Below are positions 1-64,000 of a DNA stretch of 64,000 bases, piece by piece. The position numbers were made by a program, and so were the translations under genes. The stretch is from Candidatus Poribacteria bacterium (lineage in GTDB: Bacteria > Poribacteria > WGA-4E > WGA-3G): contig JAGFCB010000020.1 of the NCBI GenBank assembly GCA_022394775.1, positions 984 to 64,983 of the forward strand. The letters are read 5' to 3'. The notes under the pieces were generated by a model that worked only from the letters and a program-made list of their open reading frames with translations, had not been told where the DNA came from and searched no databases. Numbering within the stretch: position 1 is the stretch's first letter; the number at the start of each line of letters is the position of its first letter.

Positions 1-660
1 GCCTCTGAATTTACCGGCATACCCAGAACCGATGAGCAAATTAAGATCGCTCGGAGTGGAATCTCCGCAGGGGTGAGCACCACATTTCGCCCATTTATCT
101 TCACCTGTAACCTCACCGTCTTTGTACATCTTGTACTCGCGTTTTTTGACGTTACGCGTTTCAGCTACGTGTATCCATTCGTTATCTAAGAAAGTACCAG
201 GGGCAGGTCTTGCGACTTCTACATAAGGCTGACAATTTCCGCCACAATCACCCCAATAAAAACTCAGTCGACCATCTGGCTCCAGTGTCAGGCAGCCTTC
301 ACCGCCGTACGATTTGCAAACTATGTTTTGGCGACCCCCACCTACACTTTCGGGTTTAGCCCAAAAAACAATTGTCACATCTCCATCGAACTGGACTGAT
401 GCATCATTTCCCATGTCCACAAAGTTTGTACCATCAAACTCAAGAGCCTTGCCAAATTTACCATCCACCCACTTGGGTTTGCTCATGAGTGTACCGTCGT
501 TCCCGTTTTCAGAAGCGTCTTTTGCAGTGTCCCCTTTCCCTTCGTCAAATTTCCACATACCTACGATAGTGTCAGGGTCTAACACAGCGTCGCTTGAACC
601 GGTTAATATACCAGCAATAAATAGAACCACTATCCCAATCCATACCAATCTGACTTTCAT
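1..660 (-). CDS. LamG/concanavalin-A-like domain secreted protein, N-terminal 220 codons (ORF open at window edge)
   Basis: Absent from the ORF track because it runs off the window. I checked the reverse frame by hand: ATG at 660-658 and no stop down to position 1. Translation starts MKVRLVWIGIVVLFIAGILTGSSDAVLDPDTIVGMWKFDEGKGDTAKDASENGNDGTL. AAGGAGG SD at 676-670. Clear paralog of 36134..36982 (shared VGxWxFDEGxGxTAKDxSxNxNDG motif). Confidence 0.75.
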   Translation of the reverse strand, partial: MKVRLVWIGIVVLFIAGILTGSSDAVLDPDTIVGMWKFDEGKGDTAKDASENGNDGTLMSKPKWVDGKFGKALEFDGTNFVDMGNDASVQFDGDVTIVFWAKPESVGGGRQNIVCKSYGGEGCLTLEPDGRLSFYWGDCGGNCQPYVEVARPAPGTFLDNEWIHVAETRNVKKREYKMYKDGEVTGEDKWAKCGAHPCGDSTPSDLNLLIGSGYAGKFRG

Positions 661-840
661 TTTTCTACGCCTCCTTATATAGCTGACCTACTTTTGACCC
701 TAAAGTGTAAAAATTGTTTCTCTCTAATAGATACCGAAATCATAGCAGATCCAAAAAAATAATCAAGAAAAATCTCTGCATTTGCAGGGTCATTTAGTTT
801 TAAGAAATTATTGGGTTTTTATGTCTTCTTTCACGGTACC

Positions 841-866
841 GGTGCGGTTAGGAAACCGCACCTACT
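841..866. repeat. REP-like palindromic element, family A (GGTGCGGTT-AGGA-AACCGCACC-TAC)
   Basis: Perfect 9-bp stem ggtgcggtt/aaccgcacc with a 4-nt loop, followed by tact. Related copies at 4076-4101, 43196-43236, 43462-43486, 43518-43558 and a degenerate one at 33545-33563. Confidence 0.7.
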
Positions 867-1013
867 GGGTCCGGGTTTTCAAAATTTGGTTAAAAAATGG
901 AAAACTGAATAGTCCTGCTGCATTTGCCCCAGTTTTTCGTGGGTATTAAATGTATATGACTTGTCTGTTACCTGCGTACCAATTGTTGCCTACAGAAACG
1001 CGCGAAATCCTGC

Positions 1014-1042
1014 TTGCTATTAACACCGCGCTGTGCTAATAT
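1014..1042 (+). promoter_or_regulatory. sigma70-like promoter (TTGCTA-17-TAATAT with TG extension)
   Basis: TTGCTA 1014-1019, 17-nt spacer, tgcTAATAT 1037-1042. About 30 nt upstream of the ATG at 1074. Confidence 0.5.
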
Positions 1043-1073
1043 ATCGCAAAAGTTTCAAAGGAGACATCTAACT

Positions 1074-1946
1074 ATGTTTAAACTTGGCGTTATCGGCGAC
1101 GAAGTTTCACAGGACTTCGCCACCGTTGTCAATTTTGTCAAGGAATTCAACCTCCATTCCATCGAAATTCGCTCTGTCTGGGATAAACTCCCGCACGAAC
1201 TCACCGCATCAGATATCGACGAGATGAAACGCCTGCTTGATGGCACGGACATTGAGATTATCGGCGTTGCGTCCCCATTTTTTAAGTGTGAGATGGATGA
1301 CGCTGCGGAACGGAAGGAGCATCTCGGTATACTCGAAGGGTGCATCCGAACGGCAAAGGCATTTAATACCAACCTCATTCGGACTTTCGTCTTTTGGGAT
1401 ACTGGTGAAACCGAGGAACGGTGGGACGACATTATTGCTTCTTACGACGAACCGCGCAGAATGATCGACGGCGAAGGCATCGTGCTCGGCATGGAAAACG
1501 AATCTACCACCTCACTCAGCACCGCTAAACTCACTGCAGAGTTTATTGAACAAATTGATTCACCGAATATCCGCGGCATCTGGGATCCAGCCAACGAAGC
1601 GCATGCGAAGGGTGGCGAAACTCCGTATCCTGATGCGTACAATCGTATGAAACCGACAATGATCCATGCACATCTCAAGGACGCAGGACCGAACCCGGAT
1701 ACTGGGGAGATAGAATCCGTTCCTGTCGGGGATGGTGTTATTGACTGGCAAGGGCAGCTGCAAGCCTTGATTGATGATGGATATGAGGGACATCTCTGCC
1801 TCGAAACACACTGGCGACCTTCACTCAAAATCGACGATGCCATCCTCAATAGACCGGGTGGACAAGCGTTCTCCGAAGCGGGTGAAGAAGCCTCCCGTAT
1901 CTGTATCCAAAACTTACTGGCGATGATTGAGAACTTAAAACAGTAG
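1074..1946 (+). CDS. sugar phosphate isomerase/epimerase (xylose isomerase-like TIM barrel)
   Basis: ORF track 1014..1946. The ATG at 1074 (MFKLGVIGDE) follows AAAGGAGA. Family-typical pattern: IEIRSVW, GMENES, HAHLKD, CLETHW. Confidence 0.85.
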   Translation: MFKLGVIGDEVSQDFATVVNFVKEFNLHSIEIRSVWDKLPHELTASDIDEMKRLLDGTDIEIIGVASPFFKCEMDDAAERKEHLGILEGCIRTAKAFNTNLIRTFVFWDTGETEERWDDIIASYDEPRRMIDGEGIVLGMENESTTSLSTAKLTAEFIEQIDSPNIRGIWDPANEAHAKGGETPYPDAYNRMKPTMIHAHLKDAGPNPDTGEIESVPVGDGVIDWQGQLQALIDDGYEGHLCLETHWRPSLKIDDAILNRPGGQAFSEAGEEASRICIQNLLAMIENLKQ

Positions 1947-2012
1947 TCAATAATAAAATGGTTCTCACTGCGAAGCCAGATTTAAGGAGACCCGTGAAAT
2001 GGTAATCTCGCC

Positions 2013-2031
2013 TTGTTTAACCGCAAGGAAA
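2013..2031. repeat. left copy of a 19-bp perfect inverted repeat bracketing the gene 2041..3126
   Basis: ttgtttaaccgcaaggaaa is the exact reverse complement of 3129-3147. It contains its own small hairpin, ccttg/caagg. Confidence 0.85.
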
Positions 2032-2040
2032 ATTTAAAAA

Positions 2041-3126
2041 ATGAAAATAAAAGCAGTTCGTACATCTCTTTACGATATCCCGCCGCAAGTCGAACGCGTT
2101 GATGCCATCCAAGCCTTCGTCTCTATGGAGTTCCCTTTCATCGAGATTGAAGATGCAGACGGAGTCGTCGGCACTGGATTCTCTTACACGATCGGCAAGG
2201 GTGGCGAAGCGATTAAACAGATTATGGATGCCTATCTCACGCCTATTCTTCTTGAAGAGGATGCCGCCAATATCGACCGGATTTGGAATCGGATGTGGAT
2301 GGACACACACTGGGTCGGCAGAGGTGGCATCGTCACTTTAGGCATGGCGGCGGTGGACATTGCACTTTGGGACCTCATGGCAAAGCGCGCCGAGCTACCA
2401 CTTTACCAAGTCCTTGGTGGTGCGAGAGCCGCTGTTCCTGTCTACAACACAGACGGCGGTTGGCTCCACCTCTCTGAAGAAGATCTTGTTCGTCAATCCG
2501 TGGAATTTGTGGAGCAAGGCTTCAAAGGTATCAAGATTAAAGTCGGGCGCGACAATCTCCACGAGGATGTCGCACGCATCTTCGCTGTCAGGAAAGCCAT
2601 CGGGCAAGAACCCTACCTTATGATTGATGCAAATATGAAATGGAACGCTCGCGAAGCCATTCAACTCGCATGTCGTGTCGAAGAAGCGGACCTCTTCTGG
2701 TTTGAAGAACCCATTGAGGCGGATGACGTGGAGAGCCACGTGGATTTGCGTGAGAAAACCACCATCCCGATCGCTATCGGCGAGACGATTTACAATAAGT
2801 ATGTCTTTAAGGAATACATCGCACAGGGTGCAGCGGATATCCTACAGCCGGATGCTGTGCGCGTCGGTGGTATCTCTGAATGGATGAAGGTTGCGCATAC
2901 TGCAGAATGTTTTGGGCTTTCGGTCTCTCCACATTTCCTGATGGATTTACACGTCCATCTCTCTGCTGCGGTGCCGCATTCGCTTTTTGTCGAGTATATA
3001 CCGTCGCTGGATCCAGTCCTTGATGATACCTTGACGCTCAGAGACGGTCACTTTTCACCGCCTGATCGTCCAGGACACGGCATTTTGTTTAATAAGCAGA
3101 AATTGGCGCAGTATCAAATATTTTAA
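2041..3126 (+). CDS. enolase-superfamily (mandelate racemase/muconate lactonizing enzyme family) sugar-acid dehydratase-like protein
   Basis: 361 aa. Motifs KIKVGR, MIDANMKWN, FWFEEP, IAIGET and DILQPD are typical of MR/MLE enzymes. Confidence 0.9.
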   Translation: MKIKAVRTSLYDIPPQVERVDAIQAFVSMEFPFIEIEDADGVVGTGFSYTIGKGGEAIKQIMDAYLTPILLEEDAANIDRIWNRMWMDTHWVGRGGIVTLGMAAVDIALWDLMAKRAELPLYQVLGGARAAVPVYNTDGGWLHLSEEDLVRQSVEFVEQGFKGIKIKVGRDNLHEDVARIFAVRKAIGQEPYLMIDANMKWNAREAIQLACRVEEADLFWFEEPIEADDVESHVDLREKTTIPIAIGETIYNKYVFKEYIAQGAADILQPDAVRVGGISEWMKVAHTAECFGLSVSPHFLMDLHVHLSAAVPHSLFVEYIPSLDPVLDDTLTLRDGHFSPPDRPGHGILFNKQKLAQYQIF

Positions 3127-3128
3127 AC

Positions 3129-3147
3129 TTTCCTTGCGGTTAAACAA
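3129..3147. repeat. right copy of the 19-bp perfect inverted repeat
   Basis: tttccttgcggttaaacaa, starting 3 nt after the stop codon of 2041..3126. Confidence 0.85.
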
Positions 3148-3336
3148 CGCGGGTTTGAACTTTGGTGTCCCTTTCTTAAATCCGCCCTCCATTTCATTAC
3201 GGGCTACGGTTTTGACTGCACAAAAGATGACAGCCTGCAACAACGGCGCAGGCGGGGATACGAGTGGAACCCTTTGATAAACCAATAACCTGATTTAACG
3301 TCTTGTGAATAATTAAAAAAACTTTGAGGAGAACTT

Positions 3337-4047
3337 GTGAAACTTGAAAACCGTATTGCGATTATCACCGGTGGCGGACGTGGGATCGGTCGCTCAACCG
3401 CCTTAGCATTTGCCAAAGAAGGCGCAGACATCGTTCTCGCTGCACGGACGGATACGGAAATAAACGCCGTCGCTGAAGAGGTTACGCAACTCGGCAGGCG
3501 CGCACTCGCTATTAAAACCGATATTCAGTTGAAGTCTGATGTTGATGCCATGGTTGCTCGGACGCTTGACACCTTCGGCAAGGTGGACATCCTCGTTAAC
3601 AACGCAGGCGTGGCGATCCACAACCCGATTCCGCAAATCCGGGAAGAGGACTGGGATTTGACAATGGCGGTCAACCTGAAAGGTGTGTTTCTCGGCACAC
3701 AAGCCGTTTTCAGCCAGATGTGCGAGCAGGAGTATGGGCATATCGTTAACGTCTCCTCGGTTTCTGGCAAATTTGGACATGTCAATGGTGGCGCGTACTG
3801 TGCCTCCAAATTTGCCGTCATTGGTTTTACGGAGACGACGAACAACGAGGGGAGACCCCACGGTGTGAAAGCCTCGGTAGTCTGTCCCGGTCCTGTGGAC
3901 ACCAAGATGCGCCGTGATAACCATCCGGACGATGTGATTGAACATCTGACGCTTCCAGAGGATGTGGCGGGCTTGATTCTGTTTCTCGTAACGCAGCCAC
4001 CCCGGGCACATACGCTTGAAACTGTTATCCGAACGCCGCTAATGTGA
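3337..4047 (+). CDS. short-chain dehydrogenase/reductase (SDR)
   Basis: GTG start after GAGGAG. TGGGRGIG cofactor motif, NNAG, catalytic YCASK. Confidence 0.9.
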   Translation: MKLENRIAIITGGGRGIGRSTALAFAKEGADIVLAARTDTEINAVAEEVTQLGRRALAIKTDIQLKSDVDAMVARTLDTFGKVDILVNNAGVAIHNPIPQIREEDWDLTMAVNLKGVFLGTQAVFSQMCEQEYGHIVNVSSVSGKFGHVNGGAYCASKFAVIGFTETTNNEGRPHGVKASVVCPGPVDTKMRRDNHPDDVIEHLTLPEDVAGLILFLVTQPPRAHTLETVIRTPLM

Positions 4048-4075
4048 TTTTTTGTTAGCCTCCCTTTCAAATCCA

Positions 4076-4101
4076 GTGCGGTTCCAAACCGCATCTACCG
4101 G
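4076..4101. repeat. REP-like element, family A copy
   Basis: gtgcggtt-ccaa-aaccgcat-ctaccgg, in the spacer between the SDR gene and tatD. Confidence 0.65.
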
Positions 4102-4115
4102 AATTAGCGACCGAA

Positions 4116-4877
4116 ATGTTTATTGACTCACACGCACATATTCAGCTCTCCCAATTCAATCGCGATCGAGACGCAGTGCTGAAACGTGCACACGAAGCCA
4201 CTGTTACCAACATCCTCGTCATAGGGTTTGATATGGAAACCAGTCTCGGCGCGGTGGAACTTGCGGAGGAACATACGCATATCTATGCCACTGTCGGGAT
4301 GCATCCGCACGACGCAAAGGATCTGACCCCGGATGTGATAGAAACCTTTCGCGAACTCGCCGCACACCCGAAGGTGATTGCGCTTGGCGAAATGGGATTG
4401 GATTACTACCGCAACCTTTCACCGCGTCCTGTGCAGAAAACGGCGTTTGAACAGCAGTTGGACCTCGCCGAAGAATTGCAGATGCCGATTATCATTCACA
4501 ACCGGGATGCCTACACGGATATCCTGCCGATCTTAGAAGCGCGACAGGGGAAAATCCAAGGCGTGCTGCACTGCTTTACTGGCGATGTGGCGTTGATGCA
4601 TAGAAGCCTTGCGATCGGATTCCATATCGGTATCGGTGGTATTGTGACTTATCCGAATGCCAAGGATATCCAAGTCGTTGCGCAAGAGGTACCTGAGGAT
4701 CGACTGTTGATAGAAACCGATTGCCCATGGCTCACTCCACAGTTCCGACGCGGCAAGCGGAATGAACCGGCTTATGTCCGCGCGGTAGCAGAAAAAATCG
4801 CAGAACTCCGCAACACCTCCATAGAAACAATCGGTGAAATTACAACCCAGAATTTCAATCTTTTAATGGGTACATGA
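4116..4877 (+). CDS. tatD: TatD-family metal-dependent hydrolase/DNase
   Basis: 253 aa. N-terminal FIDSHAHI, plus EMGLDYY, IIHNRDA and ETDCPWLTP, all typical of TatD. Confidence 0.9.
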   Translation: MFIDSHAHIQLSQFNRDRDAVLKRAHEATVTNILVIGFDMETSLGAVELAEEHTHIYATVGMHPHDAKDLTPDVIETFRELAAHPKVIALGEMGLDYYRNLSPRPVQKTAFEQQLDLAEELQMPIIIHNRDAYTDILPILEARQGKIQGVLHCFTGDVALMHRSLAIGFHIGIGGIVTYPNAKDIQVVAQEVPEDRLLIETDCPWLTPQFRRGKRNEPAYVRAVAEKIAELRNTSIETIGEITTQNFNLLMGT

Positions 4878-4993
4878 TTTATAGTAAAACCAAAAAATAA
4901 GTAGACACTCTCCGAAACCAACCCCCTAACCCCCCTTATCAGGGGGGAATAGGAATCGAAAATCCGATCGGAAAAATCGGAGCGGAAACCCAA

Positions 4994-6115
4994 TTGTTAA
5001 AAAATCTGAATCTCCGTATGTATGCGATGGTGCTTGCGCTCGTCTGTGTCTGGATAATTTTCACATTGCTGACCAACGGCACCTTTCTCAGCACTCGGAA
5101 TCTCTCTAATCTTTCCCGCCAAGCCGCCGTCACAGCCATTCTCGCTGTCGGCATGACCTTGGTTATTGTCTCTGCCAACATTGACCTGTCGGTTGGCTAC
5201 GGTGCCGGGTTACTCGGTGCAATTGCAGCGATTGTGCACGTGTGGTGGGGGCAACCGATTCTCGTTACACTTTTCATCGTTATTTGCATCGGTATCCTGA
5301 TGGGACTGATGCAGGGTTACCTCGTCGCATATCAGCGAATCCCGGCGTTTATCGTCACACTGGGCGGCTTTTTGGCGTATCGCGGCTTGATGCTGGCGTT
5401 TACCAAAGGCGAGACTATTCTGCTCCCAGACAATTGGCTGAAAGCGATCGGCAACGCTTACCTTTCACCGACATTCGGATGGGGGCTTATGGTTGCCGGT
5501 GTTGGCATCAGTGGGTTCCGCTTTTACCGACAGCGCACCGCACAGTTACAATACGGAAACTTCGAACAGTCGTCTCTACCGATGCTTTTATTTAAGATAA
5601 TCGGTGTATCGGCACTGATTGTTGCATTCGTCGCCGTGATGAACGCTCACAAAGGGGTTCCGTTTCCGGTGTGCATCCTTTTCGGATTAGCGTTCGTGTT
5701 CCATTTCATCGCGAACCACACGCGTTTCGGACGTTACGTCTACGCAGTCGGTGGCAATGCGGAAGCGGCGTACCTCTCTGGGGTCAACGTCCGGAGCATT
5801 ACGTTGCGCGTGTTTGCAACGATGGGCGCGTTGATGGCAATCGCGGGGGTCGTTATGACAGCACGTGTTGGGAGTGCCAGTCCGGAAGCAGGACGCTTGC
5901 TGGAATTAGATGCCATCGCTGCGTGTGTTATTGGCGGTGCGAGTTTAATGGGTGGACGCGGGAGCATCTTCGGTGCAATTTTAGGCGCGTTCGTGATGGA
6001 GAGCCTCAACAATGGGATGAGCATGGCAAATATGGATGCCTCATGGCAAGATATTATTAAAGGCGTGGTGCTTGTTGCAGCTGTCGGTTTTGACATGGCA
6101 TCTCGGCGACGATAG
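4994..6115 (+). CDS. sugar ABC transporter permease (XylH/RbsC-like, AraH family), orphan
   Basis: 373 aa, multi-TM. N-terminal ...FLSTRNLSNLSRQAAVTAILAVGMTLVIVSANIDLSVG is typical of the family. No ATPase or binding-protein gene is adjacent. Confidence 0.8.
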   Translation: MLKNLNLRMYAMVLALVCVWIIFTLLTNGTFLSTRNLSNLSRQAAVTAILAVGMTLVIVSANIDLSVGYGAGLLGAIAAIVHVWWGQPILVTLFIVICIGILMGLMQGYLVAYQRIPAFIVTLGGFLAYRGLMLAFTKGETILLPDNWLKAIGNAYLSPTFGWGLMVAGVGISGFRFYRQRTAQLQYGNFEQSSLPMLLFKIIGVSALIVAFVAVMNAHKGVPFPVCILFGLAFVFHFIANHTRFGRYVYAVGGNAEAAYLSGVNVRSITLRVFATMGALMAIAGVVMTARVGSASPEAGRLLELDAIAACVIGGASLMGGRGSIFGAILGAFVMESLNNGMSMANMDASWQDIIKGVVLVAAVGFDMASRRR

Positions 6116-6178
6116 CGCGAATTCCTGACGATTGTTCTACCCCCCAACTTGAATACCTTTTTACATTGCCTGTTTTTC

Positions 6179-6207
6179 TTGACGAAGCGTCATTTTTGTG
6201 ATAATAT
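6179..6207 (+). promoter_or_regulatory. sigma70-like promoter (TTGACG-17-TAATAT) for the AT-rich cassette
   Basis: TTGACG 6179-6184, 17-nt spacer ending tgtga, TAATAT 6202-6207. Confidence 0.45.
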
Positions 6208-6292
6208 TCTTATACAAATTTTGTGAAAACGCTTGGTAAAATATGTGAAAAAATTACAATTACATCAAAATTAACCAAATTGGAGATTTGTC

Positions 6293-6520
6293 ATGGAACA
6301 AGAACGAATGTCCATAGAAGAAATGATACTGAAATATCCCGATCAGTGGTTGTTTATTACTGATTGTGAGATCAGCGAAAATACTGAGTTAATATCAGGT
6401 GTTGTATTAGTGAACAGCCCATCCAAAGATGAGGTTTATAAAGCCCTTACAAATCATAAGGGTGAATCCGCAATACGGTATACTGGAAAACTTCCAGAAG
6501 GGATGGCTTACTTACTCTAA
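6293..6520 (+). CDS. small cytoplasmic protein (DUF5678-like pattern), first gene of a two-gene cassette
   Basis: 75 aa. GGAG SD. Its stop overlaps the next start (TAATG at 6518-6522). The region is visibly more AT-rich than its flanks. Confidence 0.6.
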   Translation: MEQERMSIEEMILKYPDQWLFITDCEISENTELISGVVLVNSPSKDEVYKALTNHKGESAIRYTGKLPEGMAYLL

Positions 6521-6945
6521 TGGGACGTACGCGTTTTGATGGCAATGGTTCATCTATAAAACTAAACTTGCTGGTAAGCAGTATGGATTTAACTTCCCAT
6601 ACGAATGTTTTAGTGGCATTGGATACTGGAGCTTCTGTTACATCTATACCAACGTATGTTGCTAAAGCTTTAGGTTATGACCTTTCCGAGAATTGTGAGG
6701 AAATTGAAATTATTACTGGTAGCGGAACAAAAAAAGTAAAAGTAATCCACGTAAGCAAATTAACTGCTATAGGTGAGAGTCGTGAGAATATTAAAGTTTG
6801 GTGTTGTGACCTTCCGCTTGACTTAGATGTTTTAGGAGTATTAGGATACAATTTCTTGGAACACTTTGATATTAATATTTCATTTTCCTCCAATACGATT
6901 GAGATAAAGCCAATAGAAAAGAAGGAACAAGTGCTGGCACCTTAA
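6520..6945 (+). CDS. retropepsin-like (clan AA) aspartic protease
   Basis: 141 aa. Active-site-like motif VALDTGAS (D-T-G-A). Size and layout fit single-domain bacterial retropepsin-like proteases. Confidence 0.7.
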   Translation: MGRTRFDGNGSSIKLNLLVSSMDLTSHTNVLVALDTGASVTSIPTYVAKALGYDLSENCEEIEIITGSGTKKVKVIHVSKLTAIGESRENIKVWCCDLPLDLDVLGVLGYNFLEHFDINISFSSNTIEIKPIEKKEQVLAP

Positions 6946-7072
6946 TAGTCGAGGGGCAACACTTGCTCTTCTAAATCCCAACATTCCCTGGTTATCCATT
7001 CAGTACTTTTTCTTATTTCTTTATTTTTTAAACCCTTTCCCTCAAAAATCCCCTCTTATAACTACAGTCTAA

Positions 7073-10000
7073 TTGGCAAATCTAATTGGGAATTTGTTTA
7101 TGCAATACGATTCATCAACTTACACAGACCTGACAGACGAAGAACTCATTCGACGCGTGCAGGACGGGGATGAGGCGGCATTCGCCCAACTCGCAGCCCG
7201 CCATAGTTCCCGAATTTGGCAACTCGTTGTTTTCTACTCTCGCCAAACCCGCGATGCCGAAGAGATCTTTCAAGATATTTGGGTCGCCGTCTGGGAAAAC
7301 ATCGGCGGCTTACGCGAAGTCAGTAGTTTCGGGGCCTGGCTCCGAAAGATAGCCTGGACGACTTGCAGAAGATACTACGCTGCCAAGTCGCATACCAGAG
7401 GCGAAATCCTCCAGAGCGCGGAGAAACTCGCTGAGACGATTGATCGGGATGTGCTTGCCCGTTTTCGAGAGATGGAACTTCGAACGGCTGTGACGGAGGC
7501 GGTGCATCAACTACCGGAGCGGGTCCGCACCGTTGCGGTGCTGTACTACTTAGAGTTATGGACTGTCAAGGAAATTGCAGAGGAACTCGGCTTAGCGGTC
7601 GGTACCGTCAAGACGAGGCTCAGCCAAATTCGAGGGCTTTTGCGTGAAGAGTTTGGCGTTGAAGAAATTAAGAGGGAAACAACTATGGCGCGTGAAAAAG
7701 AAGCATCCAAGACATCACAGAAGGTAATTAAGATCTTCGGTGTAGGCGACGCGGGTGGCAACATTATCAAGTGGATGATCGCATCCGGTTTGGAAGGCGT
7801 GGAATTTTACGCTGTAAATACGGATTTAGAAGCACTCCGCACATGTGATGGTGCAACACAGGTGCAGATCGGTGCTGAAACCACACAAGGATTTGGCGCA
7901 GATGCGAATCCAGAGATCGGTAGAAGGGCAGCTGAAGAAGATTTGGAAAGCCTCAATGCCGCCATTGCAGACGCAAGCCTTGTTTTCGTTGCGGCTGGTA
8001 TGGGCGGTGGAACGGGGACAGGTGCTGCGCCCCTGATTGCTGCTCTTGCGCAAGAACACGGGGCTTTGACAATAGGTGTTGTGACACGTCCGTTTGATTT
8101 TGAGGGACAACGCCGCGCCGAACAGGCAGAATACGGACGCTATGAACTTCAAGGGAACACAGATGCCGTTATTGTCGTGCCGAATCAGCGGCTTCTCGAT
8201 ACTGTCGATGTAGAACCCTCACCGAGTGAAGCGTTCCGTATGAGCGACGAGACTGTGCTACTCGCCGTTAAAAGTGTCGCCGATATTATCACAGAGTCAG
8301 GCGAAATTAGCCTTGACTTCGCCGATGTAGCAAGCATCATGCAGGATGCTGGCACGGTGTTCATGGGCACAGGACGAGCAAGTGGTGAAAATCGGGCGCG
8401 GGTCGCTGCAGAAAGTGCTGTCGCCTCTCCACTCTTAGATGGGGAAAAAATGGAAAATGCTCCTGGGTTGATTGTCAACATCAGTGCCCCGTCGGATTTC
8501 ATGATGCATGAATTGAATGAGGCGATGGAGGTCATCAAAGATGCCTCGCCTGAAGCGCAGATTATCTTTGGATTGGTCTATAGGGACGATGATCCTGATG
8601 AAGATAAGGTTGATGCGACGATCCTTGCGACGGGGATTGAGACACAAAGCGAACCTACCACACCACTCTCCACTCGGCAGGATGGCACCTCGCCTGAAGG
8701 CGGTACCTATATTCCTTCTAAAACCGGTTCCGAATTTGTGCATCTACACAACCATAGCGAATATAGCATGCTTGACGGTGCGTGTCGTATTCCAGAGATG
8801 GTGGATTGGGCAGTCGAAAATAGCGTTCCTGCTGTCGCACTCACCGATCACGGCAACATGTTCGGGGCATGGGAACTCTACAACAAGGCAACAGAGGCAG
8901 GCGTCAACCCGGTCATCGGTTGTGAGGTGTATGTCGCACCTGATAGCCGCAAGACCCGTGCACAGAACCAGAACGGTCCTTATCATCTCACATTGCTCGC
9001 CGAGGATGCAACGGGTTACCAAAATCTTTTGGAATTGGTATCGCTCGGATATACGGAAGGCTTGAATCGCAGGCCGCGCATTGACATGGAAACCTTGCGT
9101 GAACACCGTGAAGGGATCATCGCGTTGACGGGGTGTATCCAAGCACAAGTGCCGCAACTCCTCTGCGCAAATCGGCGAGACGAAGCCGTTCAAAACTTCA
9201 AAACGCTGATGGAGATAATGGGGAAACACAACCTCTACGTTGAGATACAGAATCACTACATTGACAAGGAACTTCAGGCGTACCCAGTGATGGTGGAGTT
9301 GGCGAAAGAATTCAATCTTCCGCTTGTTGGGACAAACGATTGCCACTATCTCCACAAATCCGACCACGAGATGCACGATGTCCTTCTCTGTATTCAGACA
9401 AAAAGGACTGTCAACGACCAAGAGCGTCCCCGGTTTGACAACCACTTCTACTTTAAAAATGCTGACGAAATGCGCGAGGCACTTAAGGATTATCCACCGG
9501 AAGCCATTACCAACACGCTTGAAATTGCGAACCGGTGCAACCTTAGACTCGACTATCGACAAGACTCAATGCCGAAGTTTGAAATCCCCGAAGGGCACAC
9601 ACACGACAGTTATCTCAGAGAACTGTGTTATCAAGGCTTACGTAAAAAGTATGGTGAACTCTCCGAACCGATCCAACAGCGGATTGATTATGAACTGGAT
9701 ATAATCAAACAGTCAGGATACGCCAACTATTTCCTGATTGTCGAAGATTATGTCAACTATGCGCACAAACAGGGATACCCACTATCAGCCCGCGGTTCCG
9801 CCGCCAGTAGTCTGGTGCTGTATGCCCTTGATGTGATTGGTTTCAATCCGATGGATCACGGTTGTATGTTTGAGCGGTTCCTGAACCTTGAACGTCTCGC
9901 GCCACCCGATATTGATATCGATTTCGCCGACCGCGCCCGTGAATCTGTAATTGCGTACTTAACGAAAAAATACGGTGCGGATTCTGTCGGCAAAGTTGCT

Positions 10001-11374
10001 ACTTTTGCTACTTTGGGTGCGAAAGCCGCTATCAAAGATGTGGGACGCGCCCTTGAAGTGCCGCTTGAAAAAGTCGAAAAGTTGACACAGTTAATTCCGT
10101 CTTTCCCCGGAATCACGTTAGATGAGGTCTTGGAAAAAGTGCCTGAATTCCAGACACTTGCGGAACTCCCTGAGAATCGGGAATTGATTGAGATTAGCAA
10201 AGCGGTGGAGGGTATGAAACGGCACGTCTCCTGTCATGCCTCTGCGATTGTCGTCACGGAGGGACCGTTAACAAATTACGTCCCGTTGTTCAAGGATAAA
10301 CACGATCAAGTGGCAACGCAGTTTGAAGGAAAAATCGTTGAAGATGTCGGTATCATCAAATTCGATTCCCTCGGTTTACGGAGTCTTAGTGAGACATACG
10401 ACTGCCTTCAAATGATTAAGGCGAACCACGGGGTTGAGATCAAGTTAGAGGATATCCCGTTTGACGACAAGAAGACCTATTCACTGGTCAACAATGGATT
10501 TATCGCGGGTTTGTTCCAGTTAGAAGGCTCTTCTGGTATGTATCGGGTTGTTACCGAACTCAAACCAGATAACTTTGAAGAATTCTCCGCTATTCCCGCA
10601 CTCTATCGCCCGGGTCCGATAGAAAATGGGGACATGCAACGGTACATAGATCGGAAGAATGGGCTACAACCCGTAGAATCGTATATCCACCCGTCGGTTA
10701 AGGATGTACTCAAAGGCACGTACGGTGTATGCATCTATCAGGAACAGGTGATGCAGATCGCACACGATGTGGCTGGCTTTACACTCGCTGAGGCGGATAT
10801 ATTGCGCAGCGCGATGGGCAAAAAGGACCAAATACTGCTCAAAGAACAGCGTGAGAAATTCGTTGAAGGTGCAATGAAAAAAGGGCGCGCTAAAGGCGAA
10901 GCTGAAGCGATATTTGACTGGCTCGAACCTGCCGGTAGCTATGCCTTTAACAAGTCACATACGGTCGCTTACTCGATGTTAGCGTACCGTATGGCGTACC
11001 TGAAAACCCACTATCCGCACGAGTTCATGGCGGCAATGATGACCGGCGAGTCGGGCGATTCAATGAAAATTGCCCGATACCGAGAAGAGTGTAGAAAACT
11101 CGCTGATTTTCTGGGTGTAGAAATTAACCTGCTTCCGTTGAATGTGAACAGTAGTGAGAAAGGCTATACGGTGGAAGGCAATGCCATCCGTTCTGGGTTT
11201 GTCACTGTAAAAGGAATGTCGAATGAATTGATAGATCAGATTTTAGCAAAGAGAACATCTGATGGCGCGTTTGACTCGTTAGAAGATTTCGGGACGCGGG
11301 TAGACGATGTGGATGGACAAGTTATTGACACCCTCATTAGGGGCGGTGCATTTGATGCCATTTCCGGGGCATAG
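7073..11374 (+). CDS. single ORF fusing an ECF sigma-70 family factor, an FtsZ GTPase core and DNA polymerase III alpha (DnaE, lacking the C-terminal third)
   Basis: 1433 codons with no in-frame stop (TTG at 7073; first ATG at 7100). The domain calls below rest on strong signature motifs. The stop is TAG at 11372-11374. Confidence 0.7.
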   Translation: MANLIGNLFMQYDSSTYTDLTDEELIRRVQDGDEAAFAQLAARHSSRIWQLVVFYSRQTRDAEEIFQDIWVAVWENIGGLREVSSFGAWLRKIAWTTCRRYYAAKSHTRGEILQSAEKLAETIDRDVLARFREMELRTAVTEAVHQLPERVRTVAVLYYLELWTVKEIAEELGLAVGTVKTRLSQIRGLLREEFGVEEIKRETTMAREKEASKTSQKVIKIFGVGDAGGNIIKWMIASGLEGVEFYAVNTDLEALRTCDGATQVQIGAETTQGFGADANPEIGRRAAEEDLESLNAAIADASLVFVAAGMGGGTGTGAAPLIAALAQEHGALTIGVVTRPFDFEGQRRAEQAEYGRYELQGNTDAVIVVPNQRLLDTVDVEPSPSEAFRMSDETVLLAVKSVADIITESGEISLDFADVASIMQDAGTVFMGTGRASGENRARVAAESAVASPLLDGEKMENAPGLIVNISAPSDFMMHELNEAMEVIKDASPEAQIIFGLVYRDDDPDEDKVDATILATGIETQSEPTTPLSTRQDGTSPEGGTYIPSKTGSEFVHLHNHSEYSMLDGACRIPEMVDWAVENSVPAVALTDHGNMFGAWELYNKATEAGVNPVIGCEVYVAPDSRKTRAQNQNGPYHLTLLAEDATGYQNLLELVSLGYTEGLNRRPRIDMETLREHREGIIALTGCIQAQVPQLLCANRRDEAVQNFKTLMEIMGKHNLYVEIQNHYIDKELQAYPVMVELAKEFNLPLVGTNDCHYLHKSDHEMHDVLLCIQTKRTVNDQERPRFDNHFYFKNADEMREALKDYPPEAITNTLEIANRCNLRLDYRQDSMPKFEIPEGHTHDSYLRELCYQGLRKKYGELSEPIQQRIDYELDIIKQSGYANYFLIVEDYVNYAHKQGYPLSARGSAASSLVLYALDVIGFNPMDHGCMFERFLNLERLAPPDIDIDFADRARESVIAYLTKKYGADSVGKVATFATLGAKAAIKDVGRALEVPLEKVEKLTQLIPSFPGITLDEVLEKVPEFQTLAELPENRELIEISKAVEGMKRHVSCHASAIVVTEGPLTNYVPLFKDKHDQVATQFEGKIVEDVGIIKFDSLGLRSLSETYDCLQMIKANHGVEIKLEDIPFDDKKTYSLVNNGFIAGLFQLEGSSGMYRVVTELKPDNFEEFSAIPALYRPGPIENGDMQRYIDRKNGLQPVESYIHPSVKDVLKGTYGVCIYQEQVMQIAHDVAGFTLAEADILRSAMGKKDQILLKEQREKFVEGAMKKGRAKGEAEAIFDWLEPAGSYAFNKSHTVAYSMLAYRMAYLKTHYPHEFMAAMMTGESGDSMKIARYREECRKLADFLGVEINLLPLNVNSSEKGYTVEGNAIRSGFVTVKGMSNELIDQILAKRTSDGAFDSLEDFGTRVDDVDGQVIDTLIRGGAFDAISGA
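7100..7669 (+). other. ECF sigma factor module (regions 2 and 4)
   Basis: DEELIRRVQDGDEAAFAQL, FQDIWVAVWENIGGLRE and FGAWLRKIAWTTCRRYY (region 2). LPERVRTVAVLYYLELWTVKEIAEELGLAVGTVKTRLSQIRGLLREEF (region 4 HTH). Confidence 0.85.
7685..8641 (+). other. FtsZ module (GTPase plus C-terminal core domain, no C-terminal anchoring peptide)
   Basis: The in-frame ATG at 7685 is preceded by AAGAGGG (7670-7676). IKIFGVGDAGGN, GFGADANPEIGRRAAEE, tubulin signature GMGGGTGTGAAP, VVTRPFDFEG, T7-like SLDFADV. Collinear with E. coli FtsZ along the whole core. Confidence 0.85.
8735..11371 (+). other. DnaE module: PHP domain, palm/thumb/fingers and HhH; ends before the clamp-binding/OB/tau-binding regions
   Basis: FVHLHNHSEYSMLDG (PHP), GSAASSLVLYAL, catalytic PPDIDIDF and KFDSLGL, HASAIVV, FNKSHTVAYS. 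Terminal sequence is LIRGGAFDAISGA-stop. Confidence 0.85.
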
Positions 11375-11393
11375 TTTCGCAAATGCCTCTTTC

Positions 11394-11420
11394 GCTGGCG
11401 GGGTTTGCATCCCCGCCAAT
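11394..11420. terminator. GC-rich hairpin between convergent genes (related to REP family B)
   Basis: gctggcgggg-tttgca-tccccgccaa, located between the fusion-ORF stop (11374) and the convergent gene end (11451). Confidence 0.5.
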
Positions 11421-11450
11421 CCGAATCAGACCTCAGTATTATAAACGAGA

Positions 11451-12788
11451 CTATTTTGCCAGATCCCGTGCCTCTTTGAATTTCTCTTTAGCGAATTGTC
11501 CCCATTCCTTGATTTTTTCGTTGCGGACTATTGAATCTTTCCAAGCACCCTTTGCGAGTTCCATCGCCGCTTCTTCGGTTATCGGCATCTTCGTTAAAGC
11601 TGCAATTGCCGCTTCCCGTTTTGCGGGATCCTTACACTTCCGAATGGCTTTCCACGCGTTGACGAGATCCTTATGCGAAGTGATAATCAGAACCCCGAAG
11701 AGCTCGTTGACGAGATCCCATCGGATACTGCCTTTATCTGAGTCGTATTGGAATGGAGATACTTCCATAGCAAACGGGTTTGGAACGATGCATCTTTCGC
11801 CGAGTTTATCATAGAGTGCTGGCAGCACGCTTGCGCGGTTTAAACCGCCTTTCCATTCAGGTCCCTCTGGATCGGTGTCTCGGAGCATCCAGAGTTTTTG
11901 TGCGTTTTCCGATAAAACGAACTCAAGAAATTTTTGCGCGACCGGCAAGTTCGGAGCCCCTTTAAGGATAGCAATGGGATCAGCCGTAACGACTGTGCCC
12001 TCTGCGGGGACGACGTATTTAATCTTATCTGCACCGACGACGGCGATCTGACCATAGGCATAAAAATCAATGGCGAGCCCATAAATGACTTGTCCCGCGA
12101 CAACATCTGTTGGGATAGCATTGGCACCCGCAGAGAAACCGCGAACATTCCCCCCAATTTTTGTTAAAAGTGCAAACCCATCTTCCCATCCGACGGTTTG
12201 AAGGATAATCTCATATATCATGTGTGCAGAACCGCTCTCTCTCGGATCGGCTGCACCAATTTTACCGAGCAATTCCAAGTTCCCCAAGTCTTGCCATGCT
12301 GTCGCTTTCGGGAGTTTCAACAGTTCCCGAAGTTCTTCATTGTACATGATACCGAAATTCGATAACGCTGCGCCATACCACTGATATTCGGCATCATAGA
12401 GCGGAATCCCGTGGAACGATTGCGCTATCTGCTCAAGTTGCGTTCCGGGCAACTCGTAAGCGTGGAGCCATCCCATATTTGAAAGTCGAAGGTAGTTATC
12501 TGTGCCGCCACCAAAGAAAATATCGATACCAATGCCGTCCGGCACGCGTTTAAATTCCGATTCAATGAACCGATAGTTAGAAGAGGTTCCCCCTACATCT
12601 CGCCAATCGGTTTTGACGGTTCTACCTGTCTGTTTTTCGTACCACTTCTCAAAATTTTTGCCAAACTCTGTTTCAATGCCCTCTGGATGTGGGGAGATAA
12701 TGATGAGTTCATCTTGCGCGAATGAGAGCAGGGGTAGTACTAAAAGAGATAATATTGTTGCCAGTACCACGGGCTTAAAATCGGACAT
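11451..12788 (-). CDS. ABC transporter periplasmic substrate-binding protein (family 1, iron(III)/polyamine-type), orphan
   Basis: 445 aa with a signal peptide (LLVLPLLSFAQDE). Typical SBP N-terminus IISPHPEGIETEF...WRDVGGTS. No permease or ATPase gene is adjacent. Confidence 0.75.
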   Translation of the reverse strand: MSDFKPVVLATILSLLVLPLLSFAQDELIIISPHPEGIETEFGKNFEKWYEKQTGRTVKTDWRDVGGTSSNYRFIESEFKRVPDGIGIDIFFGGGTDNYLRLSNMGWLHAYELPGTQLEQIAQSFHGIPLYDAEYQWYGAALSNFGIMYNEELRELLKLPKATAWQDLGNLELLGKIGAADPRESGSAHMIYEIILQTVGWEDGFALLTKIGGNVRGFSAGANAIPTDVVAGQVIYGLAIDFYAYGQIAVVGADKIKYVVPAEGTVVTADPIAILKGAPNLPVAQKFLEFVLSENAQKLWMLRDTDPEGPEWKGGLNRASVLPALYDKLGERCIVPNPFAMEVSPFQYDSDKGSIRWDLVNELFGVLIITSHKDLVNAWKAIRKCKDPAKREAAIAALTKMPITEEAAMELAKGAWKDSIVRNEKIKEWGQFAKEKFKEARDLAK

Positions 12789-12828
12789 TTTTTGATACTC
12801 CTTTTGCGGTATGTTTAGTAATAAGTAG

Positions 12829-13821
12829 TTACGGTGAGAGCGTTGGTTCTTGATGAAAGATGAACAGGGACGGGTTCACCCACTTCTCTTTTTCGATATC
12901 ATAAATGCCGTAGTGGAGATGCGCACCGGTGCTACGGCCAGTATTTCCGACGTAGCCAATAATCTGACCACGTACCACTTCTTGATTAACTTTGAGCCCC
13001 TCAGCGTAGCCTTGCAAATGCGCGTACAAAGTTTTATACCCGGATACTTCATGGGTAATCTCAATTGTATTTCCCAAATAACCACTCTTTCCAACCTGTA
13101 CAACTGTGCCATCCGCGGCAGCGATCACAGGAACGCCGGCGCGGGTTTTAATATCCAACCCTTGGTGAAATTCACGGTTTTTCGTTACCGGATGGTTCCG
13201 CCATCCGAACTGAGAGGAATACCAAAAAGCGTATTGTTCCCCGTTTTCCTGTTGAAGTTTCACTGGGAGAATCAAAGGATAGCCTAAAAGTTGTTTTTGA
13301 TATGCATTGATATAGCTATAGAGAGCCTGCAACTCCTCTTTCAGGATACTGGGTGTCAGTTCCTGCTGCTCGTGGGTATCAGGTGGAGTATCAGTGGACG
13401 CTGATATATCCATCTGTTGAGACGCGGATTCTCCGAGGGATTCAGTAATATTAAGATCGCCGCCTTGCCCGAGGATCCCTAAAGCCTCCTGGATCTTTTT
13501 TGCTATCTGCCGAATGTCGTTCATCTCCTCATTAACGGCAGCAAGTTCCGATTCTACTTGGTGTTTTGCCTGCGTTAATTGTTCAATTTCTTTCTCCATG
13601 CGCGTCTGTAATTCGTTTTCAGTACTGATTCTCTGCCGTTTTTCGGAGAGACCATAGCTGAAGCCGCCAATTACCGCAAAGAGTAGACCAAGGATAACGC
13701 AGGATAGCAGCAATAGATGACCGCGACCGATCGCGTGCTGGCGAACAGAATTTTTATCAGTTGACATGATAATAAGCGTATACATTATAACAGATTCTCC
13801 TTTCCAATAAAGCTTATGCAA
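12829..13821 (-). CDS. M23-family metallopeptidase with N-terminal TM segment and coiled coil (EnvC/NlpD-like)
   Basis: HQGLDIKTRAGVPVIAAADGTVV and GNTGRSTGAHLHYGIY (HxxxD and HxH M23 motifs). The exact start is uncertain because several Met codons lie near the N-terminus. Confidence 0.85.
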   Translation of the reverse strand: MHKLYWKGESVIMYTLIIMSTDKNSVRQHAIGRGHLLLLSCVILGLLFAVIGGFSYGLSEKRQRISTENELQTRMEKEIEQLTQAKHQVESELAAVNEEMNDIRQIAKKIQEALGILGQGGDLNITESLGESASQQMDISASTDTPPDTHEQQELTPSILKEELQALYSYINAYQKQLLGYPLILPVKLQQENGEQYAFWYSSQFGWRNHPVTKNREFHQGLDIKTRAGVPVIAAADGTVVQVGKSGYLGNTIEITHEVSGYKTLYAHLQGYAEGLKVNQEVVRGQIIGYVGNTGRSTGAHLHYGIYDIEKEKWVNPSLFIFHQEPTLSP

Positions 13822-13883
13822 AACATGAGCGTTTGCTTACAAGAGTTGGAGACTTATAGATACCTATCTTTGAACGAAGGGTT

Positions 13884-14021
13884 TTACATGCGCGAAACGA
13901 TCGCCGGCATTTTCCAGATGAGGATGATGATGGCACCAAGCAGGATGAGATACCACACGATCAACATTCGGACGCGGGTTCTCTTGAAAATGTAACGGCG
14001 CGGACGTTTCAATTGACTCAC
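13884..14021 (-). CDS. possible 45-aa single-TM protein (below the ORF-track size cutoff)
   Basis: My translation from GTG 14021: VSQLKRPRRYIFKRTRVRMLIVWYLILLGAIIILIWKMPAIVSRM-stop. It fills the gap between two co-directional genes. The SD is weak. Confidence 0.3.
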   Translation of the reverse strand: MSQLKRPRRYIFKRTRVRMLIVWYLILLGAIIILIWKMPAIVSRM

Positions 14022-14031
14022 TTAACCTTTT

Positions 14032-14949
14032 TTACGTTTTTTTCGTGGCTCGAATTTGGGATATTCCGTACTTGAAAGCTGCCTCTATATTAAATTCAAC
14101 GTCTTCATACACAATTTTTTCACCTTTTTGCGGTAAGTGTCCGAGCAACATCAGGACAAAGCCGCCAATTGTATCACACTGATCTGTCGGGATTCGGATG
14201 TCTAAGACTTTGTTAACATCAGCAATTAACATGCGGGCATCGATACGCCAGTCGCTTGCGCCAAGTTTTTCGATGTGAGGTGTAGTCCGTCTGCGATTCG
14301 CCTCGACTTTGCCTATAATCCGCTCTAAGATATCTATCAACTCTACGATCCCGACACAACTGCCGTGCTCGTTAACCACAATCGCGATCGGTATCTCAGA
14401 TTGTCGCAGTTCACCCAATAAATCTATAGCAGGTTTCAGGGCAGGGACATAATTCACATCCCTCACGAATGACGATAAATCGTCGTCGTCGAGTTCGCTT
14501 GTAACTACCTCCATTGCATCAATGACTCCGAGCAATTGGTCAACGCGCGCATTATAAATAGGGATATAATGATAATTGGAGGTGCGACAAAGTGTGAGAA
14601 CTTCGGAGGACGATGACCCGACTATCAGGGCGGCTGTTTCTGATAATGGCAACATCACTTCCTGTGCTGTCAGCGTTTGCATCTCAAAAATTGCGCTGAG
14701 TAACTCGGCTTCGGGGTCCGAAAACGCCTTAATATTTTCCAGAAGTAACTGGACGAGTTGTTCACGAGATGGGGTCGTCTGCCCTCCCAACTTTCCAAAG
14801 CGCCCCTTTTTACGGGGCTTGGCTGCCTGTTCATCGTATGCAACAAGCGGTTTAGGCGTGACTAATTCTATTTTCCCGGTGTCCGGCTTTCTAACGACAG
14901 GCATGGGCCCCTCTTTTTCTTCTGAAGGGATTTTGGTAATCTCGTTCAT
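14032..14949 (-). CDS. CBS-pair plus CorC/HlyC transporter-associated domain protein (CorC/YbeX-like, no membrane domain)
   Basis: 305 aa. CBS-like segments around VMLPLSE and IPIAIVVNEHGSCVGIVELIDILERIIG. C-terminal CorC_HlyC-like DTIGGFVLMLLGHLPQKGEKI. Confidence 0.8.
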   Translation of the reverse strand: MNEITKIPSEEKEGPMPVVRKPDTGKIELVTPKPLVAYDEQAAKPRKKGRFGKLGGQTTPSREQLVQLLLENIKAFSDPEAELLSAIFEMQTLTAQEVMLPLSETAALIVGSSSSEVLTLCRTSNYHYIPIYNARVDQLLGVIDAMEVVTSELDDDDLSSFVRDVNYVPALKPAIDLLGELRQSEIPIAIVVNEHGSCVGIVELIDILERIIGKVEANRRRTTPHIEKLGASDWRIDARMLIADVNKVLDIRIPTDQCDTIGGFVLMLLGHLPQKGEKIVYEDVEFNIEAAFKYGISQIRATKKT

Positions 14950-15240
14950 AGTTTATATCCACGTGAATTTGAGAATAAACCGTAGTTAACCGTTAACCTG
15001 TGGAGCGAATGTTTGATATCCGCTTTACACTGCGCCTTGCGGCGCAATTGACACACTTATTCAGTTATGATAAGTCGAATCTGATTTTTAGTCAAACAAA
15101 AAATAAAAATTCTATATCTAACTAAGAATCATAGGATACTTTGAGGAAAAAATCAAATTATATCCATAAAAACCGCTAATTTTGCTTGAAAATACTTTGG
15201 GAGCCAAGGGGTTGGTTAGAGAAATGTGGTAATTTCATTC

Positions 15241-16062
15241 CTAAGCCTCGGCAATGAGTGTCAGTTCCGTTTTTCCACCGAGCCCAGCAACGACAGGAAA
15301 CGTTTTTTCACCCGGCTTCCCATCTCTCGGAACATACCTGACTCGCGGCGAGAAGTAGGCATACAGTGCTGTATTCCGAGGGTTTGGCGTGGTATTGGGC
15401 CCGGAACCGTGCACCATCAGGCTGTGAAAAAACAGAGCACTACCCCCTGAAAGTGGCACATCCATCTGTTGTTTTGCAACCTCTTTCTGATCAGTAAGTT
15501 CCTCATCCTGCTCACGGGCAATGTGTCCCCAAGACTGCATACCCCATAGGTGGCTTTTCGGCACGACCTTGAAACAACCGTTTTCCGGCGTAGCGTCGTT
15601 GAGCGCGATACTCACAGTAACAAGGTTCGGCGGTTCCATCGGCCAATATGCCGAGTCTTGATGTAGTCCATGTGAGGAGCCGTGAAACGCCGGTTTGAAC
15701 ATCAGCGTGCTTCTAAAAAGCAATAGATCCTCGGATCCAGTGAGTTCTTGGACAACCGAGATAAGTTTCGGGTGCTGTGCAAGGTTCCGAAATACGTCGG
15801 AATACTGCCGTGTATTTTCTGCTTTCCGTAGCACCGGTAGATCGTTTCCTTGTATTTTGTCTTTAGCAAACGGTTCACGTTGTACGTGACGGCGGGCAAC
15901 CTCTGCCCGTTCTTTTTCTTCATCGGATTCCTGTCCGGCAGCGAACTGATGCAGCCGGTGAATCTCCGTTTGGCACGCCTCAACCTCTTCCGACGATAGC
16001 AATTCTTCAACGATAAGATACCCTTCTTTTTCAAAAAAGGATTTTCGCGCCTTCAAATCCAT
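15241..16062 (-). CDS. phytanoyl-CoA dioxygenase (PhyH) family Fe(II)/2-oxoglutarate dioxygenase
   Basis: ORF track start is 16074 (TTG). The ATG at 16062 has a GGAGG SD (16072-16068) lying inside the end of the upstream Nramp gene. Motifs FFEKEGYLIV and HQDSAYWP. Confidence 0.85.
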   Translation of the reverse strand: MDLKARKSFFEKEGYLIVEELLSSEEVEACQTEIHRLHQFAAGQESDEEKERAEVARRHVQREPFAKDKIQGNDLPVLRKAENTRQYSDVFRNLAQHPKLISVVQELTGSEDLLLFRSTLMFKPAFHGSSHGLHQDSAYWPMEPPNLVTVSIALNDATPENGCFKVVPKSHLWGMQSWGHIAREQDEELTDQKEVAKQQMDVPLSGGSALFFHSLMVHGSGPNTTPNPRNTALYAYFSPRVRYVPRDGKPGEKTFPVVAGLGGKTELTLIAEA

Positions 16063-16063
16063 T

Positions 16064-17494
16064 CTAACCTCCAATCAATTGTTTAACTTCCCAGATGATG
16101 CTTGAAATCGCGAACCCCATATAAACACACGAAGCAAGCAGCATCATGATCGTAGAGAGCCGTTTCGGTTTGGCGAAATCAGGCAGAAAGCGGTAGTTCA
16201 TGTAAAGCGTAAGTGGGACATAAATCGCCATAGCGAACCCGCCCATGTACGCCGCATTAAAGAGAAATCCCAATTCACTGACGTTTAATTGCTCCATTAC
16301 GAAGGTGATGACACACCCACCGACGATCCAGATACCTGCGATGAGAAGGTACCACCAACTCAGATCCCGCTTTTGCGCGCCTCGGAAGTTGGTATAGATA
16401 ATATCAGAAATGGAGCGTGATACGCCGTCAACCAGCGCAAGTTGTGTTCCGAAAAGTGTGGCAACACCGACCAATAAGAAAATCTTCTGTCCCGCCGCGC
16501 CCCAGAGTTCACCTAATATCCGGGCTTCATCGTAAATAAGTTTGCCGCGTTCAGGGACAATCCCTTGGGGATGTAAAACCGCGAGCGCGCCGAAAATGAA
16601 GAGCAGAATCGTGAGTGTGTTGAGTGCCCAGAAGAAAAGTATCTGGTCTTTTTTCACATACTGCCACCATACTGTGAAGCGTTTCCGATTTTCCTCCGTA
16701 GCCTCAAAAAGAAACCCGGTTGCGGGGACTTTCTCGGTCCTACCGCGAAGCGGATTTTGTAAGCCCGGCAACTGTGCCCCCATGCCGATATTTTTATCAC
16801 GCAAATAGAAAGTATAGAAAAGGTTGGCTGTGCCGCCTGCTCCGGCAAACACTAAAGCGATAAATAACTGTTTCACGGACATGTTTGGATCTTTGTAACC
16901 GACGTTTATCAAACCCGCGCCGAGTTCTTTCCATGTGTCCATTGAACCGATAGCGATAACGACAAGAATCAACCCAATCGTTACGATGGCGACGAGTAAC
17001 TCAACTGTCCGTTCGACAGAGGTATAGACCATCTTCGGTCCGAAAAGGATAAGCGCGACCCCCGCAAATGTCACTATTGTCCAAACGGTGTCAGAGCCCC
17101 AACCGCCGGGTCCAAGCACAAGTGCTTTGAGCGCGAGACCTGATGTGCGTGCCCATCCTGGTGCTATCCATCCGACTATTGTAAGTAGAATGAACAAAGG
17201 TGCGAAACCGCGCCAAATACGACTGTACCCTGTATACACTGTTTCGCCTGTCGCGATTGTCCAGCGTCCTACCTCAAAGTTAATCCACAGTTGGAGGAAC
17301 ACACCGAGGGCTGCCGCCCAGATCATGTTCCCGCCATACTCAGCAGCGATAAGGGGCCAAATTACACTTTCACCCGCGCCGATAGATAAACCGACCAAGA
17401 TAGCTCCGGGCCCCGCGATCTTCCAAAAAGGCAACTGTTTTTCTGGCAATTCGACGACCTTAAAATCGTCAAGCGGTTGATAGATTTTAGGCAT
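16064..17494 (-). CDS. Nramp-family (MntH-related) divalent metal transporter
   Basis: 476 aa, about 11 TM segments. N-terminal GPGAILVGLSIGAGESVIWP is typical of Nramp-related proteins. Confidence 0.75.
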   Translation of the reverse strand: MPKIYQPLDDFKVVELPEKQLPFWKIAGPGAILVGLSIGAGESVIWPLIAAEYGGNMIWAAALGVFLQLWINFEVGRWTIATGETVYTGYSRIWRGFAPLFILLTIVGWIAPGWARTSGLALKALVLGPGGWGSDTVWTIVTFAGVALILFGPKMVYTSVERTVELLVAIVTIGLILVVIAIGSMDTWKELGAGLINVGYKDPNMSVKQLFIALVFAGAGGTANLFYTFYLRDKNIGMGAQLPGLQNPLRGRTEKVPATGFLFEATEENRKRFTVWWQYVKKDQILFFWALNTLTILLFIFGALAVLHPQGIVPERGKLIYDEARILGELWGAAGQKIFLLVGVATLFGTQLALVDGVSRSISDIIYTNFRGAQKRDLSWWYLLIAGIWIVGGCVITFVMEQLNVSELGFLFNAAYMGGFAMAIYVPLTLYMNYRFLPDFAKPKRLSTIMMLLASCVYMGFAISSIIWEVKQLIGG

Positions 17495-17530
17495 ATCTCT
17501 TCCTCCGCATGTAACTGCTAATCTTGTGCC

Positions 17531-17579
17531 GCTGGCGAGGTTTTAAACCTCGCCAGCAAAAGATGCTGCGTAAGTCCTA
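17531..17579. repeat. REP-like element, family B (GCTGGCGAGGTTTTAAACCTCGCCAGC plus a GCGTAAGTCCTA tail)
   Basis: 11-bp stem ctggcgaggtt/aacctcgccag. A near-identical copy at 38086-38162 has both flanking arms. Confidence 0.7.
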
Positions 17580-17581
17580 CT

Positions 17582-20518
17582 CTAAGCTTGCGTCACTGCT
17601 TCGCGTAATACCTCAACCGGATGCTTCGGTTGCACACCTGTTCCATGTTCAAGTTGATGTCTGCAGGAAAAGCCTGCAGCACTAAGTGTGAAACTATCGG
17701 GCGGTTTTTCGCGCACAGCATCAAAAAGCCGTAACTCACCAATCTTCATAGAGATATCATAATGTGCCTTTTCATACCCGAACGCGCCAGCCATACCGCA
17801 GCAACTCGAATCGATCACTGTGACATTGTATTCTGCCGGTAGACTTAGCATCTTTGTAGTCGGTTGGATACCGACAAGTGCCCGCTGATGGCAATGTCCG
17901 TGGAGCAATATATCTCGTGGTTCCAGCGAGAATTCTAAGGGCAATTCGCCGTTTTCCTTGAGTTGTATAAAGAATTCTTCAAACGAACAAGTTACTTCAG
18001 CAACCCGTTTAGCGTCTCGTGTGCCGATCAACTCAACATAATCATCAGTAATTGCAGAGGTACAGCTCGGTTCACATCCAATAATCGGAATCCCTTCGTC
18101 AGCGTAACAGCGAAGCGCGTCAATGTTATAAGTCGCATTCTCAATCGCTCGGTCAAGCATCCCTTCTGAGATGAGTGGACGGCCGCAACACCGCTTCTTA
18201 GGGAGTAGCACTTCAAATCCACACGCTTCCAGTAACTCTACTGCAGCCATACCGATAGAAGGCTCGCTATAGTTCATGAAGGTATCTGAAAAGAGGACAA
18301 CCTTTTTATCTGAGGTCCGTCGGTCCCGTCTTTTTCGGAACCACTGTTCATAAGTAGGACGCACAAAAGTAGGCATATCGCGTCGCCGGTCGACACCGAT
18401 TAATTTCTCAGCGAACCATTTGGAAAATCCGTTGTTAACTGTCCAGTTAGAGAAAGGGGAAAACATTGAACCGAGGGGCGCGAGCGCACCGATTTCACCG
18501 AACAATCGCCGATGCAAGGGTAAGCCGTTTGCTTTGTGGTAATGTGCCATGACCTCATATTTAATTTTTGCCATGTCTACATTAGATGGACATTCCGCTT
18601 TGCAGGCTTTACATCCAAGACATAAATCCAGTACCTCTTGTAGTCGTTCATCCGTGAATTCCGTGTGGGGTAGCGCACCTGAAATAATGGAGCGGAGCGC
18701 ATTTGCTCGCCCACGCGTTGAGTGTTCTTCTTCACGGGTGCCTATAAAAGATGGACACATAGTGCCTGTCAAAGTCTTCCTGCATGCGCCGACCCCGTTG
18801 CACATCTCAATGGCTCTACCAAACCCGTCTTGGCTCGAGAAATCGAAGTAGGTATCAATTTTAACTGTATTGTAGTCTGCACCGAAACGGAGGTTTTCTG
18901 TCATCGGCGGGGCATTGACAATTTTGCCCGGATTCATGATACCGTTCGGGTCAAATGCTTTTTTTACCTCAGTCAGTGCTTGATATATTTGAGACCCGAA
19001 CATGCTCTCTATCCATTCACTTCGGACGAGCCCGTCGCCGTGTTCTCCACTCATTGCCCCGTCCAATTCCATGAGCAAATCCCGGACTTCGCGCGCGATG
19101 TCATGCATCTTTTGAATATCAGTTTCGGATTTGAGGTTAACGATGGGGCGGTTGTGCAATAGACCGACGCTCGCGTGTGCATAGTAGGCAGCAGTCGTGT
19201 CGTGTGCTGTGACGATCTCGTCAAATCTCCGGACGTATTCCGGTAAATGCTCTATGGGTACAGCGGCATCTTCAACAAAGCCGACGGGTTTAGCATCGCC
19301 TTTCATCCCCATCAACAAGCCGAGTCCGGCTTTTCGGGTTTCCCAGACGCGAGTTTTCTCTTCGGCAGTGAAACAGCGTATAAATGCGTAACCGAACCCC
19401 GCACTTTTCAATGTTTTTTCAAGTCGGTCCAACTGTGATTCCAATTCGGCTTGTGTTTCACCGTAGAATTCGACGGCAAGGAGCGCAGCAGGCTCGCCTT
19501 CTATGAAGGTCGTAAGCCGTGAAAACTCTAATGAACCTCGCGCCATATCAAGGATCGTTTTATCTATCAGTTCTACAGCGGTTGGATTACATTCTAAGAT
19601 CGGTTGCATCGCTTCCATGGACGCGATGAGGGATTCAAAGTGGACAACACACAGCGCGGTCAGTTTCGGAATCGGAACGAGATTAACTATTGCTTCAACA
19701 GTTGTCGCGAGTGTTCCCTCAGAACCGACGAGAATTTTCGCCAGACTAAATGGGTGGTTTTCATCGCATCCGTCACGACGATACGGTGTGACCTCTTTTG
19801 AACCGGCATCTGTAACAAACTCATCAAGATTATAGCCTGCGACGCGACGCAGGATACGCGGATAACGTTTACGAATTTCTGCTGCGTTGTCCTCGCAAAT
19901 ACGACAAAGTTCGCGATAGATATTTGCCTCTAATGTCTTTCCGTGTTTTTTACTTTCTAATTCTTTTGGTGAAATAGGGAATGCTGTGATTTCGTCGGCA
20001 TTGGAAAGCACTAAGTCAAGCGACATGACGTGATCGATGGTTTTACCGTAAATGAGTGAATGCGAACCTGCGGAATTGTTTCCGATAGTGCCGCCGACAT
20101 TCGCTCGACTACTTGTGGCAACATCCGGAGCGTACATTAAACCGTGCGGCTTTAATTTATGGTTCAACTCGTCTAAGACGATACCAGGTTGCACGCGTGC
20201 CCAGCGTTCAGAGACATCTACCTCAAGCAGTTCGTTCATGTATTTGGACATATCTAACACGATTGCCTCACCAACGCTCTGCCCGGCGAGGCTCGTCCCA
20301 CCACCGCGTGGAAGAATTGGGACGTTGTGTTCTGACGCAATTTGTACCGTCTTGATAACGTCTTGGCGGTCTCTCGGAATTACGACACCTATGGGTTGTA
20401 TTTGATAAAGGCTTGCGTCTGTACTATAGAGTGCTTTAGAATATAGATCAAAACGCACTTCGCCTGCAAGTGTATCCGATAAATGTGCTTCAAGGGTTTC
20501 TGATGTGGAAGTGTTCAT
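17582..20518 (-). CDS. FAD-linked oxidase fused to 4Fe-4S and CCG domains (GlcD-GlcF/YdiJ-like 2-hydroxyacid dehydrogenase)
   Basis: 978 aa. FAD_binding_4-like PRGGGTSLAGQSVG. Ferredoxin motif CLGCKACKAECPSN. C-terminal cysteine-rich CCG repeats. Confidence 0.85.
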   Translation of the reverse strand: MNTSTSETLEAHLSDTLAGEVRFDLYSKALYSTDASLYQIQPIGVVIPRDRQDVIKTVQIASEHNVPILPRGGGTSLAGQSVGEAIVLDMSKYMNELLEVDVSERWARVQPGIVLDELNHKLKPHGLMYAPDVATSSRANVGGTIGNNSAGSHSLIYGKTIDHVMSLDLVLSNADEITAFPISPKELESKKHGKTLEANIYRELCRICEDNAAEIRKRYPRILRRVAGYNLDEFVTDAGSKEVTPYRRDGCDENHPFSLAKILVGSEGTLATTVEAIVNLVPIPKLTALCVVHFESLIASMEAMQPILECNPTAVELIDKTILDMARGSLEFSRLTTFIEGEPAALLAVEFYGETQAELESQLDRLEKTLKSAGFGYAFIRCFTAEEKTRVWETRKAGLGLLMGMKGDAKPVGFVEDAAVPIEHLPEYVRRFDEIVTAHDTTAAYYAHASVGLLHNRPIVNLKSETDIQKMHDIAREVRDLLMELDGAMSGEHGDGLVRSEWIESMFGSQIYQALTEVKKAFDPNGIMNPGKIVNAPPMTENLRFGADYNTVKIDTYFDFSSQDGFGRAIEMCNGVGACRKTLTGTMCPSFIGTREEEHSTRGRANALRSIISGALPHTEFTDERLQEVLDLCLGCKACKAECPSNVDMAKIKYEVMAHYHKANGLPLHRRLFGEIGALAPLGSMFSPFSNWTVNNGFSKWFAEKLIGVDRRRDMPTFVRPTYEQWFRKRRDRRTSDKKVVLFSDTFMNYSEPSIGMAAVELLEACGFEVLLPKKRCCGRPLISEGMLDRAIENATYNIDALRCYADEGIPIIGCEPSCTSAITDDYVELIGTRDAKRVAEVTCSFEEFFIQLKENGELPLEFSLEPRDILLHGHCHQRALVGIQPTTKMLSLPAEYNVTVIDSSCCGMAGAFGYEKAHYDISMKIGELRLFDAVREKPPDSFTLSAAGFSCRHQLEHGTGVQPKHPVEVLREAVTQA

Positions 20519-20579
20519 ATTTCTTATCCAAGGCGACCATGCTCACAACAACTGAAGATTCTTAGAAATCTTAAAAAAT

Positions 20580-20608
20580 TTGACATTACTATCTGAATAA
20601 AGTATAAT
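20580..20608 (+). promoter_or_regulatory. consensus sigma70 promoter (TTGACA-17-TATAAT) for tRNA-Leu
   Basis: TTGACA 20580-20585 and TATAAT 20603-20608. The tRNA starts at 20619. Confidence 0.7.
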
Positions 20609-20618
20609 TAATCACAAT

Positions 20619-20702
20619 GCTCCTGTGGTGGAATTTGGTATACACAGCAGGTTGAGGGCCTGTGCCTTAATTGGCATGCTGGTTCGAGTCCAGTCGGGAG
20701 CA
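20619..20702 (+). tRNA. tRNA-Leu (anticodon GAG), type II with long variable arm
   Basis: Folded by hand: acceptor gctcctg/cgggagc, anticodon stem gcagg/cctgt with loop ttGAGgg, variable arm gcc-ttaatt-ggc, T arm gctgg-ttcgagt-ccagt. Confidence 0.9.
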
Positions 20703-20705
20703 TCT

Positions 20706-21863
20706 TTATTTTTCTTTACCCTCCGCAAGCAGTTCTTGATATACTTGATATGTCCGTTCCGCAATCGTCTCCCACGTAAAAATTTCGATACGCTCAAGCC
20801 CACGCGTAACCAGATCCTTCCGGAGGTGTGCATCGTGTGCGATCTGATGAATCCGTTCCGCTAAAGCCTTTGAATCGGCTTCAGGAAAGACGAGCCCGGC
20901 ATCGTCAATCACGTGTGGAATTTCACCAGAATCTGAACCAATGACTGGTACTTCGCATGCCATTCCTTCTATAAGCACTCTGCCAAAGAATTCTACCCAT
21001 CCCGCGGTCGTCCGGGAAGGCAAGACGAGTGTGTCCATACAATTAATGTAGGCGGCTACCTCTTCCGGTGGTACTGCATCTATCCACACAATATTTTCTG
21101 AAATACCGAGAGTTTCAGCACTTTTTTGGAAATCCGGTTTATCTTCGCCTTGCCCGAGAATTAAAAGTTTATAGGTGTACGTAGTATCGCGGCTTGCAAG
21201 ACCCGCTATGGCTTCAAGGAGTGTATCTATGCCCTTCATCTGAAGCAGTCTGCCGACATAACCAACCACAAAACAATCGCTAAGTCCGAGTGAATTTCTC
21301 AGTTCGCTGGCATCTATTTTATAGAAGTGGCGTACATCAACGCCATTTGGGAATGGAGTCTGATTTCCTGTATAGCCGCGTTCGGTCAGAATTCTGCCAG
21401 CGTTTTCACTCAGTGGAAACGCTCTATCTGTTTCTCGAAAGACGCTTCGTTCAATCCATACCGGTAGTGCCCCGAATCGCTGCTTCGTTGATATGCTCAG
21501 TGATGTCCGGAAAATAAAACGACTGTTTGGACAATACTTGCGTTTCAAACGAACGGTTTGTAGGGCATTGAGACTCCACGCCTCTTCCTCTAAGTGGATA
21601 ATATCCGGCTGGAAATCCCGGAAGTGAGGCTTCACGCCACGGCGATAGTAGAAGCGACTACCGTAACCGGAGAATCGGATCGGGCATGGAAACTCTTCAC
21701 ACGGCGTGTCTGGTTCGGGTTCAAAGATAATATCTTGAAAACTTTCATACCAGCGCGCTGGTGTGACAACACGCAGTTTGACATCCGGGCGTTCCGCAAT
21801 AAGCGCGAACTTACGCCGGTAGGGCTTCATAATGTAAGAATGTGAAAGGACTAAGACACGCAA
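20706..21863 (-). CDS. glycosyltransferase family 4 (GT-B fold)
   Basis: 385 aa. C-terminal FFGRVLIEGMACEVPVIGSDSGEIPHVI (EX7E-type motif). Confidence 0.85.
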   Translation of the reverse strand: MRVLVLSHSYIMKPYRRKFALIAERPDVKLRVVTPARWYESFQDIIFEPEPDTPCEEFPCPIRFSGYGSRFYYRRGVKPHFRDFQPDIIHLEEEAWSLNALQTVRLKRKYCPNSRFIFRTSLSISTKQRFGALPVWIERSVFRETDRAFPLSENAGRILTERGYTGNQTPFPNGVDVRHFYKIDASELRNSLGLSDCFVVGYVGRLLQMKGIDTLLEAIAGLASRDTTYTYKLLILGQGEDKPDFQKSAETLGISENIVWIDAVPPEEVAAYINCMDTLVLPSRTTAGWVEFFGRVLIEGMACEVPVIGSDSGEIPHVIDDAGLVFPEADSKALAERIHQIAHDAHLRKDLVTRGLERIEIFTWETIAERTYQVYQELLAEGKEK

Positions 21864-21881
21864 GGTGCTAATTATATTGGT

Positions 21882-22274
21882 TTACTCAGAGTGTCCCGAG
21901 TCAGTTCCAGAGGATGGTGATGCTTCGTCTGGCGCATCATCCTGTGTCGTAAAAGCGATTTCATCACCTATATCTGGTGCCTCTATTTCATTTGATGCAG
22001 AGAGGACATTCATCAAACCTTCAAGCCTTTCTTTAACCTCGGAGCGTTCTTGAGAAGTCGATAAGCGTTCTAAATCGAGCTCTTCTTCAAGTTCGCTATT
22101 ATGGGTTTCGAGTTCTTGAATCTTTGTGTCGCGTTGTAGTACCACACTGTTGAGGCGCGCAACTTCAGCCTCCAGTTCGAGTTTATCCGCTCGCAACTGC
22201 TGAACAGTCGAAATTGCGAGTTCAACATGTTCTTCCAGAAGTGATACAATACTTTGTTCAAATGATTCAGACAT
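21882..22274 (-). CDS. acidic coiled-coil protein (ZapB-like pattern, uncertain)
   Basis: 130 aa. Heptad-rich LEEHVELAISTVQQLRADKLELEAEVARL with an acidic tail. The family assignment is only a resemblance. Confidence 0.5.
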   Translation of the reverse strand: MSESFEQSIVSLLEEHVELAISTVQQLRADKLELEAEVARLNSVVLQRDTKIQELETHNSELEEELDLERLSTSQERSEVKERLEGLMNVLSASNEIEAPDIGDEIAFTTQDDAPDEASPSSGTDSGHSE

Positions 22275-22493
22275 ATTGTGGTCTCCTCCAAGGTCATTTA
22301 TAACCTAAGTTACTACCTAAGCAAAACAACTCATTCCATCATGTGAGTTGTCTTCCAATCAATACGTCAACATGACCGAATTATATGTTGTTTCCGCTTA
22401 GAAGTCAAATTAAATCTTTTGTAGTTCTGAACGTCTATAATTTTAAGATAGCAGTTTAGATTATTTTTCCTGATTATATAGAAAATTTACAAT

Positions 22494-22508
22494 TCCCTGC
22501 TACAGGGA
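22494..22508 (-). terminator. possible terminator hairpin downstream of ogg
   Basis: tccctg-cta-caggga. On the minus strand it is followed by aattgtaaatttt, an imperfect U tract. Confidence 0.35.
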
Positions 22509-22514
22509 CAAGAC

Positions 22515-23399
22515 TCACGTTGATTCAATAAGCGACAAATGTTCGGCATCTGCCCAATTTGGACATTCATGAACATAGTGAAAGAGATACTGCTGTGCAT
22601 AACCAGCACCGTCTCCGAAGTAACTATCTGCGAAGTGGCGTATTTCACGATGCGTCGCACTTCGTCGGAAATAAAGGGTCTCAAAAATCCGCTTTATCCA
22701 GACATCAATCGGCAATGCGGGGAGATGTCCAAGCGAAAATAGACAAATGCAATCAGCGACCTTTTCACCGATGCCATCTCGACACATTAATGCTTGTTTC
22801 GCCTCAGGATACGACATCTGCTTCACTAATGTAAGAGGAAGTTCACCACTAACGACGGCTTGGGCAGCGTTCCGGAGATAGGTCGCTCGGTAACCCGTAC
22901 CGCACGCAAGAAGTTCTTCCTCCGTTGCTTCAGCAAGTGCATCTGGGTTCGGAAAACTATAATCCACATATCCGGCGAGTGTCAAGTGTTTACCGAAACG
23001 TTCAGATAGCCGACGAATAATCCCGCGAATCCGAGGGACATTATTGTTTTGCGATAAAATGAACGATGCGACTGTTTCCCAAAGTTCTTGATTCAGAATG
23101 CGCATTCCCCAGAGTTTTTCAATGGCTCGATGCATATAGGCATCGTTGTTAACTTCGGTGAGAATCTTCGGCACATCTCGCTCAATGTCAAGATAATGAC
23201 GGAGAAATGGAACGAAGTGTATCTCATCTTCGTCGTCAGAATTCTCAACATGCAAGGTTGTTCCTTCTTGGAATATTTTAAGGATACGTCCTTCTACTAC
23301 ACCGTAGTAAGCGTTGTCTATCCGATTCCATCGAAACGATTGACCCGATTCTAAAGTATATTTCAGGCTGAAATCTGTTACATTCTGTATCTGCATCAT
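22515..23399 (-). CDS. ogg: 8-oxoguanine DNA glycosylase / HhH-GPD family DNA glycosylase
   Basis: 294 aa. N-terminal LESGQSFRW. HhH-GPD segment LMCRDGIGEKVADCICLFSLGHLPALPIDVW. Confidence 0.8.
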   Translation of the reverse strand: MMQIQNVTDFSLKYTLESGQSFRWNRIDNAYYGVVEGRILKIFQEGTTLHVENSDDEDEIHFVPFLRHYLDIERDVPKILTEVNNDAYMHRAIEKLWGMRILNQELWETVASFILSQNNNVPRIRGIIRRLSERFGKHLTLAGYVDYSFPNPDALAEATEEELLACGTGYRATYLRNAAQAVVSGELPLTLVKQMSYPEAKQALMCRDGIGEKVADCICLFSLGHLPALPIDVWIKRIFETLYFRRSATHREIRHFADSYFGDGAGYAQQYLFHYVHECPNWADAEHLSLIEST

Positions 23400-23542
23400 G
23401 GTCGTGCTACGTTTTGGTCAGGACTTGCAAGCAGTATTTCTGATGTTCGTCTATATTAAGTATATAGCATATTTCAAAAATTAGCAAATTTTTATATTAT
23501 TATCGGGAGGTAACAACTTGGGTTAGGAGCGAGTTCTATAAT

Positions 23543-23571
23543 TTGACATTTGTACGGTTTACGCGTATAAT
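23543..23571 (+). promoter_or_regulatory. consensus sigma70 promoter (TTGACA-17-TATAAT)
   Basis: TTGACA 23543-23548 and TATAAT 23566-23571, upstream of the PpiD-like gene. Confidence 0.65.
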
Positions 23572-23679
23572 ATTAACACCGCTTCGTAACATAGACATCT
23601 GTTAACCGAAACCGAGTTGGGGCTCGGAATAGACCCAATTCGTTCCTTGGATGACATTCAGGAGATACCTTTAAAAAAT

Positions 23680-25665
23680 ATGATTATCTTTCTACGCGAA
23701 AAATTTATTGCGCAAATCTTTATGTGGGTGATCGCTATCGTGTTCCTGGTCGGGACAGTGTTCCTCTATAGCAATACACGCGGCGGAGGTGAAGATCCCG
23801 AGGGAGAAGTCGTTCTCAGAATTAACAACACGGAAATCAAGCGCGGGACATTTGAAAACGCCGTTGCCGATGCTATGGAATCTCAAAGGCGAAACCAGAG
23901 ATTCGGTGGGACACCGAATAAGGAGCAGATACAAAAAGATATAATTGATCGTTGGGTCAATCAGACTATATTTGGCAGCCTAAATATTGGGGACGCTGAG
24001 GTAAAACGCTATATTCAAAATGATGCGAGTCGAGTCGATCTGTATAACCAGTACCAACAGTTTGGTATGGCAAATATTTACACCGAAAATATACGTCAGC
24101 AACTCAGTACCCGTGCCTTCCAGGATAGCATCCATGCCCTGGAGTTGGTGACCGATACAGAAGTTGAACAGGCATATCAACTTGAAGCTGACAAGGCGAA
24201 AGTCAAATTTATTGAATTTAAGTACGACGACTACCTCTCAACTGTTGAAGTTGATGATGCGGAAGCAAAAGCCTATTTCGAGAAGAACCGGGATAGCTAT
24301 AAATTGGAAGAGCAGGTAAATGTCAAGTTTATTAGAGTCAATCCTGCCGGACTGGTTTCCGATGAAGAGGTCAAGAACTATTATGACGGAAATCGGCAGG
24401 AATTTATGACACTGGAAGCGGTCAAAGCACGCCATATTTTGAAAAAATTCCCTGACAACGCAACTGATGAACAAAAGGCGGAGATCAAGGTCGCTGCAGA
24501 AGAATTGCTCACAACTATCAATGCAGAGCTCGCTGCTGGTGCGGATTTTGCTGAACTCGCGAAGAAACATTCAGAGGGTCCTTCCGGGGCACAAGGTGGT
24601 GCTTTGAGAGGCAACAATCCGAAACTTCCCGCTGGCGACTATTTCGCACGCGGCGATATGGTGAAACCTTTTGAAGAGGCTGCTTTTGATACGCTGAAAC
24701 CCGGAGAAGTTAGCGGTTTGGTCGAAACGCAATTTGGGTATCATATTATCAAATTAGAGGAGAAGAAAGCATCCGAGATTCAACCTTTTGCTGATGTTCA
24801 GTATGAAACCCGACAGAAACTCGTTCAAGTGAGTGGCGTTGATAAGGCAAAAGAAACCGCCTCTGATCTGCTGTATGAAATCGAAATTGAAGGCTATGAT
24901 GCTGCGCTCGCTCTCGAAAGGTATAAGGACCTCTCCCTCGTTGTTTCCGAAACTGGACTCTTCGCTCGGGATGCGTCGACTATTCCAAAAATCGGAGCAA
25001 CATGGGGCTACCAAGGTTTAATCGACGAATTCTTTGACATGGAAGTCAATGTGATAAAAGTTGTTGAGGTGAAGAGAGCAAGAAGTCAAGCGGTCGAAGC
25101 CTATTTAGTTGCCACTGTTCTTGAAAAAAAGCCTGCCGCTATCCCACCCTTTGAAGAGATAAAAGCAGAAGTTATTGAAGGTCCAAAGACCGGTAAGATT
25201 GATGGACTGAAGAAAGAAAAAGCGAAGGAACGGGCATTTACGGATGCACAGAACCTCTTCAACCAGCGGGCTGACAGTACATCTCTGGATGCATTGATCG
25301 AAAAGTATAAAGCACCTGAAGGTGTGGCAACCGATCAACTCTCCGTCCAAGAGAGCAATCTGTTCTCACTGAGTCCAACCAGTGATTACATCGCGGGTAT
25401 CGGAAATTCGGCGGAAACCATGTTTGCAGCTTTTCAAATGCAGGTCAATGATATTGACGGTCCTTTCAAGGGCAGCAATGCCGTCTATATTATTCAACTC
25501 GTTGAACGCCAAGAACCCGATGTTGAGACATTCCAAACGGATCCGGCTGAAAAAGCCCGACATCAACAAACATTGATCCAAGCGAAAAAACGGCAGGCAC
25601 TGGACAACTGGCTTGCTGCACGCAAAGAAGCGAGCGAACTCTGGATACATCCAGACTATCGTTAG
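23680..25665 (+). CDS. ppiD: periplasmic chaperone/parvulin-type peptidyl-prolyl isomerase (PpiD/SurA-like), N-terminal membrane anchor
   Basis: ORF track start is 23617 (TTG). The ATG at 23680 gives MIIFLREKFIAQIFMWVIAIVFLVG (TM segment). Parvulin core ARHILKKF...FGYHIIKLEE. Confidence 0.75.
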   Translation: MIIFLREKFIAQIFMWVIAIVFLVGTVFLYSNTRGGGEDPEGEVVLRINNTEIKRGTFENAVADAMESQRRNQRFGGTPNKEQIQKDIIDRWVNQTIFGSLNIGDAEVKRYIQNDASRVDLYNQYQQFGMANIYTENIRQQLSTRAFQDSIHALELVTDTEVEQAYQLEADKAKVKFIEFKYDDYLSTVEVDDAEAKAYFEKNRDSYKLEEQVNVKFIRVNPAGLVSDEEVKNYYDGNRQEFMTLEAVKARHILKKFPDNATDEQKAEIKVAAEELLTTINAELAAGADFAELAKKHSEGPSGAQGGALRGNNPKLPAGDYFARGDMVKPFEEAAFDTLKPGEVSGLVETQFGYHIIKLEEKKASEIQPFADVQYETRQKLVQVSGVDKAKETASDLLYEIEIEGYDAALALERYKDLSLVVSETGLFARDASTIPKIGATWGYQGLIDEFFDMEVNVIKVVEVKRARSQAVEAYLVATVLEKKPAAIPPFEEIKAEVIEGPKTGKIDGLKKEKAKERAFTDAQNLFNQRADSTSLDALIEKYKAPEGVATDQLSVQESNLFSLSPTSDYIAGIGNSAETMFAAFQMQVNDIDGPFKGSNAVYIIQLVERQEPDVETFQTDPAEKARHQQTLIQAKKRQALDNWLAARKEASELWIHPDYR

Positions 25666-25686
25666 ACATGCAGAATTGAACTCGCG

Positions 25687-27132
25687 CTACAGATAAGGAT
25701 AGGTAGCATCGGCGTGATAGTTTGGTAGTAAGGCATCATGCGTTTGTCCAGCTATGAGGCTTGTACCATCTGTAAAGCCTTCTGGACGGTCCCGGAGAAA
25801 CTCAATCAGGCGATTACGCCAAGGTGTTAGGAGGGTTTCAGCTTCGCTCCGGCTTGCAAGATCGTGTGTTTCATGGGGATCGTCCTGCAGATTAAAGAGA
25901 TGTTCCTTGCCGGTTTGGGAATACCAGATGTACTTGTGGTGTCCATCGGTTACATAGTGGTTGCCGTGATTGTATTGATAACAACCAGAATGCTCACCGT
26001 GAAGGCAATCTCGCACCCTGTCGGTATCTCCTCGCATGATGGGCAATAGGCTTTTACCGGTGCAGGTGCTCGGAATTTCAACGCCGGCTGCATCCAGAAT
26101 AGTGGGCATGATGTCTTGTAGTCCGACAGGGGTTTGACAGACAGATTCTTTTGGATACCCCCATCTCGCTGGTGCCCGCATCAAAAACGGTACGCGTGCT
26201 GAGGCTTCGTAGGGCCAAGTTTTGCGGTACAGATTATGATCGCCGAGCATTTCACCGTGATCGGAAGTAAAAATAACCAGACAGTCGTTCATACCCCCCA
26301 TCACTTGGATCAGACGACCGATCTGATCGTCGATGAAATTAATCATCCCGTAGTAAGCGGCACGGGTACATTGCATATCGTAGTCGTCAAGACAGATTTC
26401 CCAAGCGTTTGGATTCAACCCTTTTTGAGGTTCCTTAAATTCGGGTGCCCAGTCACCAACCACAGGTGCCGGGAGATCCCGCTGGATGTAGCGGTGGTAA
26501 TAGTGAGCCGGTGGTGTCAGCGGTGGGTGTGGGTCTATAAAAGAGATATTGAGAAAAAAGGGTGCTGTTGGGTCTCGTTCCCGCAGGAAATTGAGGGCGC
26601 GATCGATACACCAGAAGGTGTGCATCTGTTCTTCAGGTAGATGATGCGGGCGACCAACCCAGCCATTGGCGGATATACCGTGAGCCACCCCCGGATCAGC
26701 GTCGTTGCGGTGATGGTATTGCCGCAACCAATTGACATAGTCGTTGTTATCTCCACGGGTGGCATCAGCCAACTGAAGGTGATCGAAACCGTATCGTTTG
26801 CGTGGCGGGTTCAGATGCAGTTTGCCGATCATTTCGGTTTGGTAGCCGGCTGCCGACAATTCGCCTGCCAATGTGTGTGGAGGATTCCACGCTGCCCCTT
26901 TGAAGCCGACACCACCGTTGGCTGCTGGCGCAGTTCCGGTCATCAGGCTGCGCCGTGCTGGAATACAACTCGGACATTCAGCATACCCGCGACGAAAATG
27001 CGTGCCGGTGCGACCAATCCAATCCAGATTTGGTGTCTGCAAGCAGTCAGGACCATCGGGATCCAAACTTAGACAGTCGCCGCGTTGCTGGTCGGTGGTG
27101 ATTAAAAGAATATTTGGAGAGGTATTAGGCAT
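25687..27132 (-). CDS. sulfatase (formylglycine-dependent arylsulfatase family)
   Basis: The ATG at 27132 gives MPNTSPNILLITTDQQRGD. CxPxR motif SCIPARRSLMTG. TSDHGEMLGDH. Confidence 0.9.
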   Translation of the reverse strand: MPNTSPNILLITTDQQRGDCLSLDPDGPDCLQTPNLDWIGRTGTHFRRGYAECPSCIPARRSLMTGTAPAANGGVGFKGAAWNPPHTLAGELSAAGYQTEMIGKLHLNPPRKRYGFDHLQLADATRGDNNDYVNWLRQYHHRNDADPGVAHGISANGWVGRPHHLPEEQMHTFWCIDRALNFLRERDPTAPFFLNISFIDPHPPLTPPAHYYHRYIQRDLPAPVVGDWAPEFKEPQKGLNPNAWEICLDDYDMQCTRAAYYGMINFIDDQIGRLIQVMGGMNDCLVIFTSDHGEMLGDHNLYRKTWPYEASARVPFLMRAPARWGYPKESVCQTPVGLQDIMPTILDAAGVEIPSTCTGKSLLPIMRGDTDRVRDCLHGEHSGCYQYNHGNHYVTDGHHKYIWYSQTGKEHLFNLQDDPHETHDLASRSEAETLLTPWRNRLIEFLRDRPEGFTDGTSLIAGQTHDALLPNYHADATYPYL

Positions 27133-27201
27133 TTCAGACTCCAGGTCGCACACGTTAAACGGTGATTCAACACTGTATTGGGTTGAGAGTCCAAGCGGTG
27201 A

Positions 27202-28269
27202 TTAGTTGAGAAGTTCGTAGAAGAAGTTGCGACGTTTGGGGATATGTCCGAGTTCCGTTATAGTCCGTTCGATTTCCTCAATCGGCATACAATAGACTGT
27301 CCCGGCTTTGCTAACGACATTCTCTTCTATCATCGTGCCACCCATATCATTCGCACCGAACTTCAACGATAGCTGCCCAATCTTCGGACCTTGGGTGACC
27401 CAGGACGACTGAAAGTTGTCGAAATTGTCTAAGAATAATCGGGAGATCGCAAGCGTTTTGAGGTATTCAAAACTTCCCGCAGGTGGTATATGTTCCATAC
27501 GGGTGTTTGCGGGTTGTAGAGACCAGCAAATAAAAGCAGTAAATCCGCCCGTCTCATCTTGCAAATCGCGTAGACGCACGAGGTGCTCAACGCGTTCGGC
27601 ATAACTTTCTACATGCCCATACATCATCGTCGCACTTGATTTCAGACCAACGAGATGTCCTTGTCGCATGACTTCCAGCCATTCATCAGCGGTACATTTT
27701 TTCGGGCTAATTTCATCGCGGGCATGGTCAGTGAGAATTTCTGCCCCCCCTCCAGGAATTGAATCAAGTCCAGCATCTCGCAATCGGATGAGCATTTCTC
27801 GCAACGACATACGGTTAATCTTCGCAAACCAGTCTAACTCCGGTGGCGAAAATCCATGGATATGAATCCGATAGTTCGCTTTAATCCAGCGCAGCAGATC
27901 TTCGTACCAATCAAGTTTGAGTTTCGGGTGTAACCCACCCTGCATCAGAATCAGCTCACCGCCAAGATCAAGTGTTTCTTGTATTTTTTTCCCTAACGCA
28001 TCGCGTTCCATGACATAGGCATCTGGATCCTTACGATGACGGTAGAAAGCACAGAAATCACAATCGACGTAGCACCAATTGGTATAGTTAATGTTCCGGT
28101 CAACGATATAGGTAACGTAGCCTTCGGGATGCTTTCGTTGTCGAATAACATCCGCTGCGTGTCCTAAAGCGAGCAGATCATGGCTTTTGAAAAGTGTCAG
28201 GCAATCGTCAAAGTCTAACCGTTCCGCGGCAAGCGACTTTTCAAGAATGGGCTGGATATTTGTATCCAT
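27202..28269 (-). CDS. mqnC: radical SAM enzyme of the futalosine menaquinone pathway (MqnC-like cyclic dehypoxanthinyl futalosine synthase)
   Basis: 355 aa. VTYIVDRNINYTNWCYVDCDFCAFYR (CxxxCxxC). The choice of MqnC over MqnE rests on recalled family patterns. Confidence 0.7.
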   Translation of the reverse strand: MDTNIQPILEKSLAAERLDFDDCLTLFKSHDLLALGHAADVIRQRKHPEGYVTYIVDRNINYTNWCYVDCDFCAFYRHRKDPDAYVMERDALGKKIQETLDLGGELILMQGGLHPKLKLDWYEDLLRWIKANYRIHIHGFSPPELDWFAKINRMSLREMLIRLRDAGLDSIPGGGAEILTDHARDEISPKKCTADEWLEVMRQGHLVGLKSSATMMYGHVESYAERVEHLVRLRDLQDETGGFTAFICWSLQPANTRMEHIPPAGSFEYLKTLAISRLFLDNFDNFQSSWVTQGPKIGQLSLKFGANDMGGTMIEENVVSKAGTVYCMPIEEIERTITELGHIPKRRNFFYELLN

Positions 28270-28352
28270 TTAGAAGTTCCTTCAATCCATAAAACTAATA
28301 TTTCAATTTTAACATTTTTTAGATAGTTTGTCAACTTTTCTGTGATTTTAAT

Positions 28353-28382
28353 TTGACTTTTGAAAGAAATATTAGGTATAAT
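28353..28382 (+). promoter_or_regulatory. sigma70-like promoter (TTGACT-18-TATAAT) for rpoZ
   Basis: TTGACT 28353-28358 and TATAAT 28377-28382. Confidence 0.55.
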
Positions 28383-28429
28383 TGTAACACACTTATCTAA
28401 ATCTGTATTTATAATGTGGAGGGTAAAAA

Positions 28430-28777
28430 ATGAGTGAAGTGGTTTACAATGAGGACTTGGTAAAAACAGTAGAAAATAAATATCTTGCAGTCAATGTTGC
28501 AGCGAAACGCGCCAGAGATATAAATGCAAACGGTCTACCTCTCGCCCCTTCAAGTACCGGAGAGAAAAAAAAGAAACCCGTTGCTGTTGCGACACAAGAA
28601 TTGATTGACGGAAAACTCCGCTTTAAAGAGGGTGAGGCAAAGGCTCCTATCTCCAATACACCTCCGATTTTTACAGATATTGAAGAATCAGAAGAGGCTG
28701 GGCCCGATATATTCGACGAGGAACTGCTCGAACAGGAACCAAATACAGAAGTAGAAGAACGTGAAGAAGGGTTGTAG
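28430..28777 (+). CDS. rpoZ: DNA-directed RNA polymerase subunit omega with acidic C-terminal tail
   Basis: VENKYLAVNVAAKRARDI is the RpoZ core motif. 115 aa. Confidence 0.85.
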   Translation: MSEVVYNEDLVKTVENKYLAVNVAAKRARDINANGLPLAPSSTGEKKKKPVAVATQELIDGKLRFKEGEAKAPISNTPPIFTDIEESEEAGPDIFDEELLEQEPNTEVEEREEGL

Positions 28778-28856
28778 TACCGATACCGATTTACTGTGTT
28801 CCAGAGATGCCTTATGATTTCTATGGGAAGACTTAACGCAAAAAAATCGGAATCAT

Positions 28857-28885
28857 TTGACAATCTCCAATAAAGTGGATATAAT
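28857..28885 (+). promoter_or_regulatory. consensus sigma70 promoter (TTGACA-17-TATAAT) for the tRNA cluster
   Basis: TTGACA 28857-28862 and TATAAT 28880-28885. The first tRNA starts at 28897. Confidence 0.7.
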
Positions 28886-28896
28886 TATAAGGTGTT

Positions 28897-28968
28897 GCTG
28901 ACGTGGCTCAATGGTAGAGCAAGTGATTTGTAATCACTAGGTTGGAGGTTCGATTCCTCTCGTCAGCT
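28897..28968 (+). tRNA. tRNA-Thr (anticodon TGT)
   Basis: Acceptor gctgacg/cgtcagc. Anticodon arm agtga-ttTGTaa-tcact. T arm ggagg-ttcgatt-cctct. Confidence 0.9.
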
Positions 28969-28976
28969 TTCATAAT

Positions 28977-29058
28977 GGGGGTATGCTAGAGCGGTCAAAT
29001 AGGGCAGACTGTAAATCTGTTGGCTATGCCTACGGTGGTTCGAATCCATCTGCCCCCA
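28977..29058 (+). tRNA. tRNA-Tyr (anticodon GTA), long variable arm
   Basis: Acceptor gggggta/tgccccc. Anticodon arm gcaga-ctGTAaa-tctgt. Collinear with E. coli tRNA-Tyr. Confidence 0.9.
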
Positions 29059-29177
29059 TCTGCTCTTACACTGAGCAGTATCATAGCGGGATCAATATAG
29101 AGCAGGCTTACAGGTTTTTCCCTCAAAATTTCAGATCACCCTGCCTTAGCAATATATTACGCTATTGTTTATCTGAT

Positions 29178-29250
29178 GCGGGAGTAGCTCAGCTGGTAGA
29201 GCATTGGCCTTCCAAGCCATGTGTCGCGGGTTCGATTCCCGTCTCCCGCT
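29178..29250 (+). tRNA. tRNA-Gly (anticodon TCC)
   Basis: Acceptor gcgggag/ctcccgc. Anticodon loop ctTCCaa. T arm gcggg-ttcgatt-cccgt. Confidence 0.9.
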
Positions 29251-29269
29251 TGTTGAAATGTTTATTTTT

Positions 29270-29342
<73 letters not shown>

Positions 29343-29368
29343 CCATTTACCGAAAGTAGGGGTTTATT

Positions 29369-29521
29369 ATGCCGAGAGACATTGTAACATTAGCATGTGA
29401 TGTATGCAATCAGCGGAATTATGTAACAACCCGGAACCGACGAACGCAGCAAAATCGCTATGAACGGAAAAAATATTGTCGGTTCTGTCGGAAGCATACA
29501 CTGCATAAAGAAACACGATAG
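29369..29521 (+). CDS. rpmG: 50S ribosomal protein L33
   Basis: Below the ORF-track cutoff. My translation: MPRDIVTLACDVCNQRNYVTTRNRRTQQNRYERKKYCRFCRKHTLHKETR-stop. It has the CxxC...CxxC zinc ribbon and the classical position before tRNA-Trp and secE. Confidence 0.9.
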   Translation: MPRDIVTLACDVCNQRNYVTTRNRRTQQNRYERKKYCRFCRKHTLHKETR

Positions 29522-29591
29522 TTTTAGCACGTGCGACGGACAACGTGGCATTGGTTGTTAGACGTGTCTGTGGCACACTACAAAATCTTAC

Positions 29592-29665
29592 AGGCCAGTA
29601 GCTCCAACGGCTAGAGCGTCGGTCTCCAAAACCGAATGTTGGGGGTTCGAATCCCTCCTGGCCTG
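29592..29665 (+). tRNA. tRNA-Trp (anticodon CCA)
   Basis: Acceptor aggccag/ctggcct. Anticodon arm tcggt-ctCCAaa-accga. T arm ggggg-ttcgaat-ccctc. Confidence 0.9.
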
Positions 29666-29680
29666 CCTTTTATAATTCTT

Positions 29681-30100
29681 ATGATAACTCGCTTAAAAAA
29701 ATATCTTCAAGGTATCCATCTTGAATGGCAGAAAGTGACCAAACCGGACATAAAAGAGGTTCAGGGCAGCACGATTACTGTCATTGTCGCTTCTGCGCTG
29801 TTAGGGTTTTACATCGGGGTAATTGATGGGAACTCTGCCTTTCCGAAATGGGAGAGCCCTTTAAGTTGGCTTTTTCTTCTGGCACTGCCAATCGCTATCT
29901 TTTTCATCGTGAAAAGTTGGGAAGACCAACCCCAAAACGATAGAGATGCTGAGGCTGCCATTAACAAAAACCGCAAAGTCATCGCAGCGGCGGTAGCCTG
30001 TATCCCTTTAGTTGCTGTACTTGTAAGCCAGTACGTTTTTAATAATTCGCTTGAGGGCTTTGGTATGGCTTTTCTCAGAACCCTTTTTATTCGGAGCTAA
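29681..30100 (+). CDS. secE: preprotein translocase subunit SecE with an unusual C-terminal membrane extension
   Basis: The ORF-track start at 29636 overlaps tRNA-Trp. The ATG at 29681 gives MITRLKKYLQGIHLEWQKVTKPDIKEVQGSTITVIVASALLGFYIGVIDG (SecE core), followed by about 85 extra residues with two hydrophobic segments. Confidence 0.8.
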   Translation: MITRLKKYLQGIHLEWQKVTKPDIKEVQGSTITVIVASALLGFYIGVIDGNSAFPKWESPLSWLFLLALPIAIFFIVKSWEDQPQNDRDAEAAINKNRKVIAAAVACIPLVAVLVSQYVFNNSLEGFGMAFLRTLFIRS

Positions 30101-30148
30101 CGTTTTTGTGCTTCCACAGCACAAGTAATCCAACGGGTGGAACGGAAT

Positions 30149-30715
30149 ATGGACGGTTATTGGTACGTTGTTCAAATATACACTGGACATGAAAAAAAGG
30201 TCAAACTCAACCTCGACAATATGATTGCGAGGGAAAAGTTACAGGATGAAATCTTGCAGGTTAATGTCCCTGAAACCGAAGTGGTGGAAGTGAAGGACAG
30301 CCAGCGGAAAGTTAGCGTCCGACCCTCCTATCCAGGGTACGTGCTCGTCAATACGACCCGTGAACTCGGTCCGCATGTTGAGAGTACGATTGGGCAAAAA
30401 AGTTGGTCACTTATACAAGAGACACCCGGAGTCATGAATTTTTTGGGACCTACCTCACACCCGTCGCCTTTGAGTCCCACTGATGTTGAAGCGATGCTCC
30501 AGATGTCAACCGAGGAAGAGGAAGTTGCACCGGTACCCGTAATGGAATATGAGGTGGGCGATAAAGTCAAAGTAATAAATGGACCCTTTAATGGATTTCC
30601 AGGCGAAATTGAAGAAATCGACATGGAACACCAACGCCTACGCCTCAGTATTTCGCTTTTCGGGCGTTCAACTTCTGTTGATTTGGGGTTGCTTGAAGTG
30701 GAAGAACTCAACTAA
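30149..30715 (+). CDS. nusG: transcription termination/antitermination factor NusG
   Basis: MDGYWYVVQIYTGHEKKV (NGN domain) and KOW motif KVKVINGPFNGFPGEIEEID. The ORF-track alternative start is GTG 30137. Confidence 0.9.
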   Translation: MDGYWYVVQIYTGHEKKVKLNLDNMIAREKLQDEILQVNVPETEVVEVKDSQRKVSVRPSYPGYVLVNTTRELGPHVESTIGQKSWSLIQETPGVMNFLGPTSHPSPLSPTDVEAMLQMSTEEEEVAPVPVMEYEVGDKVKVINGPFNGFPGEIEEIDMEHQRLRLSISLFGRSTSVDLGLLEVEELN

Positions 30716-30831
30716 AGTTGAATGGCATTTTCTAAATAAGGTGTCCTCACTCTGTGATTGTGCCTAATCCTATACACCGCTTATAGGCAAACACGTTTTA
30801 GAATTCTTATAAACCACAATAGGGAAGAACA

Positions 30832-31254
30832 ATGGCAAAAAAAGTAGCTGGTGAAGTTAAACTCCAATTAGTATCCGGGCAGGCGACACCACAACCACCT
30901 GTCGGTCCGAGTCTCGCACCCTATATGATCAATTTGCAGGAGTTTATCAAATCCTTTAACGCCCAGACGCAGCATCAAACCGGCATGGTGGTGACAACCA
31001 TCATTACTTGTTATAGTGATAGGTCGTTTACGTTTGCCGTAAAATCGCCGCCTGCTGCAGTTTTACTTAAATCCGCAGCGAAGATTGCTAAAGGTTCAGG
31101 TGAACCGAATCGAAACAAGGTCGCAACTGTTACAATGGATCAAATCCGAGAGATTGCGGAGACGAAATTACCTGACCTCAATACGACAGACTTGGATGCC
31201 GCAATGCGGATGGTAGAAGGTACCGCCCGTAGTATGGGACTTACAATCGGATAG
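30832..31254 (+). CDS. rplK: 50S ribosomal protein L11
   Basis: [28 protein letters not shown]. 140 aa, in the conserved position. Confidence 0.9.
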
Positions 31255-31323
31255 CGAGGCTTAGCATCCTCGGCATACGAATGGGGCGACAGAGATATGC
31301 CCCGATGACTATCGGAGAACAAC

Positions 31324-32022
31324 ATGGCGAAGAGAGGGAAGCGATACACCGCAGGCAGCGAACAAGTAGATAGACTCCAACTGTACACCGTAGATGAAGC
31401 GGTCTCACTGGTGAAAAAAACGAGCGGCGCGAAGTTTGACGAGACCGTGGATCTCGCGTCACGCCTTGGTGTAAACGCTCAACATTCAGAGCAAAATATC
31501 CGCGGCACCGTCACACTACCGCACGGCACAGGCAAGTCAGTCCGTGTGGTTGTCTTCGCTGAAGGTGATTTGGCACGACAGGCTGAAGAAGCTGGCGCGG
31601 ATTTCGTCGGAACAGACGATCTCGTTGATAAAATCGTTGATGGATGGCTCGATTTTGACGCAACAATTGCGACACCGGACCTGATGCGCAGTATTATGCC
31701 TAAACTTGGGCGCGTTTTGGGACCGAGAGGGTTAATGCCTAATGCCAAAGCCGGTACCGTCACAACGGACGTTTCGGAAACAATACAAAGTATTAAAGCA
31801 GGACAAATCGAATATCGAGTAGAACGTTCCTCTGGAATTGTTCACGTTCCAATCGGCAAGACCTCGTTCGAGGAAGAGAGCATTAAAGGGAACCTCAACG
31901 CTGTAATGAGTGCACTTATTGCGGCTCGCCCGTCTTCCATAAAAGGGAGATACATTCGCAGCATAGCGATCTCAGCAACGATGGGTGTCGGTATCCGAAT
32001 AGATCCACAACAATTTGCATAA
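31324..32022 (+). CDS. rplA: 50S ribosomal protein L1
   Basis: KFDETVDLASRLGVNAQHSEQNIRGTVTLPHGTGK. 232 aa. Confidence 0.92.
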   Translation: MAKRGKRYTAGSEQVDRLQLYTVDEAVSLVKKTSGAKFDETVDLASRLGVNAQHSEQNIRGTVTLPHGTGKSVRVVVFAEGDLARQAEEAGADFVGTDDLVDKIVDGWLDFDATIATPDLMRSIMPKLGRVLGPRGLMPNAKAGTVTTDVSETIQSIKAGQIEYRVERSSGIVHVPIGKTSFEEESIKGNLNAVMSALIAARPSSIKGRYIRSIAISATMGVGIRIDPQQFA

Positions 32023-32191
32023 ACCGTAGGAGATACGATACGGAAATAGCTCTTACAACTGAATAGAGTCGTAGAACGTAGGTGCCATCGGCTTAATTGC
32101 CTACCGAGGCTTGAATGGAATGGAACATGAGCGTGCTGCTCAAAGCACACATAGAATCTTGTCGCCGCTGTTGTTCTCTCTTCTCATGTCA

Positions 32192-32216
32192 GCCTCCAGG
32201 CACCTGGGGGCTTTTT
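32192..32216 (+). promoter_or_regulatory. hairpin plus T-run in the rplJ leader (attenuator/terminator-like)
   Basis: gcctccag-gcac-ctgggggc followed by ttttt, inside the 287-nt rplA-rplJ spacer. This is where L10(L12)4 autoregulatory leaders are known in other bacteria. Confidence 0.45.
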
Positions 32217-32309
32217 CTATGTGATCGTAGATCCTATTAACCTGTTTGTATGAAAACTGAAGCAACGCGATACAGTTTCCATACAACCCACATAGAAAGG
32301 AGCTGACAC

Positions 32310-32876
32310 ATGCCGAATCAGGCGAATGTTCAGCAAACGGAACAAATTCGTGAGATTTTTGAGAATGCCGACGTTGTTCTACTTACAGACTTCCAAGGGC
32401 TTACGGTCGCAGAAATTAACGAACTGCGTAACCAGCTCCGTGCCGCAAATATCGGGTACAAAGTCTGTAAAAACACATTAGTGAATGTCGTCGCAGAAGA
32501 GAGAGGCATTGAAGGGTTGGCACCTTATCTCAAAGGAAATACAGCCCTTGCCACTGGCACAGATCCGGCGATCTCTTCAAAAATCTTACTTGAATTTGGC
32601 GAGGAACACGAAAATTTTAAAATCAAAGGCGGAATTCTTGGAACGCGGGTGGTTGACGCAGCTGGCGTTGAATCCCTCAAAGATATGCCGTCACGAGAGG
32701 TCCTGGTGGCTAAGACCGTTGGACTTATTGGTGCCCCGCTCGCTGGGCTTGTCCGAACCCTCCATCATGGGTCGCCCGCTACAGGGATAGTGAATGTACT
32801 TAGTGGAACAATACGTCAGGTAACCTCTGTGCTAACGCAGGTTGCCGCAGAAAAGAAAGAGGCGGAAAACGCCTAA
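32310..32876 (+). CDS. rplJ: 50S ribosomal protein L10
   Basis: 188 aa. TDFQGLTVAEINELRNQLRAANIGYKVCKNTL. AAAGGAG SD. Confidence 0.9.
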   Translation: MPNQANVQQTEQIREIFENADVVLLTDFQGLTVAEINELRNQLRAANIGYKVCKNTLVNVVAEERGIEGLAPYLKGNTALATGTDPAISSKILLEFGEEHENFKIKGGILGTRVVDAAGVESLKDMPSREVLVAKTVGLIGAPLAGLVRTLHHGSPATGIVNVLSGTIRQVTSVLTQVAAEKKEAENA

Positions 32877-32990
32877 TATTTATACTAAAATATTGCGGGG
32901 AAACGAGACGTTGTGTCTTTTTTCCTGCATCGCTTGATCAGGAATTTCTAATCAAGTTGATTTAGTGCTACTTATAGAAAGGATACAAAC

Positions 32991-33398
32991 ATGGCCGCAG
33001 ATATGGAAAAATTGATTGAAGAAATTAGCAATATGACTGTTTTGGAACTTTCCGAACTCGTCAAAGCATTAGAGGATAAATTTGGAGTCAGCGCGTCAGC
33101 CGCACCGGCAATCGCTATGCCCGGCATGATGCCCGCCGCGGATGGTGCAGCCGCATCTGGCGAAGAAGAAGCCGCAGCGGAAGAGAAAACCGAATTTGAT
33201 GTTCAACTCAAGGAATTCGGTGCTAATAAGATTCCAGTTATCAAAGAGGTCCGTTCAATCACTGGGCTCGGCTTGAAGGAAGCAAAAGAGAAAGTCGAAT
33301 CCGCACCAGTCGTCATTCAAGAAGGTGTCTCTAAAGAAGATGCTGATAAGGCGAAAGAACAACTTGAGGAACTCGGCGCAGTCGTCGAAATTATTTAA
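32991..33398 (+). CDS. rplL: 50S ribosomal protein L7/L12
   Basis: [21 protein letters not shown], an Ala/Glu hinge, and C-terminal [39 protein letters not shown]. Confidence 0.92.
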
Positions 33399-33454
33399 GT
33401 AAAGGTATACTGTCTTACATCCAGACAATGCCTACTGAAACTACGAACTACAAC

Positions 33455-33521
33455 AGGAAACCCATTATGGTTTTTGAGCATAGCAATACGCTACAGCGAA
33501 CTGTAATGGGTTTCTATTTTT
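33455..33521 (+). terminator. putative terminator after rplL (long stem plus T-run)
   Basis: aggaaacccatta (33455-33467) pairs with taatgggtttct (33504-33515) and is followed by atttttg. Confidence 0.5.
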
Positions 33522-33589
33522 GTTGAAACGCCTCACAACTGTAAGTGCGGTTTTCAACTGCGCTGACTGAGAATTACCGAGTGGTGCCG

Positions 33590-34432
33590 ATGTTTAGTAT
33601 TCTTGACGTTTTTTACCTCGTTTTCAGTCAACTCGCAGTCGGTGGATTTGCGCTACTTTTCTTAGTCCCGAAAGGGTTAGTAGGTGCCAACTTCTATCGT
33701 TTGATGGGGAGCATTTACGTATTTGTAAGCGTTTTATCGCGTTGCGCAGAGTTAACACTTCATCGGCAACCTGTCACATTTCTCCATTTTTTCGGATTCT
33801 GGGAGAACCCTGAGTCCGTTTTGGTGATCGCCTTCGTTCTTATCCTTTTTATCTATACGCTGAGTTGGTGGTTCAAAATCCCACTGCTTACACAGATACT
33901 TTTTTTTCTTGGTGTGATTTGTGGTGCTGCATGGGTCGTTTTGAGCGCGCAGCGTTATTACCAAATTATTCAGCTTCCCGGTGAAATGTTGTTACTCCCG
34001 TTTCAATTCTTGATAGCATCTGTATTACTCGGTGCTGTTCATAGCGGTATGTGGTTCGGGCATTGGTATCTCGTAACGCCTGATTTGCCAGTAAACTTTC
34101 TGAAACGATTTAATACCGTTCTGTTCTGGACCCTTTTAGGAATGATTGTACTGCTCTGTCTAAACATCTTTTTCAGGCAGCGATCCACGGATGTTGTCGC
34201 TTTTAACCTTTTCTACCAGATCATCTTTGGTATGCGAGTGCTTATCGGCATTGCTGGCACGTTACTCCTCTATTTCATTACGTGGGACTGCTTGCGTCCT
34301 AAATCCGTCGCCCGAGATGTGCTTGGCGCGACGCGGGCTGCAACTGGTTTTCTTTTTATTGCTATTATCACAGTCTTCTTAGGCGAGTTTTGTAGTCGAT
34401 TTTTACTTTTGGAGATGCGGTTCATTTTCTAA
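33590..34432 (+). CDS. polytopic membrane protein, unknown function
   Basis: About 8 hydrophobic segments. I chose the ATG at 33590 (MFSILDVFYLVF) because the ORF-track start at 33545 overlaps a REP-like hairpin. No family recognised. Confidence 0.6.
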   Translation: MFSILDVFYLVFSQLAVGGFALLFLVPKGLVGANFYRLMGSIYVFVSVLSRCAELTLHRQPVTFLHFFGFWENPESVLVIAFVLILFIYTLSWWFKIPLLTQILFFLGVICGAAWVVLSAQRYYQIIQLPGEMLLLPFQFLIASVLLGAVHSGMWFGHWYLVTPDLPVNFLKRFNTVLFWTLLGMIVLLCLNIFFRQRSTDVVAFNLFYQIIFGMRVLIGIAGTLLLYFITWDCLRPKSVARDVLGATRAATGFLFIAIITVFLGEFCSRFLLLEMRFIF

Positions 34433-34727
34433 TCTTTATAATTTTTGGGTAAAAAACTTGACCCGCCCACGAAAACGAAATTTCATAGCATCCTTTTCTG
34501 AAATCTCCTACGAAAATCGCTCAAAATCCAGTCACAGTATGGGGTGATAGCCTGTTTTGAAACCTATCATCTTCCGCATTTTGCTATGAAAACTGTGGAA
34601 TTATCTTCATCTTTTTCACCGAAAAACCGAAAACTCAATGGCTCTGCATTAATATTAAATTTCGTTGTAATTTAAATTCGGATATGCTAAAGTAACTATA
34701 TCCATTAAAGACATTAGGAGGCGAATA

Positions 34728-35798
34728 ATGAAATCTCAAATTTTTTATGAACCCGAATCAATGAGCCTCGAAGACCGACCCGTACCCGAACATGGCGATA
34801 ATGACCTGTTAGTTCAAGTACGTTCGGTAGGTATCTGCGGTTCGGATGTCGCGTATTATTTTGGTAACAGTTCACTTGAAACCGACGACGGAAAAGGCCC
34901 CCTTATCCTTGGACACGAATTTACTGGCGAAGTCGTTGAAGTTGGTAGTGAAGCAGGAGCAACCGGTGGATTTAAAGTAGGTGATCGCGTTGTCGTCAAC
35001 CCTGTCCAATCCAATCCAGACTCCTTTTGGAGCAAGAAAGGTTTGTCCAACCTGTGTCCTGAAAAACGCGTATTAGGTGTCGGCGTTGATGGCGGATTTG
35101 CAGAGTATGCAGTCTCCGATTATCGCTGGACAGTTAAACTGCCTGATAATGTCACTTATGACCAAGGCGCGTTAACGGAACCGCTCGCATGCGGATTGTA
35201 CGCTGTCAACAATCTCAATGCCGAAGCCGGACAAACCGCTGTTGTCTTCGGACCAGGACCGATTGGTTTGATGATGGTACAAGTGTTAAAAAGTCGTGGC
35301 TTGAAAAACGTTCTTCTGGTTGGAACTCGCGACTATCGGTTAGATTGTGGTAAAGAACTCGGCGCGGACGTAGTCGTCAACGTCAGCGATACCAATTCTC
35401 CGCACTATGTTGAAGACTTGGGGGCTACAATCGAGGAACTCAATAATGGAGAATTAGCGGATCGCGCAATTACGGCTACCAGTTCGCTTGACGCGATTCA
35501 CACCGCGCTGGAAGTTACCGGACGGCACGCAACCGTCGTTATCTTTGGATTACCCGGCGATACAGATGTGATGCAGGTGCCTATCCTTGATACGATTCTC
35601 ATGGATAAGACCATTAGGTTCTCTTGGCTTGCACCCGACACATGGGAAGAAGCAGTTCAACTTATTTCAAGCGGCGATGTCAATATGGACAAAATCATTA
35701 GCCACGAATTTTCACTTGAGTCGCTCGTCGATGGGATAACAAAGGTGCGTAACCGTGAAGATGCTTGCACGAAGGGATTGATTAAAGTCTCTGATTAA
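34728..35798 (+). CDS. zinc-dependent medium-chain alcohol/polyol dehydrogenase (sorbitol/threonine dehydrogenase-like)
   Basis: GICGSDVAYYFG, GHEFTGEVVEVG, Rossmann motif VVFGPGPIGLM. AGGAGG SD. Confidence 0.9.
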   Translation: MKSQIFYEPESMSLEDRPVPEHGDNDLLVQVRSVGICGSDVAYYFGNSSLETDDGKGPLILGHEFTGEVVEVGSEAGATGGFKVGDRVVVNPVQSNPDSFWSKKGLSNLCPEKRVLGVGVDGGFAEYAVSDYRWTVKLPDNVTYDQGALTEPLACGLYAVNNLNAEAGQTAVVFGPGPIGLMMVQVLKSRGLKNVLLVGTRDYRLDCGKELGADVVVNVSDTNSPHYVEDLGATIEELNNGELADRAITATSSLDAIHTALEVTGRHATVVIFGLPGDTDVMQVPILDTILMDKTIRFSWLAPDTWEEAVQLISSGDVNMDKIISHEFSLESLVDGITKVRNREDACTKGLIKVSD

Positions 35799-35810
35799 CC
35801 GGTATCTAAT

Positions 35811-36137
35811 ATGGGTATCCCATTTTTCATCGTTTTTGTCCTCTCGATCGCTTTTCTATCCCTTGGGATAACTGGATTGGGTGACTTCGTCTCAGTGGAG
35901 TGGCCTCAGCAGGACTCACCCGAGGCGGTCACCCCTTACCTCAGTTTGCAAGCCAATTATTCAGCAGTCGGGCGATGCGTTTCAGGGTTTCTACTATTTC
36001 TGCTGAGCCTTTATGTTATGGGTTTTCTCCTTTATCTTGAGGAGCGAGAGAGTGGTAGGATTATGAAAAATGTTAAGAGTTTCGCGAAACTACGGCAGTT
36101 CTTGGAACGGCGTCAAAAAGGGGGTATTTCACAATGA
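35811..36137 (+). CDS. small two-TM membrane protein, unknown function
   Basis: 108 aa. Its stop overlaps the next start (ATGA at 36134-36137). Confidence 0.5.
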   Translation: MGIPFFIVFVLSIAFLSLGITGLGDFVSVEWPQQDSPEAVTPYLSLQANYSAVGRCVSGFLLFLLSLYVMGFLLYLEERESGRIMKNVKSFAKLRQFLERRQKGGISQ

Positions 36138-36982
36138 TATCTCTCAAACGGTTCTTCGTTAATGAACCAATACGATCTCAAGTGCTGATAAGCATCACGG
36201 GCGTATTGATCATACTCTGTTGTACTACGACGAGCAGTGCTAAAATTGATCCCAAGCAAGTTGTGGGTATTTGGCTATTTGATGAGGGTAACGGGAAAAC
36301 CGCCAAGGATTTATCTGGGAACGATAACGATGGTGAACTCAAGGAAGGCGCGAAATGGGATGATGGACAATTCGGAGATGCCGTCATATTCGATGGAAAA
36401 GATGACTACGTTGAGATCGCACCATCACCGCTGTTCAATCCAGAGAAATTCACCGTTACTTATTGGATATACCCGACGGCAGTCGGCGGTAACAACCCAG
36501 CCGGAAAAGGCTCCGCTACACTCGTCATAGCGAACGGAAACCCTGGCGATGGTGGCGGCGCGAATTGGTGGTTTGAATTCTGGAATGCCGGGAACTTTGA
36601 ATTCAAAAGCTGCCAAGCCGGTTGCGCAGCCGCAACGACTCCACTGAATAAGCCTGGCGAGTGGTACTTCATTGCCGGTATCTATAACGGAACTGAATAC
36701 GAACTCTATATTGATGGCGAATTTAAGTCAAAGGGACCCAATAAAGTCGGTGCACCCGAAAAAGGGTTGCTTATCGGAAGTGGGCTGTGCCCAGCAGGAC
36801 ATGGATGTGATGGTGGTTATTTCAAAGGCATTGTTGATGATGTGGCGATGTTTAGCGATACCCTAAGCGAAGCAGACCTAAAAACACTCATGGATGAAGG
36901 TGTCGGCAAAGTACTTGGTGTCGCACCTGTAGAACCCGTAGGCAAATTAACAACAACATGGAGCATCTTAAAGACGCGTTGA
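36134..36982 (+). CDS. LamG/concanavalin-A-like domain secreted protein
   Basis: 282 aa with a signal anchor. VVGIWLFDEGNGKTAKDLSGNDNDGEL...FKGIVDDVAMFSDTLSEADL. Paralog of the truncated gene at 1..660. Confidence 0.8.
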   Translation: MISLKRFFVNEPIRSQVLISITGVLIILCCTTTSSAKIDPKQVVGIWLFDEGNGKTAKDLSGNDNDGELKEGAKWDDGQFGDAVIFDGKDDYVEIAPSPLFNPEKFTVTYWIYPTAVGGNNPAGKGSATLVIANGNPGDGGGANWWFEFWNAGNFEFKSCQAGCAAATTPLNKPGEWYFIAGIYNGTEYELYIDGEFKSKGPNKVGAPEKGLLIGSGLCPAGHGCDGGYFKGIVDDVAMFSDTLSEADLKTLMDEGVGKVLGVAPVEPVGKLTTTWSILKTR

Positions 36983-37001
36983 AGAGGTAGTCCCTGTCAA
37001 C

Positions 37002-38081
37002 ATGGAACAGCAACTCAAAAACGATTTACTTCTTCGCGCTGCACGCTGTCTGCCAGTAGAACGTGTGCCTGTATGGATGATGCGGCAGGCTGGCAGATCG
37101 GATCCGCTTTATCGACAGATTCGGCAAGCACTTAACGTCCCTTTGGAGCAGCTTTTCCGAACTTGTCCTGCACCGATGTCAGACACCGATGTTGAATCGG
37201 CGGTCAAGATTTCACTGCTACCAAAACGTATCGGCGTTGATGCGATTATTGTCTACAAAGATATTCTCACGCCGCTTGCCCCTATGGGCGCGCATTTCCG
37301 GTTTGACCCGGGACCCATTTTAAATCCACCAATTCGGACCCAATCACAAGTAGACGCACTCCGACCCGTCGATGAACCCACTTCGCAATTAGCGTTCACA
37401 GGAAACGTCATTCGCAACCTACGTGAAACTCTCAACGGTGAGTTACCGCTCATCGGTTTTGCTGGTGCCCCTTTAACACTCGCATTTTTTCTCATCGCTG
37501 GAGAAAGTCCTATCAAACGAGGGGTTGGCGTATCGGAAAAAGCAACGCCTATTTTCCAAATGATTGAGGAAGCTCCTGAACTCTTGCATCGTTTGCTAAA
37601 CAAATTGACGGAGATGACTGTTAATTATTTGAACTATCAAATTAGCGAAGGCGTTCAGGTCGTTCAACTTTTCGAGTCCATCGCGGATGTCTTGCCTAAA
37701 CACATATATGAGGAATTTGCATTCCCGTATCACCAGAAAATTTTCGCTGAGCTCAATTCAGAGGCACCTGGAATACTCTTCGCGAAAGAGTGTACCTATC
37801 TTGATCTAATGCACCGAAGTGGGGCGGATGTGCTAAGTGTAGGGAAATGTGTGGATCTTCGCAATGCTAAGGCTGAGACTGACGGCACTGTCGCTTTTCA
37901 GGGAAACGTGGATAACGATATACTTCGGGACGGGACACCTGATGATATTACGGTGGCGGTCAAATCTTGCTTAAAACAGGGCGGAAGGACAGGACATATA
38001 CTGAACTTGAGCCACGGACTCCATAGAGACACGCCTTTTGAAAACGTTAAACATTTTGTAAATATCGCAAAAACACTTTAA
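37002..38081 (+). CDS. hemE: uroporphyrinogen decarboxylase
   Basis: NDLLLRAARCLPVERVPVWMMRQAGRSDPLYR is the HemE N-terminal signature. 359 aa. Confidence 0.9.
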   Translation: MEQQLKNDLLLRAARCLPVERVPVWMMRQAGRSDPLYRQIRQALNVPLEQLFRTCPAPMSDTDVESAVKISLLPKRIGVDAIIVYKDILTPLAPMGAHFRFDPGPILNPPIRTQSQVDALRPVDEPTSQLAFTGNVIRNLRETLNGELPLIGFAGAPLTLAFFLIAGESPIKRGVGVSEKATPIFQMIEEAPELLHRLLNKLTEMTVNYLNYQISEGVQVVQLFESIADVLPKHIYEEFAFPYHQKIFAELNSEAPGILFAKECTYLDLMHRSGADVLSVGKCVDLRNAKAETDGTVAFQGNVDNDILRDGTPDDITVAVKSCLKQGGRTGHILNLSHGLHRDTPFENVKHFVNIAKTL

Positions 38082-38085
38082 GAAC

Positions 38086-38162
38086 AGGACTTACGCAGTG
38101 TCCTTTGCTGGCGAGGTTTTAAGCCTCGCCAGCGGCGTGCATCAGCAAATTGCGTAAGTCCT
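38086..38162. repeat. REP/MITE-like nested palindrome, family B (full copy)
   Basis: The outer arms aggacttacgcag and tgcgtaagtcct flank the inner hairpin gctggcgaggtttt-aagcctcgccagc. It sits between hemE and the MBL-TPR gene. Confidence 0.75.
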
Positions 38163-38173
38163 AAGGAACATAG

Positions 38174-39631
38174 ATGAGAAACATTCCTGAAAACCCTTTT
38201 GCACCCCGACAATACGGGCAACTCGTTAAAGTAACAGAACGGGTCTATCTATTTCGCAATATCGTCAACTCTTCTATTATTATTGGAGATAATGGGGTAG
38301 CCGTGATTGATACACAGGTGAATCAGATGATGGCACGTCGGCTCTTCAATGCAATCCGCACTGTCACAGACAAACCGATCCTATATGCAATTAACACACA
38401 TTATCATTGGGATCATACAAATGGGAACGTTATTTTTCGTCAGGCAGGCGCGACCGTCGTCGCACGCGAGATGACTAAGGACTTCATGGTGAACAGAGCA
38501 CCGAGACAAGAAGCATTCCTGCGTTCTCGAGGCTTTACATTAGGGGATCCGCCCTTTCTGCCACAGCAGACGTTTACATACGAAACCGAACTCGATTTAG
38601 GGAATCAACCGCTCCACCTCGTTTATTTAGGGAACGCAGAGACAGATGATGCCTCTGCTATTAGGGTGCCAGCTGAAGATTGCATTGTCTCCGGCGACAC
38701 TGTCATGACAGGGAGTTTTCCCATCTTTGGGCAGCCTGTTATGAACGAAGGGCTCATGGCGAACCACGATTGGATTAATACAATTAAAGAGCTCCGTAAC
38801 TACGCACCTAAATGTGTGCTACCGGGGCACGGTCCTTTAGCACGGGATGCCGAAATAGACCTGTTGCTCCAGATAGAGTCCTATTTTCTAACGGAAGTCC
38901 GAAAACATGTTGAACAGGGCATGTCTTTAGCTGAATTGCTTACTGAAATGGAAGCGAATCTACCCGACTGGATTTGCTCAATTGCTGAGGTTTGGGGAAC
39001 ACCCCGCTATGCGATTTTAAGGGTCTACCGCGGGTTAATTGACGATCCAGAACCGGGCTGGCAACACCTGAAACCGTCGGTTATTCCGACCGCGAATACC
39101 GAAAAACTTCAACAAAAAACACACGAACTTGAGGACTTTGAAGCGTACCGAGAAACTGCCGAAGAGGTTGCTGAGGGGAACGACTTCGGTTTAGCAATTG
39201 CTATCTTAAAAACCGCAACCGAAAAATATCCGAATCTGCCTGACGCGTGGACGGAATACGCAAATTTGCTTACGCAAGCGTCCCGCACTGTGTCAAGCGT
39301 CCTTGAGAAAGGTGATTTCTTCGTCGAGGCAAAGAAAGCACTCAATCTCGCCCTTGAACTTGACCCCGATTATGCACCAGCACACCTCTTGCGCGGATAC
39401 AGCCATATTCTCTCTGCTTACCGGAATGGCGATGAAACGAAAACGGGGTTGGCGGCTATTTATAAGGCTTTGGTTGGAGGACTTCACGGCACGCAACTTG
39501 CACAGGCGTATTTTTCCATCGGACTCGCGCATCGCACAGAGGGAGACGAAACCTTAGCACGTGAGGCTTTTGAGAAGGCAATTAACGCCGACGCACGATT
39601 CATGCCAGCGCAGTTAGCCAATATGGCGTAG
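38174..39631 (+). CDS. metallo-beta-lactamase-fold hydrolase fused to C-terminal TPR repeats
   Basis: HYHWDHTNGN (HxHxDH), ...PGHGP. C-terminal TPR-like helices (AWTEYANLL..., YFSIGLAHRTEGDETLAREAFEKAI). Confidence 0.8.
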   Translation: MRNIPENPFAPRQYGQLVKVTERVYLFRNIVNSSIIIGDNGVAVIDTQVNQMMARRLFNAIRTVTDKPILYAINTHYHWDHTNGNVIFRQAGATVVAREMTKDFMVNRAPRQEAFLRSRGFTLGDPPFLPQQTFTYETELDLGNQPLHLVYLGNAETDDASAIRVPAEDCIVSGDTVMTGSFPIFGQPVMNEGLMANHDWINTIKELRNYAPKCVLPGHGPLARDAEIDLLLQIESYFLTEVRKHVEQGMSLAELLTEMEANLPDWICSIAEVWGTPRYAILRVYRGLIDDPEPGWQHLKPSVIPTANTEKLQQKTHELEDFEAYRETAEEVAEGNDFGLAIAILKTATEKYPNLPDAWTEYANLLTQASRTVSSVLEKGDFFVEAKKALNLALELDPDYAPAHLLRGYSHILSAYRNGDETKTGLAAIYKALVGGLHGTQLAQAYFSIGLAHRTEGDETLAREAFEKAINADARFMPAQLANMA

Positions 39632-39643
39632 GAGGTATGTAAA

Positions 39644-40588
39644 ATGGGATACGATAGTGTTTTACTTGTTGCATTTGGCGGTCCTACACCCGGATGCTGT
39701 CAAAAATACGATAACGATATGTGTCCGGGGGAAGCTTACTGTTTTGTGGAAGGCATCGCTGGGGCAGCCGAATCCCAAGTGGAACGCGTAAAAGACATCT
39801 CCACACATTATATAAAATTAGGTGGATTTTCACCATTCAACGAATTGACTTTCAAGCAAGCCGAGGCTTTAGAGAGTGCTTTGCATGCGCGCGATTTACC
39901 GATTCCTGTTTATGCAGGGTTCCGGCATTGGACACCTTATTTAAAGGAAGTCATCGCCGAAATGGCACAAAAAGGACACCATAAAATACTCGGCATTATT
40001 ATGGCACCCCACCAATCCAAAATCAGTTGGGAATGGTATCAACAGGAAGTAAAAAAAGCAATTGACGCAGTTGATGGCGAGAAACCGACGATTGATTATC
40101 TCGATCCGTGGTACACACACAAAGGCTATGTCAATGCTATTGCTGAAATTATCAAAACTGCCTGCGGGGACAAATTAGAACGTGCCGAACTTGTTTTCAC
40201 AGCGCACGCAATTCCCGAAGCCGCGGCGAAGACTTCACCCTATACACAGCAATTCGGAAAAACTGCTGAAGCGGTTGCCCAAGAGATTGGAAAAACTCGG
40301 TTCAGCTTGGCATACCAAAGCGAAGTGGAAAGCAGCCCTATGCCGTGGACACAACCCGATATCAACGATTGGCTTAAAGCCGAAAAAGAAAAAGGAGTTG
40401 ATACTGTTGTCGCTTCACCGATAGGTTTCCTCTGTGATCACGTTGAAGTACTCTACGATCTTGACATAGAGGCAGCCGAGACGGCGGAAGCGTGCGGAAT
40501 TGATTTCATTCGAGCAGGAACTGTTGGCGCGCATCCCCTATTTATCAACATGTTAGCCGACTTTGTCTATGAAAAATCTGCGAAATAG
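39644..40588 (+). CDS. hemH: ferrochelatase (HemH/CpfC type) with a Cys-rich N-terminal insertion
   Basis: VLLVAFGGPT...HYIKLGGFSPFNELTFKQAEALESAL is collinear with B. subtilis-type ferrochelatase. The insertion is GCCQKYDNDMCPGEAYC. Confidence 0.85.
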   Translation: MGYDSVLLVAFGGPTPGCCQKYDNDMCPGEAYCFVEGIAGAAESQVERVKDISTHYIKLGGFSPFNELTFKQAEALESALHARDLPIPVYAGFRHWTPYLKEVIAEMAQKGHHKILGIIMAPHQSKISWEWYQQEVKKAIDAVDGEKPTIDYLDPWYTHKGYVNAIAEIIKTACGDKLERAELVFTAHAIPEAAAKTSPYTQQFGKTAEAVAQEIGKTRFSLAYQSEVESSPMPWTQPDINDWLKAEKEKGVDTVVASPIGFLCDHVEVLYDLDIEAAETAEACGIDFIRAGTVGAHPLFINMLADFVYEKSAK

Positions 40589-40685
40589 GTAGAGACGATC
40601 TCGTGATCTCAACCTTCGTACCCGTCCTCATGAAGGATACGGATCTAAAACCGTAAACGAAATTATCTAAGGATTGAGAATTCTC

Positions 40686-42104
40686 ATGCCGGAAAACTCT
40701 GGTAGTAAACGTGCTATTGTTATCGGAGGCGGCATCACCGGGTTAACCGCGTGCTATCGCTTACAACGTGAAGCGGCACAGCGCAATATCCAGCTTGATG
40801 TTACACTTCTCGAAGCGACTGGACGCGTGGGTGGGGTTATCCAGACCGAACACCGAGACGGATTCCTCGTTGAACACGGTCCCGATGCCTTTATCTCGAC
40901 AAAACCCGCTGCAAAAGCATTGTGCGAAGAACTCGGTATCGCAGATCAATTCGTAGGCACTAATCCAAAAGTCCGCCAGAGTTTCGTAACTCGAAAAGGA
41001 ACATTGCATCCTGTCCCTGAAGGCTTTTACATGATGGCGCCGGGATCCCTAAAGCCTTTTCTAAAAACACCTCTTTTCAGTTGGTACGGTAAACTGCGGA
41101 TGGCAATGGACCTCTTTATCCCGCGTCGGGAAAGAGACATTGATGAAGCCGTGGCACATTTCGTCAGGCGTCGCCTCGGCACCGAAGCCTTCACACGGAT
41201 TGCACAACCTATGATTGGAGGTATCTATACCTCCGATGCCGAAAATTTAAGCCTCAAGTCGACTTTTCCAAGATTCTTGGAAATGGAGAAAACACACGGA
41301 AGCATTATCAAAGCGCTCCGGGCACAGAAAAAACAGGCAGCTGCAACCAGCCAAGGCACCAGTGGTGCCCGTTATAGTCTCTTCCTGTCATTCAAGTCCG
41401 GTATGCAAACACTGGTTGACATGCTTGCTGAAACCGTGTCCAGCAGTATTAGATTAAATGCCCGTGTAGAACAAATTCAACAAAATACTGATGGCACCGG
41501 ATGGCAGGTGTCACTTGCTACTGGAGAGACTCTGAGTTCAGAACTCCTCTGTATAGCACTTCCAGCAATACAAACGGGCGCGCTCATCGAAAGTGTATCG
41601 AGTCCACTCGCTACGAAACTGAGTGCGATTCCGTACGCCTCTTCCGCAACCGTTAATTTGGCATTCCACCGTCCAGATATTACGCACCCGTTAGATGGTA
41701 TGGGATTTGTTGTCCCTGCTACAGAAAACTTATCCATAATCGGATGCTCATTCAGTAGCATCAAATTTGAGAACCGCGCACCAGAAGAACATATCCTGTT
41801 ACGCGCCTTTATCGGTGAACCGATTTCTAAACGTGCTGAATCTGACCTCATTCAGTTGTGTCAAACTGATTTAACACCGCTCCTGGGGATCAAGGGGGCT
41901 CCGCGGTTTGCCACTGTTAACAAGCACACGCAGGCGATGGCACAGTATCAAGTAGGACACCAAGAAGTCGTGAATGACATTGAACGGCTCACAAGCAAAT
42001 TGCAAGGACTCGCGCTTGCTGGAAACGGTTACCACGGAATAGGCATTCCTGATTGTATTCGGAGTGGCGAGACTGCAGCGATTTCACTCTTAGATGTGTT
42101 GTGA
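40686..42104 (+). CDS. hemY: protoporphyrinogen/coproporphyrinogen III oxidase, HemY (CgoX) type FAD enzyme
   Basis: KRAIVIGGGITGLTACYRL dinucleotide motif. About 470 aa. The ORF-track TTG start is at 40674. Confidence 0.85.
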   Translation: MPENSGSKRAIVIGGGITGLTACYRLQREAAQRNIQLDVTLLEATGRVGGVIQTEHRDGFLVEHGPDAFISTKPAAKALCEELGIADQFVGTNPKVRQSFVTRKGTLHPVPEGFYMMAPGSLKPFLKTPLFSWYGKLRMAMDLFIPRRERDIDEAVAHFVRRRLGTEAFTRIAQPMIGGIYTSDAENLSLKSTFPRFLEMEKTHGSIIKALRAQKKQAAATSQGTSGARYSLFLSFKSGMQTLVDMLAETVSSSIRLNARVEQIQQNTDGTGWQVSLATGETLSSELLCIALPAIQTGALIESVSSPLATKLSAIPYASSATVNLAFHRPDITHPLDGMGFVVPATENLSIIGCSFSSIKFENRAPEEHILLRAFIGEPISKRAESDLIQLCQTDLTPLLGIKGAPRFATVNKHTQAMAQYQVGHQEVVNDIERLTSKLQGLALAGNGYHGIGIPDCIRSGETAAISLLDVL

Positions 42105-42110
42105 GGTGCG

Positions 42111-43130
42111 ATGGACCTTAAGATAGTACACTGGAGCATAATCGGCGTGGGTTTGGGACTCGTAGGGTGCGTGTTGCTGATATTAGCTGCTAACCTTGCA
42201 CTTCAGGCAGCAGATGAGGTGTCTCGCGTGACAGAGATGTTCCAAGGGTTTCAGGATGGGAAGTGTAAAAGTTGCCACCCAGCGATCTGGAGGGAGTGGG
42301 CGGATTCGATGCACGCAAAAGCGTGGCTCGATGAAGTCTATCAGGCGGCTGCGAAGCAGATCACCGATAGAGAAACGAAGTGCGATCAGTGTCATGCTCC
42401 ACAACCAATTCTTATTACGGGCGTTGGGAACATGCCAAAGTTGAGAGACGAACAACGGGAAGCGGGTGTTTCGTGTCTCGTTTGTCACCTCGATGCACAC
42501 GGGGCGATGAACGGACCGGCAGCAAGTGCGGAAACCTATTTTCACGCCAACCTTACCAACCCTATTTATACCCAACCGACGACACTCTGTGGTACCTGCC
42601 ACGGTCAGCAAAGCGTTCCCGAACACGATCAAGTCTCCAGTTTTTTGAATAGCAAATTCGCTGACGGAGATACGAGTTGTGCGACGTGTCACATGCCGGT
42701 CGTAAAGCGGTTACAGAGCACCACCAGTCATGAAAGCATCAAAGGGCGGAAACATACGTGGCGTGGCAGCCGTAGTGTTGCGCAACTCAGGCGTGCCGCA
42801 ACCGTTCAGCTTGAATACACAGATGGAAAAGCGGTGGCGAAACTTCGCAGTAAGACAGGACACATCTTACCGGGAGGGACATTGCGTACCATTGTACTTG
42901 AGGTGACACTTCTCGCGTCGGATGGCACCGAACTTCAGAAACAGCAGATCTCAATCTCTGCGGAGAAGGAGAACCGCCTACTTCCAGACGAAAATAGGAC
43001 TTACACTTTTGATATTGTCTCTGCTACGACCGGCGACACAATTAAAGCACGTTTAATATATCAGTTGACACCGGATACTCCTGAACCGAAGCGAATATTG
43101 ATGGTAGAGAAAACGCATGTTGTCCGTTGA
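42111..43130 (+). CDS. membrane-anchored pentaheme c-type cytochrome
   Basis: N-terminal TM segment. Five CxxCH motifs: CKSCH, CDQCH, CLVCH, CGTCH, CATCH. The C-terminal ~140 aa is a non-heme domain. Confidence 0.85.
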   Translation: MDLKIVHWSIIGVGLGLVGCVLLILAANLALQAADEVSRVTEMFQGFQDGKCKSCHPAIWREWADSMHAKAWLDEVYQAAAKQITDRETKCDQCHAPQPILITGVGNMPKLRDEQREAGVSCLVCHLDAHGAMNGPAASAETYFHANLTNPIYTQPTTLCGTCHGQQSVPEHDQVSSFLNSKFADGDTSCATCHMPVVKRLQSTTSHESIKGRKHTWRGSRSVAQLRRAATVQLEYTDGKAVAKLRSKTGHILPGGTLRTIVLEVTLLASDGTELQKQQISISAEKENRLLPDENRTYTFDIVSATTGDTIKARLIYQLTPDTPEPKRILMVEKTHVVR

Positions 43131-43195
43131 TATTCTATGAACACATAGGGCTATTTAGTTTTCCATTTTTTAGGCGGATTTTGATGCGCCAAGCT

Positions 43196-43558
43196 CGGTA
43201 GGTGTGGTTTCCTAACTACACCATAGGTGTCAATTTTAGAAAAATTCCATCATAAATTAGTCACTGGATTCAATAGGAATACTGCACTTTACTGTTTACT
43301 CAGAAGGTCCTCAGTCCCGTAGGGACGTTATCTTTGTAGCAACTTGGATTAAATAAGAAGAAAGCCCCAGAGGGGCGATATCTGTATCGCTACATTAAAT
43401 CTGGCTACCTTATGGGACTAAAGAAAGATTTTGGAGTATGTAAGTTTTGTGTCTAAAGCCCGGTGCAGTTTCAAGCCACACCTACTCAGTCTGGAACCGA
43501 GGCTATTCCTTTCCTTAAATTGACACCTATGGTGCGATTTTCTAACCGCACCTACCGG
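43196..43558. repeat. cluster of three family-A REP-like elements; the outer two form 41-bp imperfect inverted repeats (MITE/BIME-like)
   Basis: Left arm 43196-43236 versus the reverse complement of 43518-43558: 33/41 identical, with a compensatory T-A to C-G change in the stem. Third copy at 43462-43486. Internal hairpins gtccc-gta-gggac and gcccc-aga-ggggc. Confidence 0.7.
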
Positions 43559-43579
43559 GCATGGGACCATGACGGTATA

Positions 43580-44338
43580 CTATGCGTTCATGTTTGGTTG
43601 TGAATCGAGACCGAGCAAACGTTTTAGCGTCGGTGTTGCGCGCGAGATAACTTCGTCGGATACCAATCTGAGATGCGCCTGTTGCGGTTTCAAGATAGAA
43701 CGACAGAAGAAACCGAGTAACCCAACACGCGGTTCATTCGTTCTATTTTCTGATGAGCCATGCCATATTGCCCCGTTAACAATTAGAACGGAACCTCTCG
43801 GTCCACAGATCTGCAACTCGTCGGCATATTCGACACCCGATTCAGGTAACGCTTCGAGCCGTCCGTGGCTTCCGGGCACACAACTGGTTGCCCCATTTTC
43901 AAGCGTGAAGTCATCTAAAAACCAGACGCTGTTAGCGACGAGTGGAAAACTTGGGCGCGGTGTTGGCAAAGCAGATAACGGATAATCGATATGGAGACCG
44001 GCATCTGGTGCCCCGGGATAAAGCACATTCACTGTAAAGGAGCTCAATGTGCAATCGGGGCCGAGCAGATACTCCATCGCGGCGAGCATCTTCGGTTGTT
44101 GGATAGCTTCTTCAAAGATTTCGCCTTTGTCTACCAGATTCCAGACGCGTTGTGCGCTGTCGTTCGCGAGATATGTGTGACTTTTGCCGGTTTCTTGTTC
44201 TGCCGCAGCGAGTGCCAGCGAACGTTCCCGAAGCTGCAGCGTTGTATCTGAAGGTATAAGGCTTTCCAGCAGCAGGAAACCGCGTTGATCCAATTGTTCT
44301 TTTTCAGATTCATTTAATAACATAGGCTTTTTCCTCAA
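43580..44338 (-). CDS. phytanoyl-CoA dioxygenase (PhyH) family protein
   Basis: 252 aa. LDQRGFLLLESLIP, GLHIDYP, IWHGSSENRT. Confidence 0.85.
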   Translation of the reverse strand: MRKKPMLLNESEKEQLDQRGFLLLESLIPSDTTLQLRERSLALAAAEQETGKSHTYLANDSAQRVWNLVDKGEIFEEAIQQPKMLAAMEYLLGPDCTLSSFTVNVLYPGAPDAGLHIDYPLSALPTPRPSFPLVANSVWFLDDFTLENGATSCVPGSHGRLEALPESGVEYADELQICGPRGSVLIVNGAIWHGSSENRTNEPRVGLLGFFCRSILKPQQAHLRLVSDEVISRATPTLKRLLGLDSQPNMNA

Positions 44339-44466
44339 ATGCCATTACAGTCATTTGTAGATCTCTCGTAGGTACCTCTTGTGGATGCCACAAACTGTTT
44401 CTTGGTCATGATTTTCCAACCGAAAGGGTTAAAATCTGAAAATTAAATACCCTAAAATGTTTTTTG

Positions 44467-44495
44467 TTGACAGTTTAAGCGTTTTATAGTACTAT
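44467..44495 (+). promoter_or_regulatory. sigma70-like promoter P1 (TTGACA-17-TACTAT)
   Basis: TTGACA 44467-44472 and TACTAT 44490-44495, in the AT-rich region upstream of the giant gene. Confidence 0.5.
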
Positions 44496-44560
44496 GTCAA
44501 ACATATTGTCAATTTCTGCTAAAATAGTTGAAAACTGGCAACCGAAATTCAAATTTTGAT

Positions 44561-44589
44561 TTGACATATTTTTGAAATTGTGGTATTAT
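44561..44589 (+). promoter_or_regulatory. sigma70-like promoter P2 (TTGACA-17-TATTAT with TG extension)
   Basis: TTGACA 44561-44566 and tggTATTAT 44581-44589. This implies a leader of about 440 nt before the ATG at 45034. Confidence 0.5.
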
Positions 44590-45033
44590 TAATAGAAGTG
44601 AATTGCAATTTAATCGATGAGATACCGATGCGGCGGGAACACATTTTTACCGATTGCATAAAACATCACATATACTGTGCAGGGTGATTTTGCTTGCCGG
44701 TTTTCTGCCTGTAACACGAACATCTTTGCCACGTAGCGATTAAATGCTTGCTTAATTTGCCACTTTTTGTTAAAATAATAGAAAAATTCCCGCAAGGTCA
44801 AATATAAAAGTTGGGTGCCCGCTTTTTCACTAACTTTTGACTTGTGCCATAGGTTGTGCAAACCTTATCCTACGGCTATATCGGTATCGGGAAATTTTAA
44901 TGCTCGTTGGTAGGTTGTTAGTTGGATGGGCAAACATCTACCCCAGTCGTCTTTGTTGTATTCTCGCTTGCCCATCTAAGATACTCAGTACTTAGTCTCG
45001 CGAGCGCGCAGACTTGATGAGGAGGATGAGTTA

Positions 45034-48000
45034 ATGAAAAAACGAACACTCGTTTGTTTTTTGATTTTTACATTGTGTGTTTTTTACACCGCAATACCGA
45101 ACACAGTTTTCGGGCAAGAAGAGGGAGTTGCTCTCGCTAACCAAGTTTTTGACGAGTATAGCGAGACGCTTCAGCGTGACGACGTTAAATCATTGCTTCC
45201 AAAGATCTTAGACGGTCTTGCGGGGGCAGGTGATGATCAAGATATTCCAGCTCTCGTTGATACGGCTATCGCTTTGATTAACGCCGGTCAAGGGGCAGCC
45301 CTACAAGGACTCGCTGCTGGACAGGGTGTTACGCTAACAGATGACCATATAAAACTTCTTGCAGATCCGGAGGTCCAAACGTTACTTACGGCTGAAACCA
45401 CTAAGGAGCTGCTCGGGCTTAAGGGTGCGGAACTTCAGGCAGGACTCGCAGAGCTCTTGAGGTTAGCTAATGAACCGGTCGAAGAGGTAACACCGCCGCC
45501 AGAAGAGGAAGTGACACCGCCGCCAGAAGAGGTAATACCCCCGACAATTGCTCTCGCTAACCAAGTTTTTGACGAGCACAGCCAGACACTTCAGCGTGAC
45601 GACGTTAAATCACTGCTTCCACAGATCTTGGACGGTCTTCAGCAGGCAGGTGACGATGTCGATATCCCAGGTCTGATTGATACGGCTATCGCTTTGATTA
45701 ATGCCGGTCAAGGGGCAACCCTACAGGGACTCGCTGCTGGACAGGGTGTTCCGCTAACAGATGATCATATAACACTTCTTGCAGATCCGGATGTCCAAAT
45801 GTTACTTACGGCTGAAACCACTAAGGAACTGCTCGGGCTTAAGGGTGCGGAACTTCAGGTAGGACTCGCAGAGCTCTTGAGGTTAGCTAATGAACCGGTT
45901 GAAGAGGTAACACCTCCGCCAGAAGAGGAAGTAACACCTCCGCCAGAAGAGGAGGTAACACCTCCGCCAGAAGTGGTACCGCCTCCACCAGAGGATAAAG
46001 CACCTCCCTTTGAGCCTGCAACGCCTACAAGAGATTACCTGTTAGGTAAGTCTCGACTTGGTGGTTTGTCCCTAAACGGTGCTTCTGGCAGAAGGTTCGT
46101 TGAAGACTTTATTGCTGCACTGGCACCTGCTGGAATATCACTTGAAGCAGAGGTCGTAGTGGATGCTGTCCTTGATGCAGTGCCAACAGGGTTTTTGCCC
46201 AAAAAGCAGATTCGCAATCTTTTACTGTCAAAGCGTCTCAGTGTTTTCCCTCAGGAAGAGGATCAGTTAGATGCCGAGAACTTCGGAAATGCTATAATGC
46301 CGAATTTCACCGATTTTCTCTACTCAGATTTTGGCGACGCACCAAACCAAAAATACCTGACAAGCGATGGTCTGCACGTTTATACGCGTGTTCCAGCAAA
46401 GGTTGCGGGTGTCGAGTTTAGTCTCTCAGATGGTAGAACGATTCCCGGCACAGAGTTTAAAATGGCTGAACTCGGAGCCGATACCATCGATTATACCTTC
46501 CGCTTAGAGGAAACGCTTGCTGCCACTAACTTACCCGCATGGCCAGACTTAGATGCTCAGTTGTTCTCCGGTGTTACGCTCCGATATTCAAATACCGGTT
46601 CTATGAATGATGACTATATTGGCGTTACTATGCAACCGGTACCTGGAGAAAATGGAGTCGTCTGGGAAGCAAAATTGGGTATACCTGCTGGTCGTAGCAC
46701 GTATTACTATTTTGAAGTAATGCTTGCTGAACCGTTGACGTTCACCGCACTGGACCGGGACGCTATTGCCGCCCTCGATCCGACCACCGCTACGTTAGCA
46801 GATGTCCTCAATCCGGCGAATCTACATCAAATTACGATTGAAGGTTGGGCAATGCCTGATCCGCGTAACCTCCAATTAGCGGACCGCGGTATTGTTGAGG
46901 CGTTATTCACACCTAACTTGGTAGATGCGTTTAGGGAAATATTGGATTCGCCGCAAACCCTTCAGTTCATCGCGGGTCAGGCTGATTTAAATAACATTGC
47001 TACACCAAAGCAGTTGCGTAGAATCCAGACCATATTGCTCCGTAATACGAACGCGCTGACAACTCAATTTGAGGAAGCGTTTGATCCGATGTTGGCTTCT
47101 GTTTTCACCGTGCCACGTGTTGATCTGGAAACCCAATCACTCTGGACTGCCCACATTGATAATATTGCTGATGGCAACTATCAGTTGAAAGCGGATGTTC
47201 TTGCTGATGACGGAACCGTTCTTGATCGGATGCAAGAGAATATCACTGTTGACACGAGCGCACCGGAAGCAAATATCGGCATTAGTCCAGGTGAGGACGC
47301 AAATGCTACTGGCTATATGAACGATGATGGAATTTATGTTGCTACTGCACCTACTGTTGGCACCGCCGCAACGCTCAAGATTATGGGTATGCCGACGGTT
47401 CCTGGTGAGATCGCTCCAGGTAGAGGTTATCTTCTCTATCAATTGATCGCACTGAACGAAGATGGGACACCTTACCTCGGAGACCCATCGATTCAAAAAC
47501 CCAACACTTGGATGCCGTTGACTGTTGACTCCACTATGTTGGTATCCAATATTTGGGACGCAGTTCGAGGGGCGATTGCAGAGGGACGATTGAACGCACC
47601 AACTGATCCAACCCTTCAGACAGTCTTGGCATTGCCGTTAGATGGAATATTGGGTATTCTGAATGCCGGTTTAATACAGCAATTCGCAGATCCGGTCCTA
47701 AAAGATTTGGAACCTTTTATAGGGTTTAGCAGTTTAAATGATAGCCAGGCGCAATTGATAGTTGAAGCACTCGGTGCTACAATAGACATCATTGACCATC
47801 TTGTACCTGTAACCTTTGATCCATCTGGGCACGTAGTGATGCCTATCCAGGGTGCGCAAATGCCGCTTATAACTGGTGATTACGGCATCCGCGCAATGGG
47901 ACTGGATAGTCTCTTCAATGTTGGTGCTTACGCCGCACCTACCCATCTCAGGATCGTTGAGCCAAGTGCCAATACTGATCGCGCAAGCATTGTGAATGCT

Positions 48001-51000
48001 AATATCGGCGACTTCAACAATGATGGTATGGTTGATCCTGAATACGAAACCGGAATTATCTACGCAAATACCAAAAATGTCATGATAACCGGGACTGTAA
48101 CCCAAAAACACCCGATCCAATCTGTTGTGATCCAATACAAGGACGCAAGTGACAATTGGGTAAACATCGACGAAGCTGCTGTCATGGGTGCAGACTTTGA
48201 ATACACTTGGAACGTTGATAATTTTGACGCATTAATCAGTGCAGGCGACACTGTCATGGTGCGCGCCAAGGCAACCAATGCGCTTCAACTTCCAGACCTT
48301 GAACCCATGCCGTTCTCAATCAAGTTGGATCCTGGTATCTATCCGCCTAAAGTGTTGGATATTGTAGCTGATGAGGGCGAGAGTCAAAACGCAGATAGTG
48401 GTGCCCCACAAGGCATGGTCACTATTACCGCATCTACGGAACCACTGACCGGTCCAAAGACTGTTGCGGTTCGGTTTGAAGCCAAACGCCCAACCGATGA
48501 AACGTGGATCCCACTCGGCACAGATAACGCTGTTGCGAGTGCTGTTGGCGCAGCTGTTGATGCTGCTCTTGAAGGTGCTACCGCTGCTCCGATCAGTGTG
48601 GATGGTAAGCAAACATGGTCAATAGAAGTAAATACAGCAGAGGACTTGGAAGACACTATCACGAAGGACAGCCCCGGTGCACGGGACAAATCCAAGGATG
48701 ATAACCAGTATACAATTCGTGCCTTTGCTGTTGACGCAAGCGGAAAAGAGTGGCCCTCTGATAAGACTACGATGCTCTCGGTTGACAACGTTGACGATGT
48801 CGCACCCCTTGCACCTACAAGTATTAGTGTGACGGATGTTGATGGCGTTGATGTCGTCTTTGAAGATGAAGATGGTAATTACACTGTTGGTGGACTCGTC
48901 GATAAATATGACGATGATGTCCCATCGCCAGAGGCTACATTTACGATTAAACCCGAAGCAGAGCGGAAGACTTACACATCGGTCAAATTTACAATGACGG
49001 ATGCTGCAGGTACTGATAGTGAATTAAAAGTAGCCGAAACCGCTGAAGGCGGCGTTTTCACCGTAAAAGTTGATGTCGGCACACTTGCTGATGGTACTTA
49101 TACGTTCCAAGCACTCGCCTATGATGAGGTTCCCAACGTGGAAGCCGATACGGACGACTCCAAAGTCTTAGTGACGGTTAAAAACACTTTCCGACCGGAA
49201 CCGAAAGTTTTGGCTCTCGCTGTGGACCCCGAAAGCATCACACAAACAAACCCGGATAGTGGTGCACCGCAGGGGACCATCACACTCCACGCCTATTCGC
49301 ACGAGATCAGTTCTCCGGCGACGAAGGGTGTCCGTCTTGTAGTCAAACGTCCTGGTGATGAAGAGTGGATAGATGCTGGCGAGGCTACTGAAAGTACGCC
49401 GACTACCGAAATTTCGGACACAACCCTTACAGATTTTGTTGGGGACTTAGCCAATGCTGCAACGGATACAGCAGTTGTACCGATCAATCGAACCTATCAA
49501 ATGTGGGCGATTGAAGTAGATACAACCCAGCTTGAAGATACCATTACCGCTGAGAACCCTGCAGCAGCACGCGACGCGTCTAAAGACAAAAACCAATATA
49601 CGGTTCGTGCAATCCCAATTGAAGAAGCAGAGGATTTTGACGATCCAGAGGCATCTCCAAATGCTACGGCCATGTTCTCAGTTGACAATGATGACGATGT
49701 CGAGCCATTAGGTCCGACGAACATTGTCGCTGTTGCGGACGTTGCTGGTCCGATTGAAGCAAACGAAGATAATATTTACACTGTCGGTGGGATTGTTGAT
49801 GATACAGTTCCTTCACCGATAGCAACATTTACAATTGAGCCGACTGCTGATCCTGCTACCTACGCATCCGTCAACTTGGTGCAAACCGCAGGGGAGGTTT
49901 CCGAAACTGTTGCCGAAGGCGAAGCCGGTGTGCTTGACATTACAATTGATGTTGGCGCGCTTGAAAATGGAACTTATATGTTCCACGCTTTAGCCGTTGA
50001 TAAGTCCGGTAACGTGCAAACCGATGAGTCTCCGATGATAACGGTGCATGTCCTGAACTTCCGAGTCTCTGATGTTGCTGACTTAGCGGTCAGCGCTGTT
50101 GATGGTACGGACGTTGCGGAATCACCCGCAGAACCGATTCCACTTCGCAATTCAGTCACGGTGAGTTTTACGGTTGCAAACGGTTCATTAGCAGCTGAAG
50201 AACTTAGCGGCACAGTAAACGGAGATGGTGTACCGAGCGAAAGTGCTGAAGATCCGGAAAATACCTTCTCACTGATGGTAGAGGTCGGAGCACTTGCAGA
50301 CGGAGTCTATACACCCGACGCTTTGGTCACAAAACGGAACGGTTCGGTCGCTTTCCCAATAACAACAGTTAATGTGGATAACACCGGTCCAATGGTTACT
50401 ATCGAATCTCCTACGGATGGTGAAGCGGTAGATAGCCTGCCGACTGTACACGCAAGTTATCACGATGGTGCGGGTGCGGGTGTTGATGGTACCACTGGAA
50501 GCCTTGATTTGGCACGTCTCCAGCCACCTGACGCTGTTGAAGTGGTTGTTGACCAAGCGGAACTTGAAAAAGATGCTGAAGCCTTGGTCTATACCCGTAG
50601 TGAGCAACTTGCCGGTGGCGCGTATCGTGTAACTGTTGAAGTTGCTGATATCCTCGGTAACGTCGGTACGAGTATGCGGGAATTCACTGTCAATGGGACG
50701 CTCCCAACTGTTGCGATTCATTCGCCGGTTTCAGGGCAAACCTTTGAGCACGGCAAACCGCCGATCAGTGGTGAATTTTCGGGTGCTGGCACTATTGAAA
50801 TTACTACGTTTACTATCAACGATGTTGATGCAACACCAGAGGTAGACGGGAACCAATTTTCCTATACACCTGGGGAAGCATTGAGCGATGGTGATTACAA
50901 GGTCGTTGTCGCAGTCACTGACGGTGATGGTAATGTCGCACAGGCATCCAGTATCTTCACGGTAGATATGCCGAGAGACACAACACCACCAGTGATCTCC

Positions 51001-52323
51001 GCAGCTGCACCTAATGGAGTCATTAGGGATGCAGACCACGCTAAAGTCGGGTCGGCAAAGATCTCAGCGGTCGTGACTGACGAGCAATCGTCCATTTTAT
51101 CTGTGAAATACAGCATAAATGGTGGTCAACTCCGTTCCATATCCAACTTGAATGTTGCTGGTGGGAAGATCGAAGCACCGATAGACTTTGAAGCACACGG
51201 AGCAGGTCTGTACAACGTACGACTCGTTGCAACCAGCCAAGGTGGTACCACGGAATACACGTGGAGTTTCACACTCATTGTTGATAATATCGCACCTACG
51301 ATCACCTCGATTAGCCCGTCTGGAACGATCCGTGGCGGACTCCCGGTTATCTCCGCGAGTGCCAACGACGATTCAGGCGTTTCTAAAATAACAATCACTG
51401 TTATGGATAGTACGGGTAAAGAGGTGAAGGGTAAGACCCAAGATGATGGTGAAAGCGATGTTGAAGGTATCACCCGTTTGGATTTCAATCCTGAAGCACC
51501 GCTTGATGAAGGTGTTTACACGATTGAGGTTCGCGCAACGGATCCATACGAGAACTCCGCTTCAGCTAAAGGGACTTTCACTATTGACTTTGATACCGCT
51601 GCACCGGTCATCACAATGGCATCGCCACAACAGGATGCACGCATTGTGCTGAAAGCAGGGGATAAGGCGCCGACAGTTTCGATTGCCTATGCCGATGCTG
51701 AATCCGGTGTAAACGTTGAGTCTATTGTCTTGACACTGGAAGGCCCTGTATTCAAGTCTACCCCGAGTGGTGATAAACCTAACCTCAAGCCTGAGCAGAA
51801 GACGGCAAGCCAGGTTATGTATACACTGCCTTTCAATACAGTAGTAGATAAACCTGAAAGATGGGTCGGAGAATATGTGGTTAGACTTGAGGTGGCTGAC
51901 AACGCGCACTTAGAGGGCAATGTCTCTGAAAAGAGTAAAGGTGCCCGTAAGGCGAATGCGACAGTCCATCAGTTTAGCTTTACTATTGAAAGTGCCGAAG
52001 GTCCAATACTGGCAGCACGTCCGATTAACTACCCCAACCCGTTCAAGGATAACACGCGGATCTCCTTTACATTGGCTCGAGAATCTACGGTCAGTATTGT
52101 CATCTATGACAGCACGCTCCGTCCGGTTCGAGTGCTGATGGATAATGCGGTATTGCCAGCAGGCAATTATACCCGTAAGGAGGTTGGTTCGGATGCCTTC
52201 GGTTGGGATGGGAAATCGAGCAGTGGTGAAGATATGGCACGAGGTATCTACTTCTGCGAGATCATCGTAGCAGATGGTTTAGAACCCGAATATGCCATTC
52301 TCAAACTCGCACTGACGCGCTAA
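45034..52323 (+). CDS. giant secreted repeat protein: signal peptide, duplicated helical N-domains with PPPEEEVT linkers, many Ig-like domains, FlgD-Ig/T9SS-type C-terminal domain
   Basis: 2429 aa. GAGGAGG SD. Signal peptide MKKRTLVCFLIFTLCVFYTAIPNTVFGQ. Repeated domain boundaries VDNTGPMVTIESP, DTTPPVISAAAP, VDNIAPTITSISP, DTAAPVITMASP. C-terminus NYPNPFKDNTRISFTL...VSIVIYD...FGWDGKSSSGEDMARGIYFCEI. Confidence 0.9.
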   Translation: MKKRTLVCFLIFTLCVFYTAIPNTVFGQEEGVALANQVFDEYSETLQRDDVKSLLPKILDGLAGAGDDQDIPALVDTAIALINAGQGAALQGLAAGQGVTLTDDHIKLLADPEVQTLLTAETTKELLGLKGAELQAGLAELLRLANEPVEEVTPPPEEEVTPPPEEVIPPTIALANQVFDEHSQTLQRDDVKSLLPQILDGLQQAGDDVDIPGLIDTAIALINAGQGATLQGLAAGQGVPLTDDHITLLADPDVQMLLTAETTKELLGLKGAELQVGLAELLRLANEPVEEVTPPPEEEVTPPPEEEVTPPPEVVPPPPEDKAPPFEPATPTRDYLLGKSRLGGLSLNGASGRRFVEDFIAALAPAGISLEAEVVVDAVLDAVPTGFLPKKQIRNLLLSKRLSVFPQEEDQLDAENFGNAIMPNFTDFLYSDFGDAPNQKYLTSDGLHVYTRVPAKVAGVEFSLSDGRTIPGTEFKMAELGADTIDYTFRLEETLAATNLPAWPDLDAQLFSGVTLRYSNTGSMNDDYIGVTMQPVPGENGVVWEAKLGIPAGRSTYYYFEVMLAEPLTFTALDRDAIAALDPTTATLADVLNPANLHQITIEGWAMPDPRNLQLADRGIVEALFTPNLVDAFREILDSPQTLQFIAGQADLNNIATPKQLRRIQTILLRNTNALTTQFEEAFDPMLASVFTVPRVDLETQSLWTAHIDNIADGNYQLKADVLADDGTVLDRMQENITVDTSAPEANIGISPGEDANATGYMNDDGIYVATAPTVGTAATLKIMGMPTVPGEIAPGRGYLLYQLIALNEDGTPYLGDPSIQKPNTWMPLTVDSTMLVSNIWDAVRGAIAEGRLNAPTDPTLQTVLALPLDGILGILNAGLIQQFADPVLKDLEPFIGFSSLNDSQAQLIVEALGATIDIIDHLVPVTFDPSGHVVMPIQGAQMPLITGDYGIRAMGLDSLFNVGAYAAPTHLRIVEPSANTDRASIVNANIGDFNNDGMVDPEYETGIIYANTKNVMITGTVTQKHPIQSVVIQYKDASDNWVNIDEAAVMGADFEYTWNVDNFDALISAGDTVMVRAKATNALQLPDLEPMPFSIKLDPGIYPPKVLDIVADEGESQNADSGAPQGMVTITASTEPLTGPKTVAVRFEAKRPTDETWIPLGTDNAVASAVGAAVDAALEGATAAPISVDGKQTWSIEVNTAEDLEDTITKDSPGARDKSKDDNQYTIRAFAVDASGKEWPSDKTTMLSVDNVDDVAPLAPTSISVTDVDGVDVVFEDEDGNYTVGGLVDKYDDDVPSPEATFTIKPEAERKTYTSVKFTMTDAAGTDSELKVAETAEGGVFTVKVDVGTLADGTYTFQALAYDEVPNVEADTDDSKVLVTVKNTFRPEPKVLALAVDPESITQTNPDSGAPQGTITLHAYSHEISSPATKGVRLVVKRPGDEEWIDAGEATESTPTTEISDTTLTDFVGDLANAATDTAVVPINRTYQMWAIEVDTTQLEDTITAENPAAARDASKDKNQYTVRAIPIEEAEDFDDPEASPNATAMFSVDNDDDVEPLGPTNIVAVADVAGPIEANEDNIYTVGGIVDDTVPSPIATFTIEPTADPATYASVNLVQTAGEVSETVAEGEAGVLDITIDVGALENGTYMFHALAVDKSGNVQTDESPMITVHVLNFRVSDVADLAVSAVDGTDVAESPAEPIPLRNSVTVSFTVANGSLAAEELSGTVNGDGVPSESAEDPENTFSLMVEVGALADGVYTPDALVTKRNGSVAFPITTVNVDNTGPMVTIESPTDGEAVDSLPTVHASYHDGAGAGVDGTTGSLDLARLQPPDAVEVVVDQAELEKDAEALVYTRSEQLAGGAYRVTVEVADILGNVGTSMREFTVNGTLPTVAIHSPVSGQTFEHGKPPISGEFSGAGTIEITTFTINDVDATPEVDGNQFSYTPGEALSDGDYKVVVAVTDGDGNVAQASSIFTVDMPRDTTPPVISAAAPNGVIRDADHAKVGSAKISAVVTDEQSSILSVKYSINGGQLRSISNLNVAGGKIEAPIDFEAHGAGLYNVRLVATSQGGTTEYTWSFTLIVDNIAPTITSISPSGTIRGGLPVISASANDDSGVSKITITVMDSTGKEVKGKTQDDGESDVEGITRLDFNPEAPLDEGVYTIEVRATDPYENSASAKGTFTIDFDTAAPVITMASPQQDARIVLKAGDKAPTVSIAYADAESGVNVESIVLTLEGPVFKSTPSGDKPNLKPEQKTASQVMYTLPFNTVVDKPERWVGEYVVRLEVADNAHLEGNVSEKSKGARKANATVHQFSFTIESAEGPILAARPINYPNPFKDNTRISFTLARESTVSIVIYDSTLRPVRVLMDNAVLPAGNYTRKEVGSDAFGWDGKSSSGEDMARGIYFCEIIVADGLEPEYAILKLALTR
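45128..45967 (+). repeat. tandem duplication, 2 x 420 bp, roughly 90 percent identical by eye (coding)
   Basis: Unit 1 starts ttgctctcgctaaccaagtttttgacgag at 45128. The same string recurs at 45548. Each unit ends in 24-nt PPPEEEVT microrepeats. Confidence 0.9.
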
Positions 52324-52395
52324 GTAAATGGCGGTCCGCATATCGGGAATTGGACATGCGTCCAGTTCCCGATGTGGACACTGAAGGAGGATATA

Positions 52396-53394
52396 ATGTT
52401 AATGACAAAGCAAATTGCTAAATGGGCTTCAAAAGGATGCCCAAAATTGCTATGTGGTTTAATGCCACTTTTCTTTCTTATCCTAGCGGTGTCGCCGGTC
52501 AGTTTTGCCGGAGTGGATGCCATGCCACATCTAAGGCTTGGTGCCGGTGCACGCTCGATTGGTTTAGGCGGTGCTTTCACAGCTATCGCCGATGATGCCA
52601 CCGCAACAGTTTGGAATCCAGCAGGACTCGGATCTGCAGCGGATTTAAGTCTCAATCTTTCAACCCAACAACTCGACCTTGATAGAAGCCACAACTTTAT
52701 CGCGTTGACAAAAGCACTCGGTTCAGCCGGTTCTATCGGGCTTGCAGTCGTAAACGCTGGTGTCAGCGGTATCCCGCAGTACGATAACCAAGCAAATCAC
52801 CAAGGTGAGTTTGACTATAGCGCAAACGCTTATTCCCTCTCTTATGGCGTTGGTCTCGGGAATTTCAATATCGGTTTAACAGGTCGCATGCTGATGGATA
52901 ACTTCGGTTTAGACAGTGTTGAAAACCAGAGTGGGTTTGGTGGTGTAGATGTCGGTTTGATGGGACATGCGCTGCACATAGATGTTGGTGAAGAAAAAGT
53001 TCCAACCTTCCATTATGGCGTTGTTGCTAAATACCTCGGCGCATCCCTTGGTGATGACACCGTTCCGATGGTAGTCAATCTCGGTTTGGCTTACAATCTC
53101 TATATGGGCAATGTCGTTACATTCGCAGCAGATGTCGAGCATGAGCTCGTCAATCTTGATGAGAGTGCAACGAGCCTACGGCTTGGAACTGAGTACACGA
53201 TCGTCACTTACAAATCTACTGCTTTGTCCATCCGTGGTGGCGTCAAAGCTTCACGCGATGTACAGAACCTCTTTGGTGGGTTTGGTGTGAACATAAGTGG
53301 GCTGCAGATTGACTATGCTATCCAAGATGGCATGGCAAGTGAAATCAATGGCGTCGGCTCAACTCACTTTGCTTCCCTCTCTTATAGATTTTAA
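52396..53394 (+). CDS. PorV/PorQ-family-like outer-membrane beta-barrel protein
   Basis: The ATG at 52396 follows AAGGAGG. Signal peptide, then LRLGAGARSIGLGGAFTAIADDATATVWNPAGLG (family hallmark). C-terminal ...SLSYRF has the terminal Phe typical of OMPs. Confidence 0.7.
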   Translation: MLMTKQIAKWASKGCPKLLCGLMPLFFLILAVSPVSFAGVDAMPHLRLGAGARSIGLGGAFTAIADDATATVWNPAGLGSAADLSLNLSTQQLDLDRSHNFIALTKALGSAGSIGLAVVNAGVSGIPQYDNQANHQGEFDYSANAYSLSYGVGLGNFNIGLTGRMLMDNFGLDSVENQSGFGGVDVGLMGHALHIDVGEEKVPTFHYGVVAKYLGASLGDDTVPMVVNLGLAYNLYMGNVVTFAADVEHELVNLDESATSLRLGTEYTIVTYKSTALSIRGGVKASRDVQNLFGGFGVNISGLQIDYAIQDGMASEINGVGSTHFASLSYRF

Positions 53395-53406
53395 AGGAGA
53401 AAACGT

Positions 53407-54270
53407 ATGAAAATGATAAGAGGCACTCTGAAGTTGGCACTGATTCTGTATATCTGCGCAGCACTCAGTGGCGTTTATATCCTGTCTGCCTCGGCGCGAA
53501 TTACACCGCACGATGGCGATGATGACACGATGCTCATTACTATTGAAAAAGGGGATACCCTCTGGGACCTCTGCCAAGAGCACCTCAAAGACCCGCTCCA
53601 GTGGCGTGAATTGAGCAAGTATAACGACTTCACCAATCCGCACCTTATTTTCCCTGGTGAAAAATTGCGTATTCCGCTTGCTATGGCAAAAGATGTTGTT
53701 GAAATTGCTGAAGAAGACTTGCTGAAACAGCAGGAAGAACTTGAAAAGCTGAGGATGGAATTATCCGAATCTGAAGCAACGCGGGATAAACTTGAGGCGG
53801 ACATTAAAGCACTCAATGCGAGTACAAGCAAACTCAAGGCACAACTCGAAGAACTTGAAAGCAGCCTGAAATCACAAAAAGAATTGATGATGGCTGTTAC
53901 TAAGTCTGGAAACGAAATTGCCTCTGCTGTCAAAGAATCTCTTGAAGCCAGCAAAGCGGCTATCCTTAGCGATATTGCTCACCTTGATGAGCATCTCGCA
54001 GAGGCAGCTACCAGGCTTAAAGATCATCAGATGAAAGCAGACGCTACAAATGCACTCGTTGAATCTATCCAAGCGGACGCGAAGACACTTTTGACACAGG
54101 TTGAGACCAACCAAAAGGCGATCAAAGAAGTCAAGATGATCCTTAAGGATGCCAAGGGTGTACACGAGGAAGTTTCCTCGTCTAAACGTGCTTTGGTGTT
54201 CCTGACAACAGTCGCAGCAGGTATCGGGTGGTTCGCTATAAGTGCCATCGGTGGACGCAGCGGCGAATAA
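53407..54270 (+). CDS. LysM domain plus long coiled-coil protein with N- and C-terminal hydrophobic anchors
   Basis: LysM: ITIEKGDTLWDLCQEHLKDPLQWRELSKYNDFTNPHLIFPGEKLRIP. About 170 aa of heptad-rich sequence. C-terminal ALVFLTTVAAGIGWFAISAIGG. Confidence 0.8.
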   Translation: MKMIRGTLKLALILYICAALSGVYILSASARITPHDGDDDTMLITIEKGDTLWDLCQEHLKDPLQWRELSKYNDFTNPHLIFPGEKLRIPLAMAKDVVEIAEEDLLKQQEELEKLRMELSESEATRDKLEADIKALNASTSKLKAQLEELESSLKSQKELMMAVTKSGNEIASAVKESLEASKAAILSDIAHLDEHLAEAATRLKDHQMKADATNALVESIQADAKTLLTQVETNQKAIKEVKMILKDAKGVHEEVSSSKRALVFLTTVAAGIGWFAISAIGGRSGE

Positions 54271-54290
54271 TCAGGACGCATTACATTTTA

Positions 54291-54327
54291 GGCAGGGAAG
54301 GTGTTTCAACCACCTCCCTGCTTTTTT
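54291..54327 (+). terminator. rho-independent terminator closing the giant-protein operon
   Basis: gcagggaaggtg-tttcaac-cacctccctgc followed by ttttttt. Confidence 0.8.
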
Positions 54328-54405
54328 TATACGAGGCAAGTAGAACTAAGATGTTGGTAGCGGCTTGGTGCCATACCAACACTATCAGTAAAAGGGCCCG
54401 GGTAC

Positions 54406-55035
54406 ATGCTATCAGATACTACCGAATACCCTCAACCTCCCTTCACTCAAGCGATTCAGCTGTATGGTGATAGATCAGGCAGTAAAGGGACTTTTAAGTT
54501 CGCTGGCTTCGCATGGATACAAAACACGAAAGTCATACTCGTACACGGAGACGATCAAAGTCTAAACACTGCTTCTGACTGGCGATGTTTACTACGCCTG
54601 ATCGCACTCGCACATCGTCTCAAAAAACCTATTGTTTTATGGAATCTGCCCCTTGCGTATATTGCCAATATACAGCGTAAAACGACTTTAGATTGTGCGC
54701 ATGCAATTCAGAAAACCGAGTTGGAACTGCTAAGGCTATCCTGTCCGATCATTGCCGTTTTTGATGGTGCTAATAATATGGATCACGCTGCTCAAGAGTT
54801 GATATGGAATGACGGGATGGTCCTTGTGGCATCGTCGGACGCACAACTTTCTGAACAGGAGAGGGTCAAAATAGCAGCGCATTCAACAGACATCTCGCCC
54901 GCAATCTTAGAACTCCTAAGTCAAACAGAGGCAATTCCGGCTACAGAATTGGTCAAGAACCGGCGAGCATCGCTACACTTCCTCGTGGAATCAAATCCGT
55001 TATACAATGCGGAGGCATCACAATGTTTGAAGTGA
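54406..55035 (+). CDS. hypothetical protein (weak carboxyltransferase/crotonase-fold-like pattern)
   Basis: 209 aa. The segment RLIALAHRLKKPIVLWNLPLAY...LSCPIIAVFDG resembles ACCase carboxyltransferase subunits only loosely. Overlaps the next gene by 13 nt. Confidence 0.5.
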   Translation: MLSDTTEYPQPPFTQAIQLYGDRSGSKGTFKFAGFAWIQNTKVILVHGDDQSLNTASDWRCLLRLIALAHRLKKPIVLWNLPLAYIANIQRKTTLDCAHAIQKTELELLRLSCPIIAVFDGANNMDHAAQELIWNDGMVLVASSDAQLSEQERVKIAAHSTDISPAILELLSQTEAIPATELVKNRRASLHFLVESNPLYNAEASQCLK

Positions 55036-55646
55036 AATTAAAGCCCTGTCTTGAGACGATCCTGTCTACGATTGCCAACAAAATGGTCGCAATCGGTATT
55101 ACAGCGAACATGGTGACGATCTTTGGGTTCCTTGTCAACCTTATCGCAACCTTTTATTTCGCAACAGGCCACCTTATTACGGGTGGTATTCTTATTTTAT
55201 TTGGCGGGAGTTTTGATATGATAGATGGAGCCGTAGCACGTGCGCAAAGAAACTTACGCGCCTCTGGGGCACTTTTGGATTCTGTGATTGATCGCTACTC
55301 CGAAGGCTTTCTCTTCCTCGGTGCACTCATCTATTTTTACGGTTTAGAAAGTTTATTGGGGATCATTTTAGCGTTTGGCGCATGGTTTGGTTCGATACTC
55401 GTCAGCTATGTGAGAGCAAGAGCGGAGGGACTCCAAATTACTTGTAAGGTTGGACTCATGCAGCGACCCGAACGCATCATCTTACTGGGTACCGGTACAC
55501 TGCTCCAAGGCATATTCTGGTACAAATTTCCGATTGTCCAGAGCACCGGAATAATTCTGCTCTGCACGCTTGGTATCCTTACACTCACCTCACACATTAC
55601 TGCTGTCCACCGCCTAATTTTTTCTTATCACGAGCTGGAGCGCTAA
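55023..55646 (+). CDS. CDP-alcohol phosphatidyltransferase family protein
   Basis: Signature DMIDGAVARAQRNLRASGALLDSVIDRYSE (DGx2ARx8Gx3Dx3D). Multi-TM. Confidence 0.85.
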   Translation: MFEVKLKPCLETILSTIANKMVAIGITANMVTIFGFLVNLIATFYFATGHLITGGILILFGGSFDMIDGAVARAQRNLRASGALLDSVIDRYSEGFLFLGALIYFYGLESLLGIILAFGAWFGSILVSYVRARAEGLQITCKVGLMQRPERIILLGTGTLLQGIFWYKFPIVQSTGIILLCTLGILTLTSHITAVHRLIFSYHELER

Positions 55647-56437
55647 CCGAGTCCGAGAAGCGATATAATATCTAAGTTAAAGGGTTTTAACACAAGGTTT
55701 GTCGCAAAGGCAAGCACAGTTACAACGAGAACCACTTTAATCCATTTGTCGCCTTTTTCGACAGCCCAGTGACTACCAATCCATGCCCCCGTCGCATTTC
55801 CTATCGCTAACGTCACACCTAAGCTCCAATCGACCTGCTTGTTCAAGATAAAAATACCAAGCGCAAGTAGGGTATAACAGAAAATAACTAAGACTTTAAT
55901 CGCATTCGTGCGAACGAGATCTATACCTGTCAAAAGGCGCAGAGCCGTTATGACAAGCAGTCCCACACCCGCTTGGATGAAACCGCCGTAAATCCCGATG
56001 AAGAAGAATACAACCATAGCGATGATTTTAGAACCTGTCCCGCTACCTTCTATTCTATCCTTTAACCGCGCTGTCGGGTTCAGCAATGTTAAGCCGAGCA
56101 TAATCAACATCACGGCTGCGAGAATGAATTGAAACAAGGCTGCATCCGTACCAATCGCAATTTTCGCACCGATCCCCGCACCGATAACAGCAGGAACAGC
56201 GAGTAAGAAGCCATACCGGAAATCAGAAACGCCCTTACGCCGGAAGCCCATAATAGCACTGACGTTTTGAAAGAAAATAGCAACCCGATTTGTGCCGTTT
56301 GCTAATAGCGGGTCGGAGGTAAGGAAGATAAGCATCGGAAGTGCCAACAACGATCCACCAGCAGCAACCGTATTTATGAAGCCTGCGCAAATTCCGGTAC
56401 CAAAGAGGAGGAAGGTGTGCAAAAGATTGAAGTCCAT
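55643..56437 (-). CDS. TauE/SafE (TSUP) family anion exporter
   Basis: 264 aa, about 8 TM segments. GICAGFINTVAAGGSLLALPMLIF. Confidence 0.8.
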   Translation of the reverse strand: MDFNLLHTFLLFGTGICAGFINTVAAGGSLLALPMLIFLTSDPLLANGTNRVAIFFQNVSAIMGFRRKGVSDFRYGFLLAVPAVIGAGIGAKIAIGTDAALFQFILAAVMLIMLGLTLLNPTARLKDRIEGSGTGSKIIAMVVFFFIGIYGGFIQAGVGLLVITALRLLTGIDLVRTNAIKVLVIFCYTLLALGIFILNKQVDWSLGVTLAIGNATGAWIGSHWAVEKGDKWIKVVLVVTVLAFATNLVLKPFNLDIISLLGLG

Positions 56438-56449
56438 TTTAGGTTTCTA

Positions 56450-56728
56450 TTATCTCCTTTTTTCCGATGAATCGGAGAGTCTTTGACGATATTTCGCAAC
56501 CCCAATTAAGATGAGGGCAGTAAGATTGCCTATAACAATAGCACTTCCGATGCCGGTAATTGCTATAAAACTACCGACCTGAAGAATGCCGTCTCCAAAC
56601 GGACAGTGCCAATGTAGAATGAAGATAGCCACGCTCGGTACCAATAGACCGAGGATAAAACCGATTCCTGCAGCTGTGCCAGCGACATTCTGAAATTTCT
56701 TCAAGGCTGGTAGTTGAACTTCAAACAT
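56450..56728 (-). CDS. small integral membrane protein, unknown function
   Basis: 92 aa, 2-3 TM segments, directly upstream of the TauE-like gene on the same strand. Confidence 0.5.
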   Translation of the reverse strand: MFEVQLPALKKFQNVAGTAAGIGFILGLLVPSVAIFILHWHCPFGDGILQVGSFIAITGIGSAIVIGNLTALILIGVAKYRQRLSDSSEKRR

Positions 56729-56753
56729 CTGTGCTTTCTGTTGCCTGTTTTTG

Positions 56754-57773
56754 CTAAGCGATCCCTAAGTATTTATCCCGACCTTGCACGAGCGCCTCTA
56801 TTTTGCGATCTACCACGGAGCGTTGGAGCATCCAAAACCCGCAATCTGGATGGACCCAGCCAATCCGTCCTCCACCTAACATTTTTTCAGCATTTTCTAT
56901 ACTGGAGGCTACGTCGTCAGCTGTCTCTATCGGGTTGACCTTGACATCAATCACACCGATACCAAGAACAATATCTGACGTAACTGCCTTAAGTGCCTCA
57001 AGATCACCTTCAGGACGGTGTTTCAGTTCTAAAACGAGATGATCACATCGGAGTGTATTCAAGAAGTCGATGAGTGCCTTCCAGTTCCCTTGCTGAATAA
57101 CTTGCCCGCCATAGTTACCAAAGCAGAAATGGACAGCCGTCTCTCCCTCAAACGCGTCAAGAACAATATTAATCGCCTCGGCAGCGCGGGGTCCGTCTTG
57201 TGGGTTCCCCGGTATATTCGCCTCGTCAATTTGGAGACAGTCACAATCCAGTTCGCGCACCTGTGTCGCTAAAACTTCTGCCAAAGCGGTAAGCAGTGCA
57301 TCGAAATCGCCGTAGTATTTATCTAATAACGTCCGAGCAAGCATGTACGGACTTGTCACCGTAAATTTGATGTGTTTACCGGCAACATCTACAGCACGCT
57401 CACAATCGGAAACGAGGTTTAATGTGCCTTCCCCTAATGCGCTTTCAACAATACCGGCAGGTTTTGCACGAAACGACATCGTTTGCATCTGCCTAAATTC
57501 GTACCATTCCTGTCTTCCCACCTCTGCCCTTACACCAGAAAGCGGTCGAATAAAATAATCAATCATCCCATTAGTATCTGGGTGGTTCGGATCGAAGCGG
57601 TAGAGTTCACCATCGGTTGGTAGGTCAATACCACGTTGCCGCTGGATGTCCACAACAACTCGCGTCGCATCAAGAAGCGTCTGTTCTGTTGGTAACGACA
57701 GCAGCCATGTTGGTACAGGATAAGAACCGACAGTCGTCGTTAAAATTTCTGGTTTTTTCCTTGAAGTTTTCAC
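56754..57773 (-). CDS. cobalamin-independent methionine synthase family protein (MetE C-terminal-domain-like)
   Basis: TTVGSYPVPTWL and the Zn-site-like region HFCFGNYGG...HPDCGFW. The GTG at 57773 avoids a 47-nt overlap with the upstream gene (ORF-track start 57824). Confidence 0.8.
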   Translation of the reverse strand: MKTSRKKPEILTTTVGSYPVPTWLLSLPTEQTLLDATRVVVDIQRQRGIDLPTDGELYRFDPNHPDTNGMIDYFIRPLSGVRAEVGRQEWYEFRQMQTMSFRAKPAGIVESALGEGTLNLVSDCERAVDVAGKHIKFTVTSPYMLARTLLDKYYGDFDALLTALAEVLATQVRELDCDCLQIDEANIPGNPQDGPRAAEAINIVLDAFEGETAVHFCFGNYGGQVIQQGNWKALIDFLNTLRCDHLVLELKHRPEGDLEALKAVTSDIVLGIGVIDVKVNPIETADDVASSIENAEKMLGGGRIGWVHPDCGFWMLQRSVVDRKIEALVQGRDKYLGIA

Positions 57774-57777
57774 GGAT

Positions 57778-58788
57778 TTAATTTTCCACCAATTTATAGG
57801 AATCAAGTTCAAAAACAGTATCAACTGTCAGCTCGCCGCGAGTCTGAGACTGCGTAAATTTAATGATACCAACATCGGGGGCAATCCATTTTTTTACGAC
57901 GGTGATATCAAGTGGGAAGTCCTGATTTCCAATATCAAAAGCCCACACAAATGATTCCTGAACCTGAAAGACATTTTTGAAAGTTCCGGCGGGTACAGTC
58001 ACTGTTTCTTCTGATAGCACCTCGAATTCGTCAAGACCGCCACCAATCGGAAAGAGTTCAGGGACTAATTTTGCTTGGAAATTCACATCCCATTTCTCAC
58101 CCGGAATGAGCGGAAATTGGTATAGTGGAAGAAATGGCTCAAATAAAATTGTATCACCTGTGCCGGATGTGGTGTTCTGTGCGTGCTGCACAACACCTGA
58201 TACCTCACCACTTTCATCAAGAAGCGGACCGAGGTAAGAATAGTTGACAATGTTCTCTAATCCTTCGTCCATACTTGATTTTTGAAGCACGAAACTCTCA
58301 ATGGTCTTTCCGCCTGCGCGTTGAATCTGAATGGTGTCTATGATTTCAAAAGTGATTTCACTGCCGCTATCGTCGCGATAATGCCAGGTGTTCCCTACCG
58401 CCAACGGATAGTAATTGCCGGGTCGGGTTTGCCACACTTGTATATCAAGTGTGCTTGTCGTAGCGTTCTCGCCGTCGCTGACTATAACTTCAATCTGGTA
58501 CTTTTGCTCAGTTTCAGGCGCGTGCCAGATCGCGCCAGAGGTGTTCTCTATCAACTTACCTTCTGTCGCTGACCAGGTATATGATAATATATCGTTTTCG
58601 AGGTCGGCTGCCTCCAAATGGATCTGTACCACGGCACCGGGTGCAACTATATCTGATGCTGCTTCAAAGGTTAAAATGCGAGGTGCGAGGTTTGTCCGAC
58701 TCGGATCCTCTGCCCCGCACCCCATTGCAATAGCAATAAATAAGATGCAGAAGATCTTCCAAGCATTGACGATTTTTTTCACTTCCAT
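57778..58788 (-). CDS. lipoprotein with N-terminal Ig/PKD-like domain, unknown function
   Basis: The ATG at 58788 follows GGGAGGA. Lipobox IAIAMGC. ILSYTWSATEGKL...YQIEVIVSDGENATT. Confidence 0.65.
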   Translation of the reverse strand: MEVKKIVNAWKIFCILFIAIAMGCGAEDPSRTNLAPRILTFEAASDIVAPGAVVQIHLEAADLENDILSYTWSATEGKLIENTSGAIWHAPETEQKYQIEVIVSDGENATTSTLDIQVWQTRPGNYYPLAVGNTWHYRDDSGSEITFEIIDTIQIQRAGGKTIESFVLQKSSMDEGLENIVNYSYLGPLLDESGEVSGVVQHAQNTTSGTGDTILFEPFLPLYQFPLIPGEKWDVNFQAKLVPELFPIGGGLDEFEVLSEETVTVPAGTFKNVFQVQESFVWAFDIGNQDFPLDITVVKKWIAPDVGIIKFTQSQTRGELTVDTVFELDSYKLVEN

Positions 58789-58886
58789 GATATTTCCTCC
58801 CATATACGACCTTTTCACACAATACCGTAAATTTTAGTGGCAGGTTCGCTGGGAAGTATCTTCAGCCGGAACGATACGCGCACTTT

Positions 58887-59627
58887 CTATGCATCAAGAG
58901 GTTTCCCGCGTAAGACTTCACGAGACTGGGTTTCGCCGTTTCCCGTTACATTGTAAGCGAAGGTGTTCATCAACCGGTCGTTTGATGAATTATTCGGTGC
59001 GGAGCCGTGAATAATCAGAGCGTTAAAAAAGACTCCATCTCCAGGTTCCATTTCAAGAGCGACTGCATCTTCCCGTTCTTGATAGTGTCCAGGTAGAAAA
59101 ACGCCAAACGTCTGATGCTTGCGTTCGTGTTCCTGCAAGCCCCAATTATGGCTTCCCGGGACAAACTGAATGCACCCGTTCTCAAGGTTCGCTTCGCTGA
59201 TCGCTAACTGGCAGTTAATCATGACAGGTTTGTTATTATCATTTTTCCAGTAAGCATAATCTTGGTGCCACGGGATAGCCGTTCCATCACCGCCTGCTTT
59301 CGGAAGCAATTTGCTGTGATAGAGCGAGATGTTTTCACCCATTAACCTTTCTAATATATCCAACATATCATCACAACGGAGCAGGTGATTGAGCGTTGGA
59401 CTCACCAACTCGCTGTGCATTAACTGCTTGATACGCGGCGGATGATCGTCCGAATCATAGACTTCCCACGAAATTCCGATACCATCAGTGGGTTGTTCTG
59501 CCATACGGTTGTGTATATCTTCGATTTCCTCCTGAATTCGCGCGATGTCTTCAGCTGAGACAAGTCTTTTTTTCAAGAGGTAACCGTTTTTTTCATAAAA
59601 CTTTTGTTCTTCGTTCGTAAGTCCCAT
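58887..59627 (-). CDS. phytanoyl-CoA dioxygenase (PhyH) family protein
   Basis: The ATG at 59627 follows AAGGAGAG. EEQKFYEKNGYLLKK, PWHQDYAYW, IIHGSAPN. Confidence 0.85.
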   Translation of the reverse strand: MGLTNEEQKFYEKNGYLLKKRLVSAEDIARIQEEIEDIHNRMAEQPTDGIGISWEVYDSDDHPPRIKQLMHSELVSPTLNHLLRCDDMLDILERLMGENISLYHSKLLPKAGGDGTAIPWHQDYAYWKNDNNKPVMINCQLAISEANLENGCIQFVPGSHNWGLQEHERKHQTFGVFLPGHYQEREDAVALEMEPGDGVFFNALIIHGSAPNNSSNDRLMNTFAYNVTGNGETQSREVLRGKPLDA

Positions 59628-59925
59628 ATGATCTCTCCTTAACCCATCCAGCGCAATCGCTAAATGGTGTGGCTCTTTCCTCCTAAACGAAATTGCATTT
59701 AAAAGTATATACCACGTTTCGAGAAAAATCAAGGGATTTCCGTTTTAATTGCCTATTTGAACGGGCATTGAGAGAAAAAAGTTTACTTTCATTGCAGGTG
59801 CTGCTACAATATGCATCGCTTAGGATTCATGCAATTGCGTACCACAGGTGCTGTCGCCCCTAAATGCTTAAATAGTCGCGTACAACTTGTGCACATGCCA
59901 CTAAAATGGAGATGGACTGATAGAT

Positions 59926-60264
59926 ATGGATTACACACTCGAAAATTGCCAGAAGCTTGTGGATGACTGGATCCACACGCTTGGAATACGATATTTCTCA
60001 GAATTAACCAATACTACCATCCTCATGGAGGAAGTTGGAGAGTTAGCACGGATTATGGCGCGTCAATACGGTGAACAGAGTTTCAAGGAAAATGAGAAAG
60101 ACCTTGATATTGGTGAGGAGATGGCGGATATCTTGTTTGTACTTATTTGTCTTGCGAACCAGACTGGCGTTGAACTTGAAGAGGCATTCAAAAAAAATCT
60201 GGAGAAAAAAACACGCCGAGATAAAGAGCGGCACAGAAAGAACCCGAAACTTCAGAAAAACTGA
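59926..60264 (+). CDS. MazG-like nucleotide pyrophosphohydrolase
   Basis: 112 aa. EEVGELARIMAR...IGEEMADILFVLICLAN (EExxE/ExxD-type MazG motifs). Confidence 0.8.
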   Translation: MDYTLENCQKLVDDWIHTLGIRYFSELTNTTILMEEVGELARIMARQYGEQSFKENEKDLDIGEEMADILFVLICLANQTGVELEEAFKKNLEKKTRRDKERHRKNPKLQKN

Positions 60265-60298
60265 GCACCGAGTAACCGACTGTTGAAGGAGATAGGCG

Positions 60299-63019
60299 AT
60301 GGTACTTCATAAAAAATATATATTTTCGCTGTTAAGCCTACTTTTCGTCATCACTGGATGCACAATTTTCTCGAAAAACCCATCTACCTCTGCAGTAGTC
60401 GATCCATTGATTGAGCGGAATCGTCAGTGGCGCGAGCAAGTTGAAACGGGCAATAGTAGGCTTCAACAGGGAGACTTACGCGCTGCACTCACCGCTTACG
60501 AAGCCGCTATTGCAATCCGACCGGATGCCAGCGAGGTAAGGCGCAAAATAGCCGAAATATACTTCCAACTTGAGGAATACGAAAACGCACGAAACGCGTT
60601 TATTGCTTTTTTGGCTCTTGAACCCAACAATATCGCAGCCCTTAACTATGTCGGATACATCTCCGAAAAATTAAGCGACTATGCTACCGCTGCCGACCAC
60701 TATGAACGCGTTCTCACCATTTCAACGCGTAACCTCTACGCCTTGAACCATCTCGGTTTAGCCTATAAACAACTCCAACGTTTTGATGAAGGGGTTGAAG
60801 TGCTTCACAAGGCATTGGCACTTGACCCGAAATGTGAACGTCCCGAAAGCGAAAATTTACACAACTATTTAGGGCTAATCTATCTTGAACAAGGTAAACT
60901 TGGCGAGGCGATCGCAGAATTACGGGAATCAATTCGATTTTTTCCAACGGATACATGGGCAAGAGAACAACTCGCTGCACTCTATGAAGATCAGCAACGC
61001 TACTTTGAGGCGCAGCTGCAATACCAGCAAATTTTGGAAATTGACCCGGACAATCTCCTCGCTTTGACACGGCTCCAAGTGCTCACGCAGTTAAATATCG
61101 CTCCAGGACAGATCATTGATGTGCCGCCTGTCATGCTCTTGAATCCGGATGTTGAGCAGATTATAGCGAACGCTCCAGATGCCACGGACTATCCCGATGC
61201 TGATACACTCGTTCTATTCAACCATTTCAGCCATGATGTATTACCAACAGGACAGTCGCGCTACACGACGCACCAAGTCGTTAAAATCCTCACCGAAAGA
61301 GGTATCCAAAAATACGGAGATATTGCTATTCCTTACCAACCTACGGCGCAAAATATCGCGGTGAACATTGCTCGAACAATCACACCCGATGGAGAAGTCC
61401 TGCAACCACCAGATGAGGCGTTTAACGACGTAACACCACCCGGATTATTGTCCCAAAACCTTTATTCTGATGCTATGTGGAAGGTAATTTCTATGGTGGG
61501 TCTCGTGCCTGGGGTCTGCATCGAGTATCAGGTAACGCTTGAAGATAAAGTCCCTGGAGGTGAGACATGGATTACAGGCGGATACAACTTTCAGGGAACA
61601 GAGACGACATTGGAAACTGTCTATGCGCTTCAGATGCCGAAAACTTGGAATTTTGAATGGAAAATTGCTAACGAGGCAAATCCGAAAGAGCCTGAGGTAT
61701 CCTACACAGAAAATGACACCGTCGTCCATATCTGGAAATACAATGAGATGCCTGCCCTGACGCTCGAAGAAGGCATGCCGCACGTTAACGACATCGTGCC
61801 GCGTTTACACTATACTTCAATTGAAAGTTGGGACAGCGTCTACACGTGGTACAAAGAACTCGCAAAAGGGAGGTATACCCCGGATGCTGATATTACGGAA
61901 AAGGTCCACCAGCTAACCGAAAATCTGGCGACGGAAGAAGCAAAGATCCGTGCCATTTACCAATTTGTCGCCACAAATATCCGATACGTCGGGATTGAGC
62001 TCGGACAGAGTGCTTACCAACCTACATCTGCCACCGAAGTTTTTCAAATGCAATATGGGGATTGCAAAGATAAAACCACGCTCCTGATTTCAATGTTGGA
62101 TTTAGCAGGTATCAAGGCTTACCCTGTCCTGATTGGTCTCGCACCGCATGAACGCGTAGAGACAGCACTACCGTCGCTTAGCCAGTTTAACCACATGATT
62201 GCTGCTGTTCCTACCGGTCTTGACACTTATATTTGGTTGGACCCTACGTCCACAACTTGTAGTTATGCCGACCTTCCATATAACGCACAAGGACGTACTG
62301 GATTTCTTATCTCCGATACACGCGGCAAATTTGTGAGGACACCTATTTTCCCCCCGGAATCTAACCGACTTGTCAGCACAACAGAATTAACGCTTGACAA
62401 CGAAGGCGGTGTACAAGGTACGCTATCTATCCAAGCAAAGGGGCAGTATGATTTAGATACACGGTGGGCATATCAACAGATACATCCCACTATTCGGAAA
62501 CCTACCTTAGCCGCTGAACTGAGTCAGCAATTTCCGGGAATTCAGATAGTGTGGCACGAAATATCTGATCTCCGTAATCTAAACGTGCCTGTCACAATCA
62601 ACCTCGGTTTCCGTGTGGAGAATTATGGGACGTGGGTAGGAAATGATATGCTACTGCCCTTACCGATTGACGAATTCGCTGACTATGCTAAAACCTTTGC
62701 CAACGGACAACGCACCTATTCGTTAGATTTCGGCTATCCAATGGAGATTGAAAAGATAATCCGCATCCAGATGCCAAAGGAGTGGGCAGTTACACTACCA
62801 GAGGACATTCATTACGCTATAGAGAGTGCAGAACTGAGTCGGCAGTATAGACAGGTTGAGAATACTATTACTTACCGACTCATGTTCACCGTTAAGGATC
62901 GGATCCTTCCAGCAGAGGCGTATTCAGCAGCGAGATCGCTTTTTACGTCGCTTGCGAGCGAGGATGGAAGTCATATACTATTAAACACCAATAACGGTGC
63001 TCGCATGTCGCTAAAATGA
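60299..63019 (+). CDS. lipoprotein with N-terminal TPR repeats and a transglutaminase-like cysteine protease core (DUF3857/DUF3858-type architecture)
   Basis: Lipobox FVITGC. Several TPR units. Transglutaminase-core motif QYGDCKDKTTLLISMLDLAGIKAYPVLI. Confidence 0.8.
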   Translation: MVLHKKYIFSLLSLLFVITGCTIFSKNPSTSAVVDPLIERNRQWREQVETGNSRLQQGDLRAALTAYEAAIAIRPDASEVRRKIAEIYFQLEEYENARNAFIAFLALEPNNIAALNYVGYISEKLSDYATAADHYERVLTISTRNLYALNHLGLAYKQLQRFDEGVEVLHKALALDPKCERPESENLHNYLGLIYLEQGKLGEAIAELRESIRFFPTDTWAREQLAALYEDQQRYFEAQLQYQQILEIDPDNLLALTRLQVLTQLNIAPGQIIDVPPVMLLNPDVEQIIANAPDATDYPDADTLVLFNHFSHDVLPTGQSRYTTHQVVKILTERGIQKYGDIAIPYQPTAQNIAVNIARTITPDGEVLQPPDEAFNDVTPPGLLSQNLYSDAMWKVISMVGLVPGVCIEYQVTLEDKVPGGETWITGGYNFQGTETTLETVYALQMPKTWNFEWKIANEANPKEPEVSYTENDTVVHIWKYNEMPALTLEEGMPHVNDIVPRLHYTSIESWDSVYTWYKELAKGRYTPDADITEKVHQLTENLATEEAKIRAIYQFVATNIRYVGIELGQSAYQPTSATEVFQMQYGDCKDKTTLLISMLDLAGIKAYPVLIGLAPHERVETALPSLSQFNHMIAAVPTGLDTYIWLDPTSTTCSYADLPYNAQGRTGFLISDTRGKFVRTPIFPPESNRLVSTTELTLDNEGGVQGTLSIQAKGQYDLDTRWAYQQIHPTIRKPTLAAELSQQFPGIQIVWHEISDLRNLNVPVTINLGFRVENYGTWVGNDMLLPLPIDEFADYAKTFANGQRTYSLDFGYPMEIEKIIRIQMPKEWAVTLPEDIHYAIESAELSRQYRQVENTITYRLMFTVKDRILPAEAYSAARSLFTSLASEDGSHILLNTNNGARMSLK

Positions 63020-63062
63020 TAATGGCTTGGTTTCAACGGTCTGGTACTATAGGGAGCCGCGG

Positions 63063-63665
63063 TTAACCCTTGACATATTTCCAGCCATCAACCAAAACCG
63101 GAAGCCCGCGGATTAAGCACATAGCGACAGTCACGGCAGAGAGTATTACACCCGCTAATTCCAGACCAACAACTAAGTCCGGATAGACACCGGAATTTTT
63201 GAAGGCGATGAGACCACCAAGATAGACAAAAGCCACTGTTTTCGCAATGCCGTAGATACTACGACTCGCTCGCGAACTCGTAAGCGCACGCGTCCATTTT
63301 GAAGACATCATAGTATTTTCGCCAAAGGCAGTTTTGCCTTCCGCAAAGGCAGCGCTCCGCAGACCATCTGTAAAAAAACCGCGCGCAATGACAATGACTG
63401 GAATCCAGAACGGGATGAGTCCGATGACGGCGAAGTAAACCCAAAAGATACATTCCACAATCCGGTCACCGACGATGTCAAACAGCGCACCGAAATCAGA
63501 AGTCTGATTCAATTTTCGAGCAACGTAACCGTCCACTGCGTCAAGAAACAGTATCAAACCGATCAAACCGACAAGTAAAATATCCAGATAGACGTGATGT
63601 CCAAAGAGGGAGATCACAACAAAGACGAGGATCAGGCGGAAGAGCGTAATTAAATTCGCAATCAT
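63063..63665 (-). CDS. CDP-alcohol phosphatidyltransferase family protein
   Basis: Signature DAVDGYVARKLNQTSDFGALFDIVGDRIVE. 200 aa, multi-TM. Confidence 0.85.
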   Translation of the reverse strand: MIANLITLFRLILVFVVISLFGHHVYLDILLVGLIGLILFLDAVDGYVARKLNQTSDFGALFDIVGDRIVECIFWVYFAVIGLIPFWIPVIVIARGFFTDGLRSAAFAEGKTAFGENTMMSSKWTRALTSSRASRSIYGIAKTVAFVYLGGLIAFKNSGVYPDLVVGLELAGVILSAVTVAMCLIRGLPVLVDGWKYVKG

Positions 63666-63795
63666 GGTTTTACTCCTTTGTTGGATAGGGTTCCCGTGTC
63701 GTAATCTTATTGAGATTTAGCATTCTTTTTTAATACTAACATACTCGGATTATCGAAAACAAATTAATTTTTCAAACAAAAGAGGGACTTATTCT

Positions 63796-64000
63796 ATGCC
63801 CGAAAACAGAAAACCCAATATTGTCCTCATTTTGAACGATGATATGGGCTTTTCCGACTTAGGCTGCTACGGCGGCGAAGTCCACACGCCAAATCTTGAC
63901 CGGCTCGCTGCTGGCGGGCTGCGGTTTACGCAATTTTACAATACCGCACGCTGCTGTCCATCCCGTGCTTCTATGCTTACCGGATTACATCCTCACCAAA
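63796..64000 (+). CDS. sulfatase, N-terminal 68 codons (ORF open at window end)
   Basis: My translation: [27 protein letters not shown]...[19 protein letters not shown]. It contains the sulfatase CxPxR signature. Not in the ORF track because it is open-ended. Confidence 0.85.

Follow-up and report, generated by a model that had tools for sequence, protein, structure and literature searches.

Comparison with described ECF sigma factors

Some ECF sigma factors possess regulatory extensions fused to the C-terminal end of the sigma core, such as the SnoaL-like domain of ECF41, the TPR of ECF42, the WD40 of ECF57 and ECF238 CorE, among the examples given in PMC8999054. The gene described here, situated in a window of 64,000 nucleotides of Candidatus Poribacteria DNA, has the same general plan: a complete sigma2–sigma4 core is followed by a large in-frame extension, a promoter-like block is located upstream, and neither of the two flanking genes encodes an anti-sigma factor. 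Poribacteria are sponge-symbiont bacteria, and close paralogs of this sigma in the same genomes carry WD40 extensions that resemble ECF57. However, there are significant differences in the size and nature of the extension, which comprises ~1230 aa past sigma4, compared with 120–400 aa in the ECFs described in PMC8999054. Instead of a SnoaL-like, TPR, WD40, Cys-rich or fused anti-sigma/transmembrane element, it consists of FtsZ and DnaE paralogs (Tubulin/FtsZ_C and PHP/DNA_pol3_alpha/finger/HHH_6) and contains an internal translation start.

FtsZ, tubulin and DnaE are unmentioned in the ECF classification papers PMC7826278 and PMC7671368. Protein searches returned no sigma-FtsZ-DnaE combination outside Poribacteria, and a literature search found no published description of this architecture. 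Within these searches, the preliminary description of the window was right that no described protein combines the three parts and that ECF extensions are known, but not with these domains.

Domain organization of the fusion gene

The features of the locus are listed below.

7023..7060, + strand: promoter-like block TTTTTTAAACC-N17-CCTCTT(T)ATA(AC), near-invariant in 38 of 38 aligned orthologous loci
7064..7102, + strand: 5'UTR with two tandem TCTAATTGG(G/C) copies (7068–7077 and 7081–7090) and a GGGA ribosome-binding site
7103..11374, + strand: whole CDS, sigma-FtsZ2-DnaE', 1423 codons plus TAG
7103..7657, + strand: ECF sigma module, with sigma2 at ~7193–7390 and sigma4 at ~7487–7633 (Pfam and NCBIfam)
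7658..7717, + strand: junction 1, a disordered linker with an internal ribosome-binding site and ATG
7685..8641, + strand: FtsZ2, a Poribacteria FtsZ paralog reduced to the core of GTPase domain and FtsZ_C (Pfam, NCBIfam)
8642..8737, + strand: junction 2, a Pro/Ser/Thr linker of ~30 aa leading straight into SEFVHLHNHSEYS
8738..11371, + strand: DnaE', the PHP, palm, thumb, fingers and HhH of a DnaE1 paralog (Pfam, NCBIfam, alignment)
11397..11417, strand unassigned: GC-rich hairpin GGCGGGG-TTTGCAT-CCCCGCC, read directly from the sequence

The frame from 7073 to 11374 comprises 1433 codons without an in-frame stop before the TAG, as first reported. TTG 7073, from which that frame was counted, is not the start: the conserved one is ATG 7103, which is kept in all orthologues and corresponds to the start Met in the public gene calls of relatives; the first 30 bases (10 codons) from the TTG belong to the conserved 5'UTR with its tandem repeats. 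Along the 1433-codon frame, Pfam places Sigma70_r2 at aa 41–106, Sigma70_r4_2 at 139–187, Tubulin at 219–378, FtsZ_C at 427–523, PHP at 557–728, DNA_pol3_alpha at 846–1101, DNA_pol3_finger at 1110–1271 and HHH_6 at 1351–1431. This domain scan, which the preliminary description had proposed, reproduces its order of sigma, FtsZ, Pro/Ser/Thr linker of about 30 aa and DnaE, and all the motifs that it quoted were found. The NCBIfam scores agree: 87.6 for sigma70-ECF (TIGR02937, curated cut-off 42.9), 339.6 for ftsZ (TIGR00065, curated cut-off 295.2) and 1023.9 for Pol III alpha (NF004226, cut-off 1002), the last covering only model positions 7–884 of 1146. The AF2 model of the fusion protein has low overall confidence (pLDDT 62), with helical sigma residues 12–183, a pLDDT below 50 at junction 1 (residues 185–206) and below 30 at junction 2.

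Sigma module and junction 1

With sigma2 and sigma4 as its only sigma domains and a TIGR02937 score above the cut-off, the first module is a stress-type sigma factor of the ECF (group 4) sigma-70 family. Behind it, junction 1 contains an internal ribosome-binding site, AAG AGG GAA at 7670–7678 (AAGAGGGGA in most species), followed by an ATG (7685–7687) at the FtsZ2 start that is present in 35/35 sequences. Together they form the highest peak of synonymous-codon conservation in the gene (z 3.1–3.4), and the AGG codon is retained in 33 of the 35 sequences, even though no other Arg codon is used less often (9%). Such conservation of a Shine-Dalgarno-like sequence and an invariant ATG at synonymous sites suggests that the locus probably also yields FtsZ2-DnaE' without sigma.

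FtsZ2 module

FtsZ2 resembles the canonical FtsZ in scoring above the TIGR00065 equivalog cut-off and in possessing the GTPase and C-terminal domains, the G-box GMGGGTGTGAAP and the T7 synergy loop SLDFADV. Its core is 62–66% identical to the canonical Poribacteria FtsZ, and it stems from the Poribacteria ftsZ lineage. In contrast, the canonical protein carries a long disordered linker and a WEIPAFLRV tail (ending in WEIPAFLRVQKRG), and FtsZ2 lacks both; there is thus no C-terminal peptide for membrane tethers of the FtsA/ZipA/SepF class, and the core passes through the 30-aa linker into DnaE'. Compared with canonical FtsZ, which retains 84% identity between deep clades, FtsZ2 has evolved faster (55%), lies outside any division gene cluster and has other domains fused at both ends. 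FtsZ2 as the division gene of the genome was rejected, since a separate canonical FtsZ (~430 aa) is encoded elsewhere in Poribacteria genomes with the fusion and the flanks hold transport and peptidase genes. In the L025–L031 clade the FtsZ2 G-box is degraded, the final G-box Gly is gone in six relatives, and D209 of the T7 loop is replaced by N in 7/16 two-part proteins.

Junction 2 and DnaE' module

At junction 2, the canonical dnaE start MATEF/MSSEF has become TGSEF with loss of the Met, and no start codon exists there in any of 34 orthologues; FtsZ2-DnaE', at least, is therefore a true fusion. DnaE' aligns to residues 6–947 of Taq Pol III alpha and 5–891 of the E. coli protein and then ends; it copies the front three-quarters of the replicative DNA polymerase. 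It includes PHP, a palm with the three catalytic Asp (PPDIDIDF, KFD), fingers and HhH; the PHP ligands are conserved, the Asp columns are kept in 33–34 of 34 relatives, and of the 428 columns that never vary in canonical DnaE, 249 are the same in every DnaE' copy. Everything after HhH is missing, including the internal beta-clamp motif, the OB fold and the tau-binding C-terminal domain; the earlier label "DnaE" thus applies from PHP to HhH and fails for the remainder. By analogy with known Pol III alpha, DnaE' would be neither clamp-processive nor tau-coupled. A similar core, PHP to HhH, occurs in the E. coli alpha crystallization constructs (PDB 2HNH and 2HQA; chains of 910–917 residues), than which DnaE' is slightly shorter, as it stops at the position matching E. 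coli 891. Compared with DnaE1, it is a natural truncation without its own start codon and with FtsZ2 fused at the N-terminus.

DnaE' is 74–81% identical to canonical DnaE in Poribacteria genomes and, in two same-genome pairs of relatives, 79% and 70.5% identical; it does not nest with the same-genome canonical copies. A DnaE2/ImuC identity was rejected (575.4 bits for NF004225, whose cut-off is 939), the nearest relative being the host DnaE1. The carrier genomes also encode, at another site, a full-length canonical DnaE of ~1180 aa that begins with a Met of its own. The FtsZ and DnaE parts are extra paralogs, contrary to the initial view of them as the divisome and replisome proteins of the cell, and both are old duplicates of host genes.

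Conservation and reduction of the fusion gene

By tblastn, the same unbroken frame turned up at 63–93% identity in the genomes of 33 other Candidatus Poribacteria species, and each of the 33 complete loci is a single HSP in one frame through both junctions. Among the carriers are chromosomes closed with long reads, MAGs from short reads, Logan read assemblies and a single-cell amplified genome, and a 36-member 90% cluster draws on ENA, NCBI and Logan. In genomes from different laboratories and technologies, the fusion stands at one syntenic position. The search of sibling genomes suggested at the outset has thus shown the join to be genuine, and these comparisons indicate a real, conserved and vertically inherited gene. 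The frame stays open in at least 34 species, where purifying selection acts on it, and this selection is seen in each of the three parts. The dN/dS is lowest in sigma (0.05–0.13), with 0.15–0.26 in FtsZ2 and 0.04–0.16 in the DnaE' core; a separate comparison gave 0.10–0.13 for DnaE' versus 0.02–0.07 for canonical DnaE.

The three-part form is ancestral, judging by the ~555-aa sigma-FtsZ proteins that occupy the same site with identical synteny and still carry DnaE N-terminal remnants. Scraps of DnaE' DNA persist behind the stop in L083. Repeated, independent deletions have reduced the three-part gene to a sigma-FtsZ2, a sigma-DnaE' or a bare sigma form, with differing end points (1430, 1365, ~600, 555 and 239 aa). 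DnaE' has been deleted many times in other Poribacteria, which marks it as dispensable; FtsZ2 is kept in nearly all lineages, one lineage having lost it as well, and L086 and L087 still have a derivative that consists of sigma alone. These losses signify that the sigma gene can be kept without the extension. Each close sigma paralog also has an in-frame extension, for example WD40, DnaN or another sigma, and the family is joined to copies of three replication/division proteins, FtsZ, DnaE and DnaN.

Proposed function and alternative explanations

We lean, with moderate confidence, towards an ECF sigma factor with a regulatory C-terminal extension made up of host FtsZ and DnaE paralogs, with two products and control through FtsZ2 assembly. 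Full-length sigma-FtsZ2-DnaE' and sigma-less FtsZ2-DnaE' would both arise from the locus, and the extension would gate the engagement of sigma with RNA polymerase, by analogy with the fused domains of other ECFs that lack an anti-sigma. The likeliest route may be FtsZ2 filaments, formed by FtsZ2 alone or together with canonical FtsZ and free FtsZ2-DnaE', such that sigma availability would track the division/replication state; DnaE' might add a DNA or replisome contact in lineages retaining it. The physical coupling of transcription, divisome and replisome by the fusion is a hypothesis. The degraded G-boxes and D209N weaken any model that needs dynamic GTP-dependent polymerization. The repeated losses of DnaE', joined in one lineage by that of FtsZ2, and the failure to find a regulon also speak against the proposed role.

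Against this explanation counts the conserved internal start, with which the locus might be an operon whose stop codon has disappeared and the fusion a side effect: sigma would act separately from FtsZ2-DnaE', which would be made from that start, and the full-length read-through would be a tolerated by-product without a role. Besides the synonymous-site conservation at 7670–7687, standalone sigma relatives stop just past region 4 (P0166, '...EFGVDSE*'), a frameshift at the junction of the variant P0123 would lead to separate products, and the sigma-only derivative of L086 and L087 fits as well. However, among 34 three-part and 16 two-part orthologues, which span ~55% FtsZ2 identity, none has a stop between sigma and FtsZ2, linker indels at both junctions are all in frame (at least three of them independent), each close sigma paralog likewise reads into an extension, and a start codon is missing from junction 2 altogether. 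We regard an operon of this kind as rather unlikely.

A quite improbable alternative is an integrated decoy or guard, whose copies mimic machines hit by phage or competitor inhibitors, the binding of which frees or activates sigma for a response. The fusion of this sigma family to copies of FtsZ, DnaE and DnaN would suit it, as would the quick gain and loss of partners, the relaxation of FtsZ2 relative to canonical FtsZ with enzymatic motifs eroded in some clades, and the relaxation of DnaE', yet the latter keeps its catalytic residues, and a pure decoy would not need a full catalytic apparatus at dN/dS ~0.1. Furthermore, there were no matches to PADLOC defence families, no viral relatives were found, and the neighbours (ABC transport, TatD and M23 peptidase) form no defence island.

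It is still harder to credit a decaying relic, in which a segmental duplication joined the copies by accident and FtsZ2 and DnaE' are functionless and heading for loss. The independent deletions with their differing end points and the scraps in L083 speak for a relic, but dN/dS is not near 1, nor do most DnaE' carriers have stops in this part: ~870 DnaE' codons stay open at dN/dS ~0.1 despite saturated synonymous divergence (dS 1–2), the 249 columns and catalytic Asp are kept, and few lineages have lost FtsZ2. Nothing was found in favour of an artefact, either a chimeric contig or an indel erasing stop codons; the window is one sequence, but the 33 other genomes refute an artefact, and its chance is negligible.

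Returning to the regulatory extension, a broader and unlikely proposal is that a Poribacteria ECF family uses in-frame copies of the cell's replication/division proteins as sensors (FtsZ and DnaE here, DnaN/DnaE remnants in the paralogs). If so, the copies would co-assemble with the real machines as a cell-cycle checkpoint read by transcription, or serve as inhibitor decoys, and co-translated sigma-less copies from the internal start would set the stoichiometry. In a more radical variant, sigma-bound RNA polymerase may make a primer at the conserved promoter, and DnaE', which is tethered and independent of the clamp, may extend it.

Flanking elements

The promoter-like block departs from the sigma-70 consensus and travels together with the sigma module. 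It is kept even at orthologous loci whose upstream neighbour differs, and it also precedes paralogous sigma genes in L084 and L085. No regulon was found. In a regex search for the block over the 1.26 Mb of fetched loci, 39 of the 41 matches lie upstream of sigma-family genes. The TCTAATTGG(G/C) copy number in the 5'UTR differs between species, from 1 to 3. Upstream of the fusion gene lies an ABC permease gene, and downstream a convergent gene for a solute-binding protein. The hairpin at 11397..11417, which a consensus scan did not call, sits between the fusion gene and this convergent gene and is possibly a bidirectional terminator.

Domain organization of the fusion gene

The fusion gene joins an ECF sigma module, an FtsZ paralog (FtsZ2) and a DnaE paralog (DnaE') in one frame. 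The window contains the following features:

6116-7000, low-GC (33-38%) insertion of ~0.9 kb between the permease gene and the fusion gene
6293-6520, 75-aa ORF within the insertion
6520-6945, 141-aa ORF within the insertion, retropepsin-like aspartyl protease (PF13975)
7023..7060, + strand, promoter-like block
7064-7090, tandem 5'UTR repeat copies
7103..11374, + strand, fusion gene
7658..7717, junction 1, sigma/FtsZ2 linker, peptide …EEFGVEEIKR/ETTMAR…
8642..8737, junction 2, FtsZ2/DnaE' linker, peptide …YIPSKTGSEFVHLH…
45034-52323, + strand, 2429-aa ORF

From 7073 to the TAG at 11372-11374, the frame extends over 1433 codons without an in-frame stop. Pfam domains follow along this ORF in the order Sigma70_r2, Sigma70_r4_2, Tubulin, FtsZ_C, PHP, DNA_pol3_alpha, DNA_pol3_finger and HHH_6, all matching far above the gathering scores, and the three pieces exceed the curated NCBIfam cut-offs of sigma70-ECF, ftsZ and Pol III alpha. 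The preliminary description of an uninterrupted sigma/FtsZ/DnaE ORF is therefore correct, except that its start at 7073 is replaced by the ATG at 7103, the equivalent of the Met used in public gene calls of relatives. The identification of the third part as DnaE holds for the PHP, palm, thumb, finger and HhH domains; in the alignment, DnaE' ends at the equivalent of Taq residue 947 or E. coli residue 891, so that the internal beta-clamp motif, OB fold and tau-binding domain are all missing. An AF2 model of sigma-FtsZ2, built from a shallow 14-sequence alignment (pLDDT 62), places the disordered linkers and is insufficient for domain contacts.

Conservation of the open frame in Poribacteria

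Scanning one genome for each GTDB species gave 80 loci, every one of them labelled Candidatus Poribacteria or uncultured-bacterium MAG. The whole query is matched by 34 of them with 63-93% identity, each as one single-frame tblastn HSP. The architecture sought in sibling genomes was found in all 33 of these loci that are not cut by a contig end; in each, the frame runs open from the conserved Met until a stop that follows the DnaE part. Closed long-read chromosomes (OZ, OX and OY accessions) are represented, along with short-read MAGs from several studies and the single-cell genome WGA-3G. Furthermore, a 90%-identity cluster around the closest relatives of the window contains 36 members, drawn from ENA, NCBI and Logan assemblies. 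Querying for the exact window protein gave no match; near-identical relatives are on record. Linker indels are all in frame, such as five additional residues in L009 and another linker length in the L025-L031 clade. An assembly artefact is rejected, since the same single open frame recurs across independent Poribacteria assemblies, as is the initially suggested indel in a T run, since all relatives share one frame.

In the closed genome OZ244821 (L011:10210-11229), the DnaE' stop is missing and ~335 further residues ('...ARIMNSSCGCSDNTP...') extend the ORF to 1743 aa. The continuation has no Pfam match and looks like read-through into an inserted lipoprotein-like gene.

Origin of DnaE' and FtsZ2

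In the other 46 of the 80 loci, the match is to a second gene that encodes full-length DnaE (~1180 aa), starting at a Met of its own (MATEF or MSSEF) and complete with a normal C-terminus. DnaE' shares 74-81% identity with these canonical copies. Same-genome pairs of DnaE' and canonical DnaE show 79% (L002/L054) and 70.5% (L029/L071), compared with 82.7% between the canonical copies L054 and L071 and 71.6% between the DnaE' of L002 and L029. DnaE' does not cluster with the canonical DnaE of its own genome and forms its own groups, a pattern consistent with a single old duplication and no recent gene conversion. On the grounds of this grouping and a same-genome identity of only 70-79%, conversion by canonical dnaE is rejected as the cause of the intact DnaE'.

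Canonical Poribacteria FtsZ comprises ~430 aa, including a ~90-aa disordered linker and the tail WEIPAFLRV. FtsZ2 shares 57-68% core identity with it. Unlike the canonical protein, FtsZ2 has no membrane-tether peptide; the canonical linker and tail are replaced by a 30-aa P/S/T linker running directly into SEFVHLHNHSEYS, which has no start codon.

The three-part form and its deletion series

A search with the FtsZ2 part yielded about 50 proteins of ~555 aa with sigma and FtsZ domains. These two-part proteins occupy the syntenic position of the window gene, with TatD and an ABC permease upstream, and a convergent solute-binding protein, M23 peptidase, CorC, PhyH and FAD oxidase downstream. Behind the same linker, their C-termini retain remnants of the start of DnaE (...TSEFVHLYNHSEV*, ...SKFVHFPNYSEYNMLNES*, ...ASEFVHLHNHSEYSLLV*), with a PHP remnant of about 50 aa in P0017 and about 170 aa in P0014; in L083, scraps of DnaE' DNA remain behind the stop codon. 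Other deletions affect different parts. One three-part clade lacks the HhH domain (about 1365 aa), and P0243 carries an in-frame FtsZ2 deletion that leaves sigma-DnaE'. At the same syntenic site in two contigs of high coverage (131x and 168x), L086:5001-6087 and L087:5001-6087 retain sigma plus 44 FtsZ2 residues, a sigma-only derivative behind which a scrap of the DnaE' finger domain lies out of frame. From these forms it follows that the three-part gene was already present in the last common ancestor of the Poribacteria sampled and that its extension was trimmed independently many times.

Selection and conserved motifs

Nei-Gojobori dN/dS between three-part species pairs, with synonymous divergence saturated in the deepest pairs, is 0.05-0.13 for sigma and 0.15-0.26 for FtsZ2. 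Along DnaE', it is 0.04-0.14 in PHP, 0.09-0.16 in the palm and fingers and 0.10-0.37 in the C-terminal part; for matched genome pairs, DnaE' shows 0.10-0.13 compared with 0.02-0.07 for canonical DnaE. The catalytic Asp columns and PHP metal ligands are retained in DnaE', and 249 of the 428 columns invariant in canonical DnaE are also unchanged in every DnaE'.

The G-box and T7 loop of FtsZ2 are retained in most species. The last glycine of the tubulin signature GGGTGTG is lost (GT[V/A/C/S]) in the L025-L031 clade, with which P0241 is listed for FtsZ2 motif changes, and the first T7-loop aspartate is replaced by N in 7/16 two-part proteins. The repeated loss of DnaE' and the eroded GTPase motifs of some clades argue that enzymatic activity is not uniformly required.

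A putative internal start at junction 1

The KRGxTM peptide at junction 1 is nearly invariant, although it lies in a disordered linker (pLDDT <50). Across all 1423 codons, synonymous-codon conservation reaches its maximum (z 3.1-3.4) exactly at codons 187-195, which in most species read GAA ATT AAG AGG GGA ACA ACT ATG, with GAA for GGA in the window. AGG occurs here in 33/35 sequences, yet no other Arg codon is used more rarely in these genes (9%); AAG and GGA also belong to the minority codons, and the ATG never varies. Such a pattern is characteristic of a Shine-Dalgarno site followed by a start codon, and separate translation of FtsZ2-DnaE' is therefore probable as well. The same profile contains no comparable signal at junction 2.

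Upstream region and neighbours

The promoter-like block TTTTTTAAACC-N17-CCTCTTTATAAC (also written TAAACC-N17-CCTCTTTATA) is found ahead of all orthologues, regardless of which gene is their upstream neighbour, and also precedes the paralogous sigma genes in L084 and L085. Across 1.26 Mb of fetched loci, 39 of 41 pattern hits are upstream of sigma-family genes; the remaining two, in L002 and L003, are minus-strand matches located downstream of the fusion gene. No further regulon sites of the block were found in the window, a metagenome scan with a 16-base pattern gave chance matches only among the matches listed, and a scan for consensus sigma-70 promoters and terminators was uninformative. 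No anti-sigma gene was found adjacent to the fusion gene.

The 30 bases before ATG 7103 form a conserved 5'UTR of TCTAATTGG(G/C) repeats. Tandem copies of (A/C)A(A/G)TCTAATTGGG occupy 7064-7090 and the corresponding stretch of L001-L034 and L081-L083, and their number varies by species from 1 to 3. The low-GC insertion is common to the window and L003 only, and in most other loci (the main clade) the permease lies directly upstream. The retropepsin-like protease of the insertion weakly matches PADLOC PDC-M08B.

Sigma paralog family

The paralog family of the sigma module, at least 50% identical, occurs only in Poribacteria-type sequences; generic ECF sigma factors follow after a gap at ~35%. 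Standalone sigma relatives stop just after region 4. Other paralogs run in frame into WD40 repeats, a second sigma, DnaN or unknown domains (L084:2853-4590; L085:3838-8665; proteins P0131, P0133, P0136, P0139, P0154, P0158, P0161 and P0169), sometimes with ftsZ2 or dnaE start remnants ('GGIMSSEFV', 'MSPEFADLHNKS') left between sigma and partner. The WD40 propeller form has 919 aa, and the sigma-DnaN (beta clamp) paralog adjoins IS200/IS605 genes. Near the sigma paralog cluster of L085, another stray replication-gene piece, a 193-aa NAD-dependent DNA ligase fragment (11698-12279; Nlig-Ia and adenylation domain), is accompanied by DDE transposase genes.

Interpretation and novelty

Fusions at both of its ends do not prevent FtsZ from co-assembling. 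The best-supported reading makes the fusion gene an ECF sigma factor whose putative regulatory extension consists of division and replication protein paralogs. The most economical mechanism would be that FtsZ-type filaments sequester sigma and so report the state of division or replication; a sigma-less isoform could dilute the sigma-bearing isoform within such filaments, and DnaE', as a clamp-independent polymerase core, could bind primer ends or PHP partners. Rival readings are an operon that merely lacks a stop codon and an integrated-decoy sensor. A decaying relic is contradicted by the results on selection. A phage or defence-island origin is unsupported, because the viral contigs searched contain no relatives and no PADLOC defence family was matched.

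PMC8999054 describes ECF sigma factors without anti-sigma factors as often carrying controlling C-terminal extensions, including WD40 in ECF57. The fusion ranks as an ECF sigma factor carrying a fused extension of unprecedented domain content. The literature search found no description of a sigma-FtsZ-DnaE architecture; the ECF classification papers PMC7826278 and PMC7671368 do not mention FtsZ, tubulin or DnaE, and a sponge metatranscriptome paper mentions FtsZ for cyanobacteria only. Among the best 150 hits of sigma4-FtsZ2-PHP against 1.84 billion cluster representatives, no unrelated combination of these parts occurs: only the P0241, P0243, P0245 and P0248 clusters combine them, all sharing the sequence and architecture of the locus, and the other multi-stretch hits scanned with Pfam are tandem FtsZ-FtsZ proteins. 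The preliminary view that no described protein combines the three parts thus stands for the literature searched.

Specialists on sigma factors, cell division or replication would not anticipate the architecture. Provided that the full-length protein is produced and active, a transcription initiation factor, a tubulin-like polymer and a DNA polymerase core would be covalently linked in it; housekeeping-machine paralogs would then be a new kind of sensor domain in ECF signalling. The gene also offers a concrete, testable approach to the possible coupling of gene expression with division or replication in uncultured sponge symbionts, for which the natural deletions (three-part, sigma-FtsZ2, sigma-DnaE' and sigma alone) provide ready constructs. 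In the public record, the proteins are named 'DNA polymerase III subunit alpha', 'cell division protein FtsZ' or 'hypothetical protein', names by which gene counts for replication and division in Poribacteria genomes could be misled.

Follow-up and report, generated by a model that had tools for sequence, protein, structure and literature searches.

Organization of the locus

Candidatus Poribacteria are sponge-symbiont bacteria. The window analysed here, a stretch of 64,000 nucleotides from one of their genomes, holds an open reading frame on the forward strand (positions 7073–11374; 1433 aa) that encodes a three-part protein comprising an ECF sigma factor, a copy of FtsZ, and a segment of DnaE, and that ends in LIRGGAFDAISGA followed by TAG (stop codon at 11372–11374). 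Orthologues of the fusion begin with MQYDSS or MRYDSS, and on this start-site comparison the true start is probably the ATG at 7100, not the TTG at 7073. The gene and its flanks contain the following features:

7027–7065, forward strand: promoter-like motif TTTAAACC-N17-CCTCTT(T)ATAAC, ~35–70 nt upstream of the ATG
7100–7684, forward strand: ECF sigma module (sigma2 and sigma4), aa 10–204; Pfam Sigma70_r2/r4_2, TIGR02937
7685–8665, forward strand: FtsZ module, globular domain only, aa 205–531, beginning at a conserved Met205
8666–8728, forward strand: FtsZ–DnaE linker, aa 532–552
8729–9562, forward strand: DnaE PHP domain with all nine metal ligands, aa 553–830; Pfam PHP
9563–11107, forward strand: DnaE palm, thumb, and fingers, aa 831–1345
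11108–11374, forward strand: HhH (beta-binding domain) stub and TAG, aa 1346–1433; Pfam HHH_6 at aa 1351–1431
11396–11418, no strand assigned: GC-rich hairpin GGCGGGGU...AUCCCCGCC between convergent genes
11451–12788, reverse strand: solute-binding protein gene, convergent with the fusion

A Pfam scan places Sigma70_r2/r4 at aa 41–191 (Sigma70_r2, aa 41–106; Sigma70_r4_2, aa 139–187), with no sigma3, and the module scores 82.8 bits against TIGR02937 (cut-off 42.9); the fused extension behind sigma2–sigma4 amounts to ~1230 aa. The FtsZ part, matching Tubulin/FtsZ_C at aa 219–523, scores 336 bits against TIGR00065 (cut-off 295). Its GGGTGTG motif and T7-loop residues are retained in at least 114 of the 121 representatives over which residue conservation was scored. 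No C-terminal anchoring peptide for membrane anchors was found in the FtsZ module. A separate housekeeping ftsZ is present in the same genome; the module is 60% identical to its product, which alone carries a long linker and the peptide DWEIPAFLRVQ.

The DnaE part matches PHP (aa 557–728), DNA_pol3_alpha (846–1101), the finger domain (1110–1271), and HHH_6 (1351–1431). Its start codon has been lost, the MAAEFVHLH of the housekeeping protein reading TGSEFVHLH, so the DnaE module cannot be made on its own; the FtsZ–DnaE junction SEFVHLHNHSEYS is conserved across all orthologues. The polymerase active site, which looked intact in the preliminary description of this locus, proved to be so: Asp946 and Asp948 in PDIDIDF (nt 9908–9916) and Asp1098 in KFD (nt 10364–10366) align in PDB alignments with D463, D465, and D618 of Taq alpha, and are retained in 121, 117, and 120 of the 121 representatives, respectively. 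The PHP ligands H557, H559, D568, H593, E618, H638, C688, D756, and H758 are each present in 117–121 of the 121. Catalytic and metal-binding residues of the polymerase and PHP domains are thus kept in 97–100% of representatives.

Extent of the DnaE module

The DnaE part is collinear with Pol III alpha only as far as the HhH domain. It ends four residues past GAFDAI, ~25 residues short of the position of the clamp-binding motif; the housekeeping DnaE of the same genome reads SGAFDSLEG, then 25 aa, then the clamp motif QMSLF, the OB fold, and the C-terminal domain. TIGR00594, which describes C-family polymerases, scores 1004 bits (cut-off 434), and full-length DnaE models give 1029 for PRK05673 (cut-off 1002) and 1033 for PRK06826 (cut-off 1260). 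Matches to NCBIfam DnaE models span just positions 4–884 of 1146, leaving 885–1146 unmatched, and PDB alignments stop at residue 947 of 1220 in Taq alpha and residue 891 of 1160 in E. coli alpha. No clamp-binding motif of the QxxLF type follows the HhH in the ORF, and the OB fold and tau-binding domain are absent from it; DnaE sequence past the end point occurs in 0 of 121 relatives. Pfam, NCBIfam, PDB alignments, and the housekeeping comparison therefore agree with the initial observation that DnaE stops after the HhH without clamp motif, OB fold, and tau-binding domain. Because Pfam domains cover the entire chain, there is no space for a compact OB or tau domain within the ORF.

Constructs of E. 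coli alpha such as 1–910 and 1–917 retain polymerase activity. The end of these crystallised constructs (2HNH, 2HQA) nearly coincides with that of the fusion.

The account of the downstream region also held: all three forward frames past the stop are closed, and a GC hairpin and a convergent gene follow. The hairpin at 11396–11418 has an 8-bp stem (−23 kcal/mol, z = −2.4) but lacks a U tract and thus does not qualify as a canonical intrinsic terminator; a similar sequence follows the stop in genomes G060 and G118. The source assembly consists of 331 contigs and is 94% complete. The fusion site lies inside a 65.8-kb contig, and closed genomes show the same gene end and neighbours, so the end is neither a contig end nor a misjoin at ~11374.

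Origin and distribution

A full-length housekeeping dnaE (1175 aa) lies on another contig, its product being 77% identical to the fusion over the shared part, and fills the replicative role. When the genome was searched by tblastn with the C-terminal 295 aa of the housekeeping DnaE, the housekeeping gene alone was returned and no C-fragment gene was found; the Pfam scan of the fusion contained no intein family. Of the two forms suggested at the outset, a split or an accessory DnaE, the accessory one stands and the split one falls. All DnaE parts of the fusions form one clade (SH-aLRT 98) within the family's housekeeping DnaE. This tree shows that the module is a duplicate of the lineage's dnaE that originated inside a single Poribacteria family. 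The copy was cut, or fused, leaving out the clamp-binding motif, OB fold, and tau-binding domain. Fusion and housekeeping DnaE are separated by a dS of 1.5–2.0, so gene conversion between the paralogues has not occurred.

More than 100 Poribacteria protein clusters, closed genomes among them, share this fusion and its end point at 58–92% identity, and lineages as distant as 58% identity preserve the 4.3-kb open frame. The fusion was found in 31 of 45 species in its own genus and in 14 of the 32 in the sister genus, with an identical end point in both genera, and in 0 of 38 genomes outside the family among the matches listed. The locus is conserved, and upstream gene order is kept across relatives.

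Selection and loss of modules

Selection differs along the chain. Values of dN/dS are 0.05–0.11 for the sigma module, 0.15–0.22 for the FtsZ module, 0.04–0.07 for PHP, 0.05–0.10 for palm and thumb, and 0.09–0.17 for the fingers, compared with 0.06–0.08 for the housekeeping DnaE; in five of six pairs, the ratio of PHP dN to housekeeping dN is 0.6–0.8. The HhH stub has a dN/dS of 0.15–0.87 and a dN 5–12 times that of the housekeeping copy, the value of 0.87 in the closest pair being close to neutral, and fingers and HhH together are 2–12 times more relaxed than in the housekeeping DnaE. The stub is missing in 54 of 113 full-length representatives. We propose that it is nearly dispensable and being lost, and that the need for the module falls from the N- to the C-terminus. 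With its PHP metal site and polymerase triad intact and purifying selection strong, the DnaE module is functional, not decaying. The earlier suggestion of a decaying copy thus fails for PHP, palm, and fingers (dN/dS 0.04–0.17, intact in more than 100 lineages); it is partly right for the terminal HhH, where constraint is relaxed and loss has recurred, and for some sister species that have deleted the module.

In G061, the same locus encodes sigma–FtsZ with a 15-aa DnaE remnant, while G017, G016, G072, and G115 carry sigma–FtsZ only, and the DnaE module of G100 has an in-frame internal deletion. At the same locus in G054, the orthologous sigma is fused to a complete DnaN. The genome studied here also encodes sigma–FtsZ(N) and sigma–WD40 paralogues. 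Loss of the DnaE module is frequent (~30% of species in the genus), which indicates that it is dispensable, and this dispensability fits several other models equally well. The sigma part and its upstream promoter-like motif persist in species that lost or swapped DnaE. These comparisons point to a sigma factor that would form the constant core and a DnaE piece that would be an exchangeable add-on.

Promoter-like motif and gene neighbourhood

In both genera with the fusion, the promoter-like motif upstream of it hardly varies, and the motif is common to the fusion gene and its sigma paralogues. Across 31 family genomes, the exact pattern occurs 0–4 times per genome (reversed control, 0), most copies lying ~45 nt upstream of sigma-fusion genes of the clade. 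We regard TTTAAACC-N17-CCTCTTTATAAC as a candidate ECF-type promoter for autoregulation. ABC-type permeases and WD40 proteins are encoded by the genes that follow the shared motif.

Neighbours of the fusion are a permease, an aspartic protease cassette, the solute-binding protein, and an M23 peptidase; the permease, solute-binding protein, and peptidase give no hint of its function. There is no anti-sigma gene next to the fusion, and neither imuA/imuB, defence genes, prophage or mobile context, nor a toxin–antitoxin-like partner gene was found at the locus.

Comparison with known systems

As in the replicative DnaE1 of E. coli, Thermus aquaticus, and M. tuberculosis, the PHP, palm, thumb, finger, and HhH regions of the fusion are collinear and the Asp triad and nine PHP ligands intact, and its sequence nests within the family's DnaE1. 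The DnaE part differs from DnaE1 in lacking the internal clamp-binding motif, the OB fold, the tau-binding domain, and a start codon of its own, in its place behind sigma and FtsZ, in a rate of evolution 1.5–3.5 times higher, and in being dispensable for sister species. Of the features expected of a holoenzyme alpha subunit, the clamp motif, OB fold, and tau domain are thus missing, and the full-length NCBIfam equivalog models are divided, the cut-off of PRK05673 being passed narrowly and that of PRK06826 missed. Like DnaE2/ImuC, the fusion is a second C-family polymerase gene beside the replicative one; this assignment was rejected on the NF004225 score (577 bits, cut-off 939), the lack of imuA–imuB, and a tree position within the family's own DnaE1. 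In length, the DnaE part resembles the N-fragment of the intein-split cyanobacterial DnaE, but its cut falls beyond the HhH and away from the split site of cyanobacteria, and that identity was rejected on the score against PRK09532, the model of the split-DnaE N-fragment (596, cut-off 1525), and the lack of an intein and of a C-fragment gene.

Transcription coupled to a sliding clamp is established for T4 gp55/gp33 with gp45. A further precedent is the pairing of MuC from phage Mu with the beta clamp of its host (PMC12867686). The fusion likewise ties a predicted transcription initiation factor physically to a replication protein of the kind that binds replicating DNA or tracks along it, the closest parallel being the sigma–DnaN form of the sister species. 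Unlike the phage systems, the link in Poribacteria is covalent and cellular and involves a polymerase core in the fusion or a clamp copy in sister species.

ECF sigma factors with fused C-terminal regulatory extensions, such as ECF41 and ECF42, have been described (PMC3426412, PMC8999054, PMC7826278). The fusion resembles them in joining a sigma2–sigma4 core and a large extension in one polypeptide, in having no adjacent anti-sigma gene and a promoter-like motif before its own gene, and in having paralogues with other extensions, such as WD40. In place of small sensor folds, the extensions here are paralogues of FtsZ, the Pol III alpha core, and DnaN. The ECF reclassification paper makes no mention of FtsZ, tubulin, or DNA polymerase extensions or of Poribacteria. 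No published description of a sigma–FtsZ–DnaE fusion was found, and the design appears to be undescribed.

Proposed function and alternatives

The reading we prefer, at about even chances, is that of an autoregulated ECF sigma whose exchangeable C-terminal modules would tie it to replication and division. The sigma would be the constant core, reading the conserved candidate promoter before its own gene, and the C-terminal modules would serve as exchangeable regulatory or targeting arms: FtsZ and the DnaE core here, FtsZ alone or a DnaN copy in sister species, and WD40 in a paralogue. Through such arms, sigma activity may depend on the division ring and on replication intermediates, either on their state or on where they are located. 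The DnaE core would most likely bind primer–template 3′ ends independently of the replisome, and probably still catalyses distributive synthesis or 3′–5′ trimming. The closest functional analogy may be the replication-coupled transcription of T4 gp55/gp33–gp45 and Mu MuC–beta, made covalent in the fusion. It is not obvious why a purely regulatory arm would need both the triad and the PHP site intact, and the main role may therefore be enzymatic.

In an alternative that we consider unlikely, the polymerase is the business end: a clamp- and tau-independent polymerase/exonuclease recruited by the sigma module to RNA polymerase, promoters, and R-loops, or by the FtsZ module to the division site. 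Its task might be to extend transcripts that serve as primers, or gap filling close to the septum. A polymerase that uses its fused N-terminal modules in place of clamp and tau contacts, as initially envisaged, would be compatible with the data, although the species comparison suggests the reverse, with sigma as the core and DnaE as the add-on. In favour of this alternative, the triad and every PHP ligand have been kept, dN/dS of PHP and palm is as low as in the housekeeping copy, the module is not makeable alone, and it ends at almost the same place as E. coli alpha 1–910/1–917. However, the module has been lost, gutted, or swapped for the non-enzymatic DnaN while the sigma persists, and the regions that hold DNA and dNTP, the fingers and HhH, show constraint relaxed 2–12 times relative to the housekeeping copy. 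It is distinctly unlikely, by our estimate, that the FtsZ, DnaE-core, and DnaN copies act as integrated decoys or guards, mimicking hubs attacked by phage or toxin proteins, with an attacker that binds the decoy freeing or activating the sigma and so switching on a response. The modules are exchangeable hub paralogues close to their housekeeping counterparts (77% for DnaE, 60% for FtsZ) that have been stripped of the docking elements a working replisome or divisome component would need, and close relatives gain, lose, and swap them rapidly, a pattern typical of defence loci; against this, the idea is one of analogy, the locus itself is without defence genes, prophage, or mobile context, and the motif-associated ABC-type permeases and WD40 proteins are not known defence effectors.

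A dominant-negative brake that slows the symbiont's growth by competing for RNA polymerase, capping FtsZ filaments, and occupying primer ends non-processively seems very improbable. All three modules are without the parts that link them productively to their machines (the C-terminal peptide for FtsZ, clamp and tau contacts for DnaE), yet poisoning would need neither conserved catalytic residues nor a conserved cognate promoter-like motif, and there is no toxin–antitoxin-like partner gene. Hardly any weight falls on a non-functional relic, whether it is taken as a duplicate in decay, a chimera produced by assembly, or one part of a split dnaE. The HhH tail at 0.87 in the closest pair, the many losses of the module, and the fragmented assembly (331 contigs, 94% complete) could be read in its favour, but the 4.3-kb frame is intact down to 58% identity, closed genomes included, the locus is syntenic, the bulk of the module has a dN/dS of 0.04–0.17 with the same end point in both genera, and neither a C-terminal fragment nor an intein was found. 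For the PHP-to-fingers part, selection and conservation refute the relic reading.

Returning to the sigma with exchangeable arms, its design may link gene control with DNA replication and cell division. More tentatively, sigmas with covalent hub copies might serve across the family in cell-cycle-dependent transcription or as decoys, the truncated DnaE being in either case a polymerase that is still active but now senses DNA ends. In the first case, the hub copies would anchor the sigmas at replication forks, at primer ends, and at the Z ring, so that transcription would depend directly on the machinery of the cell cycle, a covalent and cellular counterpart of T4 or Mu clamp-coupled transcription; in the decoy case, the hub copies would report attack on FtsZ, Pol III alpha, and the beta clamp.

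Domain organization of the fusion and its truncated end

The fusion of an ECF sigma factor, an FtsZ copy and a DNA polymerase III alpha (DnaE) core is encoded by a single open reading frame (7073–11374, + strand, 1433 codons), which places a sigma2 plus sigma4 ECF core and a long C-terminal extension in one polypeptide. Because orthologs begin with MQYDSS, matching the ATG at 7100 of the window, this codon is the likely true start; the C-terminus reads ...LIRGGAFDAISGA and is followed by TAG. Domain boundaries were fixed by profile and PDB sequence alignments, and partition by Pfam and NCBIfam models leaves no gaps.

Domain layout of the fusion protein
aa 41–106, sigma2, and aa 139–191, sigma4: ECF sigma factor (Pfam; TIGR02937, 82.8 bits, cut-off 42.9)
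aa 206–531: FtsZ (TIGR00065, 336 bits, cut-off 295)
21 residues: linker between FtsZ and DnaE
aa 557–728, PHP; aa 846–1101, 'NTPase' palm; aa 1110–1271, fingers; aa 1351–1431, HHH_6: DnaE segment (Pfam)

The preliminary description held that the DnaE part stops after the HhH region, without the clamp-binding motif, OB fold and tau-binding domain, and that nothing continues it in any forward frame. Only positions 4–884 of the 1146 in full-length DnaE models (NCBIfam) are matched by the fusion, and alignments to the Thermus aquaticus and E. coli alpha structures end at residues 947 (of 1220) and 891 (of 1160), respectively; the crystallized E. coli alpha constructs 1–910 and 1–917 have nearly the same end point. 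All three forward frames are closed after the stop, which is followed by a GC hairpin (11396–11418, −23 kcal/mol, z = −2.4) and, from 11451, by a convergent gene encoding a solute-binding protein. Since model matches, structure matches, closed frames, hairpin and convergent gene agree, the description was right in all details. None of the known replisome-docking elements is present in the DnaE segment. A compact OB or tau domain hidden within the frame was rejected, as every stretch is assigned to sigma, FtsZ, linker or DnaE positions 4–884; continuation through another frame or by read-through was likewise rejected, with the frames closed and the convergent gene next. The hairpin has no U tract, and no canonical intrinsic terminator was found 3' of the stop. 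In one relative (P0040, 1743 aa), the stop is lost inside the HhH region and the frame runs on into an unrelated, lipoprotein-like sequence of ~340 aa (beginning MNSSCGC), not into DnaE.

The DnaE module lacks its own start codon. At the sigma/FtsZ junction (window 7670–7687), a Shine–Dalgarno-like AAGAGGG lies 8 nt 5' of an in-frame ATG encoding Met205, a residue found in 117 of the 117 cluster representatives covering the column and matched by methionine at the equivalent place in paralogs. Internal initiation here could possibly give a sigma-less FtsZ–DnaE product; the FtsZ/DnaE junction has no such start.

Genomic distribution and relation to the housekeeping genes

The window sits within a 65.8-kb contig of a 5.9-Mb genome in 331 contigs. 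More than 100 clusters of the sigma–FtsZ–DnaE architecture (58–92% identity) turned up among 5.8 billion proteins searched. Every cluster with a named source belongs to Candidatus Poribacteria, and several lie on closed chromosomes of 4–6.7 Mb. Among 121 sampled genomes of this phylum, the three-part fusion occurs in 31 of 45 species of the window's genus, in 14 of 32 species of the sister genus and, among the matches listed, in 0 of 38 outside the family. Both genera share the same upstream gene order: AP endonuclease 2, an MR/MLE enolase-type enzyme, a short-chain dehydrogenase, TatD, a BPD_transp_2 permease and then the fusion. This synteny, together with the closed genomes, rules out a contig end, chimera or misassembly, including a truncation or misjoin at about 11374. 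Between permease and fusion, the window carries a small ORF and a retropepsin-like aspartic protease (6179–6945); orthologous loci of other species lack this cassette and have a gap of ~100–130 nt there, which indicates a recent insertion in the window's genome.

For the shortened polymerase, a split DnaE, an accessory DnaE and a decaying copy had been suggested. The genome encodes a second, full-length DnaE of 1175 aa on another contig, 77% identical to the fusion module across the shared 880 residues; this supports the accessory option, and the fusion module is an accessory paralog. In this housekeeping protein, ...SGAFDSLEG is followed by 25 residues, the clamp motif QMSLF, the OB fold and the C-terminal domain. 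A tblastn search of the genome with its C-terminal 295 residues matches that gene alone, and a Pfam scan of the fusion finds no intein; a split DnaE is therefore ruled out. Unlike the fused copy, the normal ftsZ of the genome encodes an anchoring peptide (DWEIPAFLRVQ) as well as a long linker. By class, the module belongs to the C-family polymerases and is DnaE1 by descent, although the clamp motif, OB fold and tau domain that define holoenzyme DnaE1 are missing from it. It is not DnaE2/ImuC (577 bits, cut-off 939, and the wrong gene context), nor, by family-model comparison, an intein-split DnaE.

Origin and selection

A maximum-likelihood tree was built from 34 stand-alone DnaE genes and the DnaE portions of 18 fusions. 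It groups every fusion module into a single clade (SH-aLRT 98) that lies inside the housekeeping DnaE of one family; the module thus goes back to a single duplication of the dnaE native to this lineage. The modules of the two genera are sister subclades, and their branches exceed those of the housekeeping genes in length. Gene conversion keeping the copies alike was rejected because the paralogs fall in separate clades and differ by a dS of 1.5–2.0 within one genome. Some sister-genus species carry a third, near full-length DnaE copy with the clamp motif QLSLF or QLPLF and an OB fold:

L056 1228–4731 (−), third DnaE copy in species G031
L061 2030–5302 (+), third DnaE copy in species G029

As these copies form a clade of their own, dnaE was duplicated at least twice in the family.

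Selection was assessed by the Nei–Gojobori method with four species in all; sigma and FtsZ were compared in four species pairs and the DnaE domains in six.

dN/dS along the fusion, with dN relative to housekeeping DnaE
Sigma: 0.05–0.11
FtsZ: 0.15–0.22
DnaE module, whole: 0.08–0.14
Housekeeping DnaE, same species: 0.06–0.08
PHP: 0.04–0.07; dN 0.6–0.8 times housekeeping in 5 of 6 pairs
Palm and thumb: 0.05–0.10; dN about 1–2 times housekeeping
Fingers: 0.09–0.17; dN 2–3 times housekeeping in 5 of 6 pairs
HhH stub: 0.15–0.87; dN 5–12 times housekeeping

Along the DnaE module, dN/dS thus rises from N to C. The polymerase aspartates are kept in 121, 117 and 120 of 121 representatives, bearing out the impression of an intact active site; the nine PHP metal ligands are kept in 117–121, and in FtsZ the GTP-binding residues and those of the T7 loop are kept in 104–119. 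Most of the module is therefore under strong purifying selection with its active sites intact, and the term decaying copy does not suit its bulk, although it partly fits the eroding HhH end.

Erosion of the C-terminal end

Fusions occur in a long form with the terminal HhH stub and a short form without it. All 59 long representatives, from both genera, stop 0–8 residues past the GAFD motif and none reaches the clamp motif; the cut before the clamp-binding loop is thus ancestral to the fusion as now seen. Short forms account for 54 of the 113 full-length representatives; they break off right past ...DFLGVEI, ahead of the HhH, and show at least four different tails (...EVNV, ...IILPDSAPL, ...DLPSLAANKS and ...EIDM). 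Mapped onto a tree of the part that both forms share, the state switches between long and short 16 times, and supported branches force at least 11 of these switches; some changes may reflect 3'-end recombination rather than new deletions, which would inflate the count of losses (11–16).

The ...IILPDSAPL tail, common to several scattered short forms, is an antisense reading of the neighboring gene's 3' end: at window 11441–11473, the antisense of the solute-binding-protein gene encodes ...ETILPDPVPL*. Because this tail is encoded beyond the hairpin, the form carrying it arose by a deletion that removed both the intergenic hairpin and the part encoding the HhH, so that the finger domain now abuts this spot. 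In one relative (G090, L019 5575–5950), ~370 nt of unrelated, structured-looking sequence separate a short-form stop (...EINV*) from an ...IILPDSVPL* remnant and look like a small inserted element.

Loss and exchange of modules behind a constant sigma factor

At the same locus in other species, and in paralogs of the window's own genome (contigs C197 and C276), the sigma factor is joined to other C-terminal parts.

L079 1447–3102 (−), G061, other genus of the family: sigma–FtsZ, then ...SEFVHLHNHSEYSLLV before the stop; these 15 residues are all that is left of the DnaE module
L093 1389–3491 (−), G100: in-frame internal deletion of the DnaE module, leaving the initial ~80 residues of PHP joined to the final ~60 of the fingers
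L091 1504–3246, G054, same genus: sigma ortholog with 74% identity and the first FtsZ-leader residues, then a complete three-domain DnaN sliding clamp from its own methionine
C197 19676–20875 (−): paralog of 400 aa, sigma and the GTPase half of FtsZ only
C276 10690–13263 (+): paralog of 858 aa, sigma and WD40 repeats, followed by further WD40 genes

The sigma parts of the two paralogs are 57–59% identical to that of the fusion. Also at the locus, G017 has sigma–FtsZ followed by an insertion-sequence transposase, and G016, G072 and G115 have sigma–FtsZ proteins of 554–574 aa. In five more species of the window's genus (G066, G078, G087, G108 and G115), the orthologous sigma (71–74% identical) heads a frame of 476–616 aa. 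Because DnaE has been lost, gutted or replaced by DnaN at one locus, these comparisons indicate that sigma is what stays constant and that the modules behind it are add-ons of graded dispensability, in which constancy falls from sigma to FtsZ, to PHP through fingers, and to HhH.

Candidate promoter and regulon

The motif TTTAAACC-N17-CCTCTT(T)ATAAC (in short, TTTAAACC-N17-CCTCTTTATAAC) lies at window 7027–7065, ~45 nt 5' of the start, and is near-invariant upstream of the fusion in both genera; a scan found no sigma-70-type promoter there. The exact pattern occurs 0–4 times per genome in 31 family genomes, mostly before sigma-fusion genes of the clade, and a reversed control pattern was never found in these genomes. 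The motif looks like an autoregulated promoter of the kind typical for ECF sigma factors. In the window's own genome, related copies precede the sigma–WD40 paralog and three other genes, encoding two ABC-type membrane permeases and one secreted WD40-like protein, which are candidate regulon members; the copies before these three genes lie at C53:35802–35839 (+), C70:15119–15155 (−) and C242:4433–4469 (−).

Proposed function and relation to known systems

We propose that the protein is essentially an ECF sigma factor under autoregulation, whose modules would couple sigma activity, or the place where sigma sits, to the division ring and replication intermediates. In this scheme, the DnaE core would act as an arm binding primer–template ends and is predicted probably still to carry out short synthesis or 3'–5' trimming. 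We regard this reading as about evenly balanced between right and wrong. Transcription coupled to a sliding clamp is exemplified by T4 gp55/gp33–gp45, and the sigma–DnaN sister form makes the parallel attractive; phage Mu MuC, with the beta clamp, provides another case (PMC12867686).

The conserved active sites would also suit a protein in which the polymerase is the business end, merely delivered by sigma and FtsZ, but the module has been exchanged for DnaN and repeatedly lost, and we consider this unlikely. The fusion might instead report attack on the replication and division machines; by analogy, it could be an integrated decoy guarding hubs attacked by phages or toxins, but no defense context was seen at the locus, and this seems rather less probable still. 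A dominant-negative brake on growth appears improbable, and a functionless relic the least credible of these. The autoregulated sigma factor with coupling modules is the reading that we favor.

The whole fusion matches the idea of an ECF sigma factor that carries a C-terminal extension (PMC3426412, PMC8999054). A term search of the major ECF reclassification paper found no mention of FtsZ, tubulin, DNA polymerase or Poribacteria, and full-text literature searches found no description of a sigma–FtsZ–DnaE fusion; per the literature searched, the union of these central parts of transcription, division and replication in one polypeptide is not known so far. It offers a natural Pol III alpha core that lacks the clamp, OB and tau elements, with strong selection and intact active sites, and so suggests that a C-family polymerase core can serve outside the replisome. 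Together with the sigma–DnaN and sigma–FtsZ variants at the locus, it would provide a testable system for wiring expression to replication and division. At present, database entries for these genes read 'DNA polymerase III subunit alpha' or 'cell division protein FtsZ', labels of which annotators should be wary.

Follow-up and report, generated by a model that had tools for sequence, protein, structure and literature searches.

A phylum-wide three-gene operon of Candidatus Poribacteria that may display a giant adhesin-like protein through a PorV-like barrel and a LysM strut

Introduction

Poribacteria are dominant, uncultured symbionts of sponges. [quoted passage not shown] Many poribacterial proteins carry a CTD of this type, and a study of incomplete single-cell genomes from Poribacteria detected no structural Por genes (Kamke 2014, PMC3909097). 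This was the only relevant study that our search of the literature on T9SS in Poribacteria returned, and since 2014 no sorting pathway has come to light for the CTD-tagged proteins. We describe here an operon in a 64,000-nucleotide stretch of DNA (the window) from Candidatus Poribacteria, a group of sponge symbionts. No one has so far reported type IX machinery from Poribacteria, which makes this operon a candidate for handling tailed proteins. It offers a candidate receptor or anchor for them, together with an unexpected peptidoglycan-linked partner.

We propose, with a probability of roughly 55%, that this is a phylum-wide operon for the display of a giant adhesin-like protein. In this proposal, the barrel serves as the cognate CTD receptor or anchor, and the LysM protein serves as an envelope strut.

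Three co-directional genes are linked throughout Poribacteria

The operon comprises three plus-strand genes, encoding in order the giant protein, the barrel, and the LysM protein, with promoters on the 5' side and a terminator on the 3' side (Table 1). All of these elements, including the promoter-like sites at 44467 and 44561 and the strong terminator, are present as a first-pass annotation had described them. The gap between the giant and barrel genes is 72 nt, and that between the barrel and LysM genes is 12 nt. The corresponding gaps among relatives are 72 to 79 nt and, in most loci, 12 to 25 nt.

Table 1. Features of the operon, in window coordinates
Feature	Position	Strand	Evidence
Promoter-like P1 (TTGACA, 17 nt, TACTAT)	44467..44495	+	10/12 positions
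Promoter-like P2 (TTGACA, 17 nt, TATTAT, extended -10 TG)	44561..44589	+	11/12 positions
Non-coding 5' leader, ~440 nt	44596..45033	+	nucleotide conservation
Giant secreted protein, 2429 aa	45034..52323	+	ORF, profiles, repeats
C-terminal sorting domain, T9SS type-A / FlgD-Ig-like beta-sandwich	52006..52320	+	Pfam
PorV/PorQ-family outer membrane barrel, 332 aa	52396..53394	+	NF033709, AF2, Foldseek
LysM / coiled-coil / TM protein, 287 aa	53407..54270	+	profiles, length conservation
Intrinsic terminator, GC-rich stem then T7	54291..54327	+	sequence

A genome scan with an alignment of four sequences returned 80 species-representative loci, all of them from Poribacteria. The order of the triad was the same in 80 of 80, wherever the flank exists. 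The LysM gene lies directly downstream of the barrel gene in all loci, and a single terminator closes the triad in 80 or more species. Beyond those 80 loci, look-ups of distant homology matches found the triad in deep freshwater relatives and in other deep lineages, with barrels as little as 37 to 50% identical to that of the window. A loss of linkage in relatives, which would have refuted the first-pass reading, was not seen. PorV-family barrels also adjoin FlgD_ig/Por_Secre_tail proteins in Gemmatimonadota and Latescibacteria.

Median identity to the window proteins is highest for the barrel (86%, over 80 species), followed by the CTD (74%, over 78 species loci), the LysM coiled-coil protein (71%), and the passenger, the body of the giant protein (about 50%). 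The giant orthologues range from 1877 to 3245 aa. A conserved barrel and CTD with a passenger this variable is the pattern expected of an anchor with an exposed, variable passenger.

The giant protein ends in a predicted T9SS-type CTD

The giant protein starts with a signal peptide (aa 1 to 27) and two 140-aa repeats (aa 32 to 310) that have PPPEEEVT linkers and are 84 to 92% identical to each other. A region without a known match (aa 330 to 1100) leads to two repeats of about 285 aa (aa 1105 to 1677), an Ig-like region (aa 1680 to 2320), and the CTD (aa 2325 to 2429). Nothing known matched the N-terminal 1100 residues in profile searches and searches of PDB sequences, and the protein as a whole had no match among PDB sequences. 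The earlier label of "Ig-repeat" protein therefore suits the Ig-like domains at about aa 1680 to 2320 but not the rest.

The annotation had also assigned the CTD to the T9SS type-A/FlgD-Ig kind, and the profiles agree. The domain scored 38.5 bits with Por_Secre_tail (PF18962) and 35.1 bits with FlgD_ig (PF13860), both above the gathering threshold of 27. Its score with TIGR04183 was 20.9 bits, just below the cutoff of 23. The same stretch aligns with the CTD portion of the PorU model, and among PDB sequences the CTD matched FlgD only, weakly. As judged from its sequence, the giant is a protein with a Sec signal peptide and a T9SS-type (type-A/FlgD-Ig) CTD. It appears to be adhesin-like and rapidly diversifying, and its surface exposure is putative. 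Some further poribacterial CTD proteins have no adjacent barrel, namely the product of 17029 to 19908 in locus L066 and five others.

The barrel is closest to PorV by predicted structure

The barrel reading frame spans 52372 to 53394, with a GGAGG lying 6 nt upstream of an ATG at 52396. Given this GGAGG and the 332-aa length of the homologues, the true start is almost certainly 52396. The protein has a signal peptide (aa 1 to 38), a plug motif (aa 44 to 80), 14 strands (aa 84 to 331), and a terminal Phe. Both the PorV/PorQ hallmark motif and the terminal Phe noted in the first pass are in the sequence. The NCBIfam PorV/PorQ profile NF033709 matched over its full length (positions 3 to 326 of 326) with 87.5 bits (E = 1.2e-24), a marginal miss of the cutoff of 90. 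The equivalog scores were 24.9 bits for PorV (cutoff 250) and 42 bits for PorQ (cutoff 220). In the Pfam search, the barrel was below threshold for PorV and had no match to FadL/TodX (PF03349). The Pfam and NCBIfam matches of the operon include no PorP/SprF barrel and no type-B CTD family. NCBI names some of the barrel orthologues PorV/PorQ family and others UPF0164.

An AF2 model of the barrel, made from an alignment that included distant homologues, had a pLDDT of 83 and a pTM of 0.80; the 21 close orthologues alone gave a pLDDT of 40. The model has 14 strands and a helical N-terminal segment. In a Foldseek search with this model, the top PDB structures were the Flavobacterium PorV chains 8gl6_F and 6h3i_F, with a TM score of 0.74. 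FadL, TodX, and TbuX formed a second tier at 0.52 to 0.59. PorV was also the sole match among PDB sequences. According to the model, the barrel has the FadL fold, with 14 strands and a plug at the N-terminus, and PorV is its closest structural relative. The PorV/PorQ-like assignment of the annotation is upheld by the full-length profile match and by the lead of PorV over FadL. Other PorV/PorQ-family paralogues occur in Poribacteria (L027, 19405 to 20502, and P0481). Relatives also give faint Toluene_X matches.

The third protein combines LysM, a coiled coil, and hydrophobic ends

The LysM protein has a signal peptide or N-terminal TM segment (aa 1 to 30), a LysM domain (aa 44 to 90), a coiled coil (about aa 95 to 255), and a C-terminal TM helix (aa 262 to 283). 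The LysM profile PF01476 matched at all 43 of its positions with 31.8 bits against a gathering threshold of 20.9, and this match is retained in deep relatives. Together with coiled-coil-type matches and the C-terminal hydrophobic helix, it confirms the domain composition proposed in the first pass. There were weak NCBIfam matches to EnvC, ActS, and YneA, and no peptidase or activator domain was found besides the coiled coil. The length is 285 to 290 aa in 84 of 87 loci. The two ends are conserved (0.83 to 0.89), and the coiled-coil middle is variable (0.60). To our knowledge, the architecture of LysM, coiled coil, and C-terminal TM helix has not been described before in association with a PorV-like barrel.

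Lpp and domain II of TolA are envelope-spanning helical struts or rulers. The LysM protein resembles them in its long alpha-helical spacer, which would join membrane and wall layers and is conserved in length rather than in sequence. It is not related to them in sequence. The hydrophobic segment at the N-terminus of the LysM protein shows unusually strong conservation and could be an anchor that stays uncleaved.

A model for display of the giant protein

We suggest that the barrel would hold the CTD of the giant protein, by analogy with PorQ and PorZ, with PorV and PorU or cargo, and with SprF/PorP-like barrels and their type-B CTD partners. Contact between the CTD and the barrel is predicted from the invariant adjacency of the two genes. 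The conserved CTD-barrel pair would form an invariant foot, and the variable passenger would extend toward the sponge host. Every sampled species has the operon, and the combination of a conserved foot and a hypervariable passenger of giant size makes this protein a likely host-facing molecule.

Under the topology that we infer, the LysM protein would be a strut anchored in the inner membrane, with a tip that binds peptidoglycan beneath the barrel. Its length would be about 24 nm, since about 160 residues contribute 0.15 nm each. The strut may fix or space the complex in the envelope, and PorE in the PorE-PorP-PG1035 system would be its functional analogue. Translocation of the giant across the outer membrane would have to be achieved by an agent outside the operon, perhaps a divergent SprA-like translocon or another route. 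The 64-kb window and flanks of up to 21 kb contain no SprA/Sov, no PorK/L/M/N (GldK/L/M/N), and no PorU or PorU-like sortase. The annotation had instead suggested self-contained export. This part of its reading is not supported: no operon product can plausibly translocate a 2429-aa protein across the outer membrane, other CTD proteins lack an adjacent barrel (including those in PMC3909097), and a second PorV/FadL-like paralogue exists.

Alternative readings of the locus

Poribacteria might instead have a complete, divergent T9SS, with this barrel as its housekeeping PorV shuttle for all CTD proteins. The giant would then simply be the cargo that is most abundant or shares its regulation, with the LysM protein as an accessory of that system. 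One PorV serves all type-A CTDs in Bacteroidota (PMC12618676). Poribacteria have many CTD proteins (PMC3909097), some of them without an adjacent barrel. The barrel also ranks with the best-conserved proteins of the locus; its very high conservation and the wealth of further CTD proteins are as compatible with a shared shuttle as with a dedicated one. However, a general shuttle needs no phylum-wide invariant adjacency to one cargo, and the other PorV/PorQ-family paralogues leave room for specialization. Kamke et al. did not detect structural Por genes, though in incomplete genomes. We regard the general shuttle as possible but unlikely.

FadL-family barrels have lateral openings, and the triad is kept across the whole phylum. 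Both facts would suit a minimal, T9SS-independent system in which the barrel, aided by the LysM strut, would itself export or insert the CTD and bring about surface display, with no SprA translocon or PorKLMN motor. So would the abundance of CTD proteins where structural T9SS genes are reportedly absent (PMC3909097), but that absence rests on the incomplete genomes of 2014. Moreover, no plugged 14-strand barrel is known to let a folded multidomain protein of about 250 kDa through, and the operon encodes no energy source. Such a system for this operon is quite improbable. Also improbable is the related idea that Poribacteria sort and display CTD proteins by a minimal, hitherto unrecognized T9SS-independent apparatus centered on the barrel and an inner-membrane LysM strut. 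Such an apparatus might be an ancestor of the Bacteroidota attachment machinery or a reduced version of it. It is very unlikely that the linked genes are functionally unrelated, with the barrel a FadL-like channel for hydrophobic compounds and the LysM protein a wall-remodelling or division factor of the EnvC/ActS/YneA type. The second-tier structures, the faint Toluene_X matches, and the weak NCBIfam matches of the LysM protein lean that way. Against them stand the clear lead of PorV in structure and sequence, the PorV/PorQ N-terminal motif, the lack of a peptidase or activator domain, and the invariant order, gaps of 12 to 79 nt, and single terminator.

Comparison with known barrel-CTD systems

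The first-pass statement that no such dedicated module had been characterized was too strong, because SprF-SprB, PorP-like/type-B, PorQ-PorZ, and PorP-PG1035-PorE systems have been published (PMC9143113, PMC12618676, PMC5562754, PMC5053529). PorV of F. johnsoniae (6H3I/8GL6) and P. gingivalis (PG0027) shares with the poribacterial barrel the 14-strand FadL fold and the plug motif GxGARxxGxGGAxxAxxDDxxxxxWNPAG, as well as being its best structural and only PDB sequence match. The poribacterial gene, moreover, adjoins that of a type-A-like CTD protein. Unlike PorV, the poribacterial barrel is under the equivalog cutoffs, is only 16 to 17% identical, has 332 aa against 345 to 402 residues in the matched PorV chains, is tied by gene linkage to a single giant cargo and a LysM protein, and belongs to a host outside the FCB group. 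We know of no SprA partner in Poribacteria.

In the P. gingivalis attachment complex (PorQ-PorZ and PorV-PorU), a PorV/PorQ-family barrel holds a CTD-bearing surface protein at the outer membrane by way of the CTD that this protein retains (PMC5562754). The poribacterial operon may share this mechanism; however, PorZ and PorU are machinery rather than giant adhesins, and the PorQ score of the barrel is far from its cutoff (42 versus 220 bits). In F. johnsoniae, SprF-SprB and pairs of PorP/SprF-like barrels and type-B CTD proteins require the adjacent barrel for adhesin secretion and anchorage (PMC9143113, PMC12618676). The likeness here is one of gene arrangement, a giant adhesin gene beside a barrel gene, and of proposed mechanism only. 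The poribacterial barrel belongs to the PorV/PorQ family, the CTD is type-A/FlgD-Ig-like, and a third gene for a LysM coiled-coil protein is always there. PorE-PorP-PG1035 of P. gingivalis combines a CTD protein, an outer membrane barrel, and a periplasmic peptidoglycan binder (PMC9143113, PMC5053529). The three-part scheme is the same, with LysM, identified by profile, as the putative peptidoglycan-binding part. Yet PorE is an outer membrane lipoprotein with TPR, beta-propeller, CRD, and OmpA_C domains, whereas the poribacterial protein has LysM, a long coiled coil, and a C-terminal membrane helix; and the P. gingivalis genes are not in one operon.

The operon would extend the known cognate barrel-CTD principle to a phylum in which T9SS core genes are reported missing. 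Known from PorP/SprF barrels with type-B CTDs in Bacteroidota, the principle would then also cover barrels of the PorV/PorQ type paired with type-A-like CTDs in a host outside the FCB group, which bears on the evolution of T9SS parts.

A long, conserved leader precedes the operon

Of the sigma-70-like sites in the region, P1 and P2 match best, and both are conserved in relatives. Upstream conservation begins at P1, where the block TTGACAGTTTAA is near-invariant in 20 or more species. At P2, TTTGACAT...TGTGGTAT(C/T)AT is invariant or nearly so in 25 of 25 aligned species, the most distant included. Conservation is unusually high over a leader of about 570 nt. The leader is 80 to 97% identical at the nucleotide level in about 50 species loci and is conserved block-wise in the most distant ones. 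It contains a long-range helix (GGATGGGC/GCCCATCT) and a hairpin just 5' of the Shine-Dalgarno sequence GAGGAGG (45019 to 45025) that precedes the giant gene. Paired cells make up 98% of the consensus fold, and five pairs have double changes, which stem from few events. No Rfam family matched at gathering or relaxed thresholds. We considered and rejected a small-protein gene, since no open reading frame is conserved. The frequent 1- to 2-nt indels and an insertion of about 430 nt in locus L064 indicate that the leader is non-coding. It probably controls expression of the operon, and the conserved 440 to 570 nt could be an undescribed cis-regulatory RNA.

The GC-rich stem of the terminator is about 11 bp long and leads into T7; its inner part was detected by the same scan as the promoter-like sites. 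We did not include in the module the downstream gene for a 209-aa protein (54406 to 55035) and the CDP-alcohol phosphatidyltransferase gene, both of which are situated past the terminator and look cytoplasmic or lipid related. In locus L084, another giant gene takes their place. The pair is syntenic in many relatives.

Operon layout and domain content

The first-pass annotation had described three co-directional genes framed by promoter-like sites and a strong terminator. The ORFs, the translations and the site scan bear this out. The two sigma-70-like sites it picked, P1 and P2, are the top-scoring sites of the region in the promoter scan. A GGAGG lies 6 nt upstream of the functional start of the barrel gene, and this start gives a protein length that matches nearly all homologues. 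The gaps are 72 nt between the giant and barrel genes and 12 nt between the barrel and LysM genes.

Features of the operon and its surroundings in window coordinates
Feature	Position	Strand	Description
Long ORF	7073-11374	+	single 1433-codon ORF, one frame, no internal stop
Haem region	37002-43130		haem biosynthesis genes, then multihaem cytochrome c gene
Multihaem cytochrome c gene	42111-43130		just upstream of operon
PhyH-family dioxygenase gene	43580-44338
Leader	44461-45033		non-coding
P1	44467		promoter-like site
P2	44561-44589	+	sigma-70-like, extended -10
Giant gene	45034-52323	+	2429 aa (ORF table and translation)
Barrel gene	mechanical ORF from 52372, functional start ATG 52396	+	332 aa
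LysM gene	53407-54270	+	287 aa
Terminator	54291-54327	+	GC-rich stem of ~11 bp, then seven T
Two genes 3' of terminator	54406-55646		209-aa protein; CDP-alcohol phosphatidyltransferase
PhyH-family dioxygenase gene	58887-59732

The giant protein begins with a Sec-type signal peptide. It contains two 140-aa repeats that are 84-92% identical to each other, each closed by a PPPEEEVT linker and visible in the DNA as a 420-nt tandem repeat. Two further repeats of ~285 aa each occupy aa 1105-1677, and Ig-like domains (Big_13, Big_3_3, Big_7) fill aa ~1680-2320. The ~770 residues between the two pairs of repeats fall into no known family, and the protein has no relatives among PDB sequences. The C-terminal sorting domain (CTD), noted on first reading as type IX secretion system (T9SS) type-A/FlgD-Ig-like, exceeds the Pfam thresholds of Por_Secre_tail (38.5 bits versus 27) and FlgD_ig (35.1 versus 27) and falls just short of the TIGR04183 cutoff (20.9 versus 23).

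The second gene had been read as a PorV/PorQ-like barrel. It aligns end to end with the NCBIfam PorV/PorQ family NF033709, with a score of 87.5 bits that is just under the cutoff of 90. The N-terminal motif gives its only PDB sequence match, to Flavobacterium johnsoniae PorV. With 87 diverse homologues as input, AF2 returned a confident model (pLDDT 83, pTM 0.80), in which 14 strands follow a short helical plug segment at the N terminus. Foldseek placed the PorV chains 8gl6_F and 6h3i_F on top (TM 0.74), followed by FadL, TodX and TbuX (TM 0.52-0.59). Profile and predicted fold both support the assignment. The family comprises 7431 clusters (50% identity, E <= 0.001), only about ten of which lie within E <= 1e-30 of the window barrel.

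The third gene encodes, as first described, a LysM domain and a coiled coil between hydrophobic ends. Its hydrophobic N-terminal segment carries a signal-peptidase-type site (ASA|R). The LysM domain comes next (31.8 bits versus a threshold of 20.9), and after it ~160 residues that match coiled-coil families only. The C terminus is a hydrophobic helix (ALVFLTTVAAGIGWFAISAIGG) with a short polar tail.

The triad is conserved across Poribacteria

All close homologues belong to Candidatus Poribacteria, chiefly from sponge metagenomes. NCBI sets this candidate phylum apart from the established superphyla, and in the placement by Kamke et al. it falls outside the PVC group. We scanned one genome per GTDB species, which returned 80 loci, all of them poribacterial, with barrels 64-98% identical to that of the window. 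At every locus with the flank present, the barrel gene is preceded by a gene whose product ends in this CTD and followed by the gene for the LysM coiled-coil protein, and the three genes are co-stranded. By far most loci have gaps of 72-79 nt and 12-25 nt. The triad is also kept in much deeper relatives (two freshwater JGI contigs and one 5.2-Mb genome), where barrel identity to the window drops to 37-50%. Thus, the linkage, the loss of which would have refuted the first-pass reading, is retained.

In the two freshwater contigs, a 129-aa 23S_rRNA_IVP-family gene sits between the giant and barrel genes (L084 9505-9894; L085 3847-4236), and the triad is flanked by further genes for giant Ig-repeat proteins (Big_1, Invasin_D3). 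Three assemblies show the giant gene as several ORFs (L001, 1153-9926; L017; L048), which could reflect long-read frameshift errors or real pseudogenisation.

In Gemmatimonadota and Latescibacteria, PorV-family barrels adjoin FlgD_ig/Por_Secre_tail proteins, and the LysM coiled-coil gene is absent. Barrel-CTD adjacency is therefore widespread, whereas the LysM partner appears specific to Poribacteria. Another recurring arrangement occurs at more distant PorV-family barrels in one Gemmatimonadota genome and two marine metagenome contigs, namely, in this order, a TonB-dependent-receptor-like protein (CarboxypepD_reg and Plug), an unannotated protein of ~800 aa and the barrel (L087 2157-9026, L090 4566-10981, L091 2768-9231).

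Conservation is graded along the operon. Median identity to the window sequence over the 80 species loci is 86% for the barrel, 74% for the CTD, 71% for the LysM protein and 49-50% for three body segments of the giant, which is between 1877 and 3245 aa long. An adhesin exposed on top of a fixed anchor would be expected to combine a variable passenger with a conserved foot in this way. Within the LysM protein, column identity is 0.83-0.89 at both ends and 0.60 in the coiled coil, yet the protein measures 285-290 aa at 84 of 87 loci. A coiled coil of kept length and free sequence is what one would expect of a spacer.

A conserved leader precedes the giant gene

The leader is 80-97% identical at the nucleotide level in about 50 Poribacteria species, a level that most of the coding sequence of the giant does not reach; in the most distant species, the conservation is confined to blocks. 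P1 marks the start of upstream conservation, and P2 is nearly invariant. Small indels and a ~430-nt insertion at one locus (L064) speak for a non-coding leader, and it has no match in Rfam. Its last 150 nt can form a long-range helix (GGATGGGC/GCCCATCT) and, immediately ahead of the Shine-Dalgarno site of the giant gene, a hairpin; additional pairs touch the site itself. In this fold, 98% of cells are paired and five pairs show double changes. Because these changes come from few lineages, the covariation support is modest. The leader is likely a cis-regulatory RNA or a dense operator region, and it may be an undescribed RNA of the former kind.

The L064 insertion (~745-1222, ~430-480 nt) lies between the first and second conserved leader blocks and may be a small mobile element.

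Proposed role of the triad and alternatives

The analysis shows which domains the proteins carry, the fold of the barrel, an unvarying gene arrangement and graded conservation; beyond this, we propose the following mechanism. The barrel would act as receptor and anchor for the CTD of the giant. The C-terminal helix of the LysM protein would fix it in the inner membrane, its coiled coil would span the periplasm (~24 nm), and its tip would bind peptidoglycan to position or brace the complex. Translocation of the giant would be supplied from elsewhere.

The first-pass annotation had gone further and suggested self-contained export, which is not supported. A CTD HMM search found additional CTD proteins with no adjoining barrel in six loci. 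They lie a few kb from the triad (L066 17029-19908 on the minus strand; also L051, L068, L069, L073, L076), and one is a 959-aa cohesin/VWA/hemicentin-like protein. Barrel paralogues also exist. One species (L027) has a second, divergent PorV/FadL-like barrel (19405-20502, 145 bits on the barrel HMM) 8 kb downstream of its triad, with PhyH and FGE-sulfatase genes as neighbors and no CTD protein beside it, and Poribacteria have another annotated paralogue that is more remote (P0481). Kamke et al. (2014) described TIGR04183 on many poribacterial "eukaryote-like" proteins (PMC3909097). Therefore, the CTD is a general tag in Poribacteria, and the barrel need not serve the giant only. The barrel might be the general PorV of a divergent but complete T9SS, a tentative reading given that the same study, on incomplete single-cell genomes, found no structural Por genes and wrote that "a potential secretion pathway... 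remains to be revealed" (PMC3909097). That report would suit a truly T9SS-independent minimal pathway, but no component of the operon could plausibly move a ~250-kDa protein across the outer membrane, and we consider such a pathway unlikely. Least probable of all is that the functions are unrelated, with a FadL-like channel beside a wall-remodelling factor; the FadL-type structural matches would fit this, and the retained three-gene linkage speaks for the anchored complex that we prefer.

It had also been claimed that no such dedicated module was characterised, but the principle is known. At the P. gingivalis surface, PorV holds PorU and PorQ holds PorZ (PMC5562754). Type-B CTD adhesins such as SprB bind neighboring PorP/SprF-like barrels that are needed for their secretion (PMC9143113, PMC12618676), and PorP forms a complex with PG1035, which has a CTD, and with PorE, which binds peptidoglycan (PMC9143113; PorE domains, PMC5053529). 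Unlike the SprB pairs, the triad joins a PorV/PorQ-type barrel to a type-A/FlgD-Ig CTD, and a LysM/coiled-coil/transmembrane partner takes the place of the OmpA_C lipoprotein PorE. The new part is this combination and its fixation in a single operon throughout a non-FCB phylum for which no T9SS core has been reported. Taken singly, the parts are well known, and automatic annotation already labels some of them "PorV/PorQ family"; what had not been described is the triad across the phylum, the LysM strut and the conserved leader. The original observation is thus confirmed and its interpretation partly supported. Together, triad, strut and leader offer a testable handle on the open question of CTD proteins in Poribacteria.

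Genes around the operon

Elsewhere in the window, the long ORF starts with an ECF sigma factor (aa 41-191) and continues, in the same frame, into an FtsZ/tubulin GTPase (219-523) and a DnaE-type PHP/Pol III alpha domain (557-1431) up to its HHH motif, with straight read-through at the junctions. It could be a real fusion, a product of lost stop codons or an assembly artefact. The haem genes upstream of the operon encode URO-D, ferrochelatase and an amine-oxidase-type HemY-like protein, and PhyH-family genes lie on either side of the locus. Of the two genes 3' of the terminator, the first has only a weak carboxyltransferase-like match. Both hold their position in most relatives, the first also in the deep lineage L086, so synteny reaches past the operon.
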